Shown here: one piece after another, positions 1 through 64,000 of the stretch
How positions within the stretch are numbered: position 1 is the stretch's first letter
How the letters are laid out: every line of letters begins with the position of its first letter
From: Cladosporium halotolerans
Lineage: Eukaryota
Reading direction: 5' to 3'
Length of the DNA stretch: 64,000 bases
Assembly (NCBI RefSeq): GCF_011745625.1
Contig: NW_027191484.1
Location: forward strand, 186,001 to 250,000
The notes under the pieces: model-generated
Database searches by the model: none
Seen by the model: only the letters and a program-made list of their open reading frames with translations
Told to the model about the DNA's origin: nothing
Program-made: the position numbers and the translations under genes

Positions 1-262
1 ATATTCTCTGCGCCAGTATACGTTGCAAAGGGGCTTGACGACAACGAAGTATACCATGTTAACGGTGGTGTTGGACCTCGTATTCTAGCTGCTCACGCTT
101 CTCACGCTGTACTAATACACGGCTGCTCAACAAACATTTTTCAGCCCCTCGATCAGTGAGGTGAGATCTTCGCTTGACTCTCTTTGACTGGATCATGCAA
201 ATGACGCGGCGGCTTCCTAGAAGCAAGGATCACCCGTGGCTCCTTGTGAATTTGTTCGCTCC

Positions 263-903
263 TTAAGTTGCAGCTCCTGCAATGACAAGAATTTTGACAA
301 TGTCTTCCCAGCCTCTCATTTGCGCGACATTCAGCGCGCTCCTATAATCCCCTCTCAAACTGACATCTGCTCCATAGCTGAGCAACACTTGGATAGAGAA
401 CATGCGCGTTGCAGAGTGGCTTAGAACAATTGAAGCCCCAAACCATCGTTCTTGATGAGAATCCCACATTCCGAGGAAGAGAAGGCTTCGGAGTCCTGGA
501 AAGATGTCTTGGATGACACGCTCGCCTCTTTTCCTCGAACGTAGCTTCTTTGCTGCGCGCTTACTCGACGGCGTTGTGGTTTGCTCGGATCCGGATCCTG
601 CTGACTCCCCTGCACTAGTGGATGACAAGGAGTCATTATCAACCAACTCGTCTTCGTCAGAGGCTTTACCATCGCTATTGAAATGCCACACTTGCCATCG
701 GGATAGCGGCGTCGTAGACTTCTGAGAACCTTCTCTGAGAATTCTGCTTCTTGCATCGCCTCGCGAACTCGGGCTTCGATGTCGGTAGAATATGCTGAGC
801 CTAAGACAACGCTGTGCTTCGGTGGCTCTGTAAACTTGATTTCCGGAGCTGATCTTTTCTCCTGGCGAGACACTCGTTGTGGATGGGTGCCAGCGTCAGA
901 CAT
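263..903 (-). pseudogene. Degenerate ankyrin-repeat gene (frameshifted)
   Basis: Two overlapping minus-strand ORFs (421-903 and 263-691). The end of the second (VLLSYGADVSLRGDYRSALNVAQMRGWEDIVKILVIAGA) aligns by eye with the last ankyrin repeats of the 988-1551 protein. I found no clean intron joining the frames. Confidence 0.5.
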
Positions 904-987
904 TTGGGAGGTATCTGCATCTGTCTCCGTTCATGTCTGTGAAAGTCCTTGCGTGCCGTTGATAGGGTGAGCCAGGGGAACTATTGT

Positions 988-1551
988 TCATTTTCGGGGA
1001 GCCTTATCTCTCACGCCTCCTAGGATCTTTGGAAACATTGTGTCCAGCTTGGCTCCAGCCTCGATAAGGATGGCCACGATTTCTTTTCTGTTCCTCATAG
1101 AGGCAGCCTGCAGCGCACCTCCGTAAGCACCTTCAGTCAATGTTACATCTGCTCCGAAGTCTAGTAGCAACTGCACGATCTCTTGCCAGCCAGCGAATGC
1201 GGCAGCTTGTAACGCACTGTGGTAGTACCCGCCTACGACGTTTGCATTGGCCCCGTATAGCAGCAGCATCTTCGCAACCGCTGCATGGCCACGGAGACAT
1301 GCTGCTTGTAGAGCGCAGCCGTAAGGACCACATCTTGCGTCCATATCCGCCCCAAAAGATAGCAGCAACGCAACCGTCTCATTGTTGCCGCAGTAGCACG
1401 CGGCTTGCAGCGCTGTCCTGAAATGGCCTCCTCTTTCATTGGGATCGGCTCCCTCCCGAATCAACGCTTGCGCCGACTTCTCATCGCCTTCGTAGCAGGC
1501 AAACTGAAGCTTGTTGCCAAAGTATTGCTCTGCAAAATCCAAATTTCTCAT
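988..1551 (-). CDS. Stand-alone ankyrin-repeat protein (187 aa, ~5 repeats of the GGxYGxALQAA type)
   Basis: 33-aa periodicity: TALQAACYCG..LLLSFGAD, CALQAACLRG..LLLYGAN, SALQAAAFAG..LLLDFGAD, GALQAASMRN..LIEAGA. Confidence 0.9.
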   Translation of the reverse strand: MRNLDFAEQYFGNKLQFACYEGDEKSAQALIREGADPNERGGHFRTALQAACYCGNNETVALLLSFGADMDARCGPYGCALQAACLRGHAAVAKMLLLYGANANVVGGYYHSALQAAAFAGWQEIVQLLLDFGADVTLTEGAYGGALQAASMRNRKEIVAILIEAGAKLDTMFPKILGGVRDKAPRK

Positions 1552-2240
1552 GGCCTTTAGTGCCGTTCATAAAGGATTTCGTGGTATCGTGACAGCGGAG
1601 CGGGGATGTCTCGTCTGACCACTACGGCTTTGCAAGAGGCTGGTCCTGGTAGCGAGCGTGTTGTACAGTCGATGAAGGCAGATTCCTCAAGGCTACATGC
1701 CAAATTGGACATAATGGTCTTACTGTGGCTCGATCAGTCAAACCAAACTTTTGGCTTGGCCATTTGGACAGCCACGGTATACTTACTTAACGAAAACCCG
1801 CAATGCTGACCTAGGCTTGCAAGCAGGAAGAGTACAGGTGTGGCTCGGTCTGCCTTGCGCGCTGCTGGGGTCAGCCTCTTTGCCCTCGCTCGACAGCTTT
1901 GACGGGCGGCGGATCTTGACTTTCAGGGATTCCACTACCAGGTCAGTTGCTGACACCAGTCGCACTAAGTTACCTCTTGTTGCACGCCAAGGCATGTGAG
2001 GCCTGATGGCCTCAGGGTCCCGAGTAATATCCGATGAACTACGAAACAGCGCGGTCGCGGAGCCCAACCCGAATCTAATACAACGATTATCTATATACAG
2101 TAGGCAATGGCCTTGCAATGCGCCATGGTCCATGCGGCATCGTTCGATCGGGCCCAAGACGTGCCACAAGGCTATAACGTTACAGGAACTAGTGTTGTAT
2201 GATGAGATAGGCTTCCAGGGTTGCGGCGCCAACACAGGTA

Positions 2241-2283
2241 ACGTCCATCCACCCGTGCCGGGAATCCACCTGTGCCGGGACAC
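2241..2283 (+). repeat. Left terminal inverted repeat
   Basis: ACGTCCATCCACCCGTGCCGGGAATCCACCTGTGCCGGGACAC contains two tandem ATCCACCyGTGCCGGGA units, the usual Fot1-family TIR layout. Confidence 0.9.
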
Positions 2284-3225
2284 TTCTCCTGATCTTCGCT
2301 CTATATCCGTTATCCACACCACATCTCATTGATAACCCATCTCTTGCTATTCTTCTGCCATTTGCCTGTAGGCCTGACCGTGTGTAGAAGCACCGATTGC
2401 GTAGACAACCGTTCCATCATCCAAATCGTCGCTGTCGTCGTTCGACGCTTGTGTATCCGAGCTCGCGCAGAAGCGATACGTAGTTCGAAAAGGGTTGAAA
2501 GCTGGTACGCTAGATAAGCTGCGGTCAGAAGAACTTTATAGATTGAGACACTCTCCGCTAGGGCCCATTATCGAAGGTTACGGCACGTAGATAATCGCCA
2601 GGCTGGTATCTCTGCAGGATTCGCCTCCAGGCCCGCTAAAAAGGGCCCGAAGCGAAGCGCTCCGATGTCGCGAAGTTTACCCTCTGTGATTCGCTCGCTT
2701 AGCATGGCATGGAAGGGCAGATCCGTCGTTCGCCCGTCCGGAGCTTTGCCGCGTCTCAGCGGTTTCGATATGGCATTTGGCGTTGAGCGTTCTGCAGGAG
2801 GCGAAGGAGCCTCGTGAAATTTACAAGCAAGATCACCTTCCAGAAGCCCTGCACTTTTTAGCAATGTCTTATTCGCCGTCGCCCCAGCTACACCTTATTC
2901 TATCTACCTACTGCCCATGCAAGTGCTCCGCTATAGCTTAGGTGATGGCGAATCGAGACGGTCTAGCTTTGACGAAGTCTTCTTGCCAGCACACGATATC
3001 AAAATCGTTTCGTCCTATCGCAAACCACTCGCCCACCCTCGAACAACCCTACATGCTCATGCCAACGGCGCCGTTGATTCATCTAAAGCCCAGAGCCGGA
3101 GATAATTAAGGCAATTCCGAGGATCAGGCTATGATTGCAACCTATACTTCTGTGCACATGGTTTCTGTCCAGATCACGTGACGACGGAAATACTGGCGAA
3201 CGTGTTGCGATAAAATACCTCTCTC
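2241..3225 (+). pseudogene. Decayed inverted copy of the transposon 5' end (subterminal region plus transposase N-terminus)
   Basis: Aligns with the reverse complement of ~6890-7865. Peptide relics HPRTTLHAHANGAVDSSKAQS and GERVAIKYLS match transposase VPVSTLHARARGRRSIEAKAQG and GTPVRNKFIP, with stops and frameshifts. Confidence 0.8.
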
Positions 3226-3440
3226 ATGAGCGGACAAGCAATAAATGTGTTCCGTTCTGGTATAGCCACTGGCAATTTCAGTGTCTTCTTGCGCTGCCTT
3301 ATGCTATAGACTACCCACGTCTCCGTCAGATCTCATGCCGCATATCCACCAAGCAACGCGTGCCCTGATATTGAGCGAGCTCACTTGAATATATCGTTTC
3401 TTCTTCTGTTGCTTCGAGCCGGCGTGGGTGCGTGTTCCCG

Positions 3441-4306
3441 TCAATCCTGAAGGGAGAGAACGGCGTTGAAGTCAACAATCGTCGGATGGACTTCTTCGCT
3501 GAGTTTTGGAGTATCGATGCATGGCTGTGTTGAAAGACCGTGCTTCGAGAAAGGCCCTAGGGCAAGCACTGCCTTCATTGTTCTCAATGATTCGTTGATG
3601 TCTCTGGGGCTGTCCCTGAGGCAGCGGAGAATGTCCGGAGCATTCCCCTCAGGACAACAACGTAACAATTGCAGCAGTTCCAAAAATTTGTCGCGTTCTT
3701 GCTGGAGCACATTCGTCCTACGACGTAAAGCGCTCCACCGGGTTTCCCCCTCTTCCGTGGAATATTGACAATCAACATCTCGCTTTTGGCAATTGGAGCA
3801 TGACGGGCTGTGAAAAAAGTCAGAAGCTGAAAACACGCGCTCTTTGCGATTGGTGGAGGATCTATCACCGTGAGCCGTTACACTGCAACACCGATTAGCT
3901 GAGATTGAGAAGGATCAAAACACTGCCCAAGACATTACCTTTGCTTTCCTCGCCCTACAATTGAAGCATGCAGCTTGAATCAATGTACGTTTGCAACTGT
4001 GGTCGTTCTGAGGTCGCTGGTCAATATCGGCTGGCGGTGTCGAAGGGCGAATGTCGCTGTCATGAGGAGACACTTTCCGGTGTGTAGGCGTAGGCGTGGC
4101 ATGCTTACTGGAATGACGTTAATCTCAGTGTGACGAGCGATAGGCGATCGGTTCTGAGATTTCAAGCCTTACATAACACAGTGAAAGTGCCTGGTGCATT
4201 TGTTGGAGGAACAGCGATGCGGCCGCGAGATTTTTGATACACCATTCCCTTGCGAACGGCTTCTGTCACAGTATCGTGAGGCCTGCGGCTCTGGAGCTGT
4301 TTGCAT
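3441..4306 (-). CDS. Short Zn(II)2Cys6 protein (C6 cluster plus coiled coil only, ~227 aa)
   Basis: Spliced model: exons 4306-4173, 4107-3939, 3882-3869 (14-nt microexon) and 3807-3441, all with GT-AG introns. It gives CFNCRARKAKCNGSRPSCSNCQKRDVDC followed by EGETRWSALRRR. The 5'-most exon is the least certain. Confidence 0.75.
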
Positions 4307-5398
4307 GTGGTGGCAACTATAAAAGATTGTCAATGCTTAGCAGATCCCATGTGCTCGAGGCACTCACATACCTTTTGCGATTTGTAACAGCTGATGAACC
4401 CATAAACTCCTCAATGCTATGCCTGTAGGTAATAAAATCTTCTGCGCGAGACATCGGCAATCTCATGATAAGAGGTTAGGACGGAGTTCGTGGAGGGGCG
4501 TAAGTTGTCTTCGTGCATATGCAGCTCGAGGTAATTTTAGTACCTCGACAAGGGAGGTAAAAGGCCTTCCTCTGAAAGAGGTGATGCGTCGTTACGTAGC
4601 CGTTCATTCACGATCACAGCACTTCTCGACGCTTAAGCGCCTTTTGCGGGAATCGCCAAATCCGACCATCAATATCACTAAGATCTAATTGGACGGCGAA
4701 ATGTCATGACATGCATCCGTCGTCAGGGTCATGGCACATTCGGGCTCACCTCCGGCCCTCGGGATTGCAGTAAGCGTTTGAGGCTTTCCCGCTGTCCGGC
4801 TGGACGGCGAGGTTAGACCGGATTGAGCTCTACGGATAAATCACATCGCCTATGTGGTACAGGACTTACATTTGCTGGTATTGTGTCTAATGTACTGCTC
4901 CAAAACTCTGGAGACATTTGAAGCAAACAGCAATGGTTCCGCGGCTTCCTCCTCGTACGCGGCGACCGCGTACCGTAGAATCAAATCGGCAAGTTGATTG
5001 GCCCTTCAAGCCGACGACGGCAATATCTGAGGCGCGTGCTGCCCTCGAAACCATTTGATGGTTCGCACAGAAGCAAGAATCCGGCTAATTCGATGAATAT
5101 AATGAAGTTGCAACATTGCTTGATGCAAGTTTGTGCATGAGACACACTTAACAAAGTCATTCCAGCTTACTAAGTTATACATGCTTTCAGAAAGCGCTCT
5201 TGGTTCTTCGATAGTGGTTGCGAGTTCTCTATTTCGCGGGTGAATTTCGAAGTCGAAGAAATGAGGTCGTCTGGCTTTGCTATCTCTGCCGAATGTAGGC
5301 CTGACAGAGAACCACGGAACAGCGTTCGTGATCAGGTAATTCCAGCGACACGCAGGCTGCCATTGAGGCGCAAAGGCTAGGTTGTACCATGAGATCAC

Positions 5399-7141
5399 TC
5401 ACCACATACGCGCGACCGGCGCCGCACCAGGACACGGAGGAATAGGCGCTGCTGTGTGCTGTGCTTGAGCCATCAAGAGCGTGTCATCGGCCGATCCCGC
5501 AGCAGCTATAAGCGGCGACTGGAGCATCGCATCCAGAACGGCTTCCTCTTCACCTTTGCGCCTCCGTCGCTGCTTCTTCGCAGCTCTCCTGGCATCTTTC
5601 TCAGCTCGCTTCGCTCTCGCCTCAAAAAGATCCTCGTAACTCATCACTTTCGCTTTGCCAAGGACCAGCGACTTCGTTGCACGGCGGACTTTGGCTTCGT
5701 CATTTGTCTTGAGCAGGGATTTTATACGTTCTTGTTGAAGAACGCCTCTAGCAATGGACGTTTGAGCTCCTTTAGTGAGCTTCTGAAGGTGTCGCTGAAT
5801 GCTCTGCTTTCCTGTATCCTCCAGCGTGTGTGCATCCCTCTCCAGAATGAAGTCACGCAGCGCTAGGAAAGCCTCTGCCGTCACTGGCGTTACGGGTGTG
5901 ATGGGCGCTGCAGGGTTTATGAGCGTTTCATCTTGACAAGGCCTAGAACTTGACGTCGGTTCCCCACCGGCTTCCGGGGCCGTCAATTCGGCCAGAGGCT
6001 TCACCAAGTCCTTCAGCACTCGTTCTGGGTTCAGCGGGTACAGCCCGCCTTTGCTCCAGCCTGCGAGGATATTCTTCTTTGTAAACGCTTTCTTTCTTGC
6101 AGAGCTGTACAGGTATGTAAAGTGTTGCTTCCCAATGGCGTTAACACCGCCCCGTTCCAGGCGCTCAACGGCATCGCGATACGCTGCTTTCAAGGGGGCG
6201 AAGACAGCAATGTCACACGGCTGCAACTTATGAGATGTGTGGGAAGGTAGCCGGCATAGACGGATGTCACTGGCGAAGCAGTGCTCTAGGATCTCGAGCG
6301 TCTCGTGCGTGCCGAAACCATCACAGATCAGCAACCGTTTCTTACCCGTTGCTCGTTCCTTGGTCTGCGGGTCGAACACTTTTTTAAGCCACTCGAGGCT
6401 TATTTTGGAGTCAGTGTAGCCAGACTTGGAACACGCATAATGCCATCCTGGTGTGGGGTGCGTCGTCCAGTTGCTTCTATGGGTGGCCGCGGGCCAAATG
6501 ACCATAGGGTTTAGAAATCTACCATCCGCACTGATGCACTCGATCGCAGTGACCATCGTTCGCTCTACTCGTGCACCTCGATAATCCCGTTGGTCATCCT
6601 TTCCTACGAGCACATTAACAGAGCCGAGCATAGAGAGCATGACTCCGGTCTCGTCCATGTTGTACACATTCTCTGCAACGATTGCGTCGTCACCCAGTAC
6701 TTTACTAATCACGTCAAACCAGTGTTCTACCTTCGGGTATATGTTCTTGTCATGGCGCTTCCAATTTAGTGGTTTCGCTCGTCTGGTTTGTAGCTCTGGA
6801 TGCCTTCTCTCGAAAGCTTTGGTCCAATTCTTGTTTGGTGCTTGGGCTGGTCTGTCCACTTCCAGTCTATGGCGGGTGACACTGAAAGCTATTGATGGTA
6901 TGAACTTGTTCCGTACAGGGGTTCCCAGGTCGGACATCTCCAGGATAAACTCGATCACGGCCTTCTCCTCGAACGGCGTGAGGTATTGCTGGCCCTGGGC
7001 TTTTGCTTCGATGGATCTGCGGCCACGCGCACGAGCGTGGAGGGTAGAAACTGGAACATCCCGGTGATCTGCTATAGCACGCAACGATCTTGGTACGCCT
7101 GCGGAAACACCTTGCGCCAAAGCCAGGCTGGCTCTGTCCAT
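5399..7141 (-). CDS. Fot1/pogo-family transposase (CENP-B-type HTH plus DDE_1), 580 aa, intact
   Basis: Motifs NVYNMDETG, LICDGFGTH and LQPCD..VFAPLK; 35 residues separate the second and third Asp (DD35D). Confidence 0.95.
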   Translation of the reverse strand: MDRASLALAQGVSAGVPRSLRAIADHRDVPVSTLHARARGRRSIEAKAQGQQYLTPFEEKAVIEFILEMSDLGTPVRNKFIPSIAFSVTRHRLEVDRPAQAPNKNWTKAFERRHPELQTRRAKPLNWKRHDKNIYPKVEHWFDVISKVLGDDAIVAENVYNMDETGVMLSMLGSVNVLVGKDDQRDYRGARVERTMVTAIECISADGRFLNPMVIWPAATHRSNWTTHPTPGWHYACSKSGYTDSKISLEWLKKVFDPQTKERATGKKRLLICDGFGTHETLEILEHCFASDIRLCRLPSHTSHKLQPCDIAVFAPLKAAYRDAVERLERGGVNAIGKQHFTYLYSSARKKAFTKKNILAGWSKGGLYPLNPERVLKDLVKPLAELTAPEAGGEPTSSSRPCQDETLINPAAPITPVTPVTAEAFLALRDFILERDAHTLEDTGKQSIQRHLQKLTKGAQTSIARGVLQQERIKSLLKTNDEAKVRRATKSLVLGKAKVMSYEDLFEARAKRAEKDARRAAKKQRRRRKGEEEAVLDAMLQSPLIAAAGSADDTLLMAQAQHTAAPIPPCPGAAPVARMW

Positions 7142-7822
7142 CCTCGCGATGTGGCCGCGCCGTCGAGGTACAGTGGTACACTAGTAGAACCGGTGGGGAG
7201 CTCGGAGGAGGACCGGCTGGGGAAGCGGCCGACCCTGTCAAATGCCAAGCATTGCAAGGCTCTGGCGCACGATCTTCCATGCACTTCCATGTGAGCTTGC
7301 TTCACCTCCTGCGGAACACTGACCCCCGTTTCGATATCAAAACCTCCGAGACAGGTTTTCCCTCCAGACGGGCGGACGGTAAGCCCGCGTTGCCGCACGG
7401 TTCTACCCGAGCAAATCGCGAAGAGCGAAAGCCGCGACACCGGAGCGCATTCGCGCCTAGCCCCAGTCAGCGGGCCTGCAGGCTGATCCTGGAGAAAGAC
7501 CAGCCTGGCGCTTATCCCAAGCCACAGCCCTTCATCAACGGTCCCTGGCGGGAAGCGTTCGGATCTACAACCTTCTTCTGACCGTAGCGCATTCAGCGTA
7601 TCTGCTTTTAACTTCGCCCGGACTACGTGTCGCCTTTCCGCAAGCTCAAAAGCCGAAGCGTCAAACGATAACGGCGACGATTTGGTCGATGGAACAACTA
7701 TCCACGCGATCGGTGCTCCGACACATGGTCAGGCCGATTGGTCAATGACAGAAGAATAGTAAGAGATGGCCTATCTACAAACATTGATGTGGACAATGGA
7801 TACAGGGCGAAGATTAGAAAAG

Positions 7823-7865
7823 GTGTCCCGGCACAGGTGGATTCCCGGCACAGGTGGATGGACGT
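7823..7865 (-). repeat. Right terminal inverted repeat
   Basis: GTGTCCCGGCACAGGTGGATTCCCGGCACAGGTGGATGGACGT followed by TA; reverse complement of 2241-2283 with one mismatch. Confidence 0.9.
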
Positions 7866-8900
7866 TAACGTTACCTTACGTTCTTCAGTCTCTGCGTCTG
7901 CTCAAAGCAGGGCGTGCGGAAAGATCTTCCGTAACGTTGAACGAATGCGGCCAGGGCGGAAAAAGTAGGTGAATTCTGCATCTTCTTACTAGCACTATCC
8001 TCTTCCACCAATGATTGCAGGCGGTTTGTCTCTCATAAGACTGATGGTACTGAGAACTAATTCGGTCGTTATTCTTCTGCACTTCCTTTGCAAGCCGTCG
8101 ATGGAATCAAGCCATTTGACACAATAGCAAGCGCTAGTCTAGATCCTGCTATCATGTATCTACAAGGACGGGAGAACAGAGCATTAGTGTCTGCCCTTTA
8201 ATATGCTTTGCCCTACCCACAGATTTGGGTATTAGCCGAAGTACCGCATCCATAAGCATAGTGGCAAGACCAAGACAACAGCAATCAGTTGCGAAAGAAA
8301 CCACAAATCCCAGATCTGCAAGCAGTCTGCAACACGACAACATCTTCCACAGGCCGAGCACAGTACTCTTAGGTGCTCTTTCCGGCGGTCGGTTGCGCAT
8401 TCCCTACACACGTGTAGAGCTGGCAAACGCGAGCGTTTGGGGGGTGGGACGGCAAGTGGCCTTCCCTACGCAAACCTGCACGATGAGCAACGGCTCATAT
8501 AATGAGTGCGACGTTGGACTTGCACGCTGATATGCCAGATCGCAATTAAGGTTGATGTGAAGAAGCATGTTGTTGCATTCCAGCCTCTCTATGTGCTCTT
8601 ACAGGAAGGGAATCATGGCCTTTTCCAGTTTGCATAGATGGTAGAATGTGATCTTCAACTTGCGCGTTTTCACGCAGGGAAACTTCAAACAGGCCACGTG
8701 ACCCGGGTATTCTTTGAAGTTCTTGACCCAGGATGAGCTCTCATCGACTTAGTGGTGCTAGCAGAAAGACGAACGCCAATACACTGGAACACTTCTACCT
8801 AACTTGTAATACTGGCAAAGCCACTTGCCACTTTTGAAGTTTCTGGATTCAAGCTCAGGGACGAAAGACAGAAATCCAAAACCGTGATCCGCGAATACCC

Positions 8901-9126
8901 AGCGTATTCCCGGAACCAGGAATCAGGCGGCGCGACTCGGGATGCAGGCTCATGTGCTGCAGATGTTGCCGATCGTGCGGGAACGCTCGACTTTCCTTGG
9001 CACGGGCGGGTGACAGACAACCTTGTACTCATCATGCTCTTGGAATCTAGGATCACACCGGCACGTAATTAACAATGTTGCCGGGTAGCGCCGAGCCCGT
9101 CCAAGGTCGGTGAGAACCGTGTACTC
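8901..9126 (+). repeat. Non-coding direct repeat, copy A (~220 bp)
   Basis: Shares ordered blocks GGAACCAGGAATCAG, GGCACGGGCGGGTGACA, TGGAATCT, AATGTTGCCGGG and GGTCGGTGAGAAyCGTGTACTC with 14201-14419. Confidence 0.9.
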
Positions 9127-9634
9127 AAATCCCCCATTTTCACCGTCGTTTGTAGATACAGGATCCCGGCGTGTTGTCGTTGGAACTGCACTTGTCAGGC
9201 TCAGGTCAAGTCAGGATTCATGTGGTACTGCTAACAAAAGGCACCAAACGAATGGCAGACTATCAAATACTTTCCCAACCCTTTCACACGATTGCGGCTA
9301 GGAAAGTACTATTTCTATCAACGAACAATGGGTTCGTGATTCCAGGTTAAAGATCCTGTAAATACACTTGTAGTGCAAAGTCACCCCACCAGAATGGAAC
9401 GTAAAATCACGATCACACGAACCAGAACGTGTGTTGGAGGTGGGGTCAACAGCATCCGGTCGGCTTGCCTCTTATCATCTCCAATTCCTGTTTCCTGATT
9501 TTCACTTGCTCGTTCCTGACTTGCCCCTTCTTGGGGACTCCCGATCCTGGCTCGATAACGTTTCTGTGATTTGTTGGGACCTACAGGTTGGCAGCAAGGT
9601 TTGTAGCAAGCTCACGCGCTGACAGTTGGCGCAA

Positions 9635-9658
9635 ATCCTGGATTGCAGAATCCAGGAT
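9635..9658. promoter_or_regulatory. Perfect palindrome ATCCTGGATT-gcag-AATCCAGGAT upstream of the Zn2Cys6 gene
   Basis: 10-bp arms with a 4-bp spacer, read directly. Function is inferred from position only. Confidence 0.4.
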
Positions 9659-10144
9659 CCGGAAGTAGAGATCAAGGCTGAGGCCGAGACGCGCCATTCC
9701 CGCGATCTGACTGGAGCTGTAGCGGGAAGGACGGCGAATCTGCCGCTACACTTTCCTTGACCCGTTACCACTGCCAAGCCCAGGGCGTCTAGGCTGGGGT
9801 GAGTACAGACAGACGCAACTAAAGCGGTTAGCTATCGAGGTTCAATTAAATGGTATCGCGAAATGGTGATCAAAAATATTGTGCAGTACCTCGCAGTTGC
9901 CGCTCAGACTATAGTCACCCGTGACTGTAACATACTTTGTGTATGCATGCATGGCGCTGCACAGGGCTGTAGGCACGAGGTCCCTCGGAGCTGGCCTCGC
10001 TGGCCTATGAACGTTTTCGTCGGGTTATCCTCCGAGCCGGCTTCCACGACTCCAATTCCCATGCGTACGCTGCCGACAACACCATCATACATACTAGGAC
10101 AGCATTCACAGCGATCAGGTCCACTTCAATCACCGGCCGCCCCG

Positions 10145-12444
10145 ATGCCTACACCTTCTCATAAACAGACGGTCCGCGCCCATCCGTCCGCACCCGTAGC
10201 TGACTCGTCAACTTCCGCTGCGAGCAATTCCAATAATGGCCGAACGAACCAGAGTGCCCGCCGACAGCAGATTGGCGTAGCATGCAATTCTTGCCAAGTT
10301 CGCAAGGGCAAATGTGATGGCCAGCGTCCCTGCAAGTGGTGTCGCGACCACGAAATCCCATGTAAACACGAGGCGGAAGCTGGAGAAACCCTCACGAGCG
10401 CGAGGAAGAGGAAGTACGAAGACCTTGAGCACGAACATCTTACCCTGCTCGAGCTTGTCAATATCGCAGCTTTGCGGCCTGATGCTGGTGAAATTCTCCA
10501 GCAGTTCAAAAATGGTAGAAGAGCCGGAGATCTTGTCATCCTGCTCAAAGAGGGCGACATTACGTACCAGAATCATCTGGGAAGCGACCCACGCACCAGG
10601 CGAATGCTCCTTTCTCTCCTCATCCAGAGCACTGCGTCGCTCGACGAGATCATCCTCATAGCACCGAGAATCGCGGAAGCACGGCTGGACATCACATGGG
10701 AAGCTGAAGATGGCAGGACCAAAGCTCTGAAGAATCGCACGATTGATGCGGATGCGATTGTATCGGCCGTTGATAACCTCGTTGCTCCAGACGCTCCTCC
10801 GAAAGCTCCAGACCCGCTAGGGCAGTCATTCAACAAAACAGACCGCGGCCTCACCAACGAATTCCTGTTGAGAGCTCGGCCATGGACAAAGCTGTTGACA
10901 GACGATGCTCTGGTAACACATCTTGTGACTATATTTCTTAACTACAACAATGTATATTGGAGATACGTCGAACAAGATCTCTTCCTGAGGAGCATGCAAT
11001 CTGGGAATGTCCGAGCGGAGTTTTGTTCGCCTTTTCTGGTTAACGCTATCTGTGCGTTAGCATGTTTGAGCTCGGAACATGGTGTAGTGTTCAATCGACC
11101 CGATGACTTGATAAGCCGAGGGCAGCACTTCCACGATGAAGCGTTGCGTCTATGGCACTTGGAAAAAGGCAAGGCGTCGGTGACAAACATCCAGGCTCTT
11201 GTGATTTCTTCCATGGGATCTGGCTTTCGGGGCAAAGACAAGCTGGGCCTTTCGTTGCTCGCTGTCGCTAAGCGCATGAATGACGAATTACCCTTTCCGC
11301 CCATATCCGCAGAGACAATCACTATTTCCGACAGAACAAGAGCACGAGTCAGTGCGTGTTGGGCTTTTCATCATTTCGACACGTTCGTAGGCTCGTAGGT
11401 GGTTCATGATTTATATCAACTTTACTGACAAGACATAGGACTAGCGCGTTGGGGCTTCTTCGAGTGAGCGTACCCATCGACACAAGACTGTCGTTCTTAC
11501 CCAACTTCCCAGAGATCTGGCGTGTATGGACTGGCGAGCCTTTTCTCCGTACCAATACCTACTTCCGACCTAACGCATTAATGCGCGAGCGATGTCAACT
11601 TATCCGTCTGACAGCTGAAGCGGTGAACCTGCTCTTCACAACTGTAGACGGTATCAGTCGCCCGGCGTCTGAGAAAGCCATCAAAGCTGTGATGGCACGA
11701 ATGGAGCATTGGTATAGTCTCCTGCCGGACGATCTACAATTCCATAAGAATCTCCCAGCCCCAGTGTATGAGCTACAGTAAGTGTGATGACTTCGAGAAT
11801 GCAGATACTAACTACCTATTAACCATGTTGTCAGTGGCCACTACTACTGCGCACTAATAACTCTTCGCTCATCCTTGGATTCCTTACAAACCATCCCCAA
11901 CTGTCCCAACGCTGTCGCCCATTCCTCTGCCTCTCCACCGCAGGCACTGCTTGCAGTCCTGCAGGCGACGAATCTCTTACGAGCCTTTCGGCAGACATAT
12001 GCCTTTAAATGCCCTCTTGCTTTCATATTCCAAGTTTCTGCAATAGTATCATCAATTTTGCTTCACCATTTGGAAGTCTCTCCCACAGCATCTCCACAAT
12101 TGGCAGGTATGCTTTCGGATCCACAGGACGACGTCAAAACGGCCTTCGCCGAGAGCTACCGTTGCCTTTTGGCCATTGGGACCCGAGTCATGATCGGCCG
12201 CGGCGTGGCTCGCATGGTTTATCACACTTCTAGGGCGCGGAACACTCCTTTACCTCAGAGCACGCAGCGCTTGCTCGATGTTGTCAGCGATGTTGTTTGG
12301 AGCTCGACGGATGTGAAGCACATCAGCTCGGATTTTCCAAACTGGGGCATGCAGAAGAGCCTTGCGGTTAACGAGGATGCGCGCATGGAGCGATTACTGA
12401 AACAATGGGAAGGTATCAGGTTAAATGACGGCAGTGCAGGTTGA
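10145..12444 (+). CDS. Zn(II)2Cys6 fungal transcription factor with middle homology region (NirA/Nit-4-like architecture)
   Basis: CNSCQVRKGKCDGQRPCKWCRDHEIPC; PWT..LV..FL and FCSPFLVNAICALAC motifs. Introns 11383-11438 and 11778-11834 join three ORFs in frame. The start could be an upstream in-frame ATG such as 10061. Confidence 0.9.
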
Positions 12445-12685
12445 GGTTACTCAATGTCAACAGGGTGTTGCGATTCACAAGAATTTATGCCATCAGCAGA
12501 CCTATCAGAAACCTGTTCGACGATACCCATGGCCGCACATATGTTGGAGAACCGCTCATGATTCTCATGAATGTGATACCTAATAGGCATCGATTAGCAC
12601 ATGAGTATTGTTGTATTTTCCGATCTTGCCCGGTAGCTGAAGCCGTGGCTCGCCATGGGAAAATCAATCATTAGACGTATTACCA

Positions 12686-13441
12686 TTAAGACACAGGTTT
12701 TGTATATGAATTATCGATTACCAATAATTCGTACATACAACCATAGGTCGGCGAAAACTGGGCATCCGAAATCCCCCATGTCGAAGCCCCTCCCATGTGT
12801 GATCTTCTGGCCATACCTGATACTCGAGCGCTTCGGAGTCTGCTAGGAGATGTACAGGCACGACAGTGGCCTTTCGAACTACGCAAGACAGGTCCTTCTA
12901 TCGTGTAGTACGTCGAGTTTGTAGGGAGACGCCACGACTCAGTAGGCGGCAGAGTCAGGACCCTAACGATACCACACGCGCACGCGTATCGGGAGAATAT
13001 TCCAGACACCCCCTTACCGTATCTGCTCCAGTCCAGATATCCCGTTCGCGATCTTGCCATTTGCAATCGTGGACATCGAGCATCCGCATGATTCATTAGT
13101 GGGCCCATAGCTGAGGTAAGTGTCGTCATCTCATGCTTCTCGGCCCGTTCCTGCACCCAATCCCTAGGAAGTCCAGTCCAAAATAATAATTTGTCCACAT
13201 TGTCGGGAATGCTCTCGAGTTGTGCTATGATCTGCTCTGCTTCTGCCTGGGTAAGATATTCTAGGTCACTTTTCGTGACAGATAGTCTTGTGTTGTGTAA
13301 CGACAGTTGTTGCCGTAAGATTTGCTCTTCTAAGTCATTGTTCTGAGTTGATGGACCAGACTTCAATAGCAGCTTCGCTAGCCGACTGCATTCATTCAAC
13401 AATACCGAAAATAACAGGATATGTCTCTCCAGTGAGTCCAT
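12686..13441 (-). CDS. Putative ADP-ribosyl cyclase/NAD+ glycohydrolase-fold protein; C-terminus possibly frameshifted
   Basis: Ordered motifs LLFWTG, MTTL, KGVSGIFSRYACACGIVRVL and NSTYYTIEGPVL parallel CD38 LLWS, MFTLEDT, KTVSRRFAEAACDVVHVML and NSTFGSVEVHNL. No signal peptide. Confidence 0.6.
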   Translation of the reverse strand: MDSLERHILLFSVLLNECSRLAKLLLKSGPSTQNNDLEEQILRQQLSLHNTRLSVTKSDLEYLTQAEAEQIIAQLESIPDNVDKLLFWTGLPRDWVQERAEKHEMTTLTSAMGPLMNHADARCPRLQMARSRTGYLDWSRYGKGVSGIFSRYACACGIVRVLTLPPTESWRLPTNSTYYTIEGPVLRSSKGHCRACTSPSRLRSARVSGMARRSHMGGASTWGISDAQFSPTYGCMYELLVIDNSYTKPVS

Positions 13442-14200
13442 GAGGTGTTGCTAAAGGATTTGAGAATACTGGTCTTATGCGGCTTTCGACATGCCAAATC
13501 AAAATGTAACGTTAATTGCTCTGTTATTGTTGAGCTTCTTGTCGTGCAATCATAGATTGGCAGAGCAGGCGCTGAGACCACGCATGTAATCGAACATCAA
13601 TTGCTACAGGGCGGGGAAGCTTGAGAAATCCATTTGACACTGATCGTAGGTTTTTTATAACCGTGGATTATCGCTCGATTCGCATTTTCAGAGACGCGTA
13701 ATCTAGAATACCCCTGCCCAGAATCATATGTCGAGAATTTGATGACAAATTCTCTTATGCCATAGCCGATGCTATTGGAAAGCAAAAGTCTATGTTGCCA
13801 TACATAGCAACGGAACCCAACCTCCCCATCTGAGCAGTCATATTCCTTCGACACTGTGACCGCAGATGGCAGAACGAGATAACAACACGCAAATCTCGTT
13901 AACACGTCGCACGATTGAACAAGTGGCGGACCATGCTTAGATACAAGGCTAGCCAATAGCATGGGAGGTGGCAGCTGACCTTCAACTTCCAAGCTTCTAT
14001 AATGACAACTGTCTGGCAGACCACGCGATCGGGTGCTCTTCAAGAGTCCCTGATCCAGGATGAGTTTCAATCGACCATGTGACGAACGTTACATCCTGGA
14101 AGCCTACTATCTGAGCTGCTAAAAAAACGCCTGTCGAGGCCCAAGCGCTTATTCAAGAACTGGAACCCACGAGATCAAAGCTACGATTGGCGGGATGGCC

Positions 14201-14419
14201 AACGTGTTTCTGGAACCAGGAATCAGTGAGCGGAGACTCGTGATTCAGGATCACGTGCTGCCGGTGTTGCCGCCCAGGCGAATATCCGCTTCCCAGGCAC
14301 GGGCGGGTGACAACCGTCCTTATATTCCTGGAATCTCGGGTCAGCAGCTACGGCACGTGATATAGAATGTTGCCGGGAAGCGCCAAGCTCGTCCGAGGGT
14401 CGGTGAGAATCGTGTACTC
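14201..14419 (+). repeat. Non-coding direct repeat, copy B (~220 bp)
   Basis: Collinear with 8901-9126. It lies in the divergent intergenic region between the genes starting at 13441 (-) and 15356 (+). Confidence 0.9.
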
Positions 14420-15355
14420 CGTCCGCTCTGCCATACATAAGCACTGAACCGGGCGACTAGTACTAGAGTGGGTGACCATCTGGGAATCCCGCCTGTTGTA
14501 TGTTTTTGTACTTTTTCTCCGGCCATGTTGTTTTTGTGCCGATTTTATCAGCTCGATTTGAGGTTTGCCAACATGTGTTGACTCGAGCCCGAACCTTTCA
14601 TTCGAATAAAGCTCTTGCGCGGCAATAATACTAATCTTCATGAACAGAATTGACCGCCTGGAAAGAACATTTGTGTCTGCTTGGCTTTGGACATCCAGTA
14701 TAAATAGCTCATGGATCTCGATTCTTAATGCGCCGAGATGGTAACTGTGTTAGAGACAGAAGTACGTCCAAGTCCACTGCGACCATCGAGAATATCACAA
14801 TGTGGCAAGCACCAGTCAAGCAACCAAAAACTCAAAACATCGGGTTTCCCATAGGGACACGTGAAGTGAAAGAATTGCCGCCTCGATCGAGCCGTTCGCA
14901 AGCGAAAGAGACCGCGTGTCTTCAGCGGTCTTGTCCGCCACACCCAAACGACCTTCGCCTTTCACGCCATACTTCGTAGCTAATCTGGAGTCTGCAGTGT
15001 GGAAATCGTAGGCGCGTGCCTAGCTTGGGCGAAAAATGCATTTCTGTTTCGCAAGGAGCGATGGATCCAGGGATGCAAGAGAAGTTGGGGAGCGCCACCA
15101 ACAAAACCCGGCGGCAAGCGGCTGGTAGTCGGCGCTTCGCCGCTTTCTGCCTTCAGTGCCGTGAGTGCGTACCACACCATGACTCTTCCTCGAACAACAT
15201 CAGACATGGGTTCCTTGAAGATGCATCCGTGTACCCAGTCGGGCACTGGAAGAATTTCTGCCGTCGTGCACGTTCCTATAGATTCTTCAGTTCTTCGTGT
15301 CCTGCCTTGCTTCCACACATGCTGAAATAACGACCAATGGCCTCTCACATTCGTG

Positions 15356-16494
15356 ATGTATCATTTGAAGAGCATTCTCATCAGCATTTGTATCGCCGCC
15401 ACTCAATTCGCACATGCAACCACCTTCGGTGTTGGGTTCAGTCTAGCTATCGACCATGGGTATGTCAGAATAGGTATTCTCAGGGCACCAAGTCTGACCG
15501 CTGGAACAGAGTCGCCAGCGTGCATTTTCGCAACGGGTCGACCGTCAATATCGCCAAGGTAGAAGGCCCGGAGGCTTACAGGATTGCCATGGAGGTGGCT
15601 GTCCACATACCCTCTTACGCCCAAATCAATCTTACCGATGCCGCGAGTCTCAGTGCTCCGTCTTGCAGCTACGCAAGGTTGGTTCCACAGCCCGAAGCCC
15701 GTTTGGCCGTCCAGTCTCTACGTGATCGCCTCCCGCCATGGTTGGGCGGCAAGAAACCAGATGCTCCCGACGCAGCAGCACAAGCTCTCGAGAGGATGTT
15801 ACGTGTCCTCAAAATTGCCACGGAATCTTATCTTGAGACCGACATTCGCAACGCAATCGTTGCGACCCCCTACGATACCAGCGATGCCTTCAGAAGCAGC
15901 ATGCGCACAGCATCATCTGCTTTGGACATTGAAACACGTCTTTATGGAGCAGCGCAAATCTCCAACTGGGCGTTTGATATCCCCCACAATTGTCCTGGCC
16001 CTTTCGGCCCTCCAGACACTCCGTATGAAGATGACGAGTTGGTGCTTGGTATGGACTTCAGCAAAGCGGCATTCACAGCGACGCTCGGGCTTTTTGCACC
16101 AGGCTGTGGTGTGTGGGAGGACGTTCGTGTGGGACAAAGCGCTGCGTTGGGCGCAAAGAACTTGTTCGCGAAAGAACGTTGGCACGATATGCTCGTCAAT
16201 GCAATGCGGAAAGTCACCGCCTTGCCAGTCGATCATTATCCACTTGCCCGTGACATCAACCACATTAGCCGGCTTGTACTTATTGGCGAATCGGTTGAAG
16301 ATAAAAGGTTTGAGGGCGCTGTGAGGCAGGTCTTCAGTGAGCAGTACAGTGCACAAGCTACATCGAAAATAATGGGCAACGCGCAGCGGCAAGATCCAGT
16401 ATATGTTACGGCCATCGGCGGTGCTGTGCGGAATTGGTTCAACAGCGACGATATGGCGTGGAATAACTTGTTGGAAGCCGAAATAAGCCTATAG
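15356..16494 (+). CDS. Secreted protein with a degenerate Hsp70/actin-like nucleotide-binding fold
   Basis: Exon 1 (15356-15459) encodes signal peptide MYHLKSILISICIAATQFAHA; intron 15460-15509. MLRVLKIATESYLETDIRNAIVATP, LVLGMDFS, ISRLVLIGES and DPVYVTAIGGAV follow the Hsp70 NBD motif order. Confidence 0.7.
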
Positions 16495-17209
16495 GAGATT
16501 TGCGTTATTGTGGCAACAACTCAATGTCAAGATTACTCGTCTCCCCTGCGTGCCTTCTTCGAGATCTACCTAATACAGTGGCGTAGAATAGGGTGTTCTT
16601 ATGTACGCATAACCTAAAGTGTTATCTTCTGTTACCTGTGAAACAAATTGTACAGACTAGGCTTTAGATAAAGAAGAATGGGACTACTCAAGGCTTCACG
16701 AGTAACGAGAAGTGTTTGTCTGGCCCGTCGTCGTATCGCCCTTCAGCTTCTGCCGAACGGTATTAGTGCTTTTTGATCTTCACCCGAGCTCACGTCCAGC
16801 ACGCAAACTCGGATGTTGTTGAGATTCCTGCGCAAAGAGCGATATTTTACAGGCATCCAGAAAGTGAACACAAGATAAAAATGAGTGCAGTCCAGACGCA
16901 TAGGAGCTCCAACGTCATGTCATGTGAACGGGCGTTCAAGGCGCGATCCCGGGCGCTGCTGAGCTTGGGCCACCGAAGTTGCTCCACGCACTGTTTTGGT
17001 GCGGCTTCCAATCCAAACAATCGCGAACGACACTGTAACCACACCACCAACGATAACGACGACGACACACCAGATTCTTGGAATCATCTTGAAAATGTAC
17101 AGCTTTGTTTGAACGTCCGGAAACCTGCGGAAAGAGGCCCGCCACCGCCAAAGTAGTCGCACTGTTTACGCGCCGCGCGTGAAGCGACAGTATTCGAACG
17201 CAAACCAAC

Positions 17210-20200
17210 ATGGCGGCCGCGCGCTCCAAAGCGGCGACCATCGGCTCTGCGCAATGGGTCCAAAAAGAGAGAGATCAGGCTGCCGAGTTCGTAGAGCAAG
17301 AGGTGGAGGAGTTTGGCTACAGTGTACGAAATGAGATGGAATGGCTCAATGAGCACATGGCAGAGATCTTTAGCACAAATGCTGTGTATGATACTTTTCA
17401 TGCGCACCACACCATGCAGCCTTGACTAACGCGATACAGGAACTACGCAGACGTGTTCAAGACTCCCGGCAAACTGCGAGGGAAAACGCCGCGCACCGTC
17501 CGGAAACGAGAGGCTTTGGAACAGCGCCAGCCTCTTACTGACATCTTTGCACCCAACTCTCAAATCAGCCCAACACCTGCGAAAAGCACTCCCTTTTACG
17601 ACAAAGTCACGCGATTCCAGATTGCCGAAGATGGCGAGAACTCAGTATCGCAACAACGGCCACTCAGCCGAAGCAAAAGCCCGCAACGCGTTGGAAAGCC
17701 TGGCAACATCGATTCCGGATACCATGGCATGACTGAAGACGAACTGGAGGCTGACACTCAAACCGACGCCGACACCGTTCCCTCCCAATCATTGGAGACC
17801 TATACCGCTTCCCACGAAAATCAAATTCCCACTCAGAAATCGAAAGACGGCGCAAATGAAAGCGAGCCCGTTAGCGACGAATCTTTCATGTCTGCAAAGG
17901 AAGGTGCATCTCAAGATACGTCCAAAGTACAGGTGGACGCAGAGATCGAGGAGGATAACGCCACTGTTCCGGACGATGACATGGAAGTTGACGCGCCTGA
18001 CGCGCAAAATGAGCAAGAGGTGGACCCCGAACTCTCTCATGAACCCGCCGATGAGCCCGAAGCAAAGGCTGAGCCCGAGCCAATAGAGGATCTTGACGTG
18101 GGGATGTCGCATGAGCCTTCAGAAACGTCGAGCCCAGCGCAACCATTACAACGAAAGAGCAGTTTCACGTTCTCATCTTTGCCGGCAAGAGAACCTTTGA
18201 CAGCAAAGCGAAGCATAGGAGGACGCAACAGCAATATGGAGGCTATGAACCGCAACAGCGTCTTCGCAAAGTCGATCGGCAAGAGTTTTGGCATTACCCA
18301 CGACGATGGCGAGCTTTCGCAGGAGAAATCCGAGGATGCGATGGCGCGTGGCAAAACCTCAGCACAGCTTCTGCATGAGCGCATCTCTATGCTTGGAAAA
18401 GCGAAGGACTCCAGGTCCTCCAAGAGCATTCCGCAAGCTCTTTATCCACAGCTGCCGCAGGCCGATGCCGAGGAAGATGAAAACGATACGCAAGATGCGC
18501 CAGAGCCGCCGCCCAAGGATGGTCCGACTGGCGCCACTGTTGACGACGAAGACGATGATTGGATCGCGCCTTCTAAGCCAATGCCGCAAAGGCAGCCTGA
18601 GCAGGCCCCGAGCAATGCCACACCAAGTCGGCCTATGCACAAAAAGGCAATCTCGACTACTGTCATTCCTTCTCCGTCTAGGGATGCCATCAGGCCAACC
18701 AGCCGTCTGCAAAAGACCCAGTCAGTAGTCATGTCTGGTCGGGTGTCGGAACCAGAGTCCACTACGCCTGCGGGATCGCCTGCTAGCAAAAAGAACACAG
18801 AGCAACAAAGCGCGTCGAAGAAGTTGTGGTCGGCATTCAAATCTGCTAGGAGTCTTTTCGCCTCGTCAGCAGGCTCGAGCGCTGCCGCGAAACTTGAGGC
18901 TCACGATTCTCCGGCTGGGAAGAAGAGTAAGAAGCAGCCCGCCGACGAAGCTGCAAAGGCAAATTTCATGAAGATGCCCGGAGCGCTGTGGTCCGAGACA
19001 ACGTTCTCCCAGACGTCCTCAAGACCGATGTCCGCGCTCTCTGGCAGCCCAAGTAGAAAGACCCGTAGCTCAACCGAGAGCGACAAGAGGAAAGAGAAAG
19101 ACCTCAAAGCTCAGCAGAAAGCGGCCGACGAGCTTGAGAAGGCCAGGGAAAAGGAGCGGCAGAAAGCAAACAAGGCTCAGGAGGAGAGGTTTCAGGCAGA
19201 ACGTGCTGAGGCGGAAAGGAAAGAAAGAGAGCTTTCCGAGATCGCAGCTGCAGAAGCCGCCGCCCAGACCGAGCAGAGGCCAGCGACTGCCGAGAGTGAA
19301 AAGGATCGCGAAGATATGCCTCCGCCCCCGCCACCGAAAAATCCGGCTCCCACAGGAAGGCTGCGCGCACCTAGTAGGCCCGTCAAGCCAACTAGGGAGG
19401 CCGTCAACACAAAGTCCAAGCCGGCTCCAGTCAATATTCGCATTGCGGCTCAGTCCCAGAGGCTCAATCAACCATCCTCGCAAGACTCCCTGCCAGGTTC
19501 GAAGCAAGAAAATGCTCCACCTCCACCGCCAAAGACAGGATTACGGACCAACTCAGCCCAAAGCAACTCACGCAGCTCGACGATGCCTCAAAACAACTCT
19601 CGAGTCAGAGCGCTGGAAGCGGCTGCGCGCAAGAAGGAGCAGGAAGAGCGGGAGAAGCAGCGCAAGGCCGATCAGAAACGCGAGCTCGAGCGTAAGCGTG
19701 CGGCCAAAGCTGAGGAGGACCGCCGCATTGAGCAAGAGAAAAAAACCGAAGAACAACGTAAGCTGCAAGAGTCGAGACTCGCGGCACAGAGGCAAGCTGA
19801 AAAGCAGGCCGCTGAAGCTAAGAGGCGTGAGCAACAACGTATCGAGCAGCAACAACAGCGTCAGGAGCAACAACGACAGGATCAACTGCGCCTCGAGCAG
19901 TCGGCGGCGGCCAAGGCTAAAGCTGCCCATGAACTCGCGGAGGCAATTGCGCGTGAACGTGCAGAGAAGCAGCCCATGCCTCGTGGTGACGCTCCAGGTA
20001 CTTTGAGGCAGCTTGGACAAAGGACGATTCCTGACCCATCTGTCCGACAAATTCCACCGAACCCTGCAAAGCCACCGAAGCGGGTACTGCAACAGGAAGA
20101 TGACGATGCATCTGCTCAGGCGCAGAGACCAGGCGTACCGCGCAATCCTCCCTCATACCAACAGAACGAGGCAAAGAGGAGAAAGACGGAGGAGCTCGAG

Positions 20201-21025
20201 CAAGAAGCGGACCAAAGGCATTCTGTCATGGCTCCGCCGAAGCGGCCCTCCACCATGCGCAAGGTAAGTGAACAAAGTATAGCAATTAACTCACTGATAC
20301 TAACGAACACCCAGGAAACCCTTCCGAAATTCTCTCACGGCTACGCACACGCACCGCCTCCTGCAGCCCACCACTCCAGCATGTTCAAGAGCACAGTCAC
20401 CAGCCAGCATCAACTGCAGCACGGCCAGCGCCCTGCCCACCCCAGCCAGACCGTCCAAGTGAGCAACGGCCGCATCCCCTTCGCCGAAAACGCAAACCCT
20501 CCCGCAGCCCAATACCACCCCCAGCATCCTCAAGCCTACCAAGGCACCGAAAACGCCTCCCAGAGCAAATTCAAGACGCCTGCCCGCCCTCCAGCTTTCA
20601 TGGCCCCCAAGTCCGCCAAATCCGCCAAATCCGCAAAGTCCTCCCCCATGTACCCGAACGGCGACAACATCGCCCTGCCGGAGATCATGACGGACAGCGA
20701 AGACGAGGACGACGAGGACGACGACGCGACCGGCGGCTTCCGCGCGCCCAGCTGGGTCGCGTCGCCCGCGCTGCGCGACTTGCTCACGCAGCAGCAGCTC
20801 GTCGACCCGGAGACGGTCTTCGGGCCCATCTCCGACCTCAAGATGGAGGAGGTCTTCAAGGGCGCCAAGAACCAGGAGCGCCTGAAGAGGTTCCGCGACC
20901 GCGGCAGCAGTGCTATGTGGGTTGAGACGGGCGACGCCGTCACGTCGGCGGAGAAGCAGAGGGATATGGAGGCGAGGGAGAGGGTGTATAAGGAGGGCGG
21001 GTGGAGTTATCACAATAGGGTTTAG
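17210..21025 (+). CDS. INCENP: Inner centromere protein (INCENP/Sli15/Pic1 orthologue)
   Basis: C-terminal IN-box LPEIMTDSEDED..PSWV.SP.L...L..Q..VDPETVFG..L.MEEVF..RFR.R.SSA.W; long charged helix; introns 17386-17439 and 20264-20314. Confidence 0.9.
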
Positions 21026-21544
21026 AGGGGGGGTTATCTGGTGCAGGTTATAGGACCTATGACTTTTGCTTTCGCTTCTGATGGGGGTCTTGGTTACGGG
21101 AGATTTTCTGATGAACGGATGAGGGACGGCGTTTTTGTGTACAGGCTTTGGGAATTTTGGATTGGGGCTCTCGGGAGGCAAATCCGCGCGCGCACATCTT
21201 ATTTCTCAGCAAAGCGCTTTTTTCGTATCTCCTACAGCTCCTTCGGTAGAGCTTTCGGTTTGCTTGTCATAGAAATGAACGGAGACTGAGATTTGAAATC
21301 ATATTGCAGCGACTCCGCTGGGGAAATAATGCTAATTCGCAACGCGAAAGTCTAGTCCGTCTAAATCGTAAAATCATGTAGCCTCGTGAGGGGCGGTGTC
21401 GCCCGCGTCTGACCGTGTAAGTAATCACGTCGTCTCGTTCGTCCGTCTCGTGTCGTCGTTCAGCGGCCGTCACGTCATATCGCCATTCTGTCCAAAATTC
21501 CTCAACCGTTATTCAATTCTAGCCCAAGACTCCCTGCCGGACTC

Positions 21545-22615
21545 TCAACCCTCAACCTCCTTACCCTTACCCTTCCCCGTCCCCTCCAACCTCAGCTCCA
21601 CCACTGCCCTCCCAACTCCCTCGTCCACACCCCCACACACATCCCTCAGCACCCACACGCCAAAGTCCCTGCACGCATGCCTCACTGCGCCGTCGTTCGC
21701 GCTCCACACCAGCGCCGCGAGAGCGAGCGCCTGCGACGCGAAGAGCTGCAGCAGCAGCGAGGCCTGCGCGTAGAAGCGGGCCGTCAGGCGGTGCCGGACG
21801 TTGAGGCTGTGGAGGGTTTGGAGGAGGGTCTGGAGGTAGGGGAGGAGGAGCGTGAGGGTCAGGAGGGCATAGAAGGTTAGGAGGGAGGCGGTGCGGTGGA
21901 GAAAGGTTGGGGGCGCCGTTGGTTGGGGGGTTTTGGCGAGGGAGTGGTGTTGTGGAGGCGGGGCGAGGGTTTCGGGGATGGCGGTGCGGAGGATGAGGGT
22001 TTCTTCGTGCGTGAGGTCGTCGGGCAGGCCGCGGAGGATGTAGCCTACGCCGTCGATGTAGAGGCGGCGCGTGAGGGGGTCTGTCGTGGGTGTTGAGGTG
22101 GGGTTATTCAGGGCGAGGTTGAGGAGCGTGAGGCCGTAGCGGCTGCTCTTGTCGCGGAGGTTGAGTTCTGGGAGTTCGGTTCTGGTGGTGCCAGTTAGGG
22201 GAGGGGCTGGAGTCGCGGCGCCTGAGGTTGAGGGGCGGCTTGATGGGGCGGAGGTGAAGAGTTCTGGGATCTCGTCGTCGCTGTCAGGTTCCGTGTACGA
22301 GTCTGAGGTCGAGGGTCTTGTGTGGTAAGAAGGCGGCGGGCCCAGTGAGGTGGTGCTCGCTGAGCTCGAGGCACTCGAAGAGCGAAGGTGTGACCGCGGA
22401 TTTGAGTAGACAGACGCGCGGAGCGAGCGAAGCCTGGGAAGCCGCCGTTGTAGTATTTGTGGGAGTGCGGAGTATAGGAGTGAGGAGGGGTTTTCATCTG
22501 TATCTGAGGAAGACGTGTAATAGGACGAAGGCTTGCTGTCGAGGCTGAAGAGGCGCATGGGGATGCTGCCTGCATTGCTGAAGACGCCGGTATTGCTTGC
22601 GAGGCAGTCTGCCAT
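21545..22615 (-). CDS. Hypothetical protein, Ser/Pro-rich N-terminus and hydrophobic C-terminal helices
   Basis: Long biased ORF with first ATG at 22615; segments RRLYIDGVGYILRGLPDDLT and LLTFYALLTLTLLLPYL. Confidence 0.7.
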   Translation of the reverse strand: MADCLASNTGVFSNAGSIPMRLFSLDSKPSSYYTSSSDTDENPSSLLYSALPQILQRRLPRLRSLRASVYSNPRSHLRSSSASSSASTTSLGPPPSYHTRPSTSDSYTEPDSDDEIPELFTSAPSSRPSTSGAATPAPPLTGTTRTELPELNLRDKSSRYGLTLLNLALNNPTSTPTTDPLTRRLYIDGVGYILRGLPDDLTHEETLILRTAIPETLAPPPQHHSLAKTPQPTAPPTFLHRTASLLTFYALLTLTLLLPYLQTLLQTLHSLNVRHRLTARFYAQASLLLQLFASQALALAALVWSANDGAVRHACRDFGVWVLRDVCGGVDEGVGRAVVELRLEGTGKGKGKEVEG

Positions 22616-24534
22616 GATGTCTGTGGCTTTGTGGAAAGCCCAGGAAACGGGGAAAGGGCGTTTCCTTATCTCAATTTGCAACGGATGTTGGTGCAGGAAT
22701 GTTGAAAAGAAATGTTCATGTACCGGGCCGCAGACAGAAGAAATTCGATGTGGTATCAGGCGCAACCGTGAGGACAGAGGAAAGGAGATAGCATTTCAGT
22801 TCGGCATCTGGCACGAGCAGTGTGCAGACGACCAGGATAAATGTCTCGCTTACCAGTAGAGTTGCCCAACAAGCGTCTATCATGTGTCAGAGGCTGTACA
22901 CGTTGCGAGTGTGGGGTGATGGACAGGCAGAGGCGGCGTCCAAGGTTGGGTGACAGGTCTGGCATGTGAAAGTGGCCGCTCGTTGAGACGCAGAGCCCTG
23001 GGATTCGCCGGGTTGGCCCGCTGTGGCTGACACGTGAATTTGCTCGCCGCGAGTCAAGAATGCAACATGTCTGAGACCGAGGCAATTATCGGAAGGCCTT
23101 ATGGATGGCCGTGCTGATGGCATTCCAGGCCTGCTCATGTTTGGCTGCTGTCTGGTGCAAGACCGTCCGGGACGGATGTCTTCATGGCTACAGGCGCCGC
23201 ATTCACACCGGCGATTGCATGCATCTTACATGATAGAGAGGGTATCAGCTATCAGGCGTCTGAGGGCGCGTACATACCTTCTCTTATCGTAGGCTCCAGT
23301 CTCCACCTCGAGGGCGGCTGTGGTAGTTGTACAGGTATCCAGCCTTGCGCCAGGTCTTGAGGTCAATTGCATTTGGGCGATTGGGCGATCTTGTTCTAAC
23401 AGTACACCGAGGTGCTGTCAGCACGCGGTGTTCGCATCGATGCCACGAGGGCCAAGCAATTGGCTGCACAATCGACCAACCGGACAGCGTGCAGCCGAGC
23501 GGCAGGGTGCTCGATCCATCTTGGCGCATTGGCATGGCGGAGCGGTCGTTTGGTGCTGGCGAGGGCCGAAGACTTTCCCAACTTCACCTCAAGCCAGCAC
23601 TTTCGGTTCTCTCCCATACACATACAAGCTCAACTCTCACTCGAGATATACCACATGGCACGACAACGTCTCGAGGCGTACGCAATCTCCCCCCGAGACC
23701 GCACGGGCGACAGTCGCAAGCGGCGCGCGGCCTGCTGTATGTCGCGCAGACGCGCCGGCTATCGGCAAGCCGATTAAGCTCTGCATACCTTACCTAAAGC
23801 ATCAATCCATTCGATGCGGTCGCTATCTCTCGCGGCCATTGGCATTATTGGCGGTCGGTCAGCTGCACCAAAGAGTGATCGAGGTGTGCGGCCTTGTCAG
23901 ACTGCGAGTTTATCTCCGCTGTGGTGTTACCATCACGCGACAGCCCATATACAGATGCTGAGTACACGCGGCCCTGGTCTCCTGGCTCCCCGCCTCATTG
24001 CAGTGTCGTCTCAGGGCTCCCAGAAAGTTAGATATCCCCATGCACGACAGATTGCCCTCTCCTATACTGTATTTGATCCGCGTTGGTGACGTACGCTCCT
24101 GCTATGTACTCGCTTCCACGCCCAGGGAACTGCTGCGATGGAAGCCACTCCGCTTTGTCAAGAAGCTACCTTCTACATTATTCCCTTACCAAGCCTTTCC
24201 CTCCACTTGGCAGTCTTGATTCATCCCACCCTTACCGATCTCTCTTTGTTGGCTAACGGCCCTCATCCGACACTCCCGCTCGAGCAGGCAGTGGCACTCA
24301 GGTTGACTGACTGTCCCAACTCACGGCTTGACATTGCTCGGACCCACCGCCCGACCTGAGAATCAGCAGGAGCGCGCAAACCGCTTTCTGACTGCCGACC
24401 TGCCCTGTGTTGCGCCAACGGACGATCCTCCGCAATACTCCACATGCATTGACGTCTGAAGGGTCGCCAGGGATCCTTCAAGTCACGCTCGTTCCGGGAT
24501 CAAAGGCCGGTCGGCGCACACAGCGCTCATTCCG

Positions 24535-26700
24535 ATGCACCTAACGAGATATCCCCTGTGGCTCCACACAATTATTCCTCTCGCTCGCGCTGCCCTCAAA
24601 AGCGAAGCATCCCCTCCTCATCCCTACGACGAGGCCGTCGACAATGGCACCTTCGGCTACTATCCTACTTGGACGTACGCGACGGAAGCCGACATCGCAT
24701 CGCCCAAGATCAACTGGTTACAGTGGGATGCGAGATGCGACGATGGCATGTACTACTTTCTCACACCGCGAGGCTGGGGCATCGAGAGACCGGGTCCAAT
24801 GATCTTAGATTGGAAAGGCGACTTGGTCTGGACTAAACATTTCGCGAACGAATGGGGCGGTCAAGCGTATGATTTCACGGTGCAGCATTACCAGGGACAT
24901 GAGTATTTGACGTTTTGGACGGGTGACGATCGAGTGCGAGGGCATGGGTCGGGGAGCTATATGATGGTATGTCTCCTGAGAAGGAAGATTTTGGCTTTCC
25001 CGTACCCAAGCCATGATTAAGATACACGCTGACACAGCTCCCAGCTCGATTCTTCCTACGAACTGGTACACGACGTAGATGCAGCGAAAGACTTGACTGC
25101 CGATCTGCACGAGTTCTCGTTAACATCAGAGGGAACAGCGCTCATCACCGTTTACCAGAAGTACCAGCACGACATGTCGGGCTGGAGGACTTTCAACGCC
25201 ACAGACGACCCGAACGACGCCGATCGAGACTGGATATGGGACTGCGTGCTTCAGGAGATATCTGTCGACACCAGAGATGTCATCTTTGAATGGCGCGCGT
25301 CCGAACACGTCGCTCTGAATGATACATATCACAATATCTGGCATGCAGGAAATCACGAAGACCCTTTCGACTGGTACCACTTGAACAGCATCGAGAAGGA
25401 CGAACTTGGGAATTACCTGATATCGGCGAGGTATACGCATAGCATCTCCTACATAGATGGCCGAAACGGCGACGTACTCTGGGTTTTGGGTGGCAAAAGC
25501 AACATGTTCATGGATCTCAGCAACGGCACCGCCATTAACTTCGCCTGGCAGCATGACGCAAGGTTTGTGTCGCCGGACTCATTTCCAGAGCTGTACACGC
25601 CACCGATGGAGCAGAAAGGCTACACCACAAAATTGCTCTCTCTTTTCGACAATGCCGCGGAAGACCAGAACTATGTCTACGGAATGAACATTTCACGTGG
25701 TTTGTTACTCGAAGTCACATTCCCAACTCCTGGGTCCGATGTAGCTTCTAATACCGAGAAAACCCGCGACATCTCTCACCTCCTCAAGCTCGCCGCACAA
25801 TCCAACAACCCCGTACCCAAAGACCACCAGGCAATCACAAACCTCCCCATCCCCTCCTACGGCGACGCCAAACTCCAAGACCCGACAACCAACACCCTCA
25901 AAATCGCCCAGACCAACAGCACCGATCCCTCCCACACCGTCCGAGTAATCCAATCCTTCGCCAACCCCCTCCCCCTCCGCTCCTCCTCCCAAGGCTCCCT
26001 CCAACTCCTCCCGCCCACGACACCCGGCTCCGACGCCCGCGTCTTCGTCGGCTACGGCCTCAACGCCGTCTTCACGACTTTCGACGCCAACGGCTCCGCC
26101 CTCTGCGACGCCCACTACGGCGCCACCACCTCCTGGGAGCGCGGCGACATCCAGTCCTACCGCGCGTACAAATTCCCCTGGGTCGGCAGGCCGAAGTACC
26201 CGCCGCGCCTCGTTGTCGCGGAGGAAGGGGCGAGCGCGCTCGTCAGCTGGAACGGCGCGACGGAGGTCAAGGAGTGGGTTCTGCAGACGCCGAGTGCTGG
26301 AAAGGCTAAGGCTGGGTGGAGGGATCTTGTTCGTGTGAAGAAGGAGGGTTTTGAGACTTCGCTGCCGCTGCCTGGGGATTTGCTGGCCTCGGAGGAGATT
26401 CGCTTTCTTCGTGCGCTGGCTTTGGATGCTGCGGGCGAGAGGTTGGAGTTCGGCGTCTCTGAGGTCTGGGATCGGAATCCGTCTGCCGAACCTGATTTGG
26501 ACGCTACGGATTCTCTGGCCAATACGGTGGTGGGCACGCCGCCTTCGGCTGTGCTGCTCTTCGGAGTGTTGGCTATACTAGCTGGCTTGGCGTTGTTTGA
26601 GGCCTATAGGCGGTACTTGTGCTGGAGAGTGGGTGGAAAGGCGGTCGGAGCGGTCAGGTGGAGGAATGGAGTTAAATATTGGGGATTGGGGGAGGCGTAA
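24535..26700 (+). CDS. Arylsulfotransferase (ASST)-domain protein with N-terminal signal and C-terminal TM helix
   Basis: DLHEF, FDWYHLNSIEKDELGNYLISAR, WQHDARF, LFDNA, SSSQGS.Q and SYRAYK motifs; intron 24967-25044. Confidence 0.9.
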
Positions 26701-27315
26701 GGGTAGTAGGAGATGGGTTCTGACGTTTCTTGACGGTATTACAATCGTGTCCATGGTTGTACTTCTGTAGTATGGGTGGTAGTTGGTAGATAGTGTCAAT
26801 TGCCTCTCTAATCCTAATGATCAGTACCAAATCTGAGACCATTCAGCAGGCTTTTGAGCTGAAGGTGGCAGTCGAGGTAATTTCCTTGGCAATTGAATGA
26901 ATCACCATTTCCTGCCAATAATGTATATATTTCAGATTAATGGTCTCAGAGCTCCAGCCTGAAATCATGCGCTGCATAGCGTTGGCCATCGCTAAGATCA
27001 ATTCGTGTTCTTCGGAGATGTGTTGAGGGCTATTCGGGTTAGGGTTAGGGCAGCCAGCGGGAATCACCTCGCTCTTGCATGTGAAAGCGACGTCATCGAC
27101 GTCGATCGATCGACCCTGGATCTTTAGAGCTGCGCGACAGACGAGATCGCGTCTCCCACGCGTCGTAATACATGTATATCACTGTTTGACGGCTCAATCG
27201 TAGCACTTGACCTCTTCTAGAAAGACAAGAAGCCTTGTAGACCCAAGCGGTCACTCCACGCAGATCAGTCGTTATCCACTCTCACGCGCCAAATCCCTCC
27301 CATCCTCCAAGAAAG

Positions 27316-28296
27316 ATGAACGACTACGAAACCCGCCGCCTCGCCAAAATCGCCCAAAACCAAGCCCTCCTCGCCGAGCTCGACATCAAACCCCTCGTCT
27401 CCACAACACGAGCCCGGCGCAGCTCAAAACGCTCAGACTCCGCCCACCAGTCCGCAGCAAAGAAACGCCGTGTGCAACAACCGCCCACCGCGCCCTCGCG
27501 AACTTCCGCGCGCCTCGCCAGCGCGCCGCAGAAACCAAACTACGCTGATGAGCCGGACATCAAGCCCGTTGCACTTCCGCGGTCGGCGGGTAAGGGGAGC
27601 AAGGTGAAAGAGGAGCAGGAGGAGACGGAGCCGCTGGTGCCGGTGAAGGATGTGGGGGAGATTCAGGCGGGCTGGGGCAGTTGGGAGGCTGTTGCTGCGG
27701 AGCCGACGAGGGATGGTAATGCGGTGTTTCACTTTGAGGATTGGGAATCGTTCACGCCGAACAAGAGCCCCGAGGAGATGTTGCGGGAGGGCGTCTTTGG
27801 TGGCTCGTATTTCCGGCCGCTGAAATCGCGGAAACTGGGCGTTGTTGTGGATGGGGATTGGAAGGAGTTGCCTGAGAGTTGGATCAAGGGGTTGAATGTT
27901 GAGAAATATTTGACTAATCCGGAGTATGATGCGGATGTGAATAAGTTCCACAGGGCGTGCGGGCAGAGTATTGAGGAGTGGGAGGCGGCGGGGTGGATTA
28001 GCCATGAGCACGATGTGAGGGGATGGTTTCAGTGGTATTGCCGGTTCTTCCAGGGGAGGCGGTGTGAGGACGATGAGAGGCAGGTGAGCAGGTGGAGGAA
28101 GTGTGTTGGTGAGACGGGGAGATGGAAGAGGACGCTGTTGAAGCAGTATGCAAGAGCTGGGGTGAGGACAGTGGAGGAGGACGACGATGACGAGGACGAT
28201 GAAAAGCCTGGGATCAGCCCAGTAGTGAGCCAAACGTGTTTGCATTGGGCTTGGGAGGTCAGACAAGATGATTTGGATCGATGGTATGAAAGCTAA
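27316..28296 (+). CDS. Conserved hypothetical protein (FTPN..P.EML..G.FGG.YFR ... RGWFQWYCRF..GRR..DD.RQ..RW family)
   Basis: 326-aa ORF with a basic NLS-like N-terminus (AKKRR) and a Trp/Arg-rich globular C-terminal domain. Confidence 0.8.
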   Translation: MNDYETRRLAKIAQNQALLAELDIKPLVSTTRARRSSKRSDSAHQSAAKKRRVQQPPTAPSRTSARLASAPQKPNYADEPDIKPVALPRSAGKGSKVKEEQEETEPLVPVKDVGEIQAGWGSWEAVAAEPTRDGNAVFHFEDWESFTPNKSPEEMLREGVFGGSYFRPLKSRKLGVVVDGDWKELPESWIKGLNVEKYLTNPEYDADVNKFHRACGQSIEEWEAAGWISHEHDVRGWFQWYCRFFQGRRCEDDERQVSRWRKCVGETGRWKRTLLKQYARAGVRTVEEDDDDEDDEKPGISPVVSQTCLHWAWEVRQDDLDRWYES

Positions 28297-28396
28297 GGTA
28301 GGCAACAGAAAGGAGCTTTGAAAGTTGAGACTTGGCTCGGTGAAAGACTAAAATACAAGGTCTATGTGCTCACAAGAAGAGTACCGCCAAGCAAGT

Positions 28397-31300
28397 CTAT
28401 TCGTCTTCAAGATCCCTGTTACGCGAAAGGACGTCCAGGAATACATCCTCGAGCGCGGGCTGGCTTATCGAATAGAACGAAATGCCCAGATCCTCTTTGT
28501 TGTCTTCAAGCACATCAAACAGCTTCTCCAGCGGATCAGCTTGCTCAACGTGCTCAGAGACCTCAACCCCCAACTTCTCTGCAATGACATCGTTCCCAGC
28601 CACGCTAGCAACAGGAATGGCAAGTCGCAGCTGTCCTCGCCTAGCCGCACCTGATGTGTCATGAGCCGCGGTGCCAGGGAAAGTCGTCGCAAACCAGTCT
28701 CGAACCTTGCCCATCTCCGCCGAAGACGCATCGACACCACTTTCGAGCGTGAGGTGGACGTGGTAGAGTCCTTGGCCATGAAGCTTGACCAGATCTCGAG
28801 TCCCACTCACAGCAAGCAGCCTGCGATCGAGGATGACGGCTTTGTCAGACAGAGTTGAAGCCTCCTCCATCGAATGTGTCGTGAGAAGTATAGCGCGGTT
28901 CGTCTTGATTGAAGCGATCGCTCGCCACATGATGCGCATGGCGACGGCGTCCATTCCGGTGCTAGGCTCATCGAGCAGCAACACACTCGGGTTGCCTATA
29001 ATAGACGTGGCCAGACTCAGCTTCCTTTGGTTTCCGCCAGAGAGCTTGCCCGCTCTTCGATGCTTGTATGGGCTTAGACCCACTGCGTGAATCACTCGCG
29101 CGACATTCGTCTTCACGTCGCGGACGCCTCGAACCCGAGCGTAGAAGGATAGATGCTCTGTAACGGTCATGTAGTCGGTCGTATCGAACTGCGGACAGAC
29201 GCCCAGCATCTTGCGTGCCGCCATTTGGTTCTTGCGAATCGAAGCACCTCCAACTAGAACATCCGAATCCCGTGACGAGGGATGTATGTTGCCTCGGATG
29301 AGTGACAGCGTGGTTGTTTTCCCTGCACCATTAGGGCCCAGCAAGGCGCAAATCTCGCTGCCGTCTACTCCGAGGGTCACGTCGTCGACCACCTGGTCCG
29401 AGCCAAATCGCCTCGTCAGGTGCAAGATCCGTAACTTTTCTTCGGTTGACTGCACACGAGCTGCCTCAGCCCGGACGTCTGCCGGCATGGTCATAGTCTT
29501 CTCTGTATCTGTGGTTCCGGACTTGGATCGCAGGGGGAATGATAGCTTTGTTCCAGAATCGTGCCAAACGAGTATCCCGTAGAAGACGAGTATTTGCAGG
29601 ATCAAATACAGAATTGGCCCTCCGTAGACGGTGATATCTCCGGGGTATGTGACGAATGCCTGCCCCCGGCAAAGCAGCTGCGATTGATTGAGAGTGAGCA
29701 AGAACGCCCTGAGTACGTTGCCTGATGGCGAGACGAGACCCAGAGTGTATTGCAGCACATTCAGATTGTATTGGAGCTGCTCGGCGGCGGCGAAGGTGAT
29801 CAGGACCATGTAGCTGTGAATTGTCAGCACTGCAAACCACATGGTGAAAGTCAAGACGACTTACATCAAGAAGTAGATCAAAGCGAATATCGCTTGACCG
29901 CCCGCAACGAAAGCGAAAGCAGCAAGCTGGCTTGTCGAGAATAGCGAAACAATGTATGCGAGCAGTGTAGAGCTCATGCCGAACAACCAGATGACGATGC
30001 ACAGGTAGGCTGGACCATACCAAACATCCGCAAGCTGGATCACACAGCATTAGCGAATTCCGTACTCCACTAGAAGCATTCTATTGCTTACCGAAGCCAA
30101 GAGAACTATTGATACAACGGCCACAACAGTAGCGAAGAATGCATCGAATAGCCAGTAGGCGAGCCAAAGTGGAGCAGGTCTCACACCGTTGCTGTAGTGC
30201 AGGGCACGAATGTTGCTGAGCCGTTCAAAAGTCGGGTACAGTGCAAAGAACGCGGTGTATGCACACATCGCGAAGGTGATGTAGAGCACCAGCTGCAGCG
30301 AGTCGCCCGTGCTGCCAACGAAAGGAAGCGCAAAAGTCGAGAACTCGGCATTGATCGTCGTGCCCATGAGGTAAGAGTCGAGCACATTTTTTGCAAGGGC
30401 AGCATATCCAATATTGCCGTTGATACGGTAGGCCATTAGAGGTGCTGGCTCTGGACCAATGTCGTTGCCTAGGTAGAAGCCGCCAGGAACAACATCACGG
30501 AAATTGTCCCTGATGTATGCCTGGAACTCATTGTAAGTGTCTACGGGCCGCATGCGACCAGCGAAGGGCTGGTATTGCGCGGGAAGCTGGTCGAGGGAAA
30601 ATTGGCTGGAAGGTCCCACTGGTACTAATATTCCCCAGAAGCGTTCCAGGGCGCCAAGGGAGAGCCTTTGAGGGTTGTTTGCAAGTTGACCGCGGGAACA
30701 CTGGAGGGGAGTGAAGCCAGCCAGGAACATCGTCGTCAAGCCGGCTGTTATGATGGGAATTACCAGCAAGCAGAAGTATGGTAGCCAGTTGCGTCTGAGA
30801 ATGAGGAGTCTTTTGCGGTACAGTATCCATGTTTGGCGAAGGAACGAAGAGCCTTGTCCACTCTCAATGCTCAAAGCATTGTCTTGTATCTTTGGCTGGA
30901 CAACTGGCGGTACCGTGAGATCACGGCTGTCTGAGCTGCTTCGATCGTCGAGAAGCGTAGACGATGGCATTTGAGAAGACTCTTCCGCAAACTCACGAGA
31001 TAATCCTAGGAATACATCTTGTATCGTTGGCCCATGTATCTGCAAGTCTTTGATGCCGTTTGAGCGCACCTGCTTCGCGACGTCACGGGCTTGAGCAGAA
31101 TTCGCGGCGTTGAAGTGATAGTCGCCACCAAATCCAATTTGAGGATTGAGATGCTGAAGGTGTCCGGCTTCGGGGTCCCGGGTGACGACTTGATAGCCGC
31201 CACCATGCTCGTGCTTCAGCTCTGGCGCAGACCCTTGGACGACCAATTGGCCCTTCGACATGATGACTATATCATCTGCCAGGGCATCTGCTTCATCGAG

Positions 31301-33250
31301 AGCATGCGTCGTGAGAAGCAATGTTCGACGCTCCCGCTCGCTCAAAAGGATGTTCCAGATCTTCCTCCTCGAAAGTGGGTCCAGACCTGAGGAGACTTCA
31401 TCGACGCAGCATACTTGACTTCGACCGACAAAAGCCATAGCCAGCTGAAGCTTCCGTTTCTGACCTCCGGACAGCGTCTTGGACTTCTTCTTAATCTTCT
31501 TTTCCAAGTCACAAGCAACAATGAGATCAGTAAGCTCGTGCTTGAACTGTACCTTGTCTTTAGCCTTCAGAGAGTTGAATATTTGAACATGCTGTAGCAC
31601 AGACAATTCGTCCCAAAGAACGTTTTTCTGAGGGCAAAATCCTAGGGCCACTTGTGGGTCTCTCTCAATGTGGCCCTTGGTCGTTGACTGAGTTCCAGCA
31701 ATCGCAGCTAGGGTAGTGCTTTTACCGCTTCCGTTAGCTCCCAACAGAGCAACAACGTGGCCTGTTGATAAAGAAAGGCTTAGGTCGTCGACGGCAGTGA
31801 AGGCACTCTTTCTTGCAGCGAAAAACCGTTGCCACCAGCTCGGGTAGAACACTTTAGTAACATTGACGATTCGAAGAGCGGAGTCGTTGCCGTTCGAAAG
31901 CCCTTTTCTGCAGCGGTTAGGTGTGCCATACATGCTCCACTGCACAAGGCAAGCGAGCAGAGGGTATAGCACTATCTGTACGGCCAGGAAGACGAAGTAT
32001 AGATAGCCGTTGAGGCTTGACCGCCAGAAGTAGCGATCTGATTGGTAAAGTCCATACGGTTCCAAATCTTGCTCCATGTTGGCTATCTCGATCTGGAAGA
32101 AGGTGTAGGTAGCTGGTGGGAACAAGCACCCTAACACTCCCTGGGCAGTCTCAGTTCGTGGGATGAATTGAGTGAGGATTGCCAGAATTAGACCAAGAAG
32201 CAGAGTTGTAGTGCCTGACAGCTGGGCTTTGCGAAACAGGCTGGCCATGAAGATCGAGTATCCGGTGAGAGACAATCCTGTTAGCAGGTGGAATGGCACC
32301 ACAATGCTGGCAGAGGTCTGTTCGAACATGAGTGTGGCGACGATGGCACCCATCGCCAGCCAACTTGGCAAGTAGACTATGGTGAAAGAAACGTAGACCG
32401 AAACTAGCCGCGCTATCATGGCGTAAGCCTGGTGGGACGTGTACAGCATAGAGTCGATCAAACTCGAGATTCCTATCTCGCGCTCAGTCGCCAGATGTCC
32501 AGGCAGATGGTAAGTTATACCGCAAATGCCGATGAACATAGTGACCGCAAGATAGCTGTTCAGAGCGCGCATAAAGAACTGTTGAACGTCGTCGGCACGA
32601 TCTTGGCGGGTCTCGTAGGTGAAGGGATATTCGTATTGATCCAAAGGGAAGTTCAATCCCTCCATCCTGGCAATCTCCGCATCAATAGCGTGGATGAACG
32701 GTAGAACGAAGACTTGTGCATCATTGTCGTCCTGATTCACGTATGGACTCAGCCCGAGTCCAAAGTCTGCTCGTGCTGTGTAAGCCCATATGCCACCCTC
32801 AGTCGGAGAAGACTCGAAGGTTACTGCTCCGTAGCAAGGCGATAACCCTGTCAAAGTGCTCGGACAGATATCGAAAAGATCGTCTTCGTTTGATGTACGA
32901 TAGACGTCGGCACCAGCTTTTTCCAGTGGGCCCGCAAGTTGCTCAATCAAAGTGTCAATCTGACCTCCGGTGCTACCTTCATTGACAAACACAATTCTGT
33001 TGCGCCCTCCTAATGAAGTCGAGGAGTTGAAAACTTCCGTCGTCAGATTGCGGATAGGGTTGTATGAAGACGCAATGCCGTACTCCGAAGGAGGCAAGAA
33101 GAAGTTGCGTACGTACGCGATGAAGAACATGTATGCAATCGGCAAGGCGACCGCTCGAAGGAACGTCGACAACCAGCTATGCCAGATGACAATGGTCAGG
33201 TCCTTCCTTGTGAGAGTCCATATCTGACGGATTAGGCGCATAAGCGCCAT
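28397..33250 (-). CDS. Full-size ABC transporter, ABCA subfamily (TMD-NBD)x2
   Basis: Walker A GANGSGKST and GPNGAGKTT; signatures LSGGQKRKL and LSGGNQRKL; LLTTH motifs; introns 30091-30035 and 29864-29814. Confidence 0.95.
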
Positions 33251-33853
33251 GCTTTTGGATCCAAATTCCAGAGACGTTTACCGTGCAATTCCAGCCAGTA
33301 TATCGAGTGTTAGCGTGTTAGGCGCGTTCGCGGAAATGGCATTGACCTGGCTCAGTGACAGGCCGCGATGGATATCAACTCAATGCATGAAGTCTTCGCA
33401 CACGATCATGTCGCTTCGTGAGATGGGATCATCTATCTTATTGCTAAGAACGAGTGTCTTAGCAGTGGCGGCTGCCTACGCGTACGCTAGATTTCTGCCA
33501 TACGTGCCACGCCTAGCATGCGGCTCTCGAAAGCGTGTGACGGGTAATCGGAGGCGGTGCAGAGCACAACGAGCATGATGAGTGGATCGCCAAGTAGGCC
33601 AAGAAAGATGCATGAGATCATGGCCATGAGGTCCTACTCGGGGATAGACGGTATGTCAACATAGCCAAATGCGTTGTTCTTATGCGTTCGAGGCTGGCCT
33701 TCACTTCGAAAAGCACTGTCATTTTGCTTGATCTGTCCATTCGCGCTCGAACAACTAAAGGCGCGAGATGGTTGCGACTTCGCAGAGCCTGAGAGACGAG
33801 CCTTGAAGCTTTCACCCAGCAGCTCAGTCAGGCCATTGCGCCTCGAAGGAAGC

Positions 33854-33933
33854 GCGGCCGCACAACGAAGTTAGCAGTCCGCGGCCGTGATGAAGTCCGC
33901 GGCCGTACAGTAAGACATGGTGAGATGCGGCCG
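33854..33933. promoter_or_regulatory. Cluster of four GCGGCCG motifs (two within a repeated AGTCCGCGGCCGT)
   Basis: Copies start at 33854, 33881, 33899 and 33927, in the divergent ABCA/AlkB intergenic region. Confidence 0.45.
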
Positions 33934-34366
33934 CGTAGTGAACCTCCGCCGGTTCAGAAGTCATCCAGCGGTGGCAGTGTACATGATAAGGCGGTGGATT
34001 TAACGGACTTAAGATAGTGCATACGACGACCATCGATTCAGACACCACTGCATTTGCCTAGCATTGTGAGAGAGCAGTCGTTCCATCGCAGTCGATCAGT
34101 CATTGCCGATATGACAAGGTATCGATCCAACCTATACTCTTTGCAGGCTGAGAAAAGGCAGGAGGAGCATAAACGAGAGAGGGCCTCACTTGCTTCGCCC
34201 GCGTGATGTCATCCATTTCGCGCGGCGCGTCTTCCAGACACGCGCACTCACTCACGGTGCCATACAGCGCGTCGAGAACGCGGTAGAGAAAATACTGTAC
34301 TGATCGAAGGAATTGCCATCATACATGTGGTTATAATATTAGCCTAAGGTATCACCCACACCAACG

Positions 34367-35329
34367 ATGGACTCTGCAAAACGCCCAAGAACGCTCGACA
34401 GCTTCTTCAGCCCTCCCCCAACCAAGAAAGCAAAATCCAGCAACCAAGACAGCACCCAAGAAGCGAATACGCCGAGGTCAACACATCCAACCTACCCGTT
34501 TGCCGTTCCGCATCTCCCGTCAGAAATCACCGAGATCCTCAACTTCGCCCCAGCAACAGAAGGCCGCGTGATTAACAACAAACCAGACCTTGACCTCCTC
34601 TATTACCAACCCTACATCCCCAAAGAGATCTCCCGCGACTTGTTCGATTTCCTCCGCTCTGAGCTCTTCTTCTACCGCGTGAAATACAGCATTAAGCGCG
34701 GCCCCGTTGAGACGCAGATCAACACCCCACGTTTCACGACCGTCTTTGGAATCGACGAGACGGCCAAGTTCGACGACCAGGGCGGAGTGGTCGATGTGAC
34801 GTCTGGGAAGCCTGTGTCCAAAGACGCATACAAGTGCCGACCTAGGCCAGTGCCAGAATGTCTTGACTTGCTAAGGCGATTAACGGAGAACGCAACGGGG
34901 TGCAAGTGGAACTTTGTGCTGGTCAACTACTATGCTTCTGGTGACGACAGCATCAGCTACCACAGCGACGACGAGCGATTCCTGGGCTCCCTACCTGCAA
35001 TAGCATCATTCACGCTTGGAGCGCAGCGAGACTTCCTCATGAAGCACAAGCCCACGGAGCGGAATGACGAGTCCGAGACAAAGCCGATGAAGCTGCCGTT
35101 GGGGAGCGGTGACATGGTGCTCATGAAGGGCAAGACGCAGAGTTGCTGGTTGCATAGTATTCCGAAACGGAAGGGTGGCGAGGTCGGGAAGGGGCGGATC
35201 AACATCACGTTTCGCCAGGCGATGGTCAAGGGCGGGACGGAGAATTATTATCGATATAACGTTGGCGATGGCGGTGTTTTTAAGTGGGATGATGCGAAGC
35301 GTGAGATGGTGCCTTGGGAGAAAAAGTGA
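34367..35329 (+). CDS. AlkB-family 2OG-Fe(II) dioxygenase (ALKBH2/3-like)
   Basis: NFVLVNYY..GDDSISYHSDDE (HxD), WLHSIPKR and RINITFR. Confidence 0.92.
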   Translation: MDSAKRPRTLDSFFSPPPTKKAKSSNQDSTQEANTPRSTHPTYPFAVPHLPSEITEILNFAPATEGRVINNKPDLDLLYYQPYIPKEISRDLFDFLRSELFFYRVKYSIKRGPVETQINTPRFTTVFGIDETAKFDDQGGVVDVTSGKPVSKDAYKCRPRPVPECLDLLRRLTENATGCKWNFVLVNYYASGDDSISYHSDDERFLGSLPAIASFTLGAQRDFLMKHKPTERNDESETKPMKLPLGSGDMVLMKGKTQSCWLHSIPKRKGGEVGKGRINITFRQAMVKGGTENYYRYNVGDGGVFKWDDAKREMVPWEKK

Positions 35330-35624
35330 TGAATGCAAGATGCATCTTACAAATATTCGTGTTGCATGAATTTCCACTCGTCTGAGTGATCCCATTTGCT
35401 TTCAAGACGACGTCGGAATGCCTGCGAATATATCTTGCTCTCTGCCAGTGCGACGACCCTTTCTTCCAGTCAAGGATGTAGTGTACTGACCCAAAGGGTT
35501 TGTTGAGAGAGGTCAAAATGGAGAGGGAAGTATGCGGAGTCGAATAAAACCTTCCATGCAGTTTTCCAGCCAACGCCAGCGCTAATATGTCAAAGTATAC
35601 CAATGCAGTGCCCTTCGCAGCCAC

Positions 35625-36437
35625 TCAAGCAGCAGCCGATGGCACATCCTCCATGGGCGAGTCTTCCTGCCCTTCAACCCCGTTCGGCGAGTCTGCCATA
35701 ACATCATCTTCCCGCACCTCTTTTGCAGCCGGCAAATCCACAACGGCCGCAGGCTTTGCATACGTCTGCGGAGGCCTCCAGTCCCTCAAACTACCCACGG
35801 GGCCACCCTCAATCACAACCGCCCTATCCTCCCCAGCCTCCCCCAAAGCAGTCCCCTGGTACCTCATCTCCACCGTCGATTTCCCCTGCTTACTCTTCAG
35901 CACCTGCAAATAATCCTCCGCCTGCACCACGCCACCTCCAACCCCAATCGCCGGCCCCGCCGCAGCCCCCGCCGCGCTCGCATCGGGCGTCAGACCCGCC
36001 ACGCGCCGCATCTCAGCATGCTGCGGGCTCTCAAACCAGCGCACGAAGTCTCTCACGTCCTTCAGATCCTCCTCCTCCCGCCTCTTGCGCTCCGCCTGTG
36101 CGCGCGTCATCCCGCCGTTCACCGGCGCCTCGATCTCCGCCATGGGCCGGCGCATGCGCTCGCGCCAGTCCTCTTCCGCGGCGCCGGAGAGCGGCGACAG
36201 CGCGCCGCAGTCTGCGAGCGCCATGCGTACGTCTGTGATGGTCGGAACGGGGTCGTTGTGGCTTGAGCGGGCGTGGGCGGCGGTCGTGGAGGCCAGGAGG
36301 GTCAGGTAGCGCTCCGCGAGGTTGGTGACGGTGTCAAGGACAGAGGGCTTGGTGCTGTGGAAGCCGGCGGCGCGCAGAATGTGCACGATGGCGGGCCGGA
36401 GGAGGGCGCGGTGGAGGTCGTAGGCTTGGGTGGACAT
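35625..36437 (-). CDS. TAF3: TFIID subunit 3-like protein (bromodomain-associated histone fold)
   Basis: N-terminal ALLRPAIVHILRAAGFHSTKPSVLDTVTNLAERYLTLLA...TITDVRMAL. Confidence 0.8.
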   Translation of the reverse strand: MSTQAYDLHRALLRPAIVHILRAAGFHSTKPSVLDTVTNLAERYLTLLASTTAAHARSSHNDPVPTITDVRMALADCGALSPLSGAAEEDWRERMRRPMAEIEAPVNGGMTRAQAERKRREEEDLKDVRDFVRWFESPQHAEMRRVAGLTPDASAAGAAAGPAIGVGGGVVQAEDYLQVLKSKQGKSTVEMRYQGTALGEAGEDRAVVIEGGPVGSLRDWRPPQTYAKPAAVVDLPAAKEVREDDVMADSPNGVEGQEDSPMEDVPSAAA

Positions 36438-36878
36438 TGTTCAAGTTTTCGTGGGATGTGCGCGATAGGGAGGGTCAATTCGCGACTTTGTGTGGGTGTT
36501 GACTTTTATCGCAGGATCATGGCGCGGCGCGGGTGTTGTGGTGTGCGCCTTTTCGGTGTGTTTGTATAGTGGGAAGCAGCTCAGGAAGTGAAACTCGGGC
36601 TTGCATGTGAAGCTGCGCTGGGCTGCAAGTGGACTTGCGGGGATCGCCTGCGTTCCTGCCTAATCCTCCAAAACATGAATTCACAACACTTTGAAAACCA
36701 TGCACAGGTCTCGCGGCCTTGGAATTGAGGACATCTTCCTGCATCCTACAATGAGATTTTTTCTATCATTAACGCGACATGAGCGGGAAGTAAACGAACA
36801 CCAACACACTTGGCACAGAACACAATCTAAACATGTATACAAAAATTTATCCAATCCAACATTGCCAATGGCGTAAGA

Positions 36879-38645
36879 TCACTCGTCCCTCTTCACGAGT
36901 GCCACCGGACCCTCATACGAATGCCTACCCCAAACGAAGTAGTAGATGATCGCAAACAGCATAACGCCACCGTACATCGCACTCGCCCAGTTCATATTCT
37001 CAGCCGTGACGGGCTGCGCCAACGGCCAGAGCAAGAAGAACCACAGCGGGATGACGACGCAGAGCGCCGCGATGTTAACGGCAAGGCCAAACTTGCCCAA
37101 ACTCCAGCGACGAGGCGGTAACGGAGGGCCGAACAGCCGCCTGTGAACCAGCACGCCGATGGTCATGATATAGGAGCTGAGCACGGAGACGCCGCCGAGG
37201 GAGTTGATGGCGTTGAGCGCCGTCGTACTACCAAGATTGATGCAGGCGAGTAACGACGTGATCACGAGCGAGGTGAAGACGGCGCGCAGCGGGATGTTCC
37301 AGCCGGGCGAGACGTGCGAGAGCCAGCGGGAGGCGGGCAGACCTCTGTCGCGGGCGAAAGACCAGAGTTGGCGCGAGGCGGTGGCAACCTCACTAATGCA
37401 GCAGGAAGTGAGGCAGACGATGACAATACCGACCATGAAGTTCGTGGCGAGGTAAGAGCGTGTGCCGTTGAAAAAGACCTGGATGAAGGGCTGGCCGGTT
37501 GCAGTCTCTGCGATTGCGTTGAGGTCCGGGCCAACGGTGAAGCACAGGGTGACGGCCATGAGGAAACCGAAAGCTGCGTTCGGTCCCACCGTCCACATGA
37601 TGGCTTTCGGCATGGTGATGGAGGCGTCCTGGAGCTCCTCGGACATGTGCACCGAGCAATCGTATCCGATCAGTGCCGTCAAGGGCGCGGTAAGGCCGAT
37701 CATTGATGAGAGACCGACGGTTGGCCAGTTACCATTGTTTTCGAAGTGGAAGAGAACATCAGATGCCTTGCCTCTGGGCGAGAGCACCCACATGGGTATG
37801 AACACCGCAAAGAATCCAGCAAGATGCAAAATCAAGATACACCCTTCGACGAAAGGAAGCCGGACAGCCAACACCGTGTTGAATATGACCGCAAAAACCA
37901 TGATGCCGATGGTCAGAAGTGTCGCATGCCATCGCTGGAAGCCGTATGATTCGTCGTTGAGCGCAATGATGCCCTGAATGATGCCTCCGACCATGAAGGC
38001 GACCGAAGCTAAAAACACTTGCCAGCCGACCGCGCATAGCCATCCGGTGGTGTAGCTGAGAATCTTTTGGTATTTAGGTGGTGAAAACTCGCTCACCCAG
38101 TGGTACTGGCCACCAGCAGTGGGACACCTGTGTCGATGTCAGCTTTTGCCATAGGGCGAATACATGGAGCCGATTCACTTACATGCTGGCCATCTCAGCA
38201 AGGGAAGCGTACACAAGCATCATGCCAAGTCCGATCGCGATAAATCCCCAGAAGAGCAGAGCAGTACCTCCGTCGGTCAGGACGAATGAGAACACACTGG
38301 GAGCTGAGTCAACAAATGTTGCGACAGTTCGCCATCTTGGTAACAGCTTACGGCAAGATAACTTCCCAACTGCAAATGACAGTCGAACCAAAGCCAAGCA
38401 TAGTGATGAACTTGAAGTTGCGCTGGGACACGTTAGCCATGCGTGGCACGGCGCGCTCAGGCAACACGTACTCGTAAGACCTGTTTCTTGCCCAGGACGA
38501 TCATGTCCTGCTGATCCGCCCTGGTGCCATGATATTTGGCGGGCACCGTGTTCGAGATGACATCTTCCTTGACGAGACCGTCGTCTGTGGGCTCCCTCAA
38601 AGCGGAGGTGATGTTGAGGTCTTCTTTTCCGCCGATCTCAGGCAT
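36879..38645 (-). CDS. Amino acid/GABA/choline permease (APC superfamily), multi-exon
   Basis: NFKFITMLGF, VYASLAEMASM, GGQYHWVSEFSP, GYDCSVHMSEE and SRQLWSFARDRGLP; several short 5' introns. Confidence 0.92.
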
Positions 38646-40513
38646 CTTGCCGGGTGCTGAGCTCGACGCACGGTCAGGATTGGCGGCGATCAAGCCACCA
38701 AGTACGCCTGATTAAAAGATGTCTGCAAAGACGTGGATGTCAAGAGGCAGAGAAGAAACGTAGAAGCTTCAAGCACATGGCACGCACGAGCAAGCGGGCG
38801 TTTCACGGGCTCCGATCTTGGATCTGCATACAAGGGCTCGGAGACAGCATGCGCCAGAGGTTGCCCGAACGGCCAACGATTTTGGGGAAGCAGCTGCCCT
38901 CGGCCGCCACACCTGCAGCGTCCGTCTCGAGCCTCAATAAGCTTGTGCAGACCTGACGTAAAAGCGCGCGTAGGATTAAAGCTACTTCGCCCGCGCAATA
39001 ATAGGGCTGGTCGCACGCCGTGATGTGGAGGGTTGAATGTAATGGAGGTGTGGAGCGGGAGGGGACGCCAGGGCCGCGAAGCAACAGTCTAAGGTACACC
39101 CCGAGCAAAACGACCCAGCGACGGTTCTTCCTAGGAGCGCCTCGCCCGCAGCGTGCGGTATGGGCCGGATCCGAACCGTGGACAGGGCCGGCGGCGACAA
39201 CTCTACCTCGACCACGATTGATGAGTACAATATTGCGATAGAGATCAAACCAAGCTTCTCAATCTCGCCTACAGACGCGCCAGACAGGCCACAACCTCAT
39301 GGCCGGATCCCATATGAGTCTGTGAACTGCGCCGAACATTGCCGGAGCAAGATTGCGTGCGGAGTCGGTCGTGCTCGAAAGACAAATGGCAAGCGGCAGG
39401 GTCGTGCTCGGAACGCCTCTCCTTTCAGAGAAAGCGATCGACATACACACAACTCGGAAACAGCGCCGCTGCGAGCTGCAGTCAAGGTTTCGAGGCTTGC
39501 CGATGACCGCCACGGTCAGTCCACAAGTGACGAGTGCCCGAACTATGCATAGAGGTCGGCAATTGTGCGTGCAACCTTGAGTCATTGCGGCTTTGAACTC
39601 CCATCAGCCCCATGGGCCAGTCCGCTTTGCAACACAAGGATCCTGTGGCTGACAAGGATGGCGTTGAGCTGGTAGTGATGTGGAGTCGAGCAGAGGCCGG
39701 TGCTCCAACGTTCCACTTTGCGTCGTCCCCGTCCCGTCACGGTCCGCCATACGCGAGTGTCAGGGCCTCAACTCCCCTCGGATTACTCGTGGGGTCGAGG
39801 AAATCCGGCGTCGTCTACCATCCTTCCGAGATGGCGGAGACATGGGCCATCAGTTCGACCCTCCGAGCTGTCCCGAGGGGGCGTCTATAGCGAAACACCG
39901 CCGTCGACCTGCGCGCACATGATGGCATGATCGCGCGAGCGACGCGACTTAGATACGATGATAATTTATTCGAATTGATGCACGGTCGTGATGCGCATTC
40001 CCACTTGCGAACGCCTCTATAACAGTGGGCGCCGGCGTAAGCGGCGCTCGCTTACGCTTGGTGCAAACTCTGGGAGCGAGAGCAGCTTGGACGTGCGTGT
40101 CAAGTTGTCAACCGGCGCGGTGTCATGTCCTTCTCATCTCCCAACGTCTGCATTGGCTCTCCGCCGTTGCTGACAGCCCCTCGCCTCGGTACCTGTACGG
40201 CGCCTGTATGATCCAGCGCCCGTCACCGCCCTATGATAGGATTGACGGTCACGCCAGGCCAAACTCAACTCTGGTCACGTCGGCGACTGCGCGTTTTAGC
40301 TTGGGCGAAAACCCTTTGGCGATCGCCCTCCGCATACGTCCTCAGGTCGTGGGCCGGAGGCCCGCCCGTCTGGCCTTGAGCTTGTTGATCCTTGGTAGGT
40401 GCAACTTCAACTGCGTGTCTCATGCATCCTTCTGTCAAACGACTCAACCTGGTCTCCTTTTGATGCGCCGTACGTTGTATCTCTCCGCCCAAGGAGCCCA
40501 TGCGGGCTGAGCG

Positions 40514-42010
40514 ATGTCGACGCAAAACCTCGAGTTGCATGTGCCGGATGGATACTACCCGCCCTACGCCGCGGTCACCGACACAGATCATGGCGCATTC
40601 ATAATCATCGCCGTCGCGCTGGGCTTGACATTCGTCTTGGTTTCAAGCTCAATCCGCCTATTCTTGCGAATCAGTTTCTCCCAGAGAGCCGGCTTGGACG
40701 ATACATTCCTCGTCGCAGCCACCGTGAGTCGCCACGTCCTGATTAAGTCCAGCAATATGGATACACTTCTAACACGGGAATCAGATTCTTGGTGTCATTC
40801 AAGGATGCATTTTACTGGGTGCATGCTCGCGTGGTCTAGGCAAAACCATCGGCCTCCTCACTGAGAGTGCGATTGACAGCATAGAAAGAGTAACTCACGT
40901 CCATCTGCACAAAGCACCTCGTAACAATCGCTTACCCTTAATGCAGTCGTTCTATGCCAGCAACATCTTCGTCACGCTCTCCCTGGCACTCTCAAGATGC
41001 TGCGTACTCATCTTTATCCTGCGCTTGACACCCATCGAATCACATAGACGGGTGGCGTACGGTATCATCATCGCGACAGCCCTGTGGGCTTTCGGCGCAG
41101 TCTTTGCTGCTGCGCTCCAATGCGATCCATCTCAGCCATGGAATTTGGTCGGACAGCAATGCGGCCATGTGGTAGGTCCAATATGGCAACTTGATCCTGG
41201 CATGTCCCACTGACGTTTCGCCCCAAGTACACCCGCCTCAAAGCCGTCTGCATAATCGACGCCGTCCTCGAAGCCGCTCTAGTAGCCTGCACAGCCTTCA
41301 TGGTCCGGCCTCTCAAAACCACCCTCTCCAACAAATTCATCGTTGTCTTCGTCTTCAGCTTCCGCCTCCCGATCATCGTCCTTATTGCCCTCCGGCTCTA
41401 CTTCTTCGACCCCGTCAATCTGACCGGTAACTTCACCTTCCACGAAACCCTCTACATCACCTTCACCCAAACGCAAGTCAACTACTCCCTCATCAGCGCC
41501 ACGATCCCCAACCTCCGCCCCATCATCAACAACCTCAACACCCACTACGGCGCCATGGGCGAATCCACTCTCTCCGGCTCCTACAACTCCCGCTCGACCT
41601 CCAACCCCCAGGCCTCCCGCAACGCGACGAACTCCAACTCCCAGTCCCGCTCCCGCCGCCGCAGCAGCATCTTCGCCATCGGCCCTCTCAAGCGCCTCGC
41701 CTCCAAAAGCCGCGATAGCGCCCAGAGCAGCGCTAAGAACCCCGGCGGCAGCAGCGGGAGCAGAAGCCAGGGCTGCGACGGCATGCTGGAGCTCGAGACG
41801 GTGCCGAGCATTGGCACGCAGGCCGTGGAGACGGGCTCGAGCGTGCGCGTGCACGCCGGCAATCGAGGCTGGCCTAGAGAGGCGGAGGAGGGAACCCTGC
41901 CGCCCAGGTCGAGGGGCGGGGATGCGAGCAGTGCGGTTAGTGGGGAGAGCCAGAGGATGACCATTCGCAAAGAGGTCGATATTCACGTGGACAGCGGCGG
42001 GAATCGATGA
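40514..42010 (+). CDS. PTH11-like (non-CFEM) integral membrane protein, multi-exon
   Basis: Hydrophobic exons (GLDDTFLVAA, LSRCCVLIFILRLT, LQCDPSQPW, FSFRLPII, ISATIPNLRP) and a Ser-rich cytosolic tail. Confidence 0.8.
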
Positions 42011-42954
42011 GTACGGCTTAACGAGCAGGAATGGAATCCGGGACACCAATGAGCTGGACCACGGCCTGTGCGAAAGACCCTTGAGCATACCCAAAAGCAC
42101 TGCGCCGAAGCAAAGCTTCTGATGTCAGTGGAGCCGGCCCTGCCTGCGCGCAACAGAAACGAACGTGCTTCCGGACTCCCTTACGTCCATGTCCCGACGT
42201 CGAGCAGAAGATCTCTCCCAAAAAGGATCGCCGCTGCTGTCTGGGCCTTCCATCCCAGATCGACCACAAAGATTCCCACAGGCTCTTTCGAAGAGCACGC
42301 ACTCCCACCGCCGCCGCTGCCGAGCCACGCCATGAGCGTGCGCCAGACGACCAGCACGGCTCCAGACGCCCGAGGACTGCAAAAATCACCGCGGAAGAAC
42401 GAGAGACGAGACAACAGAAGACAAACGCGCATCTTCGCTGATTACTTGGTCAGCATTTGATTACAACAGACATAGATACCCAGCCCATAGCATATTCGAA
42501 TTTAATACTTTGAACTCCATTCCTGCTCACAGGAGTCAGACCTGCAACGATAATAATTTCGATCAGTAGCATAGCCTTTACTGCATTTTACAACAGCGGT
42601 TTGGGGAGGGCTGTCAGGGAGGCGAGCTCGACTTCAGTCTTGAGTCAAGTCTCACGGGCATCGGCGCAAGGAGGAGTGTAGTCAGTTCAAACCGAGTATG
42701 TGAAGTGTTGCTCATCTATCGAATACAGCGTCCAACGGCCACAACACCAGTCCTCCCAATGCTCCGCACGGAAAGGAGGCAGCCCGCTATCCAGATGATG
42801 ACAAGGGTACAGAGAAACGAAGCGAAGCGAACGAAAACAAATGCATTGCAGACAAACCCCAGCACGCCCAGCGCACATGCTTGTTTCCTCAGGAAACCAG
42901 AATATGCGGCGCAACAAGGCTCTTCCTCTCCTCTCCTCTCCCCTACTTGTATCT

Positions 42955-44575
42955 TCAGCCCGACTTCTTCTTATTCTTCCCCTCCTCCTTCCCCTCCCAC
43001 CACTCGCTAATCCCGTCCTTGAACTTCTCCCACAAGCTCCTGTTCAGCCGATTGCTCAGCTGGCGGAAATTGTACATCTCGCCCCAGCAGTCGCGGCCCC
43101 ACTCGCAACCCGCCATGTTGACGAGGAAGTCGCGCTCGCTCTCCTGGTAATGCACGCCCTGGATCCCGCACTCCTGGGGGTCGTCGGTGGCCTTCAGGGA
43201 AGCACACCCGCCCTTCGGCAGCCCCTTGTCGTCGCCGCAGGCGCCCTGCGGGAACGCGTTGATGCTGCGCTGCGGGATGAAGGCCGTGTGCGGGCGGATC
43301 CAGGGCTGGTTGGTGTAGATGTACTCCAGCGCGTCCTGCTCCTTGTGCTCCCACTCCATGTGGCGCTGCTCGTAGAAGACCGGGTCCCACCAGACGTCGA
43401 GCAGGCGGTCGGACCAGGCGGAGCGGCGCACGAAGAAGGAGCCGAGGTTGAAGCCGCCGCAGTCCTGCGGGACGATGAGGTTGATGCTCTCCGGGAGGTT
43501 GTCGCCGACGGGGCTGGAGGTGAGGGGGTCGAGGTAGTTTTGGTATTCGGGGGAGTCGGGGTCGCCCGAGGTGCCGTTGGGCGGGTGGTGGACGTTGAGC
43601 GGGTTGTAGACGTTGATGTCGCGGTAGGTGGTGGCACCGAGGTCGTTGAAGATGTGTTTTTGGAGGGAGTAGCTGGGCTCCATTACGAAGGTGTTGAGGT
43701 CGAGCCACCAGAACCTGAGGGTGTTAGCAATACGCCAGTGAATGAGACTCTCACGGCCAAACTCACCATTCAGCATCGGGGTACTTCCGCATGCTGTTCC
43801 GGATCACATCGACCTTCTCCCAGCTCTCTCGCCACTCGTGCGCGTAGCGCTTCTTCGTGCTCATGTCGACGATCTCCAACTCATATCCCCACTCCGCCGC
43901 GTACTTCTTCTTGTTCTTCACGCTGTCTCTTTCGATCGCCCACTCTCTCGCGCCTTTCCACTCCATCACACCTCCCCCTTGATTCGCGCCCAGTATTATG
44001 ACAAACTTCGAGCCGCCGCCGAACATAGACGATCTCCTGTACCAGTACGTGATAGCTGTTTCACCAGAGTCAGCGCGCAACCCGCCATCTCAAAAGTCTC
44101 AAGTGTCATCCTTACGCTTGCTGAACCAAAGCAACACCGCCAGAAACGCCAAAACAACCAGCGCGAGGTACTTCCTCCTCCTCGACAGCAACAGCGCGAT
44201 CCGCGCAGGCACGTCCTTCCACGAACCCCCCAAACCCCCTCGTCTCCCCCTCCCCAGCTTCTCCTTCTCCGCGAACCGGTCCTCCTGCCCGCCGTGCGCA
44301 AAGTACGGTAACGACTCGCTCAGCTTGCGCATGTGCCGGCTGAAGAAGCCCTTGTTCTGGCTCTGATAGCTGGGGTATCCGTTGACGCGCGCGCTGTTGG
44401 CCTTGGCCGAGGCCCAGGTCACGCCGCCGCCGCCGCCGCCGCCCGGCGACTCGAGGCCGCCGTAGGCCTTGCGCGGGCTGCGGCTGCGGCCGTTGCTGTC
44501 GTCGTAGGGAGTAGTCAAGCCGGGGCTGCTCCAGCCGCCTTCGCGGCGCGGCGAGGGCGAGCGCGAGAGCGACAT
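42955..44575 (-). CDS. MNN10: GT34 alpha-1,6-mannosyltransferase (Mnn10-like)
   Basis: AHEWRESWEKVD, AEWFWWLDL, QDCGGFNLGSFF, HKEQDAL and FLVNMAGC; introns 44115-44056 and 43766-43715; type II TM segment. Confidence 0.9.
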
Positions 44576-46253
44576 GGGCTGCTGCTGCTGCTGTGCGCCG
44601 CGCGGGCGGTGCGAGGAGAGGTAGTGCGAGTCGTCGTCTTCTTCTTCGTGGAAGGGCGTGGAGCCGAAGGTCGGCGAGAGGGTCTTTGCGCTGGTGGAGT
44701 CGGTCACGGGCGCATGGAGGTTGCGGCTGCTCAGGCGGCGGCGGTGCGAGGTGCCGGCCTCTGCGGTGGATGGGGAGAAGGCCACGTTGTTCGGGCGCGG
44801 CGGGACACCGCTGCGGGTCGAGGGCAGCGGTGGTGGCGGTGGTGAGGGTGGTGGTGGCGGCGCGGGCGTAATTGGGTTTGAGGATGGATGCCCTGAAGAA
44901 GGTTCAGGCGCGGGTTATTTTTGGCCGGCTCGGTGGAGGCGTCGGTGGAGGCGGTGGTGGGTGGTATAGAGCTGCAGAGCGGACGCGGAGCGAGGCCGAA
45001 GAATGCGGGCAGGAGCAGGACGGTGGCTGCCGCCGAGCTGTCACGACACGTGTGGTGACAGCAGAGGGATGCGACGAGGTGTCTGCGGTGTCTTGCAGCT
45101 GCAAACGACTTGCGAGAAAGACAAGGCGGAAAGGGATGGGGCCGTCGGCGGTGATTGCAGCGGCGGGAGAGGCGTCTCGTGAAGAATCAATGGATGCCGC
45201 CAAGCGATATGTACCGCATGCAATGTACAGCTGCTGCTTGACTGCCTACTAGTCAAGCGGAGGACCGATAGGCAGGGCAAGGCCGCAGGAGGACGACGCA
45301 GCAGATGGCACAAGACAATCTCCTGACGTTTCCCGCAAGACACACACACGCAGCACCGCAGTCAGCAGCTCTGCGCGCTCCCTTGTACTCTCTGTCTGTA
45401 CCGCTGGCCTGTACCACGACGGGCGGGCAAATCTCACGTCGCCCCTTGCCCAGTCCCTAGACACCAGCGCGGGTGGGGAGAAGTGGCTCCAGGGCTCAAG
45501 AGAGATGCGCCAGCGGGACCCCTGCCGGCGAGAGAAATGAGCCGCTCGTGGACGGCGAAAAGCGTAAAATGTGTATCTCGCAAAATTGCCCGAAAACCCT
45601 TTATTTTCAGCCGGACCACGAGCTTGCTGAGTACTGCGCGTGTCAGATGTGCAGTCAGCCACTTCGATTACCTTATTGACCAACTGCGCCTCAAGCGCGT
45701 GTACGCTATACCTACAAGCCTGCGGTCGGCAGGTCAGAATCGAGACGCGGTGGCCACGCGTGTCGCTGGCCGATCACCGCTGATCAACGTGAAACGACGT
45801 GAATTGGGATTGCGCAAACCTCCCATCTATTCGGAATCCAAGTTTCGCAAGGACTTTCGTACTCTTAGGGCTAGTCTCGATTTTTCTTTGTTGCATTCAG
45901 CCTTCGCCTAAGCCATCCAAATCACCTATATTGAGGTCCGTATTCGTGTGCGGTGGAGCCGCGATGGAGCGCCACAGGCGAGGCTGACTGTGAACGATCG
46001 GAGACGGAGTTATTGCAAGCGTAGTCAAACATCGATGTCTGCGCAGGAAGTAATCAATCTGGTATCATATGCTATGTCTTTAAAAAATGTGTACTATGCC
46101 AAAAGTCATGCGAGTCGTGTACAGTTGAGAAGCGAACCACGTCCTTCATCCCATTCCCTCTCTTCGTTCTCATGTCCTGGTTGTTGCTCAAATTCCGTCT
46201 CTTCAACCAATGTGCCATATCCCAACATTCTGTTTGTCCTGTCCTTCCATCTC

Positions 46254-47786
46254 CTAATACCACCCATCCCCCTCCTCACCCAACTTCTCATTCTTCGGAT
46301 TCAGACTCGCCATCCTCTGCCCAGGAATGCTGCCCGAAATCCTACTCTCAAAAACACCACTCACCGCCCTCCTGCCCACGCGACTGAAGCTCTCAAACTC
46401 CGGCGCCCCCTCGCCCGCACTGCTCTTCAGCCCGTTGATCGCCAGCCACTCCGGGCTCGTGTACGGGTTCCTGCCGTCGCCCAGATCCGCCCAGCGCGTC
46501 ACGACGATCGAGTGCTTGAACTGGAACACGGGGTCGCTCTTGTCCTCGCACATCTGCACCTCCACCAGGTACTCCGAGGGGCACTCCGGGCAGCGGCGCG
46601 CGGGCCGGCAGGTGTCGCAGCCGGTGACGATGAAGTTGGGGTGCGCGGCGGAGCGGGAGATCTTGGGGGCGCGCTTGATCTGCGCGAGGTAGGGGTCCGG
46701 GCGGCGCGGGATGTGCGAGAGCGCGCACTTGCAGATCTTGGTGAGGACGCCGTCGCGCCAGTGCGCGCAGACGGAGAAGAAGGGCGTGAACTCCTCGCGG
46801 TCGTAGAGGAGGTGGCGCTCGGCGGTGGGCGCGAGGTCCGGGGGCGCGAAGGTCGTCGAGACGACGCGCATGAGCAGGTGCCCGTCGTGCACCATGAAGC
46901 GCGTGCGGTGCTTCCAGGTCGAGTCCTTGCATTTCCAGTGTCGTTGCAGGTCGTCGTGGGAGATGCCGAAGCGGGCGCCGTAGTCGGACTCGCGGAGGGC
47001 GAGTTGCATGAAGTAGTAAGGGAGTTCGCGGCCGTGCGCGATGCGTGTTCGAGGTAGGACGGTGTTGCGGACGTTGGGGCAGTCGTAGATGGGTCGTGAA
47101 ACGAATTGTGAGTGAAGGCTTTCCTGGCCTGGGTTTGTGCGACGGTGGTAGGAAGCGCAAGGGAAGCAGAAGAGGTCGTCTGGCCATCTGTTGTCGTATG
47201 CGCGTTGGACGAACTTGATCCTCAGATTACGGTTTTCTGGTAAGTTCATTACCTTGAGTGCAGCATTGCCCAGCTTTTCGTTGATGGTCTTTGTTGCAAG
47301 GGTGAGACTGGCAGCGTCGACGGCGTCCAGATGTGAGCAGATGCGCATCCATATCTCGTCAGGAAGGATGGCCACCCTTCGTTCGGCACTCTCGTCAAGT
47401 TTTCCAGCCATCTTAGCCATTTCTTTCGAGTCGAAGTAAGGATCTCGCAGTTTTCGGATGTCGTAACCAGCCTGATCCGCCAACGAGTCAAAAGAGTCAT
47501 GGTGAGCGAGTCGGTGCATCATGTCAGTGTGGTCAACCTTGTCAACCAACGTGTCGCCATCGAAGGCAGAGTACTCCCGCTCTCCGAGTTCGTTAATGTC
47601 GCCATGGTCATCACTCCCTCGTTTGATCTGATTCGGATGGGCGCGTTTTCGTCGCCTCTCGGCATCTCTGGCGTTCTGTTTGTCGATAGATTTCTGCGTG
47701 TAGGCATTTTTTGACCGGATCTTGGCGCTAATGCCGAGGACGAGTTTCGCAGGCCAGCTTCCCAAATGAGGCGTGTTCCAATCCAT
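46254..47786 (-). CDS. F-box-domain protein with Cys-rich C-terminal region
   Basis: ILPDEIWMRICSHLDAVDAASLTLATK; CxxC motifs (CFPC, CDTC, CPEC); VTRWADLG. Confidence 0.8.
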   Translation of the reverse strand: MDWNTPHLGSWPAKLVLGISAKIRSKNAYTQKSIDKQNARDAERRRKRAHPNQIKRGSDDHGDINELGEREYSAFDGDTLVDKVDHTDMMHRLAHHDSFDSLADQAGYDIRKLRDPYFDSKEMAKMAGKLDESAERRVAILPDEIWMRICSHLDAVDAASLTLATKTINEKLGNAALKVMNLPENRNLRIKFVQRAYDNRWPDDLFCFPCASYHRRTNPGQESLHSQFVSRPIYDCPNVRNTVLPRTRIAHGRELPYYFMQLALRESDYGARFGISHDDLQRHWKCKDSTWKHRTRFMVHDGHLLMRVVSTTFAPPDLAPTAERHLLYDREEFTPFFSVCAHWRDGVLTKICKCALSHIPRRPDPYLAQIKRAPKISRSAAHPNFIVTGCDTCRPARRCPECPSEYLVEVQMCEDKSDPVFQFKHSIVVTRWADLGDGRNPYTSPEWLAINGLKSSAGEGAPEFESFSRVGRRAVSGVFESRISGSIPGQRMASLNPKNEKLGEEGDGWY

Positions 47787-48150
47787 CGCGCTCGGCTAGT
47801 GCGCGAGGTCGTGTGCCACAGACAGATGCAAGGGTCCGGGATTGTGCGGATAGCGAGCGGCTATCACTGCACGACTTCACCAACGCGATGTGCGACAGGC
47901 CAGACTTTTACGCGCTGCGATGTGAAGGGGTTATCAGAAACCGGTGAGTAGCAGCGCGACGGCGAGGTGGAAGACTTCAAATGAAGTTCTTCCAGCCATG
48001 CCGCGTTGCGCATCATTGCGGAGCACGGCCCCGGCCACATCCGGCCGTGACCTCAAAACGCTCCACAATTCGGTCAGAGGAAAGGATTGAAATGCTGGGT
48101 GATCACCCCACAATCTTCGATCTAAGCATATGACCAAGCAACGCTTTCTC

Positions 48151-49806
48151 CTATTGACTACCGTCGTGTTTGATCCCAGACTCTTCGAAAAAACCGGCCT
48201 GACCCAGCGCCTTAATGACTTGCAGCGCCAAACGGTCGTCGCCCTGTTGCTCTTGCTCAAGTAATCGCTCAAAAATAGTCTTGCGCTCATCTTTCTTCGG
48301 ATCGAGTTTGGGCGCATACCGGTCGAATGCCGGCTTATCCTGCTGGGGTTGAGCAGGTCGTGCAGACGGTGCTTTGCTGGACAGCTCGTGCCGGTATCTG
48401 CAAGCGTCACCGTCGCGACATCTACCACTGGCCGAAAAATACCTGCACAGCTGTCGCGGTGCTCCAGGTGCAGCGGAAGCCAGCGGCTTCGAGCTGACTT
48501 GCTCCGGTGGCCCGCTGTCATCCGAATCCGAGTCAGAAGATTCTGCCTCGCTCTCAGGCGATTCGGCGGTAGCTTCTTGTGCGTCACCTTCGTCGTCAGT
48601 CTCATCCATGTCAATGCCTGGAAGTACTTTTGGTACATCCTGCATGGGCTCATCTGAAGTAGATTGCTGCGTTCCTGTGATCGCGTTGGATTCGGCATCC
48701 GCGCCAGCAGGCCGCTGATCATTTTCGTTAATGACCTCAATCATGGATGTATCATTCGTCACTGCCGCCGCTTTTGACGGTCCATGACTTGACATGGTGT
48801 CAGACGGGCCAGCGGCCTTTTCAGACTGTTCGAGGTTTGTAGCGAGCGGTTCCTGACGCGCTTCGTCGGGCTGCTTCGCCGGCTCACGCAAAGACCTCGT
48901 CTTGGCTTCAACGTGCCTGTTTCGAGGCGCCTGGTGCAACTTCGCAACAGCAGCCAACAACCGCTTCCGCTCCCCGCCCACTCGTAGTCTCTCAGTTTCT
49001 TTCTGAGAAACTCGATCGTTTGTCGGAAACTGCTTGCGACGTTCTTCCTTCCAAGCGGCCAGATCAGCTTCGTTGTTCAAAGTCATGACCTCGCCATTGT
49101 GCTCGAAAGTCAGTTTCGTGCCCAGCTCGGCGAACTGAGCTTCCTCGTCGACGTCCTCGTCTTCGCTGTCAGAGGGGTAAGCAGGCGGGGCGCCATCCTG
49201 TGGTGTGAGTCCTAGTGCTTTCGACCCTGGTCTGGTGCTAGGCCCCGATCGCGGCGCAGGAACATTGCTAGGGGTCCGAGCTGGTTCAGCGGATGCAGCA
49301 GTTGGGAAGATGGGTGCACCAAAGCTGGGTACAGAAGGTGCGGTCTGTGGGCCAGGCTTCTTTTCACGTGGTTGCTGAGGGCCTCTCAATGCATCGAGTT
49401 TGCGCTTGTGTCCCGCTTGGTTTCGAGCTGGCCCATCGTTCGACTGAGTGTGAGTTGGAGTAGCGTTGGCATTCCCATATTGTCTTTGCCCAGTGAAATT
49501 GGGGTTAATGTAAGATCCTGGTGGTGGTGGTTGTGCGCTCGTCTGAAACGTCTGAGGTCCTTGACGCGAGTTCTGCCATTGCGTCGAAGCAATTCCAGAC
49601 TGCGGATTGCTGTAATTTGTGGGCTCGAAATTGGGATTTCCACGTCCGCGGCCGCGACCTGATCCTCGACCTCGAGCATCAAAACCACCACGTCCACGAC
49701 CTCCACGACCAGATTGTTGTGAGTACTCGTAGTCTGGCTGCTGGCTCTGCTGCGCTGGCTTTGGCGGAGGCGGAGGCGGAGGTGGAAAAGAAAAACCCCC
49801 TGCCAT
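48151..49806 (-). CDS. NUFIP1/Rsa1-like snoRNP assembly factor with CCCH zinc finger
   Basis: DLAAWKEERRKQFPT motif; CRYFSASGRCRDGDACRYRH; RGG-rich N-terminus; C-terminal IFERLLEQE..LQVIK. Confidence 0.75.
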   Translation of the reverse strand: MAGGFSFPPPPPPPPKPAQQSQQPDYEYSQQSGRGGRGRGGFDARGRGSGRGRGRGNPNFEPTNYSNPQSGIASTQWQNSRQGPQTFQTSAQPPPPGSYINPNFTGQRQYGNANATPTHTQSNDGPARNQAGHKRKLDALRGPQQPREKKPGPQTAPSVPSFGAPIFPTAASAEPARTPSNVPAPRSGPSTRPGSKALGLTPQDGAPPAYPSDSEDEDVDEEAQFAELGTKLTFEHNGEVMTLNNEADLAAWKEERRKQFPTNDRVSQKETERLRVGGERKRLLAAVAKLHQAPRNRHVEAKTRSLREPAKQPDEARQEPLATNLEQSEKAAGPSDTMSSHGPSKAAAVTNDTSMIEVINENDQRPAGADAESNAITGTQQSTSDEPMQDVPKVLPGIDMDETDDEGDAQEATAESPESEAESSDSDSDDSGPPEQVSSKPLASAAPGAPRQLCRYFSASGRCRDGDACRYRHELSSKAPSARPAQPQQDKPAFDRYAPKLDPKKDERKTIFERLLEQEQQGDDRLALQVIKALGQAGFFEESGIKHDGSQ

Positions 49807-50257
49807 GTTGAGCGAAATATCCTTCCAATCAACGGCTCAACAGAGTACACGCAAGTTTGAAACAAAGTCTCTTTGCTAGAACGGAGATGTCTTCGCTTGA
49901 TGTGGTCGTCGGATATGTATCGTTCGCAAGATGAAGATCTCGAAAGTTGGTTCGGCAGGAAGGTGAAGTGCTCGGCTTGCCTGCCGATTGGCTGCAGCAG
50001 GCTCAAGCGCAGCGAACTTCAGCGAGTCGAATCTTCACTTCATGCAGAGCGAACGGGAATCATGACCTAACAGAGTATCGGTGTGAATATTGAAACCGAA
50101 AGTAAGACATCAGATGAAGCACCACATGACACGACTTTCATGACGGAGAGCAATGCTCAGATTTGAGGCCAAACCTCGACAGAAGATTTTACGCAAGCCG
50201 CCTCGGTGAACTCGCTCGGACATTTCAAAATATAAAGAATCATACCTCTGTACAAAG

Positions 50258-51052
50258 ATGTATGTCCTGGTACGTCAATATTGAGGATCGAAGAAAACAG
50301 CGCGCATGTATCAGTCGCTAATCTTCCCCAAGGTAACCCTCGCGGACGTCGTCCAACTTCCACCTTCAACCTTCCACCTACCCAGCGCGCGCGCAATCGA
50401 AGACTGGATCAACACCAAATACGCCGACAAAGTCCTGCACAAAATCGGGCTCTGCGTCGGCTTCCACTCGCTCATCTCCTGCTCCGAAGGCCTGATCGGA
50501 CACGGCAACGGGATCGTGAACGTGAACGTCGACTTCCGCATGGTCGTCTGGCGGCCCTTCCGCGGCGAGATCCTGCAGGGCACGATCGCGCAGTCGGACG
50601 TCAAGGACGGCATCTGGCTGAGCATGGACTTCTTCGAGGACCTCCAGGTGCCGCCGTCGGTGCTGTTCGACCCCAGCGTGTACCAGCAGGAGGGCGAGGA
50701 CGGGGTATTTGTGTGGCGCAGCGAGAACGCGGAGGCGGAGAATGGGTACGATGAGTACTTCTTCGACCGCAATGAGAAGTGCTTGTGTCGCGTGGAAATG
50801 GAGCAGTGGACGGATCTCAGCCCGCAGCTGGCGCAGCAGCAGCAGAGGTTCAGCGCTGGTGGAGGTGGCGAAGAGGAAGAGGCCGCGGAGGAGCCGAGGA
50901 AGCAGCCTTACGCGGTACAGGCCAGCATGATGCACTCTGGCCTTGGGCCGAAGCTTTGGTGGCTGGGTGAGGACGATCTCGCACAGGAGGCGCAGGACGA
51001 AACGGCAGAAGGAATGGACGTAGACGGCGGGGCAGAGCAGGAGACTGCGTAG
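50258..51052 (+). CDS. RPC25: RNA polymerase III subunit Rpc25 (RPC8)
   Basis: 12-nt first exon (MYVL) and intron 50270-50332; INTKYADKVLHKIGLCV, FRMVVWRPFRGEIL.G.I and GLGP..WW. Confidence 0.92.
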
Positions 51053-51383
51053 CAGATCTCCCGGCACTATAGCGTGGTGTTCAGGCGTTTTCAACCGGCG
51101 ATTGAAGGAAATGTAGGTATGCAATGGCATTATTTTGATTCGACAATCTTTTTTGACTTCTACTTCACTGCGGGACCAAAAGCGCTCGTCTCACCTTTGG
51201 CCTTACCACCATCATCCTTCACGTAGCACATCATGTAACAGTCTAGCCAGGCTGTTGTTTGCTTGCCCACTCGCATTGCGCCACGAAGAACAGAGACCCA
51301 TGAAATACCCTGACCTTCGCTGCAACCGCCGTGAGGCTGAGGACGCCAAAGCACCAAAGAAGCAACCTCCAAGTCGTCCAGGT

Positions 51384-53447
51384 CTACAATGCAGAGAAGA
51401 CGAAAAGCTGTGGTGTGTCAGTTTAGCGTGAAGAAGGCTGTGGCTGCCGTTGGTAGAAGCTTACATTATTCGTAGCAGCGATGGCAATGCTGTCCTCATG
51501 GGGATGCCAACTCATGTGCAGGATCTTCTTGTTGAAGTCGATCTGGTCCGCGTCTGTCTCCTTGCGCATGCGCTGCGCACCGCCAGCGGGCGAGCTCGCA
51601 CGGCTACCCTTCTTGCCGTCCTTACCAGCGCCGGCGTTCATGGGCGTAGGGATACCGACCTTCTTGGCTTTGAAGGCGCTCTTGTCAGCCTGAAGGACGA
51701 CTTCGGTGTCCTTGTCAGGATCGCTGGGGTAGATCATGAAGTTGTTGTTGTAGGAGCCAGTCATAACGTTCCTCGCATCACCAGAGAAGGTGACCTCAAA
51801 CTTGTCGAAAATGCTGTCGTTCTCATATGTGTCGCAGAGTCTCGGGCGGAGGTGCTCGTGGATGGGGATAGTCTTGACTGGCTGACGTTCCATGTTGACG
51901 TCCCAGATCTTGACCGTGAGGTAGTCACGCGAGAGGATGTAGCGGCCGTCGTGACTGAAACGGACGTCGGAGATGGAAGAGATAATTTCCGAGAAGAATG
52001 AGCGAGACGATGGGTCTTCTTCTTGTTCGAACTCTGCGAGACAGTCAGAAATGATCTTACAGACATCGAGATGGATCTCTCTTTCGATACTTACGCTTCG
52101 CATGCTCGTCACAGAGAGCCTTTTGCCTCATGTCAGCCAACTTGATCGTGCCCTTGCTAGACGCATACATAAACCAGTTGCAGCTGGTAGGGTGAAACTC
52201 GGCAGCGGTGATGACCTCTGTAAGCTCCTCCATGTTCGCAGGCTTGATGTCCACGATGTTGAAGCTCTGATCTTGGATGTTCAGGTTCCACAGGTTTATC
52301 CGCAAGTCATCACTGCTAATGAATGTCTCGCCGTCGCTGTTGACGGATATGCTGTTGATGTGGTAGGCGTGCGCATTGGCGTACACTTTCCGCGGTACCG
52401 CCGCAACCACAGTGTCGTGATGTGTCATGCGAGGGAATTTGAGGTCTGCCACGGAGCGGAAGTGCTGGTTAGGATACCGCACTGGTCCGCCGCCATTTGC
52501 GCCGCTCGCACCAGCCGGAGTCAGCTCTGATGAGAGATTGTTCTCTGCCACCACCTTCAGGGATTTTTCAAACACCTTCCAGAGCTTGATGGTCTTGTCA
52601 TTTGTTGACAACAGGTAGTGTGACGCATTCTGTCTCTTGCACCACTTGATCTTGTTGATCTTCTCCTCGATCTCCAGGGATTTTAGGTAGTCGAATTCGG
52701 GCTCGTGTGACTGGAACTCGGTGTGGAACTTGTACTCGCAGGTCTTCTTGGTTTCGTTACGTTCGAAGAGTACGACTCTGCCACCCTTGTCACCAGTCGC
52801 CAGGTAGTTGCCGGTTTGGTCGAACTCGACGGTGGATATTATGTCTGCCTCAGTGATATCTTCTACATCACCTTTGTCACCGAAGCACCTAAAACCGTGT
52901 GTCAGCCAATTGTTCCCCAAGCGTTTGCTTTCTCGAAAGTCTGTGCTGCTCAACATGGCGGTGGCCGTACTGAGTAAAGCGCCACGTTGGATTAGGCTTG
53001 TGACGCCGATTTTCACAAAGCACTGCGCTGTCATCGCTTGACCCGGAAGCAGAGCTGTCTGATTGATACGACCGGGTAGAGTTCTGGTTTGAAGAGGACT
53101 CGAGTATATGGTCGTTGGCCGTCTCGGAACCCGATGACTCCGAGCACGTGAGGGGCTCAGCAAACTCATGACCGTCTTCAGCTCGCTCAGCAGCGCCCTC
53201 ACGGCCTGCCCGATTCGTACGGTCAAGGAAAGCGCTTCTCATTGCCTTCAACATGCTTGAGTATGGTGGTCAAGCGGCGTGAAGCTCCCGTGTCCGGCCA
53301 GAGAGAACAATGAACAGCATAGCAGTACAGTACGGCCACCATCCAGCGATAACAGCAGACAAAGGGATATGCGAGTGTTTGTAGAGGCGGCACTTACTGC
53401 GTAAACTTCCAAGTCGGCGGCTGCGAGCCGTCGCCTGCCTCCACCAT
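51384..53447 (-). CDS. CDC55: Protein phosphatase 2A regulatory B (B55) subunit
   Basis: [49 protein letters not shown]. Exons 53447-53398, 52888-52095, 52033-51465 and 51407-51384 (LFVFSAL*). Confidence 0.97.
52971..53254 (-). CDS. Putative alternative first coding exon of PP2A B55
   Basis: ATG at 53254 opens 94 codons ending [16 protein letters not shown], the same motif and phase as the canonical exon (PPTWKFT-CA|GTAAGT). It splices in frame to the acceptor at 52889. Confidence 0.75.
53328..53340 (-). promoter_or_regulatory. 13-nt intronic element complementary to the alternative-exon splice donor
   Basis: CAGTACGGCCACC (53328-53340) is the exact reverse complement of GGTGGCCGTACTG (52960-52972). 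Confidence 0.6.
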
Positions 53448-54396
53448 CTTCCCGGTGCTCGTGCCTGTCGAGCTTGCCGTATCCTTGCGCGGTAACGTAG
53501 ACTGTCCGGCTTCTGCCGCCAATGGTTCCTTCTTAGTTTGACTTGCTCTTCACCGTCCAGGGATGCAACACTTGTGAAGGGGCGGCGTGCTGCAAGTGTT
53601 GGGGTGGTGAGCGGGTGGTTGAAGGCCTGGGGAAGGCAGGGCGGTGTCAGGAGCGGCTAGTCGTCGGGCGCGTGAAGCGTCGGGAGCAGGTATGCTGGAT
53701 GGGAGCTCGCGATGTGGCGCGTGTGATGCCACTCAGGGCGATGTTGCAAAGCTGCACTTTCACGCAGAGGTATCGAATCGGTGTACTGCCCTGCCTGTGC
53801 GAAGAGAGGTTGGTACGTAATGGCGGTCCGGCGAGTTTCTCGTTGCGGGGCTTTGCTTGGGAGAGTGGCAGGTCAGCCGACTCGACGACAACATCTGCCT
53901 CTACAACAGCGTCAGCTTGTGTCTCCACTAGGAAACGCCCAGAGTACTATCGAGCAATTAAGATCGTCTCGGTGCTGTCATCATCAGGCGGTCTCAACAC
54001 CAGCTTCAAAATCAATTTCAATTTCTTGAATACGCCGTAGCGCTTGAAAAAAGGCACTCGATCATGCTATCCTTGAACGTTTGAACGACGTCACAGCAAT
54101 AAACATAGATCGCGCGATCAACTGCGCTGCACTCAGATGGCCATGTCCACATTGCTAAACGAAGTCTTCACTTTAAGTCTGGCTTTCATGCTTTCGTTCA
54201 TGGCAAAAAAGGCTTGGATTCACTCACGAAAGCCTACCTCGATGTCGAAATATGATCGGATCTTACTATCTGCGTTGATTTGATTCGCCGATGGAGCGGC
54301 ACATATCAACTTCGAATATGGCCCCTATCAGCCGTAATAGAGACATCAAGCCTGACGACAACTTGGGTCGATTTAACAAAAGGAAGAAAGGCGTCT

Positions 54397-54873
54397 TTAC
54401 ATTGCTCTACCAATATGACTGATCCTGCTCAACCTCGCACTCCAACCACTATAATACCGATTCGTCTTCCTGGTGTTTCTCCTCGCATCGACCTCATTCC
54501 CAGCCTCCTCAACAACCATCGGCTCCATAACAGCAGGTCTTGTTGTCGCCCTGTCTGGTACAGTGACTTGTGGGCCTGCCGTCACAACGCCGTAGCCGCC
54601 ATACGCCGGGGCCAAAGGTATCGGCATGGCATTTTTGTTCCAAGGATGAAACTCGTTTCGTCCATCTTTCACACTATAGCCTCTCGAGACTCGCTTGTCC
54701 TTGCGCTTTCGTCGGCATCTGCACAAGAGGCACGCGACGATTATGAAGGCCGCTACCAGAACGCAGGTTAGGACGACCAGCCAGATGATGGTTTGACGAC
54801 TGAGGGCTGCGGGCTTGTGTTCGCTCGAGAAGCTGAAGGGCGAGGCATCTGTTTGTCTTGGTGAGGCTGCCAT
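54397..54873 (-). CDS. Small single-pass membrane protein
   Basis: IIWLVVLTCVLVAAFIIVACLL followed by CRCRRKRKDK. The start may lie further upstream. Confidence 0.65.
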   Translation of the reverse strand: MAASPRQTDASPFSFSSEHKPAALSRQTIIWLVVLTCVLVAAFIIVACLLCRCRRKRKDKRVSRGYSVKDGRNEFHPWNKNAMPIPLAPAYGGYGVVTAGPQVTVPDRATTRPAVMEPMVVEEAGNEVDARRNTRKTNRYYSGWSARLSRISHIGRAM

Positions 54874-55825
54874 GGCTACCGATGTAGCGCGTTGGTAGTA
54901 GGGTAAGGAAAGCTTTGCTGCCAACGTACGAGTCGTCGGCTTGGAGATGAAGTCCAGCTTCTCGTAGTCAATGTCGTGTTCGATAATCACGCGTTTTATC
55001 AGCTCTTGTCAACAGCGAGTGACATCTACAAGATGATCCGATCTTGCAGAAGCGTGCAATGTCCGAATCACAAAGTAGACCAGAGATCTGCAAGAGGCAT
55101 TGTCCTTTGTCGGCTCAAGCGAGAGTGTCCCAAGAATTTGGACAAAGGAGACCGTCGATGTCTACGCCACTTCCGGTATGATCGTACCATCGCTGAAAGA
55201 ACCAAGACAAAGAGGATCCTGGCCAGCCTGCCATTCTAGGCTCGACCCAGGAATTTTGAATAGCCCATACCAGAACGGCCGTGCGATTGTTCACCCACTT
55301 GGAAGTCGCCTGACAATGCTATTGTTCTCGCAATCACTAGCGGCACGCCGCTGTGAGCAAGCTGGATGCATGAATGGTCTGACAATATCTGCAATCACAA
55401 TCAATCAAGCCACAATACCGTACTTGAATCCAAAGCGTGATGCGGTCACTGGCCCTACCTGACTCAGCTTAGTCTGCTGTAGCACGAGTGACCAAGCACG
55501 TCAACATTTACAGATATTGACGGCAGCCGCACAGCCAACATGCGCAGCTTTCGAACACCCGTGACTTGATACCTAAAGTACCCGTTCTAAAACCCCCGCA
55601 AGCAAGCTGTAAAATAGGCCCGCGTGAGAGCTAAAACAAGCCCAGAGCGATCGAACACTGTCTTCAAATCATCATCAGCGCAAACAAAGCCCTTGCACGT
55701 AGCATAGCATTCTTGCGAGACAATCCTTTCACGAACAAAGAAAGCAGAAATTGGATAACCAGCTGAGGTCCAACCAAACCTCACACTCTCCGAATCGCAC
55801 GTGAGCGGCGGAAAACACGATCAAC

Positions 55826-56287
55826 ATGTGTTGCCACCGCCTCTACGTCTACACTGTCTGCGGACACTCGGTCTTCTCGCAGAAGCCGCTGATCGAATGC
55901 CGCCATGCCTCCATCGAGCCGGGCGAGTACCAGTCCACGGCCTGCGAGCTGATCGCGCACCCCTACCAAAGCTGGAAGTTCGACAGACTCTGCCCGCCGT
56001 GCCAGGTACGGCGCGAGGCGCTCATGAGCGGTCTGGAAGCGGCTCAGACGGTCAAGTTCGACGAGTGGAAGTGGAAAGTGTCGTACGGGATGCCGGCGCA
56101 CGGGAAGGATTTTTGGGGCCGGCGGGCGGAGGAGCGGGAGAAGCGTGAGAAGGAGCTTGAGAAGGAAGTGAAGGCCGAGACTAGGAAAAGCAGAGCATTC
56201 TCGTTGAAGAGGAGGAGTACGAGGAAGTCGGCGAAGTCGCCTCGCTCGCCGGCGTTGTCCAAGGATGGAGGCGGGGCTTGGCGCTGA
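55826..56287 (+). CDS. Small Cys/His-containing hypothetical protein
   Basis: MCCH..YTVCGH..C..C..HPYQS..LCPPC, a charged tail and coding-like codon bias. Confidence 0.75.
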   Translation: MCCHRLYVYTVCGHSVFSQKPLIECRHASIEPGEYQSTACELIAHPYQSWKFDRLCPPCQVRREALMSGLEAAQTVKFDEWKWKVSYGMPAHGKDFWGRRAEEREKREKELEKEVKAETRKSRAFSLKRRSTRKSAKSPRSPALSKDGGGAWR

Positions 56288-56491
56288 CCGGACGGCCATT
56301 GGCCCGCGGCTGGCTGGCGGGCGAGCGACTTCACCTTCTCGCGAGCGCGGCTGGCGACGACATTAGACCTCACCTGCTCCCGCGGCGTCGACAACCCTAC
56401 AAAACACCGCAAAACATAGAGGGCTGCCTCTCTGGAACTTCCTTAACCCACCAATTCCGACGCGCCGGCGACCGACCGCCCCCCAGCAAAA

Positions 56492-56881
56492 ATGCCGACC
56501 CCCGAGTCCGAGATGTTCAAGGCGGCCAAGCCTACCGTCCCGCCCACCTTCGACGGTGTCGACTACGACGACAACAAGGCGCTCAAGGCCGCACAGGACG
56601 CCGTGATCAGAGAGCAGTGGGTGCAGAGCATGATGGCGCGATTGGTGCGGGAGGAGCTGGGCAAGTGCTACTACCGAGAGGGCGTGAACCACCTGGAGAA
56701 GTGCGGACACCTGAGAGGTAAGAGCATTGAGTATCCCAGATTTGGGCGGAAAGCATGGTGTTTGGAGATTCTGGGCTGACATGTCGTTTTTCTCTCCACA
56801 GACCGGTATCTCCAGCAGCTCCAGCACTCGAAGGTCAAGGGTTACCTGTTCCAGCAGCAGAACTACGTGCCCAAGGAGTAG
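56492..56881 (+). CDS. NDUFB10: NADH-ubiquinone oxidoreductase 12-kDa subunit (NDUFB10/PDSW family)
   Basis: REQWVQSMMARLVREELGKCYYREGVNHLEKC; intron 56718-56801. Confidence 0.9.
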
Positions 56882-57822
56882 AAGGACGCGCAGGGTGCGG
56901 AGAGATTGCATGAAAATGTATAACAGTATGCAAAACGGATACAAAGGAATGTAAATGAAGAGCTCGCGTGCGCGCGGGAGTGTTTTTTCTTTTTGGGCTA
57001 TTTCACCATATGACCCAATGGCTTGTCGCAGAGCTCTTCAGCTCGCAGTCGTGAGCTTTATGTGCTTTGCTCATGTGCCCGACCGTCGGCAAAGCTTTCA
57101 TGGCTCGAAATCTAGCAGCGGAGTTTTTGGGCGGAGGACGGTGAGAAGTGCATCTGCGGCAGAAATCCCTCCACTATGACGAGAAGCGTGCTTGCCGCTA
57201 TCAATCATCGTGTGCGAAAGTATAAGGCAGCTCTGCCCTATTGTGAGCCCTTGCTAAACGTCTCCAAACTCTACAATTGCGCGTTGGCCTTGGTGCATGG
57301 GTCAGGCATGAGCAACAAAGCAGCTCAGCGAATGAAGATTGCCCCAGTCATTAACTTGGTACGTGAAGGCTCTACTTCCGAGTGCAGCTTTGAAATAGAT
57401 TGCAGGCTCCGTGTCACAGGACTCTCAATGCAGGCTGTTCGGCATTTGCTTCAAAGCGCAACTTTCTCCATTGATGACGCGATCTTCATGACGCGCGCAC
57501 TACAGTAACAGCTCACAGAAACATCACAGTAGAGCATTCGTCTGAAAGGAGGACTTCTGCGATAATGTGAGAAGGAACATTGTTTTTGCGTCTATCGTGC
57601 ATCATGTTGTTTCAGAAAAAAAGAAAAGGCCATTCCCGAGCAGGACCAAATGATCCACTCGTGCCGCAGCAATCGAACCCGCGTGCCTCGGTAGCCCCAT
57701 CAAGGCACGATGCTTTCCTCCCGTTCATCCCAGCAAACCTCCCAACGCCTTCGTCCCATCTATTCGTTGCCTCTAAACACTCATTACCACTCCATGTCAT
57801 CTATCCACAGACCTGATTGGAC

Positions 57823-59067
57823 CTAGTGGCCATTGCCATTGACCACCTTCGCCCCCGTGACCGTCTTCTCAATCGCCTGCAGCACATCCTCCACCAAATC
57901 CTTCGAATCTTCCACACCGCACGAGATCCTCACCAGGTCGTCGAACACGCCCGCGATCTCGCGCTGCTCCTTCGGGATGCCCGCGTGCGTCATCGAACCC
58001 GGCACCTCGACTAGCGACTCGACGCCGCCCAGCGACTCCGCGAGCGTGAAGATGCGCGTGTGCTGGCAGAAGCGCTCGGCGGCCTCCTTGCCGCCCTCGA
58101 TGCGGAAGCTCAGCATGCCGCCGCCGAGCCCGTCGCGGTGCTGCTTGAGCGCGATCTTGCGCTGCTTGTGGCTGTCGGAGCCCGGGTAGTTGACGAGGAG
58201 GACGTGCGGGTTTTCGAGCAGCGCGCGGGAGACGGCGGAGGCGTTCTTGGAGGCCTCGCGCGCGCGGAGGTGGAGGGTCTTCACGCCGCGGTGGGCCAGC
58301 CAGCAGTCGAAGGGGGAGGGGATGGCACCGATGGCGTTCTGGAGGAAGGAGAGGCGCTCGAGAAGCGCCGGGGAGTTGAAGGCGGCGACGCCCATGCAGA
58401 CGTCGGAGTGGCCGTTGATGTACTTTGTGACGGAGTGGACGACGATGTCGGCGCCGTGCTCGAGCGGGTTCTGGATGTAGGGGGAGAGGAAGGTGTTGTC
58501 GACGACGACGTGGATGCCGGAGCGGTGGGCGATGTCGGCGACGGCGCGGATGTCGACGAGCGAGAGGGTGGGGTTGGAGGGCGTCTCGATCCAGATGAGC
58601 TTGGTCTCGGGCTTGATCAGGGACTCGATGTCGACCTCGATGCTGGGCGTGAAGGTGACCTTGACGCCGTGCGCGGACGCGACCTTTGTGAAGTAGCGGT
58701 GGGTGCCACCGTAGACGTCGGAGACGGAAACGACATGGCTGCCGGCGGCCAGAGACTGGAGGATGACGGCGGTGGTAGCCGAGCCGGACGAGAAGGCCAG
58801 GGCGTGTCTTGCTCTTTCCAATGCGGCAATGCAGTTCTCGAAGTTGGTCCTGTTCGGGTTGGAGGATCGCGTGTATTCGTACTCGCCGACAGGCTTGCCG
58901 ACAGAGGTCTGCGCAAATGTGGTGGACAGAGAGATGGACTCAATGACGGCACCCGTAGCGGGGTCGTGGGGTGCGCCAGCGTGGACGGCGAGCGTGCCGA
59001 AGTTGTGAACGGGCGATGGCGCCCTCGGAGGGGTCTCAATAGAGCCTTCGTGCTGCGGGATGGTCAT
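57823..59067 (-). CDS. CYS3: Cystathionine gamma-lyase
   Basis: YEYTRSSNPNR, IETPSNP, VVDNTF, HSVTKYINGHSDV (PLP lysine) and LAESLGGVESL. Confidence 0.95.
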   Translation of the reverse strand: MTIPQHEGSIETPPRAPSPVHNFGTLAVHAGAPHDPATGAVIESISLSTTFAQTSVGKPVGEYEYTRSSNPNRTNFENCIAALERARHALAFSSGSATTAVILQSLAAGSHVVSVSDVYGGTHRYFTKVASAHGVKVTFTPSIEVDIESLIKPETKLIWIETPSNPTLSLVDIRAVADIAHRSGIHVVVDNTFLSPYIQNPLEHGADIVVHSVTKYINGHSDVCMGVAAFNSPALLERLSFLQNAIGAIPSPFDCWLAHRGVKTLHLRAREASKNASAVSRALLENPHVLLVNYPGSDSHKQRKIALKQHRDGLGGGMLSFRIEGGKEAAERFCQHTRIFTLAESLGGVESLVEVPGSMTHAGIPKEQREIAGVFDDLVRISCGVEDSKDLVEDVLQAIEKTVTGAKVVNGNGH

Positions 59068-59981
59068 TGCGGCGGTTGTCTGGCGATTAGGACAGGAGAC
59101 GTGGTGGAGAGGGATGGTTTGGTGGTATGCTGCGGTTCTTTGCTGAGTTCTCTACCTGGATGGGCGCGGGCACCCTAGGGCGGAGAAGGCCCGAGAACCT
59201 TAGGTAATTTTTGTAGGGTAATGGAAGTGTCTGAAGTGGAGCTGAGGGTGGGAGGAGACGACAGAAGAGAGAGGAGGCAGTACTTATGGCGGTGACGAGC
59301 TGCTATACGAGTGTCTGACAGCTTACAAACGGCGTTGGTGTGGTGGAAGAGACGAGATGTGCTACACGGCTGGTGTTGTTCTGCCCTCGTCGCGGCTCAG
59401 GGTCTGCGATCAACGCGATGGCCGATGGCGTGCTTCGGCCTCGCTTTGTTTTGTCAGCCCTAAGCCTGCCCTCTCAAAGCCGGCAACCTCTACTGGAAGA
59501 TCAACATCAAAGTATGGTAGATTGAATCCATAGCCGGCTCATTCGACTTATTCCCAGTGATCTGAATAAATGTGTCCCACAAATATCGCCGCGCAGGAAC
59601 AGGCGATCGTACCTGAGATCAAGACAGCCACAGACACGACCTTATTGGGCGCATCCTCTTGCGTGCTCGAGCGTGCATCTTGTGACAGAGGGGCCAGCTC
59701 GACCATCCCACGCATTGGTGCACCTCGGTTCAAGACGTAATCTGGAATTGAACTTTTTCGGCTTAAGGGATCTGAAACGGGTTCCGGCGGTGCAAAATTT
59801 CGAGCCAAGGGCGACGTAAGGGGTGTTTGTTATTGCACCAAATGTCATTCATCACTACCAAAGCTCTAATAAGAGTCGCTCAGGCTGGAAGGTAGGATAT
59901 GCATGTGATCTACCAGTCAACGGTGCTGTTTCCCGTGACCTTAGAGAATTCCTATGCAACATTGCTCTCCATAGCAATTAA

Positions 59982-61577
59982 TCACTCCTCTTCGTCCTCC
60001 TCCATGCCCATTCCCAAGCCACCCTTCTTGATTCTCAGATCCTCCTCCAGACTCCTGAGCTGCTTCATGGTCTTCTCGCGCAGCAGCTGGTTCTTCTGTC
60101 CTGCCAGCTTCTGCCGCTGGATTTCGACCTCGCGCTCCAGGTCGTGGATCTCCTCCATCTGCTGGTTGCGTTCAGCAGCTTTCATGGCCGCGTCCTCGTC
60201 CACGACATCAATGTCGTCATCATCTTCGTCCTCATCGCTCTCATCCTCGTCCGATGACTGAGCGGAAGTCTCCGCAGCAGCGGGCGTGGCGGCCACAGAA
60301 TCCAGGCCTGCTTGGACTTGCGCGAAGGAGGCGGAGCTGTCAGCAAGGTTGGCGGGAGAAGCAGTGGTGTCCTCTGCGGCGATCATCTGCGGCTCGGCCG
60401 CTTCGTTATCCAGGTCAAAGAGACCTTGAAGTTGTGCCTCGGCAGCGGCCTCGTCCATCTCCTCCAGCTGCTCTTCGTCGTAGCCGTCCTCGATGGTGGA
60501 GACTGCCTCGCCTTCAGCATCATCGTCGAAGTAGTTGTCGGGCTCCATGGAGCGCTCGAGTGATTCGCGGTTAAGGATTTCAAAGGTAGTTTCGCCGCCG
60601 TCGCGCTCCGCGCGCTCGTCATCTTCTAGTAATTTCTGCACCTCCTCTTCGATGTTGGCCGTGTCCTTGTAGCTGAGGCGCTTGCGGAAGCGGCGCTTGC
60701 GCACCCAGTGCATAGGCGGTGTAAGGCCGTGAGCGTACTGCATATTCGATGGGTTGACCGCCCCTCCTCGCGGTAGCGGCATGTTCTTAGCTTCTTCGTC
60801 GTTACTGCATCTCCCAATCACCAGCAGCATCTGATGAATATCGGCCACCTTCCACCAACCCTTCTTGTCCCAGCTCTTCATCGTCTCCACGATGCACGGC
60901 AGATCCACCAAAGCCGCCGCGTACATCCTTCCCTTAACCGTGACGACCGCTCTCCGGAGCTCGCGCTCCACAAACCTGATCGTCACATCCGCGCCGCCCT
61001 CCTTCAGAGGCAACCCTATCGTCTTATTGGTGATGGCATCTCTCAAGTAATCCGCGTCCTCGCCAGGCTCCATGCGCAGGATGAGCTGCTGCTCCGTCGC
61101 CGGGTCCTTCTCGCGATCGCTGTCCTCGCTGTCGTACGCATTGCCCGGTATCCTGTCCGGCACGCGGCCCTTCACATTCAGTCTCCTGAGGATGGGCGCG
61201 GACGGCTGCCGCTTTTGCTTCAGGCTGATGCGGGGCCCGTCGGACGTGGGCGTCGCGGGCGCAGCTTTCTTCGAGTTCTTGAGCACGAGGGAGGACTTGC
61301 GGCTCTCGGGCGCGGGGCGCTTGGCGACGGGCGTGATGGTGTCCTCGTCGTCGTCCTGGTCGGCGGCGCGCTTCTTTGCGCTGGGCTTGTTGCGCCGCTT
61401 GATGGAGTCCGTGGGCGGAGGCATCATGTCCGAAGAGGGCGCGGATGCAGAGGGCGTTGCAGGCTGGCTGCCCAGCTTGAGCTTCAAGCCACCACCGGGC
61501 GTCTGGGCGGAGGGTGTGGGAGGTTGACTTGGCTGGCTGGTGCCGCCGGTCTTCAGGTGTAGCTTGAGCGGCGCCAT
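59982..61577 (-). CDS. TAF7: TFIID subunit 7
   Basis: EQQLILRM, AALVDLPCIVETMKSWD, KVADIHQML and HGLTPPMHWVRKRRFRKR. Confidence 0.95.
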   Translation of the reverse strand: MAPLKLHLKTGGTSQPSQPPTPSAQTPGGGLKLKLGSQPATPSASAPSSDMMPPPTDSIKRRNKPSAKKRAADQDDDEDTITPVAKRPAPESRKSSLVLKNSKKAAPATPTSDGPRISLKQKRQPSAPILRRLNVKGRVPDRIPGNAYDSEDSDREKDPATEQQLILRMEPGEDADYLRDAITNKTIGLPLKEGGADVTIRFVERELRRAVVTVKGRMYAAALVDLPCIVETMKSWDKKGWWKVADIHQMLLVIGRCSNDEEAKNMPLPRGGAVNPSNMQYAHGLTPPMHWVRKRRFRKRLSYKDTANIEEEVQKLLEDDERAERDGGETTFEILNRESLERSMEPDNYFDDDAEGEAVSTIEDGYDEEQLEEMDEAAAEAQLQGLFDLDNEAAEPQMIAAEDTTASPANLADSSASFAQVQAGLDSVAATPAAAETSAQSSDEDESDEDEDDDDIDVVDEDAAMKAAERNQQMEEIHDLEREVEIQRQKLAGQKNQLLREKTMKQLRSLEEDLRIKKGGLGMGMEEDEEE

Positions 61578-62599
61578 GTTTGCTGGAGGCCGGCGTCAGG
61601 CCACGCGTGGAAGAATAAAGTCTTCGGTGGGGTGTGCCCGCTAGATCTAGGCCAGGCACAGAGGTGTTCGGTGACGGAGGTGGGGCAGGCCAATCGTGGC
61701 GGACGGCTGAGGTGAATGCAAGGTGGTGCGGCATGTGATTATTGAATTCAAGCGCGCGAGGCGGAGGCGGAGGTGGTGGAGTGACGATGGGCGCAGCAGC
61801 TCGTTGGCGCGTTCGCACCGGCCCGCACGCCGCCGCCCGCCGAACGATCCAGAGTGGTGGATCGTGCTGCGCCCGACTCCGCTCCTGTTGATGCTCTGAA
61901 GCTTCAGGAAACCTTGGACGAGGGATTGGTCATGCTGCTGGCGAGCAACGGCCGTGCAGCGGTGGACAGCGAATGCGTGCGTGTCACGGTCACAGTCGCA
62001 CCACAGCAGCACGCCGGATCCGATGGCCCGCCAGACCCCGTGTGGCAGTACCCTGGCTTCACGTGCGCGGCGTCCGTCAGCCGCAGGCATCTTCAGGCAA
62101 CCCAGCGTCGCCCGCCATTCCACAGCTCCACCCATCGGGGCGCAGTGCCGACAGGGCTGCGCGAACTCACCGCGACTCGGCCGCCTCCTCGCTGCCACAG
62201 CCCTCAGCTCACTGCTCAGACCGGCGGGCTGCAATGCCTTCCACTGCCCGGCGCCGACAGGGGTGCCGGCATGATCGCACTCTCGCCGTTGCTACTCTGC
62301 AGCCATCCCTTCTACCCGCCGCACGCTATGCGCTGTGGCATTGCTGGCATGCTTGTAACTTTCCGACATCTTGCGGTGACTCTCAACTCAACGTGCGGTA
62401 GGGCTGGCCTATACATTGACTGTCGTCTCGTCTCTCGTCTGTGTCGGTTGTTCTTGATCTCGTCCCACATAACTACCCACTTGGAGCCAACCTTACCTTC
62501 GCAGCTCTGCTTGACTTTCATCGACGAATCGTCAGTTGTAGTTGCATATCTCAGCTCTCAGCCCTACTTGCATCCCTTGTGTGCCTCGTTGTCTGAGGC

Positions 62600-63765
62600 A
62601 TGACCACAGCGATTCGCGCTCCAGCTTCCTTGCTGCGCGACTCGTCTATTATGCCCGGCCTGAGGATGGGTTTTGATTCGATGGCTGCGTGGGACAAGAC
62701 CTCGCTTGAATTTGATGATCACATCCTGAAGAGGTGCGTTCCTGCCGATTGTTCCCATGCACGTTCGTCGAGCTGACGCGAATCAGAGCACACACATCAA
62801 CAATCGCTCCCCGACATGTGAACAAGATCCAAGGTCGATCGTTTTCAGATCCAATCTACAAGCCGCCCTCCTTCAGAACAGCGACATCATCATGGAGCCC
62901 TCCCGCGTCCCCAACATCACCAATTTCGCCTTCATCAATACCCAGATCCATACCAACGACGGTCACCCCGCCTAGATCTCCCCAGGTCAACCCTTCAACC
63001 CGCGCTGCTCCCACCCTAACACCTCGAGAACGCCACTCCCTCGCCGCGAGACTCTACGCGGCCGCCTGCACCGGCGACCTCGCGCAAATCTCCATCCTCA
63101 TCTCCCTCGGCGCCCCCCTCAGCACCGCCACGCAAGTCAAAGGCCTCTACGAAGCCTTCAAGCCCGCGAAAAACGGCCACCTCTCCGCCCTCGCCGGCGC
63201 CGCCTCCCAAGGGCAAATCGCCGCAGCCCAAATCCTCCTCTCGCACGGCGCCGAAGTCAGCCCCAGCGTCGCGCAGTCTTCTTCTTCACCCCTGCACCAA
63301 GCCTGCCACGCCAACGACATCGCCATGGCCCGCTTCCTGCTCGCCGCGGGCGCCGACGTCGACGTCCAGAACTGCTACAACTCCACGCCGCTCATGTACG
63401 CCGTCAAGTACGGGTCCTCGGCGCTCGTCGCGCTCGTCCTGTCGTACTACCCTCGTCTGGAAACGACGGCTTTCATGGAGACGACGGCCGCGCATTGGGC
63501 GGTGTTTAATAGCCGGCCGGAGGCGCTGGCGCTGCTGCTGCGTGCGGGAGCGAACCCTGATGCGCGGATGGTCGATGGCAGCTCGCCGTTGCACTGTGCT
63601 GCTATGAGCGGGGCGCAGGATACGGCGGGGTTGTTGGTGGAGTTTGGTGCGGATGTGGTGTTGAGGGATGGGCAGGAGAGGACGCCGGGGGAGGTTGCGG
63701 TGTGTAATGGGAGAGGGGAGTTTGTTGAGATGCTGCAGAGAGTCGCGAGGGAGAAGAAGGCATGA
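62600..63765 (+). CDS. Ankyrin-repeat protein
   Basis: Exon 62600-62733, intron 62734-62786; repeats SPLHQAC, TPLMYAV, TAAHWAV and SPLHCAA. Confidence 0.85.
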
Positions 63766-63773
63766 GGAGATTA

Positions 63774-63888
63774 GACAGTGAGACTGCACGTTTTCACGAG
63801 GGACGATGGATGATTCACGGCAATGGAAAAAGGGAACTGGAGGGCTTTGACAATGAGACTGCATGCTTTCATGAGAGACGAAGGACGA
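63774..63888 (+). repeat. 40-bp imperfect direct repeat (75-bp period) just 3' of the ankyrin gene
   Basis: 63774-63813 versus 63849-63888, 33/40 identical. Confidence 0.75.
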
Positions 63889-64000
63889 ATTATGCACGAT
63901 TATAACCCCGGGATGTATGAGTATTTGGATTTTGGTTTTGGAGCGACAACGCAAAAAATACACCTTCTGAATTGAACTTGCTCATTCTGCAGTGTCTCTT

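Follow-up and report, generated by a model that had tools for sequence, protein, structure and literature searches.

Unrelated genes, a transposon and broken gene pieces in a variable, gene-sparse region of the Cladosporium halotolerans genome

The first 16.5 kb of a 64,000-nt stretch of the Cladosporium halotolerans genome (NW_027191484.1:186001-250000; hereafter the window) bring together a transcription factor, an NADase-like gene, an Hsp70-like gene and an ankyrin gene, which raises the question of whether these genes act as one system or merely lie side by side. Immunity systems repeatedly contain NAD-degrading domains and ankyrin repeats, and a first-pass annotation accordingly read the region as a co-regulated conflict/defence island, with coincidental linkage as its fallback. 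The fallback fits best. The region is an ordinary variable one, composed of unrelated genes, a transposon and broken gene pieces from separate insertions; we assign a probability of about 0.75 to the reading that it is a gene-sparse, strain-variable piece of chromosome that arose through several independent events rather than forming a functional unit.

The comparison data were contigs of runs X2, X4, X5 and X9 aligned to the window, run X2 being treated as RNA on the ground that GT-AG introns are missing from its contigs at other places. A Pfam scan of the 20 largest open reading frames (ORFs) found no clear housekeeping gene in 1-16.5 kb, as previously claimed; its matches there are listed in Table 1, and INCENP was met only at 17426-21025. 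Gene density is indeed low, with three host genes intact and two further genes in the transposon; the intact and expressed host genes are a small ankyrin gene, a Zn2Cys6 regulator and an Hsp70-ATPase-like orphan. The relics noted earlier are likewise real and comprise a broken NADase-like gene, a split 5S rRNA gene and a weak ankyrin remnant near the left edge. GC content is 0.48-0.54 on the left versus 0.54-0.62 on the right.

Table 1. Features of the region, in positions of the window
Feature	Position	Strand	Basis
Degenerate ORF, downstream of ankyrin gene (probable relic)	263..895	-	Sub-threshold ankyrin matches
Small ankyrin-repeat gene, about 186 aa from first Met to stop at 988-990	988..1548	-	Pfam Ank/Ank_2, X2 contigs
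ORF with ankyrin match	988-1566	-	Pfam scan, 20 largest ORFs
5.6-kb pogo/Fot-type DNA transposon	2239..7871	-	Inverted repeat, empty site, flanks read
Passenger gene in transposon, short Zn2Cys6 protein, start codon not fixed	3441..4316	-	Splicing prediction and RNA
ORF with weak Zn_clus match	3441-3914	-	Pfam scan, 20 largest ORFs
ORF with DDE_1 and HTH_Tnp_Tc5 (transposase) match	5399-7180	-	Pfam scan, 20 largest ORFs
Transposase, open frame of 580 aa	5402..7141	-	Pfam DDE_1, HTH_Tnp_Tc5
Module copy A, ending ...GTGTACTC, then AAATCCCCCAT	8899..9126	+	Repeat comparison
ORF with Zn_clus and Fungal_trans match	9803-11398	+	Pfam scan, 20 largest ORFs
Zn2Cys6 transcription factor, start at one of three candidate Mets	10061..12444	+	Pfam, spliced contigs
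5' part (about 34 nt) of 5S rRNA gene, canonical	12733..12766	+	Sequence read, contig joints
1652-bp insert between 5S pieces	12767..14418	-	Contig joints, L024 comparison
CD38/ADP-ribosyl-cyclase-like gene relic	12784..13441	-	Family alignment A3, relatives' sequences, frames
Module copy C	14199..14418	+	Repeat comparison
5S-like gene: degenerate 5' third from module end, canonical 3' part from 14419	14385..14504	+	Rfam RF00001
Hsp70 nucleotide-binding-domain-like gene, 362 aa, intron 15459-15508	15356..16494	+	X2 RNA joint, gene model

The intact genes and the transposon

The calls of a transcription factor and of an ankyrin gene were both borne out by Pfam. Once its RNA-confirmed introns (11383-11438 and 11778-11834, spliced in X2 and X9 contigs) are removed, the regulator forms a single open frame with Zn_clus and Fungal_trans domains. 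Its 75 homologs are graded in identity, from 88/87% through 62% in Cladosporium sp. NU13, 51% in Oleoguttula and 49% in Rachicladosporium to 35-40% in Hortaea, Friedmanniomyces and Dothistroma; judged from these sequences, the gene is lineage-conserved across the Cladosporiales and related orders, in a vertical-looking pattern. The ankyrin gene (Pfam Ank/Ank_2, E 3e-25) is expressed and lies within 54-1666, which intron-free X2 contigs span without gaps, and nothing supports the immune role once given to it. The ORF downstream of it carries ankyrin matches of E 0.08-0.1 and a 21-aa match (E 8e-4) to a histidine-kinase ORF of a metagenome locus, L024.

The third gene had been described as a secreted Hsp70 decoy, of which the Hsp70-like fold stands, while secretion and a decoy function have nothing behind them beyond a hydrophobic, signal-peptide-like N-terminus. 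The protein is identical to the C. halotolerans hypothetical protein WHR41_07792, has only four relatives in a word-seeded search, and has no Pfam match, PF00012 included, at E<=5. Foldseek nevertheless returned 200 PDB chains at E<=0.001, the top ones all Hsp70 ATPase domains (E about 1e-7), from a model of the protein with pLDDT 42 and TM 0.2, and an Atlas model (pTM 0.71) reached TM 0.60-0.64 to Hsp70 clusters. These predicted structures support an actin-like ATPase fold of the type of the Hsp70 nucleotide-binding domain (PF00012; DnaK, Ssz1), and two motifs match those of Hsp70 ATPase domains in collinear order. The protein differs from Hsp70, however, in having no substrate-binding domain, altered glycine-rich nucleotide motifs, the N-terminus already described, no profile match and few relatives.

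The "mobile micro-regulator" of the earlier annotation is a spliced miniature Zn2Cys6 gene within a 5.6-kb transposon, which that annotation had not named. The element is a pogo/Fot-type cut-and-paste transposon: its transposase matches DDE_1 across the full profile (2.9e-33) as well as HTH_Tnp_Tc5 (5.2e-05), and it is bounded by TA duplications (2239-2240 and 7866-7867), an extra ACGT (7868-7871) preceding the next TA. The inverted arms are imperfect and extend over about 570-610 nt, one from 2241 to about 2850 and the other from about 7260 as far as 7865; repeat comparison aligns 2239-2806 with 7867-7300. Run X4, a roughly 95%-identical relative, has the empty site, in that a contig joins 2238 to 7872 and skips exactly 5633 nt (255-nt side), and loose ends at 2239 and 7867 in runs X5 and X9 indicate copies at further sites. 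The element thus shares the transposase with its DNA-binding domain, the terminal inverted repeats, the TA target duplication and the insertion polymorphism of Fot1/pogo (Tc5-like) fungal transposons. It differs in its length, 5.63 kb against the 1.20-5.20 kb given in a survey (PMC7386202), and in its arms of about 600 nt, which are 30% diverged; in the same survey, very long terminal inverted repeats (392-856 bp) are recorded only for some insect elements.

A further difference is the second gene of the transposon, a DNA-binding-domain-only Zn2Cys6 gene that is spliced. Removal of two short GT-AG introns (3808-3868 and 3883-3938), which were predicted and are spliced in an RNA loose end, restores the motif CX2CX6CX6CX2CX6C, and a third intron (4317-4371) is known from an RNA joint. 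The spliced exons can be read, with 3 mismatches, in the X2 joint 4316->4372 and in the X2 loose end at 3808. The encoded protein and the N-terminus of the neighbouring regulator share 30% identity over 66 aa.

A CD38-like relic between parts of a 5S rRNA gene

The NADase-like "effector" proved to be a truncated and frameshifted relic of a CD38-like family that no Pfam model covers, as read from its sequence and those of its relatives (n=28, of which 0/28 came from NCBI or UniRef). The frame is lost near 12856, after ...GHCRA, where relatives have a conserved QIN.VHLL motif, and the gene is cut off at about 12784, where likeness to a 90%-identical relative (P0002) also ends. The frameshift is not an assembly error, since contigs of X4 span the site without any gap and have the same frameshift. 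Three near-invariant columns are altered (W99R, A145V, A150S), and a 251-codon open frame with a candidate catalytic Glu is retained.

The cyclase/NADase-like identity of the family has tentative support, at the level of the predicted fold only. In a VIA structure comparison with the predicted core of an intact relative, all of the top 49 PDB entries (102-135 residues aligned) were of the CD38/ADP-ribosyl cyclase type, 45 of them with Z 5.0-6.7 and four more with 4.7-4.9, while the next row fell to Z 4.1. The model is of good quality only at residues 50-155 (mean pLDDT 55), and the best Foldseek E was 0.08. The PF02267 profile matched 0/110 family members, neither the window copy nor P0002 giving a match at E<=5, and the family profile reached PDB profiles at E-values of 1.4 or worse. 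The language-model neighbour at rank 2 was a Rib_hydrolayse cluster (0.87). A nearly invariant Glu in an IEEP motif (E174 of P0003) is presumed to be the equivalent of the CD38 catalytic Glu and would be a candidate NAD-cleaving residue. In its predicted core, this Glu and the language-model neighbour the family may resemble ADP-ribosyl cyclase, CD38 and Tox-ARC (PF02267); in contrast, a signal peptide and the disulfide pattern are missing, many members carry long Q/K-rich tails, and the [ST][DE] signature listed for Tox-ARC by Zhang et al. 2012 (PMC3482391) is not evident.

The relic lies inside a 5S rRNA gene, the parts of which are separated by 1652 bp. The insert begins with 17 nt of a left end that also follows module copy A; then come the relic, the region upstream of it and, last, module copy C. 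The closest copy, locus L024, adjoins a histidine kinase and is 88% identical over 14419-13090, the likeness stopping exactly at 14419. In X2 (depth 573) and X9 (depth 73), contigs pass directly from 12766 to 14419. This joint could partly be a choice of the aligner, as contigs of true 5S genes agree more closely with the canonical 5' piece than with the degenerate end of the module. The 5S-like gene at the right-hand junction scored 39.2 bits against RF00001 (gathering score 38; model positions 1-120), a low score which fits its degenerate 5' third, and contig depth in its bin is very high (X4 1563).

The duplicated module was said to lie upstream of three genes. The duplication exists, but in two copies only (8899-9126 versus 14199-14419, 73.9% identity over 234 nt in a 64-kb self-comparison, whose sole other repeat is the pair of transposon arms), and the module is probably one end of an inserted unit, a repeat end rather than a shared promoter. 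Copy C lies between the relic and the Hsp70-like gene, parted from the latter by the 5S 3' piece. Its last roughly 34 nt are identical to the true 5S 5' piece at 17/34 positions when anchored at the junction, a level reached by 0.14% of all 34-mers.

Origin of the region

The core block had been said to start abruptly at INCENP. The boundary of sequence shared with another isolate appears instead to lie at the 5S-like gene, near 14.4 kb: a 28,997-nt X5 contig spans 14480-20000, differs at 9 places in 5521 nt and runs into INCENP, so that the Hsp70-like gene falls on the conserved side. An X5 contig joins 9405 to 14378 (38-nt side, 88% threshold) and thereby lacks the regulator and the relic, which hints that the left part varies between strains. 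In part the region thus has an accessory look, given the polymorphic transposon and this joint. Under the reading of several independent events, chance insertions at a tolerant, 5S-associated site would have made neighbours of these genes, the NADase-like copy would be dead, and the module would be the end of an inserted unit which mimics the 5' part of 5S. Both 5S junctions would then resemble attL and attR, and the junction at 9126 the joined, attP-like form.

The alternative that survives best, though it is unlikely, takes the insert to be a deletion derivative of a small element that is specific for 5S position about 35, carries CD38-like cargo and re-forms a 5S-like gene with its own 5S-like 5' end. 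The three junction types follow this att logic, the same module terminus stands beside three different sequences (two window copies and L024), the module end resembles the 5S 5' part in the anchored comparison, Rfam aligns 14385-14504 over all 120 positions, and an X4 joint (12783->13945; 27-nt side) is a weak hint that another copy has this left end too. No recombinase was seen, however, no more than 11-17 nt of the left end are shared, 16 metagenome loci that hold family members yielded no 5S gene, and the un-anchored local alignment score of the module end equals the best of 50 shuffles, while similar junctions would also arise from ectopic recombination between 5S genes and pseudogenes at dispersed sites. 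Somewhat less probable again is the fuller proposal of an undescribed small fungal element with 5S-specific integration, NAD-processing cargo and a gene-restoring end, of which the copy here would be a decayed derivative and the 9126 junction the joined ends.

It is improbable that the sequence to the left of roughly 14.4 kb represents the tail or debris of a large Starship-kind element integrated in the 5S gene, with its captain left of the window. The right edge does abut the 5S 3' part, and the left part is variable between runs, with a nested transposon inside. 5S rDNA is, moreover, a frequent Starship target, holding 23% of 222 curated insertion sites, with repeats of 6-16 bp and at least five target sites, in a published survey (PMC11162782). 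As in the Starships of 5S rDNA (Voyager, Enterprise and Arwing families), the insertion is inside the 5S coding region and one element end resembles part of the 5S target; the repeat is, however, about 30 nt and degenerate, versus exact repeats of 6-16 bp. The 5S 5' piece stands only 1652 bp from the 3' piece, where Starships measure tens to hundreds of kb, and no DUF3435 captain, which the earlier annotation had proposed to seek, matched among 20 ORFs of 1-21 kb or 31 ORFs of 20-64 kb. The X5 contig joining 9405 to 14378 retains sequence from inside the supposed element, and the regulator homologs look vertical.

Less probable than any of these is the proposal that the regulator, the effector, the secreted Hsp70-like protein and the ankyrin protein form one co-regulated conflict system: all four gene types are present, two have domains known from immunity, the module precedes three genes and three of the genes are transcribed in X2, but the effector is broken, the module is probably a repeat end and is cut off from the Hsp70-like gene by a 5S piece, that gene stays with INCENP in X5, the regulator is lineage-conserved, and a tblastn search with 10 window proteins (E<=1e-3) found Hsp70-like, regulator or ankyrin relatives at 0/26 metagenome loci with NADase-like relatives. 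Fungal toxin-immunity and NLR-linked clusters share with the window a NAD-processing fold, ankyrin repeats and a setting of variable DNA, but not its broken effector, want of a recurrent partner gene and want of a conserved cluster. PADLOC returned only generic ankyrin matches for 10 proteins, and the large ankyrin-containing ORF about 7 kb from the NADase-like relative at locus L015 is unrelated to the window ankyrin.

The present work thus describes a variable region, probably built by several independent events, with side findings in the 5S-linked insertion, the passenger gene of the transposon and the CD38-like family. The neighbours of its relatives vary between loci (56 ORFs, 9 loci). 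Among them, at metagenome loci, are genes of NLR-like (NB-ARC plus TPR), SsdA_C deaminase-like and APH kinase-like type, so that the CD38-like family may itself have a part in conflict biology. If the small 5S-specific element were real, it would act at 5S genes much as bacterial islands do at tRNA genes.

Gene content and setting of the left part

The stretch at 263-16494 had been read in the first-pass annotation as a candidate conflict/defence island, composed of a regulator, an NADase-like effector, a secreted Hsp70 decoy, ankyrins and a mobile micro-regulator. Most of the underlying observation stands, but the functional interpretation does not: on the best reading, a tolerant, 5S-associated spot gathered a transposon and a gene fragment next to unrelated resident genes. 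The GC content is 0.48-0.54 across 1-18 kb versus 0.54-0.62 farther right, and self-comparison of the whole 64 kb revealed just two repeat pairs. A Pfam scan of the 20 largest ORFs in the left part provided the assignments collected in the table, INCENP appearing only at 17426-21025, while ORFs 12686-13450 (-) and 15331-16494 (+) matched no Pfam family, even at E<=5. The 31 ORFs scanned to the right of INCENP represent an ordinary gene mix, including an arylsulfotransferase, an ABC transporter, a 2OG oxygenase, an amino-acid permease, a NUFIP1-like protein, Rpc25, WD40 proteins, a Cys/Met PLP enzyme, TAF7 and another ankyrin protein. No tRNA genes were found in 1-20 kb, and no 5S or other Rfam match in 20-64 kb.

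Public sequencing runs contain the whole query in one case and parts of it in others. Contigs of four runs (X2, X4, X5 and X9) were aligned to 1-20000 at 88% likeness; the k-mer shares were 0.25-0.28 in X5-X8, and among those four X5 alone was aligned. X5 is without cover over 1-2001 and most of 8005-14007, and such gaps do not indicate absence. X2 and X9 were taken to be RNA runs solely on the lack of GT-AG introns in their contigs (table). The ankyrin gene has gap-free X2 contig cover over 54-1666. Within the neighbouring degenerate ORF 263-895, a 21-aa stretch at 428-490 (-) matches (E 8e-4) a GAF histidine-kinase ORF, itself the neighbour of an NADase-like gene in metagenome locus L024; by this short similarity the degenerate ORF may be a relic of a GAF histidine kinase.

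Features of the left part of the window, with junctions of the 5S-associated sequences and introns absent from run contigs
Feature	Position	Strand or orientation	Detail
Inverted arms	2239-2806 / 7867-7300	inverted	72.4% over 576 nt
Module pair	8899-9126 / 14199-14419	direct	73.9% over 234 nt
Ankyrin repeats	988-1566	-	Pfam
Weak Zn_clus	3441-3914	-	Pfam
DDE_1 + HTH_Tnp_Tc5 transposase	5399-7180	-	Pfam
Zn_clus + Fungal_trans	9803-11398	+	Pfam
INCENP	17426-21025		Pfam
Junction	9126		(module end)(left end)
Junction	12766		(5S 5')(left end)
Junction	14418		(module end)(5S 3')
Absent introns, regulator	11383-11438, 11778-11834		X2 and X9
Absent intron, Hsp70-like gene	15459-15508		X2
Absent intron, INCENP	17386-17439		X2
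Absent intron	4317-4371 (-)		X2

A pogo-type transposon and the two zinc-cluster genes

One X4 contig joins 2238 directly to 7872 and omits 5633 nt, its shorter side measuring 255 nt; this joint is the empty site of the transposon, in DNA ~95% identical to the window. The termini of the element are identical over ~45 nt in inverted orientation, with TA on both flanks, and the transposase frame is open over 580 aa. The arms are ~600 nt long and differ in 180 of 602 columns (112 transitions and 68 transversions); RIP as the sole cause of this divergence was rejected, since 68 of the 180 changes are transversions. Copies elsewhere are indicated by loose ends of X5 and X9 contigs at 2239 and 7867, and an X5 copy carries 1913 other letters in place of 2978 in the window copy. 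At the right end (7866-7873), ACGT separates the TA from a second TA and repeats the last four letters of the element itself; the extra ACGT and TA may be an old excision footprint, left by an earlier visit of the same family. The available text of a pogo superfamily survey gives sizes of 1.20-5.20 kb, very long TIRs in some insect elements only, and TA or TAA duplications for Fot elements (PMC7386202). The window transposon exceeds that size range and its arms are of a length otherwise found in some insect elements, and it is thus, within the compass of that text, an outsized variant.

The 'mobile micro-regulator' of the first-pass annotation proved to be real, namely a spliced Zn2Cys6 gene coding for a DNA-binding domain only, which lies inside the transposon, downstream of the transposase and on the same strand. 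Excision of two short GT-AG introns (3883-3938 and 3808-3868) produces a perfect CX2CX6CX6CX2CX6C cluster, and no Fungal_trans domain accompanies it. An X2 loose end at 3808 reads the passenger exons exactly as joined, with 3 mismatches; therefore at least one near-identical copy of the passenger gene is spliced in this manner. Among the papers listed in a limited literature search, none pairs pogo/Fot1 with Zn2Cys6, which is no proof that such a case has never been published.

The passenger protein is most similar to the N-terminal, DNA-binding part of the regulator, at 30% over 66 aa (E 3e-7, single comparison). The two genes (3441-3914 and 10061-11380) lie 5 kb apart, and their likeness extends past the zinc cluster. 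After splicing of both introns the regulator forms a single open frame with its stop at 12444. Its first exon has 75 homologs, with identities of 88% and 87% in contigs, 62% in Cladosporium sp. NU13, 51% in Oleoguttula, 49% in Rachicladosporium, 35-40% in Hortaea, Friedmanniomyces and Dothistroma, and lower in Aspergillus, a gradient compatible with a lineage-conserved gene. Three single bases, at 11163, 11294 and 12069, are missing from the regulator transcript as assembled in X2, where X4 and X9 match the window; these would be either contig errors or a variant allele of that sample.

The interrupted 5S rRNA gene

The Rfam match to 5S rRNA at 14385-14504 scores low (39.2 versus a gathering score of 38). 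From 14419 onward the 5S sequence is canonical, with extreme contig depth in every run (1563 in X4), and a canonical 5S 5' part is found at 12733-12766. Direct passage from 12766 to 14419 is seen in contigs of two runs, X2 at depth 573 and X9 at depth 73. The intervening 1652 bp consist of the NADase-like relic, its upstream region and copy C of the shared upstream module. The full-length alignment to the Rfam model arises because the module end resembles the 5S 5' part: its last ~34 nt are identical at 17 of 34 positions when anchored at the junction, a level reached by 0.14% of all 34-mers. Module copy A terminates in ...GTGTACTC, as at the 14419 end, and is directly followed by AAATCCCCCAT; the same letters occur after the true 5S 5' piece, at 12769. 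Locus L024 is 88% identical over 14419-13090 and loses all likeness exactly at 14419.

Three junctions of these types (table) would arise if a unit whose ends were joined had recombined with a 5S gene, and ectopic recombination among dispersed 5S copies could also be their source. 5S rDNA is a frequent Starship target, taking up 23% of the 222 curated insertion sites, where repeats measure 6-16 bp (PMC11162782); the insert here, however, is 1.65 kb long with no captain visible. The insert was also considered as a Helitron, LTR element or TIR transposon and these were rejected, there being no target duplication (at most one shared base) and neither inverted nor long terminal repeats; a retrocopy was dismissed on orientation, since the 5S piece runs antisense to the gene. 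Rfam scans of 16 metagenome loci detected neither 5S nor any other family.

In X2 and X4, the likeness of some contigs to the 5S 3' part starts as late as 14457 or ends already at 14492, and the sequence beyond these breaks is unrelated and alike in both runs; further 5S copies thus appear to be interrupted elsewhere within the gene. A single X5 contig connects 9405 with 14378, with a side of 38 nt, and another of 28,997 nt starts at 14480 and continues across both INCENP and the Hsp70-like gene, showing 9 differences. These contigs weakly suggest that the regulator-plus-relic segment is missing in the X5 isolate, and that a stable block begins at the 5S-like gene.

The NADase-like family, the Hsp70-like gene and the defence reading

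The window copy of the NADase-like gene is broken. Its frame is lost near 12856, after ...GHCRA; conservation resumes in a different frame, and the QIN motif, near-invariant in the family, is absent. Its likeness to P0002, a 90%-identical relative, stops near 12784, and three near-invariant columns are altered (W99R, A145V and A150S). X4 contigs cover the site without gaps, and the frameshift is therefore real and shared. The N-terminal extension of P0002 was considered as a sign of more breaks and dropped, since other members start at a Met kept by the window copy.

The 28 relatives of the 251-codon frame (12689-13441, -) come exclusively from metagenomes or run assemblies, NCBI and UniRef contributing none. 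A profile built from 12 short members collected 315 clusters (at 50% identity) at E<=0.001, 255 of them at E<=1e-10. Pfam detected no real domain in any of 110 members, and neither phmmer nor a profile search returned a significant match among PDB sequences; low-complexity tails dominated the profile search, the best CD38 match having E 1.4. The AlphaFold model of P0003, an intact relative, is confident in residues 50-155 only (mean pLDDT 55). Its best Foldseek matches are weak (E 0.08-1), nearly all of them ADP-ribosyl cyclase or CD38. With a second structural aligner (102-135 residues aligned, rmsd 3.7-6.9), the top 45 entries reached Z 5.0-6.7 and four more 4.7-4.9; all 49 are CD38, BST-1, Aplysia cyclase, the Pantoea T6SS CD38-like toxin or streptococcal ADP-ribosyl hydrolase, and the first unrelated row has Z 4.1. 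A language-model search ranked a Rib_hydrolayse cluster second (0.87, 186 shared features), which serves as a lead only. A CD38-like fold is likely, and the family is kept out of PF02267. Fungal occurrence of Tox-ARC domains is known from the available text of PMC3482391.

The co-occurrence expected of a defence system was not observed. A tblastn comparison of ten window proteins with 26 metagenome loci that carry NADase-like relatives yielded transposase fragments in 3 loci, the upstream ORF of L024 and nothing else; relatives of the ankyrin, Hsp70-like and regulator genes were not found there. Neighbours vary between loci, as judged by Pfam on 56 flanking ORFs of 9 of them: an NB-ARC + TPR protein, a PIF1 helicase with an SsdA_C-like domain, reverse transcriptase, housekeeping genes and, at three loci including L024, APH-type kinases. 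The family thus tends towards variable DNA, without a fixed partner. PADLOC returned generic ankyrin matches only. In L012, an SsdA_C single-strand DNA deaminase toxin domain (8172-9350, -; E 2e-15) and a PIF1-like helicase (5995-8106, -) lie beside one NADase-like relative, and in L004 an NB-ARC + TPR_10 protein (1156-5351, -), built as fungal NLR-like proteins usually are, is found ~3 kb from another. Loci L001-L023 hold at least ten distinct paralogs from a few metagenomes, 66-92% alike in DNA and many with long Q/K-rich tails; the paralogs have in common only the gene and ~400 bp upstream.

The gene at 15356-16494, spliced as in X2, yields the annotated 362-aa product, identical to hypothetical protein WHR41_07792 of Cladosporium halotolerans. 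A word-seeded search found just 4 relatives (32-38% identity), and the Atlas holds ascomycete clusters of up to 665 members. The Atlas model (pTM 0.71) gave TM 0.60-0.64 against Hsp70 ATPase domains. The AlphaFold model is poor (pLDDT 42) and was used solely with Foldseek's sequence-aware score, backed by the Atlas model; Hsp70 ATPase domains still occupy its top ranks exclusively (E ~1e-7). Matches of the family profile are weak, almost all Hsp70, with two collinear motifs. The N-terminus (one basic residue, a hydrophobic run, then AHA) looks by eye like a signal peptide. Nothing was found in support of the 'decoy' role proposed for this protein.

A false lead is thereby cleared: adjacent NADase, ankyrin, Hsp70 and regulator names do not make a defence system where the 'effector' has decayed to a relic and insertions have brought its neighbours together. 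Dispersed 5S genes in Cladosporium halotolerans seem to be attractive insertion sites. An oversized pogo-type transposon with an expressed regulator, reduced to its DNA-binding domain, offers a simple route to disturb host transcription. The relic itself leads to an uncharacterised fungal family without a Pfam model and with a possible CD38-like fold, frequent in NLR- and transposon-rich DNA.

Follow-up and report, generated by a model that had tools for sequence, protein, structure and literature searches.

Known ARC systems and fungal NADases

The closest structural counterparts of the fungal family considered here are two bacterial toxins of the ADP-ribosyl cyclase (ARC) group, ARCtox from Pantoea ananatis and Tac1 from Streptococcus parasanguinis. 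W273, E299, W323 and E356 of ARCtox were each essential to toxicity; only the catalytic glutamate of Tac1 was strictly required, and variants at its other active-site residues were active enough to stay toxic. Both the Tac1 variant E516A and Nac1, a natural variant displaying Ala at this position, release cyclic ADP-ribose (cADPR). Nac1, from Actinophytocola oryzae, is non-toxic and makes about as much cADPR as ADP-ribose (ADPR) (Colautti et al. 2025, PMC12356396). It was purified from E. coli without immunity protein, is not linked to toxin-immunity genes and has a signal peptide (PMC12356396). Among the animal enzymes, bovine CD38 has W118, S185 and E218 as active-site residues, E218 being catalytic (PMC3329556).

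The Tox-ARC signature was given as '[ST] [DE], S, E' by Zhang et al. 2012, who listed Tox-ARC in Ascomycota and Basidiomycota (a fungal set that may correspond to the present family) and proposed that fungi, independently of animals, gained the ARC domain from bacterial toxins. Fungal ARC domains were thus already on record, and the preliminary description of the present locus overrated its novelty. According to PMC7955114, the fungal NADases studied to date are secreted hydrolases of TNT type without cyclase activity. AfNADase and NcNADase share with the present family their fungal origin, and TNT enzymes do cleave NAD(P)+, but they are enzymes of unrelated fold, secreted, glycosylated and disulfide-bonded, devoid of cyclase and base-exchange activity and displaying Gln where ARCs carry the catalytic acid.

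The locus and its family

The window, that is, the whole stretch of DNA analysed, comprises 64,000 nucleotides from Cladosporium halotolerans. Positions 12686..13441 on its reverse strand hold a frame open from ATG to stop and encoding 251 aa (ORF listing and translation). The motifs LLFWTG, EMTTL, KGVSGIFSRYACACGIVRVL and NSTYYTIEGPVL were all found in it, in the order announced by the preliminary description, which had also located the glutamate codon correctly. The ORF matched a 90%-identical protein with E 4e-111, 27 others with E 1e-28 to 1e-45 (28 homologues at E<=0.001 in all) and the family HMM with E 1.5e-79, a similarity far beyond chance. Genuine protein sequence was limited to residues 1-195, the ORF being an out-of-frame reading from residue 196 onward. 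The retained part displayed the following features:

12857..13441, reverse strand: 5' part of the gene, with the N-terminal helical extension and most of the ARC-like core (residues 1-195); 92% identical to aa 1-195 of the Cladosporium fusiforme orthologue P0177 (tblastn, frame -1) and covered by the family HMM match
13262..13441, reverse strand: N-terminal helical extension of ~60 residues, subfamily-specific, without signal-peptide-like run (AF2 model of orthologue P0001; profile coverage)
13178..13180, reverse strand: Trp codon TGG of LLFWTG, equivalent of CD38 W125 (aligned to bovine W118)
13115..13117, reverse strand: Thr codon in place of CD38 E146 (bovine E138), hence no second active-site Glu (alignment)
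13004..13006, reverse strand: Ser codon of KGVS, equivalent of CD38 S193 (aligned to bovine S185)
12896..12898, reverse strand: Glu codon GAA of TIEGP, equivalent of the catalytic CD38 E226 (aligned to bovine E218)

The N-terminus had been described as helical over ~75 aa and devoid of a signal peptide. In the AF2 model of P0001, which has 44 extra N-terminal residues, helices were predicted at 36-71 and 79-94 (pLDDT 64-77), which places long helices within the N-terminal ~60 residues of the ORF; a signal peptide was not apparent. Profile columns of this extension were covered by only about 45-51 of the ~190 family sequences, and a crude N-terminal test detected a hydrophobic run in 2 of 136 members.

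By sequence, the locus belongs to a large uncharacterised fungal family without Pfam model. The family profile gathered 318 representative clusters at E<=0.001 (clustered at 50% identity), 258 of them at E<=1e-10. Members bearing names came from Cladosporium fusiforme (among them the intact KAM0718545.1), Hirsutella minnesotensis (among them the intact KJZ70601.1), Colletotrichum simmondsii and a Chaetothyriales species, and were all called 'hypothetical protein'. The usual architecture was a compact ARC domain near the N-terminus, then a long, basic, low-complexity tail (21% Lys+Arg, median 151 aa). None of 124 members displayed HET, NACHT or any other Pfam domain; Rib_hydrolayse (PF02267) appeared weakly in two of these 124 (best E 0.023, sub-threshold). 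No fused form of greater length (495-2000 aa) turned up in a dedicated search, which is weak evidence, and NCBIfam and PADLOC returned no meaningful match over 33 members. On the 251-aa ORF, Pfam gave only a sub-threshold PWP3A-B_N, with Rib_hydrolayse absent at E<=10, and phmmer against PDB gave zero matches at E<=10. In the protein Atlas the top feature scored 0.86 ('T3SS effector EspK' and unnamed bacterial clusters) and the PF02267 cluster ranked 11 with 0.83; since every score was <0.9, these matches are leads only. No biochemical data were found in the literature for any fungal member. The family is now delimited as a fungal group with a predicted CD38/ARC fold, without Pfam model and annotated only as 'hypothetical protein', and is worth testing.

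Predicted fold

Sequence-level links to ARC enzymes were weak on their own. The full-tail alignment A3 yielded only low-complexity Lys-rich matches in PDB (hmmsearch), because of the basic tails; these were discarded and the search was redone with the short-tailed core profile A4, which returned only two matches at E<=10, both of them bovine CD38 constructs (E 1.2-1.6). The fold was examined on an AF2 model of P0001, the 90%-identical orthologue (124-sequence alignment), and not on the broken protein of the window. Blocks of residues 101-270 of this model displayed pLDDT values of 75-97, with ~90 in the core; an earlier model (P0002, 16 sequences), with a mean pLDDT of 49, was not used.

A Foldseek-independent search of 48,161 chains placed ARC-family enzymes at all of ranks 1-5: Pantoea ARCtox (9ro8; Z 9.8, rmsd 3.1, 122 aligned), BST-1 (Z 7.5), Aplysia cyclase (7.2), porcine CD38 (6.6) and Vibrio RDTND (5.6), followed by an unrelated entry (5.2). 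The closest structures in a second comparison were again ARCtox (9ro8; Z 11.2, rmsd 2.8, 120 of 127 residues, 20% identity) and then Streptococcus parasanguinis Tac1 (9ouf; Z 11.0, rmsd 3.1, 125 of 148 residues), while animal enzymes reached Z 7.3-8.2 over 128-146 aligned residues (CD38 ~8). Foldseek gave a best E of 3.9e-4, and ARC-fold entries accounted for 39 of the 39 matches listed. Weaker matches (Z 4.1-4.5) involved nucleoside 2-deoxyribosyltransferases, a SARM1 TIR domain and ThsB. The family domain is hence predicted, on the modelled orthologue, to adopt the two-lobed alpha/beta fold of ARC/CD38 enzymes. The preliminary description had read the protein as a CD38/ADP-ribosyl cyclase and had proposed AlphaFold with Foldseek as a check; the fold part of this reading was upheld by the ARC-fold matches of the orthologue and by the bovine CD38 matches of A4.

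The predicted core is the same compact one as in bacterial ARC toxins, without the extra helices of animal enzymes, and the family would likewise act in the cytosol, without disulfide-rich ectodomain. In contrast to these toxins, it displayed neither a secretion or delivery domain (124 members) nor a conserved immunity-like neighbour (ORFs of >=170 aa at 16 loci), its domain is followed by the long basic tail, and its hosts are fungi. Animal CD38, BST-1/CD157 and Aplysia cyclase (PF02267) share the predicted fold and the W125, D155, S193 and E226 equivalents at matching spacing. The fungal proteins differ from them by falling below the Pfam threshold, by an identity of 14-19%, by a smaller core, by being neither secreted nor membrane-anchored, by lacking an E146 and, as far as the alignment indicates, a W189 equivalent and by a Gln in place of H126. 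That the modelled core matches bacterial toxins (Z 11) better than CD38 (Z 8) supports the bacterial-toxin origin proposed in 2012.

Active-site residues

Residue equivalences to CD38 rest on a weak HMMER alignment and on motif spacing. In the alignment of A4 to bovine CD38, the pairs W/W118, S/S185 and E/E218 were in register, the E218 stretch scoring weakly. The first Trp was found in 177 of 178 sequences, within a [VL]FW[TS]G motif aligned to QVFWSK of bovine CD38, and was followed by [TS] in 173/178. The catalytic Glu (equivalent of human E226, bovine E218 and Tac1 E573) was present in 179/181 sequences and the Ser (S193 equivalent) in 179/189. The equivalents of W125, S193 and E226, described beforehand as kept, were thus 95-99% conserved throughout the family, with intact codons in 12686..13441; conservation of the Glu in homologues had been set as a check of the original reading.

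The substitution of the E146 equivalent also proved right and extends family-wide, to Thr/Ser; as far as the alignment indicates, the W189 equivalent is likewise substituted throughout the family, by Ile/Val/Met. Both residues are essential in ARCtox. At the second Glu site (human E146, bovine E138, Tac1 E516, ARCtox E299), T stood in 148 of 183 sequences, S in 17, A in 7 and E in one. In the region of the second Trp (human W189, bovine W181, ARCtox W323), the position four residues before the Ser was I, V or M in 188/189; Tyr occupied Ser-5 in 183/189 and Trp occupied Ser-8 in 179/188, and either of them may take up the W189 site. The D155 equivalent was D in 128/186 (69%), and the H126 equivalent was Gln (91%). 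With a letter-to-position mapping that is inferred, the signature of Zhang et al. 2012 fits the W[TS]G, D, S and E of the family. Besides the Ser-5 Tyr, three family-specific, near-invariant residues had no CD38 counterpart assigned: H (168/173), Y (167/168) and W (161/165), all in the region of VHLLADSEALEYQVWPEDHTWEGLR.

Absence of the second Glu argues against a hydrolase-type toxin and not against ARC membership, since natural active ARCs without it exist, for instance Nac1. Compared by description only, Nac1 and the fungal family both lack this residue (Ala versus Thr/Ser), keep the catalytic Glu and are without toxin-immunity linkage; the signal peptide of Nac1 has no equivalent in the fungal proteins.

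Decay of the copy

An uninterrupted frame over the whole domain was absent from this copy, in contrast to 32 of 45 related loci, in which a single ORF spanned the core. The damage was distributed as follows:

12855..12857, reverse strand: break point, with a net deletion of 14 nt relative to orthologues; five residues (FQINF, aa 196-200 of P0177) have no counterpart, and homology restarts one base later in another frame
12781..12855, reverse strand: VHLLADSEALEYQVWPEDHTWEGLR, left over from the last two core strands and out of frame, with the near-invariant H, Y, W and P of the family; 100% identical to P0177 aa 201-225, frame -2
12686..12780, reverse strand: sequence beyond the end of homology; the C-terminal tail of the orthologue (aa 226-441) is absent (tblastn, frame translations)

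The frame switched between 12857 and 12855. The shifted frame met a stop at about 12718-12720, the nominal ORF at 12686-12688. Residues 226-441 of P0177, a basic tail of ~216 aa, had no tblastn match at the locus, and nothing in the family matched the 56 residues that follow the break. Six of 51 columns conserved at >=80% were changed in this copy where all four closest orthologues displayed the consensus (F->L, W->R, A->V, E->G, G->S and one deleted Ile).

An assembly error is an unlikely source of the 14-nt deletion because independent contigs agreed on it: a contig of sequencing run X2, from another study, differed from 12757-13700 by five substitutions and no gaps and displayed the same deletion, and a contig of run X3 was identical across the break. 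An intron spanning the frameshift is impossible, as homology restarts one base past the break. The family HMM detected no second copy in the window, segment 12400-12900 was not repeated elsewhere within it, and 12300-13900 gave no Rfam match.

Judged by its sequence, the copy is most likely dead, a decayed and frameshifted pseudogene. The preliminary description had seen an effector here, consuming NAD+ or generating a signal; this activity is unlikely for a copy with a frameshift, a lost 3' end and mutations at conserved sites, and genome annotation should record the locus as a pseudogene rather than as an effector. Decay was also frequent elsewhere in the family, about 10 of 42 metagenome loci (those cut by contig ends excluded) displaying internal stops, frameshifts or missing parts.

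Putative function and alternative readings

The locus is very probably a pseudogene of a large Pezizomycotina family of intracellular ARC-domain proteins whose intact members would cleave NAD(P)+. We infer their enzymatic activity, product spectrum and cellular role by analogy. NAD(P)+ would be bound in the interlobe cleft and its nicotinamide-ribose bond cleaved via an oxocarbenium intermediate, stabilised by the invariant Glu (E226 equivalent) with the help of the invariant Trp (W125) and Ser (S193) equivalents. The second Glu (E146), which drives hydrolysis of the cyclic intermediate, is Thr or Ser in the family, and on account of this replacement intact members are expected to be slower enzymes that release cADPR and ADPR, like Nac1, rather than fast NAD-depleting toxins. 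With its last two core strands out of frame, its tail gone and five further conserved positions mutated, the 12686..13441 copy would be incapable of this reaction.

That the 251-aa ORF nevertheless gives rise to a truncated yet functional protein, either a regulator or a new isoform, is highly improbable. Its frame is open from ATG to stop, residues 1-195 have kept close identity to the orthologue with intact Glu, Trp and Ser codons, and the same allele was found in a run of a second study; against these points stand the four near-invariant residues left out of frame with the last two core strands, the lost tail, the deviation of six conserved columns on which all four close orthologues agree, and the lack of any family match past the break. 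A somewhat doubtful reading concerns the intact members: the ARC fold may be kept by proteins that are not NAD(P)+ glycohydrolases or cyclases, but pseudoenzymes, binding modules or else N-glycosidases with a different nucleotide substrate (e.g. NAD-capped RNA) and a tail that binds nucleic acid. The family could indeed be inactive or use another substrate, because the E146 and W189 equivalents, essential in ARCtox, are not conserved; the near-invariant H, Y, W and Y without assigned CD38 counterpart, the basic tails and the versatility of the scaffold, visible in its weaker structural matches, point in the same direction. However, a Glu kept in all but two of 181 sequences, together with Trp and Ser at >=95%, is hard to square with a pseudoenzyme, Tac1 strictly needs only the catalytic Glu, and Nac1 is active without the second one.

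Quite unlikely, too, is a family of NAD+-depleting toxins or cell-death executors in fungal allorecognition, defence or meiotic conflict, a role of the kind that the preliminary description had envisaged. Its closest structures are polymorphic toxins (ARCtox, Tac1), its diversity is high (318 clusters) and its decay frequent, and three of 16 related loci lay within a few kb of a HET, NB-ARC/TPR or NACHT gene. Such adjacency is occasionally expected, though, since HET and NLR genes are abundant in fungal genomes. Inspection of 100 neighbouring ORFs of >=170 aa at the 16 loci revealed no recurrent neighbour, hence no conserved partner or immunity-like gene, most neighbours being housekeeping genes; the 124 members were free of HET, NACHT or other fused domains, longer fused forms were not found either (weak evidence), and the family shares with the non-toxic Nac1 the lack of the second Glu. 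No specific support emerged for a toxin, allorecognition or defence role.

To our knowledge, no fungal enzyme making cADPR or NAADP has been characterised. Its near-invariant catalytic Glu and an active site resembling that of a cADPR-producing bacterial enzyme would make the family a source of concrete candidates for ARC-derived nucleotide use in these organisms. A bolder and rather unlikely extension would regard the intact members as the missing intracellular ADP-ribosyl cyclases of filamentous fungi, cytosolic or nuclear and, for want of the second Glu that promotes hydrolysis, producing as a signal cADPR, an isomer or (through base exchange) NAADP, with a basic tail that targets the nucleus or binds them to nucleic acid; in a still bolder variant they would remove nicotinamide from NAD-capped RNA. 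If this were true, the frequent decay would reflect a dispensable, fast-turnover signalling or conflict module.

Genomic surroundings

The preliminary description had placed the locus in an accessory island, a view that was not supported: the window also carries INCENP, TAF7, a Cys/Met PLP enzyme, NUFIP1, permeases and an ABC transporter, and a single transposase lies near. Two neighbouring features deserve mention:

9803..12444, forward strand: convergent multi-exon gene encoding a fungal transcription factor of Zn(2)Cys(6) type (ORF 9803-11398, with Pfam matches to Zn_clus and Fungal_trans; ORF 11812-12444)
5399..7180, reverse strand: open transposase ORF of 593 aa (Pfam DDE_1, E 2.9e-33; HTH_Tnp_Tc5), separate from the ARC-like gene

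ORF 11812-12444 presumably belongs to the same transcription factor gene as ORF 9803-11398, and the 3' end of this gene occupies the place of the lost tail of 12686..13441.

Decay of the gene copy at 12686..13441

The locus is a pseudogene of a fungal family with the fold of ADP-ribosyl cyclases (ARC; CD38-like enzymes). Two features define what is left of it:

12686..13441, minus strand, 251-aa ORF (ATG to stop) carrying, in order, LLFWTG, EMTTL, KGVSGIFSRYACACGIVRVL and NSTYYTIEGPVL
12896-12898, codon for the Glu of TIEGP

Translation of the ORF and location of this codon agreed with the preliminary description in coordinates, motifs and Glu codon. The break was mapped by tblastn with P0177, a 441-aa orthologue from Cladosporium fusiforme. 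Residues 1-195 matched 13441-12857 in a single frame (92% identity) and residues 201-225 matched 12855-12781 in a different frame (100% identity), while neither residues 196-200 (FQINF) nor the basic tail (226-441) had a match at the locus. The protein alignment points to a net deletion of 14 nt. An intron bridging the frame change was ruled out, since homology restarts one base past the break. Because of the frame change and deletion, the final 56 residues of the nominal ORF are out-of-frame sequence; as read from the alignment, the final two core strands, which hold the near-invariant His, Tyr, Trp and Pro, lie outside the translated frame.

Conserved sites had drifted as well. Among 51 profile columns at least 80% conserved, six displayed the consensus in all four close orthologues compared (P0001, P0177, P0178 and P0179) and a different state in the window: F to L in QLESIP, W to R in QERAEKH, A to V in KGVS, E to G in IEGP, G to S, and a deleted Ile. 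Given the frame change, the missing tail and these sites, the proposal of an active effector encoded by the window's own copy was not supported.

The deletion was also present in independent sequencing runs. A contig from run X2 (another study, different organism) aligned to 12757-13700 without gaps and differed by five substitutions, and one from run X3 covered 12707-13328 and was identical to the window. A further run, X1, may come from the source of the window itself. Three of the X2 substitutions lay inside the ORF, two of which (A155T, H118L) restored the orthologue state. As both contigs agree across the break, the deletion is real and predates the split of the window and X2 lineages.

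In the degenerate 3' portion of the remnant, 35 bases (12733-12767) were covered in all four runs by short contigs that differed at 3-5 bases and had a depth of about 150-1800, against 3-36 in the flanks. This stretch had no repeat within the window and no Rfam match; the signal may stem from a piece of high-copy sequence or from chance k-mer matches.

Fold

AF2 with a shallow alignment reached a mean pLDDT of 49. The second model, built with 124 sequences, targeted P0001 (the 90%-identical orthologue) and not the window protein; it displayed blocks within 101-270 at pLDDT 75-97, mostly ~90, and a disordered tail. Foldseek against the PDB returned, as best match, the type VI secretion system ARC toxin of Pantoea ananatis (9ro8, E 3.9e-4), followed by Tac1 of Streptococcus parasanguinis (9ouf, E 1.1e-3) and then by human CD38 entries, Vibrio RDTND and Aplysia cyclase; ARC-fold entries made up 39 of 39 among the matches listed. 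The ARC/CD38 fold proposed earlier was thereby supported on the orthologue's model.

An independent VIA-align comparison with 48,161 chains again placed 9ro8 first (Z 9.8, rmsd 3.1, 122 aligned, 20% identity), and ranks 2-5 were BST-1 (7.5), Aplysia cyclase (7.2), porcine CD38 (6.6) and RDTND (5.6), a Z under 8 being one that may mean a common arrangement. All five are ARC enzymes, and unrelated chains appeared at Z 5.2 and below. Applied to the Foldseek list, and subject to the same reading of values under 8, VIA-align gave Z 11.2 for 9ro8 (rmsd 2.8, 120/127), 11.0 for 9ouf (rmsd 3.1, 125/148), 7.3-8.2 for CD38 and 7.6 for both Aplysia cyclase and RDTND. The match is considered specific because both bacterial matches exceed Z 8 and span nearly the whole target, and because the top ranks belong to one family exclusively. 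Weaker matches of the wide comparison (Z 4.1-4.5) were nucleoside 2-deoxyribosyltransferases, the SARM1 TIR domain and ThsB, as expected from the wider flavodoxin-like N-glycosidase scaffold.

Family extent and architecture

The 251-aa ORF matched nothing in Pfam, nor in the PDB by phmmer at E<=10. A word-indexed protein search yielded 28 homologues, all 'hypothetical' and without Pfam domains, of which P0001 was 90% identical and the nearest named one came from C. fusiforme. A profile built from 16 homologues was run against 1.84 billion cluster representatives; matching proteins numbered 318 at E<=0.001, falling to 258 at E<=1e-10 and to 103 at E<=1e-30. Named members came from Cladosporium, Colletotrichum, Hirsutella and a Chaetothyriales species, so the family occurs in at least Dothideomycetes, Sordariomycetes and Eurotiomycetes.

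The conserved core comprised ~160 residues (profile positions about 62-225) and started within ~30 residues of the N-terminus in most members. The tail behind it, with a median of 151 aa, reached at least 100 aa in 85 of 141 cases; it was rich in Lys (12.9%) and Arg (8.1%), and 42 of the 85 long tails displayed a run of at least four Lys/Arg. No recurrent Pfam domain was found among 124 members scanned, two of which gave sub-threshold matches to Rib_hydrolayse (PF02267; best E 0.023). The characterised fungal NADases treated in PMC7955114 are of TNT type, secreted and described as lacking cyclase activity. In the present family, a crude test of the first 35 residues detected a hydrophobic stretch resembling a signal peptide in two of 136 Met-starting members.

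Zhang et al. 2012 characterised Tox-ARC by the conserved signature '[ST] [DE], S, E', included 'fungi (ascomycota, basidiomycota)' in its phyletic range and proposed that fungi and animals each acquired ARC independently from bacteria (PMC3482391). The words 'fungi' and 'fungal' are absent from the main text of the 2025 ARCtox paper, as are words beginning 'fung' from the Tac1 paper, and in the literature searched no fungal ARC enzyme had been studied experimentally. The family, probably the one noted computationally in 2012, is still unnamed in Pfam and uncharacterised.

Active-site residues

Profile A4, built from 33 short-tailed members, had two matches at E<=10 among all PDB sequences, both bovine CD38 constructs (E 1.2 and 1.6), which alone are not significant. 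This weak match placed W opposite W118, TL-t opposite T136-L137-E138, G opposite G143, S opposite S185 and E opposite E218. The bovine active site consists of Trp118, Glu138, Asp147, Trp181 and Glu218; Glu218 is catalytic and has Ser185 as its sole polar neighbour (PMC3329556).

Family residues at human CD38 positions (equivalences are those of sequence alignment)
CD38 residue; family residue; occurrence
W125; W; 177/178
S126; T or S; 173/178
E146; T 148, S 17, A 7, E 1; of 183
D155; D 128, N 17; of 186
W189; I, V or M; 188/189
S193; S; 179/189
E226; E; 179/181

The earlier reading that W125, S193 and E226 are kept and that E146 and W189 are substituted thus appears right, and to hold family-wide. 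Tyr occupied the position just before the W189 equivalent in 183/189 sequences, and Trp the position four residues before it (Ser-8) in 179/188. Near-invariant residues with no CD38 counterpart assigned were the His of VHP (168/173) and the Tyr (167/168) and Trp (161/165) of YQxWP. His126 of bovine CD38, which hydrogen-bonds Glu138, corresponded to a Gln conserved at 91% (profile position 102; Gln97 of WVQERAEKH in the window). An apparent joint swap of the Glu138-His126 pair for Thr-Gln suggests a re-wired hydrogen-bond network and not random loss.

Predicted activity

In Pantoea ARCtox, Ala at W273, E299, W323 or E356 each abolishes toxicity (PMC12605009). At two of these sites, E299 and W323 (the E146 and W189 equivalents), the fungal family appears to be substituted. 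In Tac1, as presented in PMC12356396, the catalytic Glu573 alone is strictly required, and a variant with Ala in place of Glu516 (equivalent to E146) releases cADPR. The same source describes Nac1, a bacterial ARC that naturally has Ala at this site and lacks an immunity gene. Nac1 produces about as much cADPR as ADPR, and its purification from E. coli requires no protection. Tac1 Glu516Ala, Nac1 and the fungal family (mostly Thr/Ser) all lack the E146-type Glu. By this analogy, intact fungal members would more likely work slowly and lean towards cyclisation than act as fast NAD-depleting toxins; a real alternative is that they have lost activity or changed substrate.

Genomic context and related loci

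The window is fungal, and the remnant lies tail-to-tail with the gene of the transcription factor listed below; the presumed last ORF of that gene ends at 12444. Features near the remnant were:

5399-7180, minus strand, open 593-aa transposase ORF (DDE_1, E 2.9e-33, plus Tc5 HTH)
9803-11398, Zn(2)Cys(6)/Fungal_trans transcription factor (Pfam)
13597-14088, minus strand, 163-aa ORF adjoining the remnant, no Pfam match
15331-16494, plus strand, 387-aa ORF adjoining the remnant, no Pfam match

The first is a pogo/Tc5-type transposase, possibly intact, ~5.5 kb from the remnant. The remaining genes (INCENP, arylsulfotransferase, ABC transporter, 2OG oxygenase, amino-acid permease, NUFIP1, WD40 proteins, a Cys/Met PLP enzyme and TAF7) are ordinary chromosomal genes, and the first 30 kb had a GC content of 0.46-0.61 per kb with no AT-rich block. 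The suggested accessory island found no support in them.

A scan of metagenome contigs yielded 45 related loci, 32 of which displayed a single ORF across the core. Three were cut by contig ends. Of the remaining 42, about 10 were damaged by in-frame stops, by frameshifts or by the loss of parts, which makes decay a common feature of the family. Four loci from different samples (L008, L009, L010 and L032) had a common in-frame stop in the interval from profile position 122 to 127, and in three of these loci the frame ended early a second time at position 202; they are probably one decayed copy of one species, repeatedly sampled.

Neighbours were considered at 16 loci with long flanks, taking ORFs no shorter than 170 aa that lay within 6 kb. 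Of 120 such ORFs computed, 100 were scanned; the other 20 belonged to three loci with duplicate neighbourhoods and were omitted. They were mostly housekeeping genes that varied by locus. No partner gene recurred among these 100 ORFs, a scan that smaller or intron-split genes escape, and the toxin or allorecognition role once envisaged was accordingly not supported.

Three genes occurred once each among the 16 loci: a HET-domain gene (L045, 6358-7749, minus strand) ~250 bases from a fragmented family copy, an NB-ARC/TPR gene (L033, 372-4567, minus strand) ~3.4 kb from a copy interrupted by an in-frame stop, and a NACHT gene (L030, 7198-7713, plus strand) ~2.7 kb from an intact copy.

What the first reader, a model, noticed from the sequence alone, without database searches (positions are those of the whole stretch)
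52960..53340. Antisense element able to mask the inner splice donor of PP2A B55 (promoter-coupled RNA switch)
Seen: in the pre-mRNA, GGUGGCCGUACUG (53340-53328) is perfectly complementary over 13 nt to CA|GUACGGCCACC, which spans the inner exon's donor (52972-52960), with weaker pairing beyond. The element lies between the two first exons. Inference: transcripts from the distal promoter contain it and sequester the inner donor, enforcing distal-exon splicing, while transcripts starting downstream of 53328 lack it and use the inner donor. A perfect 13-mer centred on a splice site within 400 nt is unlikely by chance.
Basis: partly seen in the sequence, partly recalled or inferred. Interest (0 to 1): 0.8.

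Follow-up and report, generated by a model that had tools for sequence, protein, structure and literature searches.

The report
RNA helix covering a splice donor
In a Cladosporium fungus, the gene for the B55 regulatory subunit of phosphatase PP2A has two alternative first coding exons, and a short intron sequence can base-pair over the splice donor of the inner exon; related species keep this pairing through matching mutations, so it probably helps decide which protein start is made.

Summary
The 13-nt perfect complementarity (53340-53328 with 52972-52960, minus strand) is real and covers positions -2 to +11 of a splice donor. On its own it is not beyond chance: 27 of 100 shuffled windows hold such a repeat. 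The context makes it more than chance.

- **Gene:** a Cladosporium PP2A B55 gene with two alternative first coding exons. Exon 1a (17 codons) is universal in fungi. Exon 1b (95 codons) is confined to a Capnodiales-like clade. Both occur in 10 of 77 related metagenome loci, and exon 1b shows coding constraint.
- **Conservation:** in the window and 3 Cladosporium-like loci the helix persists as 13-14 bp although the arms differ. There are two compensatory pair changes, and the helix has shifted by 4 nt in one lineage.
- **Folding:** it is predicted to form with probability about 1 in 3 of 4 sequences.
- **Limits:** it is not found in six other lineages with the same exon layout. RNAalifold does not recover it. 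Four sequences are too few for formal covariation statistics.

I read it as a selected long-range RNA helix that blocks the exon-1b donor and loops out exon 1b, favouring the short isoform. The proposed coupling to promoter choice could not be tested, because no RNA reads could be laid.

The parts
53398..53445 (-). Exon 1a (distal first coding exon, coding part): ATG 53445 ... [17 protein letters not shown], ending in CA (phase 2). The 5'UTR and start site upstream are not mapped.
   Evidence: The same N-terminus is annotated or transcribed in relatives (P0004, P0027, P0121-P0133). Spliced mRNA contigs L005 and L013 join this exon type to exon 2.
53392..53397 (-). Distal 5' splice site GTAAGT (consensus).
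   Evidence: GTAAGT is present in all 10 two-exon loci.
53328..53345 (-). Upstream arm. The 13-nt core is 53340-53328 (GGUGGCCGUACUG). It extends by one G-U pair and three more pairs up to 53345. It starts 57 nt after the distal donor and ends 74 nt before the exon-1b ATG.
   Evidence: The homologous arm in L001-L003 differs in sequence but still pairs.
53288..53319 (-). Two blocks conserved in the four Cladosporium-like sequences, directly after the arm: TGCTGTTCATTGTT (53319-53306) and CTGGCCGGACACGG (53301-53288). Function unknown. They could be the core promoter or leader of exon-1b transcripts.
   Evidence: invariant columns. They are not conserved outside the genus-level group.
52971..53254 (-). 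Exon 1b (inner alternative first coding exon): ATG 53254, 95 codons, [15 protein letters not shown]...PNPTWRFTQ, ending in CA (phase 2).
   Evidence: A homologous long N-terminus (MF....L.DRTN ... W.F.Q) is annotated in many Capnodiales. All alignment gaps are multiples of 3, and variable columns by codon position are 39/86, 42/86 and 67/85. No Pfam family matches.
52955..52972 (-). Downstream arm. The core CAGUACGGCCACC (52972-52960) covers the exon-1b 5' splice site (GTACGG, 52970-52965). It extends to 52956.
52889..52970 (-). Short intron from the exon-1b donor to the common acceptor. The candidate branch site CTGAC is at 52905-52901 and the acceptor AG at 52890-52889. The whole exon 1a to exon 2 intron is 53397-52889 (509 nt).
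   Evidence: GCTGAC is invariant in the 4-sequence alignment. That it is the branch site is inferred from the fungal CTRAY consensus, which I recalled.
52095..52888 (-). Exon 2, the common WD40 body starting (Q)[13 protein letters not shown]. The later exons are 52033-51465 and 51407-51384 (stop included).
   Evidence: It is 99-100% identical to the Cladosporium B55 proteins P0001-P0003.

Best explanation
The two arms form a selected, long-range helix within the B55 pre-mRNA: 13-14 bp plus a short second segment, with 355 nt looped out.

In any transcript that holds both arms, that is RNA started at the distal promoter, the helix would do two things:
1. It buries the non-consensus 5' splice site of exon 1b (CA|GUACGG), so that U1 snRNP cannot bind it.
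2. It loops out exon 1b. The path from the consensus exon-1a donor to the branch site and acceptor shrinks from 509 nt to roughly 120-130 nt, an ordinary fungal intron size.

Both effects favour splicing of exon 1a to exon 2, which gives the short canonical B55. The long isoform (exon 1b to exon 2) is made only when the helix is absent.

**Shown here by computation:** the arms, their position on the donor, the two conserved first exons, the predicted stability, and conservation with compensatory change in the genus-level group.

**Inferred:** that pairing blocks U1, that it bridges the intron, and how the long isoform escapes.
For: 1. **Position.** The helix covers -2 to +11 of the exon-1b donor.
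2. **Both first exons are real.**
   - 10 of 77 related loci carry both. L007 is cut off upstream. Other fungi have only exon 1a, with an intron of 74-263 nt.
   - Long and short N-termini are both annotated across Capnodiales.
   - Exon 1b shows coding constraint.
   - Short-form spliced mRNAs exist in relatives (L005, L013).
3. **Conservation in the window, L001, L002 and L003.** The donor window is the best or nearly the best partner of the inter-exon segment.

   | Sequence | Control windows as good | Shuffles as good |
   |---|---|---|
   | Window | 0/302 | 0/300 |
   | L001 | 0/283 | 0/300 |
   | L002 | 3/280 | 0/300 |
   | L003 | 0/310 | 2/300 |

   (all)
4. **The arms have changed but still pair.**
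   - L001 and L002 have a perfect 13-bp helix shifted 4 nt toward the exon.
   - L003 has 14 bp with 3 G-U pairs.
   - There are two double changes: G-C to A-U, and U-A to C-G.
   - The L003 arm pairs poorly with the other species' donors (-11.5 kcal/mol) but well with its own (-21.3 kcal/mol).
   - Random placement of the same number of substitutions keeps that stability in only 23-72 of 20000 trials.
   - The blocks flanking the arm are invariant while the arm itself changed at 7 of 17 positions.
5. **Predicted folding.** Pair probabilities are about 1.0 in 3 of 4 sequences, whatever flanks are included. Keeping the arm single-stranded costs 15-21 kcal/mol in those three.
6. **Donor accessibility.** The mean predicted unpaired fraction of the donor is 0.17, 0.00, 0.23 and 0.00 with the arm present. 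It is 0.45, 0.37, 0.24 and 0.44 if the RNA starts after the arm.
7. **Donor strength.** All distal donors are GTAAGT. No inner donor has the consensus T at +6.
Against: - RNAalifold on the 4-sequence alignment does not predict this helix. It prefers other pairings for both arms.
- The formal covariation count rests on 4 sequences and is weak. There is 1 compensatory pair in the MAFFT register, and 119 of 500 shuffles are as high for percent paired.
- In L002 the helix has a predicted probability of 0.09 or less, because of a competing GC-rich partner. The enforced helix is 4.5 kcal/mol above the minimum free energy.
- Lineages with the same two-exon layout show no clear donor-masking helix. 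L004, L006, L009, L011 and L012 do not, and L008/L010 is only borderline.
- The comparison that gives the small simulation probability was chosen after seeing the data, and it is one lineage contrast.
- The 4 NCBI Cladosporium gene models (P0001, P0002, P0003, P0131) do not use the CA|GTAYGG donor. They read through it. Whether that reflects RNA evidence is unknown.
- No RNA evidence for the long isoform, for its start site, or for the helix in vivo was obtained.
Confidence: 0.55

Rival explanations
1. Chance complementarity that persists only because the four sequences are closely related. The helix has no function, and splice choice is set by donor strength, distance and promoters alone.
For: - Shuffled windows hold 0.35 such repeats on average, and 27 of 100 hold at least one.
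- Only four related sequences are available.
- The tool's shuffle control is not significant.
- RNAalifold does not recover the helix.
- The two-exon layout works in other genera without a detectable helix.
- The 9-bp core (GCCGUAC-UG) is unchanged in 3 of the 4 sequences.
Against: - L003 changed 7 of 17 arm positions and 2 donor positions and still forms 14 bp, including two double compensatory changes. Simulated neutral change keeps that stability in at most 72 of 20000 trials.
- The window and L001/L002 keep 13 perfect pairs using different end extensions.
- The donor window beats nearly all control windows in all four sequences.
- The first 16 intron bases after the donor are far more conserved than a 6-nt splice signal needs.
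Confidence: 0.22
2. The helix is functional, but there is only one class of pre-mRNA, from the distal promoter, and no internal promoter. Choice between the two donors is then an alternative 5' splice site decision, set by whether the helix forms (folding kinetics, helicases, temperature).

The long isoform would be translated from an mRNA that retains exon 1a and the inter-exon segment as a leader. The exon-1a frame would then be a 17-codon upstream ORF that stops at the retained GTAA.
For: - The exon-1a frame ends in TAA immediately after the donor (CAG|TAA).
- The arm-to-ATG distance is only 74 nt and the whole inter-exon segment is 143 nt, so there is little room for a separate promoter.
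- A competing structure with similar energy exists in L002.
- RNAalifold finds alternative partners for both arms.
Against: - There is no RNA evidence either way.
- Conserved blocks right after the arm could equally be a core promoter.
- An upstream ORF plus a 143-nt spacer would make translation of the long form inefficient. This last point is inference.
Confidence: 0.15
3. The pairing promotes use of the exon-1b donor or serves another role. It could bring elements together as in the Neurospora NCU01977 riboswitch intron, or the arm could be a DNA or protein-binding site of the inner promoter whose complementarity to the donor is incidental.
For: - In N. crassa NCU01977, long-distance pairing next to a 5' splice site increases its use (PMC3597705; abstract read).
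- The arm adjoins conserved blocks that may be promoter elements.
Against: - Here the helix includes the GU and positions -2 to +7 or further of the donor in all four sequences. That is expected to exclude U1 pairing (established knowledge of 5' splice site recognition).
- A protein-binding DNA site would conserve sequence. The arm instead changed at 7 of 17 positions in L003 while keeping complementarity.
Confidence: 0.06

Closest known systems
Long-distance base pairing in the Neurospora crassa NCU01977 TPP-riboswitch intron (Li and Breaker 2013, PMC3597705; abstract read)
   Same: It is in a filamentous fungus. An intronic element pairs over hundreds of nucleotides (about 530 nt there, 355 nt here) with a sequence at or near an alternative 5' splice site, and this decides which donor is used.
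   Different: There the partner is part of a ligand-binding aptamer, and pairing next to the donor increases its use. Here no aptamer or any Rfam family is present. The arm covers the donor itself and is predicted to repress it, and the alternatives are two first coding exons.
Docking-site and selector-sequence competing RNA structures of mutually exclusive exons: Dscam, ATE1 and others (PMC6071210, abstract read; PMC7797038 and PMC4691838, search listing only)
   Same: Alternative exons share homologous ends (TWKFTQ|GTA versus TWRFTQ|GTA), only one of them joins a common exon, and conserved intronic complementarity is involved.
   Different: Those systems have one docking site with two or more competing selectors, and pairing activates the neighbouring exon. 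Here I found one arm pair only, with no second selector. The exons are first exons with their own start codons, and pairing is predicted to silence the exon.
5' splice sites sequestered in stems: MAPT exon 10 stem-loop and artificial hairpins in yeast pre-mRNA (recalled, not from a call)
   Same: The donor sits inside a helix, so U1 access is reduced and a competing donor or skipping wins.
   Different: Those are local hairpins of a few nucleotides of loop. Here the loop is 355 nt and contains a whole coding exon.
Intron 'zipper' stems in long budding-yeast introns that bring the 5' splice site and branch point together, for example the RP51B intron (recalled, not from a call)
   Same: Complementary segments shorten the effective donor-to-branch distance in an organism that defines introns rather than exons.
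   Different: Those stems mask no competing splice site and are not linked to isoform choice.

Membership tests
Long-range intramolecular RNA pairing that controls splice-site choice | Two complementary segments within one pre-mRNA, stable enough to form | tested here: met
   13/13 perfect pairs plus an extension, duplex -33.7 kcal/mol. Pair probabilities are about 1.0 in the window, L001 and L003, and 0.09 or less in L002.
Long-range intramolecular RNA pairing that controls splice-site choice | One arm overlaps a splicing signal | tested here: met
   The 3' arm covers -2 to +11 of the exon-1b donor. The site is homologous to the donor used in gene models of other genera (W.F.Q|CFGDKGD).
Long-range intramolecular RNA pairing that controls splice-site choice | Pairing conserved with compensatory substitutions | tested here: inconclusive
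   Met qualitatively in 4 sequences: two double changes, and the simulation keeps the observed stability in at most 72 of 20000 trials. The formal counts on 4 rows are not significant, RNAalifold disagrees, and no helix is detected in other genera.
Long-range intramolecular RNA pairing that controls splice-site choice | Disruptive mutations change splicing and compensatory mutations restore it | not testable with these tools
   This needs minigenes or genome editing in Cladosporium.
Alternative first exons driven by alternative promoters | Two exons, each with a start codon and a donor, joined to one acceptor | tested here: met
   Sequence anatomy. Both exons are present in 10 of 77 loci. Both protein forms are annotated in relatives.
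Alternative first exons driven by alternative promoters | A separate transcription start for the inner exon | not testable with these tools
No long-form transcript-derived protein was found.
Docking/selector system of mutually exclusive exons | One docking site with two or more competing selector sequences | tested here: not met
   Only one strong partner exists for the arm. The other candidate partners are weak and interrupted.
Eukaryotic TPP riboswitch splicing control | A TPP aptamer in the intron | tested here: not met
   The Rfam scan of 52700-53800 at E up to 1 gave only a sub-threshold snoRNA-like match: 15 bits against a gathering score of 45.
PP2A regulatory subunit B55 (PR55/Cdc55) | Full-length similarity to B55 WD40 propeller proteins | tested here: met
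   Exon 2 (264 aa) is 99-100% identical to Cladosporium B55 models and 88-97% identical to other ascomycete B55 proteins. 2534 hits have E of 1e-30 or below.

The most novel reading that the evidence does not exclude
This would be a promoter-coupled, self-masking splice switch. The arm sits between two transcription starts, so the choice of promoter alone decides whether the exon-1b donor is buried or free. PP2A-B55 then gets two mutually exclusive N-termini without any trans-acting splicing regulator.

The helix is kept by selection through compensatory change and by sliding of its ends. It may have arisen in Cladosporium because the inner donor there is closer to consensus (GUAYGG) than in sister genera (GUGCGA).

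My searches found no natural, ligand-independent example of this kind described in filamentous fungi.
Probability: 0.25. Interest if true: 0.7.

Novelty: new member of a known kind. Interest (0 to 1): 0.5.

Why it matters
PP2A-B55 is a central regulator of mitotic exit and nutrient signalling. The finding matters in three ways.

- **Biology of the clade.** A whole order of environmentally tough fungi has a second, about 70-110-residue N-terminus on B55, encoded by an extra first exon. That is itself little noticed. Current Cladosporium gene models mis-splice or fuse this region.
- **A simple test system.** If the helix controls which N-terminus is made, it gives a genetically testable natural case of RNA-structure-based splice-site choice in a filamentous fungus: one helix, two donors, one acceptor. 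Until now fungal examples are essentially the TPP riboswitch introns.
- **Genome annotation.** Donor-masking helices could explain why strong-looking internal donors in long fungal introns are skipped.

Tried and rejected
- **RNA evidence.**
  - The look-up of sequencing runs listed 20 holders of the stretch, but no RNA holder.
  - So there is no junction, start-site or depth evidence.
- **Own genome.** None is held.
- **Exon 1b peptide against longer proteins.** No hit. This is weak evidence, because the E-value is scaled to 5.8 billion sequences.
- **NU13 long N-terminus (residues 1-96) against the protein collection.** Only the 3 NCBI Cladosporium models were found, and no Logan or JGI transcript-derived long form.
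- **More Cladosporium DNA.** A pattern scan of the prokaryote genome collection for the conserved block after the arm gave 8 bacterial chance matches, none with B55 context.
- **A wider 'bridge' test.** I ran the whole inter-exon segment against the whole short intron with duplexfold. It gave sprawling duplexes and uninformative controls, so I dropped it.
- **Cassette-exon idea.** Exon 1a could be spliced in frame to an AG just before the exon-1b ATG. The AG is present in only 7 of 10 loci, and the purine at -3 fits a start-codon context instead. No gene model among the proteins held joins both exons. I rejected it as a conserved feature.
- **Known RNA families and an intron snoRNA.** Nothing reached threshold.
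- **The sigma-70 promoter and terminator scan** is irrelevant to a eukaryote.
- **Earlier findings of this scan.** Nothing was found by place, sequence or words.
- **Rows left out of the duplex tests.** L007 has no upstream sequence, and L005 and L013 are mRNAs. L010 duplicates L008 in this region and is counted with it as one lineage.
Full report
**1. The observation**

On the minus strand, 53340-53328 (GGTGGCCGTACTG) is the exact reverse complement of 52972-52960 (CAGTACGGCCACC), with 355 nt between them. The pairing continues weakly with one G-U pair, a one-base bulge and three further pairs. The duplex energy is -33.7 kcal/mol.

It is the only perfect inverted repeat of at least 13 nt within 400 nt in the window. 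Dinucleotide-preserving shuffles of the 64-kb window give 0.35 such repeats on average, and 27 of 100 shuffles have at least one. The 13-mer by itself is therefore what a reader of 64 kb can expect to meet by chance.

What is unusual is where it sits. None of 302 other 26-nt windows of the inner exon and short intron pairs as well with the inter-exon segment. None of 300 shuffles of that segment reaches the observed energy.

**2. The gene**

The window is eukaryotic, and no whole genome is held for it. The ORF that starts at 52888 (minus strand) is the WD40 body of the PP2A regulatory subunit B55. It is 100% identical over 264 aa to a Cladosporium fusiforme model and 99% identical to Cladosporium sp. 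NU13. It is 88-97% identical to B55 of other ascomycetes.

The gene model I derive is:

| Feature | Coordinates (minus strand) | Notes |
|---|---|---|
| Exon 1a | ATG 53445 to 53398 | [17 protein letters not shown]; donor CA\|GTAAGT at 53397 |
| Exon 1b | ATG 53254 to 52971 | 95 codons, [15 protein letters not shown]...PTWRFTQ; donor CA\|GTACGG at 52970 |
| Branch-like site | 52905-52901 | CTGAC |
| Acceptor AG | 52890-52889 | common to both donors |
| Exon 2 | 52888-52095 | WD40 body |
| Exon 3 | 52033-51465 | |
| Exon 4 | 51407-51384 | includes the stop codon |

**3. Both first exons are real and conserved**

Proteins of Capnodiales-type fungi come with two kinds of N-terminus.
- The short kind is universal in fungi: MVEA.DG.QPTWKFTQ|CFGDKGD. 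Examples are Sphaerulina, Zymoseptoria, Dothistroma, Ramularia, Acidomyces and Logan/JGI contig proteins.
- The long kind has 69-110 extra residues. It begins MF....L.DRTN and ends W.F.Q|CFGDKGD. Examples are Pseudocercospora, Meristemomyces, Saxophila, Recurvomyces, Friedmanniomyces, Hortaea, Zymoseptoria brevis and Cladosporium.

A metagenome scan with exon 2 returned 80 loci, and an exon 2 start could be placed in 77 of them.
- 10 loci (L001-L004, L006, L008-L012) carry both exons in the same order as the window. The distal donor lies 414-525 nt upstream of exon 2 and the inner donor 63-87 nt upstream.
- L007 is cut off upstream.
- The other genomic loci have only the short exon, with an intron of 74-263 nt or none.

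Exon 1b behaves as coding sequence in the four closest sequences. All alignment gaps are multiples of three, unlike those in the flanking intron. Third codon positions vary most: 67 of 85, against 39 of 86 and 42 of 86. No Pfam family matches the extension.

L005 and L013 are intron-less, full-length mRNA contigs of relatives. They join the short exon to exon 2, and L013 ends in a run of A. The short form is therefore expressed in related species.

I found no transcript-derived long form.

**4. Is the pairing conserved?**

Three loci (L001, L002, L003) are Cladosporium-like, with 99% identity in exon 2 and a similar exon 1b. In all of them the homologous intron segment pairs with the homologous donor.

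| Sequence | Arm / donor | Helix |
|---|---|---|
| Window | GGUGGCCGUACUG / CAGUACGGCCACC | 13 bp |
| L001, L002 | GCCGUACUGUGUG / CACACAGUACGGC | 13 bp, perfect, shifted 4 nt toward the exon |
| L003 | GGUCAUAUUGCGUG / CACGCAGUAUGGCU | 14 bp, three of them G-U |

Each has a further 3-7 bp segment beyond a small internal loop.

Between L001 and L003 the arm differs at 7 of 17 positions and the donor side at 2 of 17. All four affected pairs of the helix stay paired. Two change on both sides (G-C to A-U, and U-A to C-G). Two change to G-U.

The L003 arm pairs poorly with the donors of L001 or the window (-11.5 kcal/mol). It pairs well with its own donor (-21.3 kcal/mol). When the same number of substitutions is placed at random, the observed stability is reached in 23-72 of 20000 trials, depending on the assumed transition bias.

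The blocks on either side of the arm are invariant in the four sequences. The arm is therefore free to change in sequence but not in complementarity.

The window lost four pairs at the exon end, through a 5-6-nt insertion in the arm and two synonymous changes in the last codons. It gained pairs at the other end.

**5. Caveats on conservation**

- The formal count on the MAFFT alignment covers 17 pairs and 4 rows. It gives 83% of cells paired, against 23-57% for slid partners. In that register it finds only one compensatory pair, and the shuffle control is not significant.
- RNAalifold does not predict the helix. It pairs the distal-donor region AAGUGCCG with the end of exon 1b (UGGCACUU), and the inner donor with the start of exon 2.
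- In L002 a GC-rich competitor lowers the helix probability to 0.09 or less. The enforced helix lies 4.5 kcal/mol above the minimum free energy.
- Outside the Cladosporium-like group the same test gives nothing clear.

| Locus | Control windows as good | Shuffles as good |
|---|---|---|
| L008/L010 (borderline) | 0/305 | 9-19/300 |
| L009 | 13/205 | 11/300 |
| L011 | 43/205 | 22/300 |
| L004 | 73/324 | 10/300 |
| L006 | 185/297 | 236/300 |
| L012 | 76/313 | 109/300 |

- The inter-exon segment is not alignable beyond the genus-level group.

The helix is therefore a feature of one genus-level lineage, not of the two-exon architecture as such.

**6. Predicted behaviour**

In the window, L001 and L003 the helix pairs have probabilities of about 1.0. 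This holds whether the RNA is folded from the distal ATG, from the donor, or with 150-nt flanks (the minimum-free-energy fold contains the helix, z = -2.4). Forbidding the arm to pair costs 15-21 kcal/mol.

With the arm present, the mean unpaired probability of donor positions -3 to +6 is 0.17, 0.00, 0.23 and 0.00. If the RNA starts just after the arm it is 0.45, 0.37, 0.24 and 0.44. The predicted release is real but moderate, because other local partners appear.

**7. Mechanism**

The distal donor is a perfect GTAAGT in all 10 loci and in the window. No inner donor has the consensus T at +6: the forms are GTACGG, GTATGG, GTGCGA, GTGGGA and GTGTGC.

In a transcript from the distal promoter the two donors compete for one acceptor. 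The inner donor is weak but only 82 nt from the acceptor. The distal donor is strong but 509 nt away, which is long for a fungus that recognises introns as units (established knowledge).

A helix that buries the inner donor and loops out 355 nt removes the competitor. It also leaves about 57 nt from the distal donor to the helix and about 57 nt from the helix to the branch site. This favours the short, canonical isoform.

How the long isoform escapes is open. The CT-rich conserved block directly after the arm is compatible with that, but it does not show it. The other option is the same pre-mRNA with the helix open. In that case exon 1a becomes a 17-codon upstream ORF, since its frame stops at the retained GTAA.

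**8. What is known**

Long-range pairing that decides donor use is established in several systems.
- In Neurospora it is part of a TPP riboswitch (PMC3597705; abstract read).
- In Drosophila it occurs in long-range intron structures (PMC2724269; search listing).
- In mutually exclusive exon clusters it works through docking and selector sequences, and can arise by duplication (PMC6071210; abstract read).

Here there is no aptamer and no second selector. The arm lies on the donor itself.

My searches found nothing on alternative first exons of fungal B55, and no ligand-independent example of this kind in filamentous fungi. These searches cover open-access text only.

I class the finding as a new member of a known kind. 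The promoter-coupled version would be a new variant.

**9. Verdict**

- A selected donor-masking and intron-bridging helix is the best explanation (0.55).
- Chance plus shared ancestry remains a serious rival (0.22).
- The decisive data are more Cladosporium genomes, transcript starts and junctions, structure probing, and disruptive and compensatory mutants.

Noticed in passing
window 53395-53387 with 52987-52979 (minus strand); alignment A1 columns 6-14 with 448-456: A second conserved complementarity. Intron positions +3 to +11 after the distal donor (AAGUGCCGY) can pair with the end of exon 1b (RUGGCRCUU, the W-H/R-F codons). It has 8-9 bp in all four Cladosporium-like sequences and is part of the predicted minimum-free-energy fold of L002. 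It crosses the donor-masking helix, so the two would exclude each other or form a pseudoknot. Both segments are constrained for other reasons, so conservation says little.
   Followed up: partly
window 53254-53210 (minus strand); proteins P0005-P0012, P0019, P0023, P0028, P0134: The long isoform starts with a motif conserved across the whole clade (M-F/L-x-x-h-K/R-x-A-h-x-D-R-T-N-R), followed by an acidic, serine-rich, poorly conserved stretch. No Pfam match. A paper in the search listing reports that helices in substrates bind B55 (PMC11446282; abstract start only). Whether this N-terminal motif folds back on the propeller is an open idea and was not tested.
   Followed up: no
proteins P0001, P0002, P0003, P0131, P0006, P0013, P0014, P0026: Public gene models of this locus are inconsistent. 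All four Cladosporium models read through the exon-1b donor (…FTQ-YG[HY]RQ…). P0001 and P0006 fuse the upstream neighbour gene with B55 (the window's 54397-55008 minus-strand ORF, a small membrane-type protein). Several others extend the short exon upstream.
   Followed up: partly
proteins P0042, P0048, P0068, P0072 (lichen-forming Teloschistales): These B55 models carry a different alternative N-terminal piece (…EEPLNELQ.HWAHC.RR|CFGDKG) in place of or after TWKFT(Q/H). This hints at an independent extra 5' exon in that order.
   Followed up: no
proteins P0034, P0037-P0040, P0043 and many others: Many Xylariales, Hypocreales and lichen gene models (800-1000 aa) join B55 to a UAA-transporter domain (PF08449). 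This is either a recurrent neighbour-gene fusion in annotation or a real fusion.
   Followed up: no
L008 and L010, 63-89 nt after the distal donor, with the inner donor region: In a Saxophila-like lineage the inner donor (GTGCGATCTCTA) can pair with an intron segment at almost the same relative position as the Cladosporium arm. The energy is -27.1 kcal/mol; 0 of 305 control windows and 9-19 of 300 shuffles are as good. It could be an independent donor-masking helix, but the two loci are identical there, so there is no covariation test.
   Followed up: partly
window 53269-52889 (minus strand): The exon-1b reading frame stays open through the donor and the whole short intron, and stops exactly at the TAG of the acceptor. 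This probably explains why gene predictors read through the donor.
   Followed up: no
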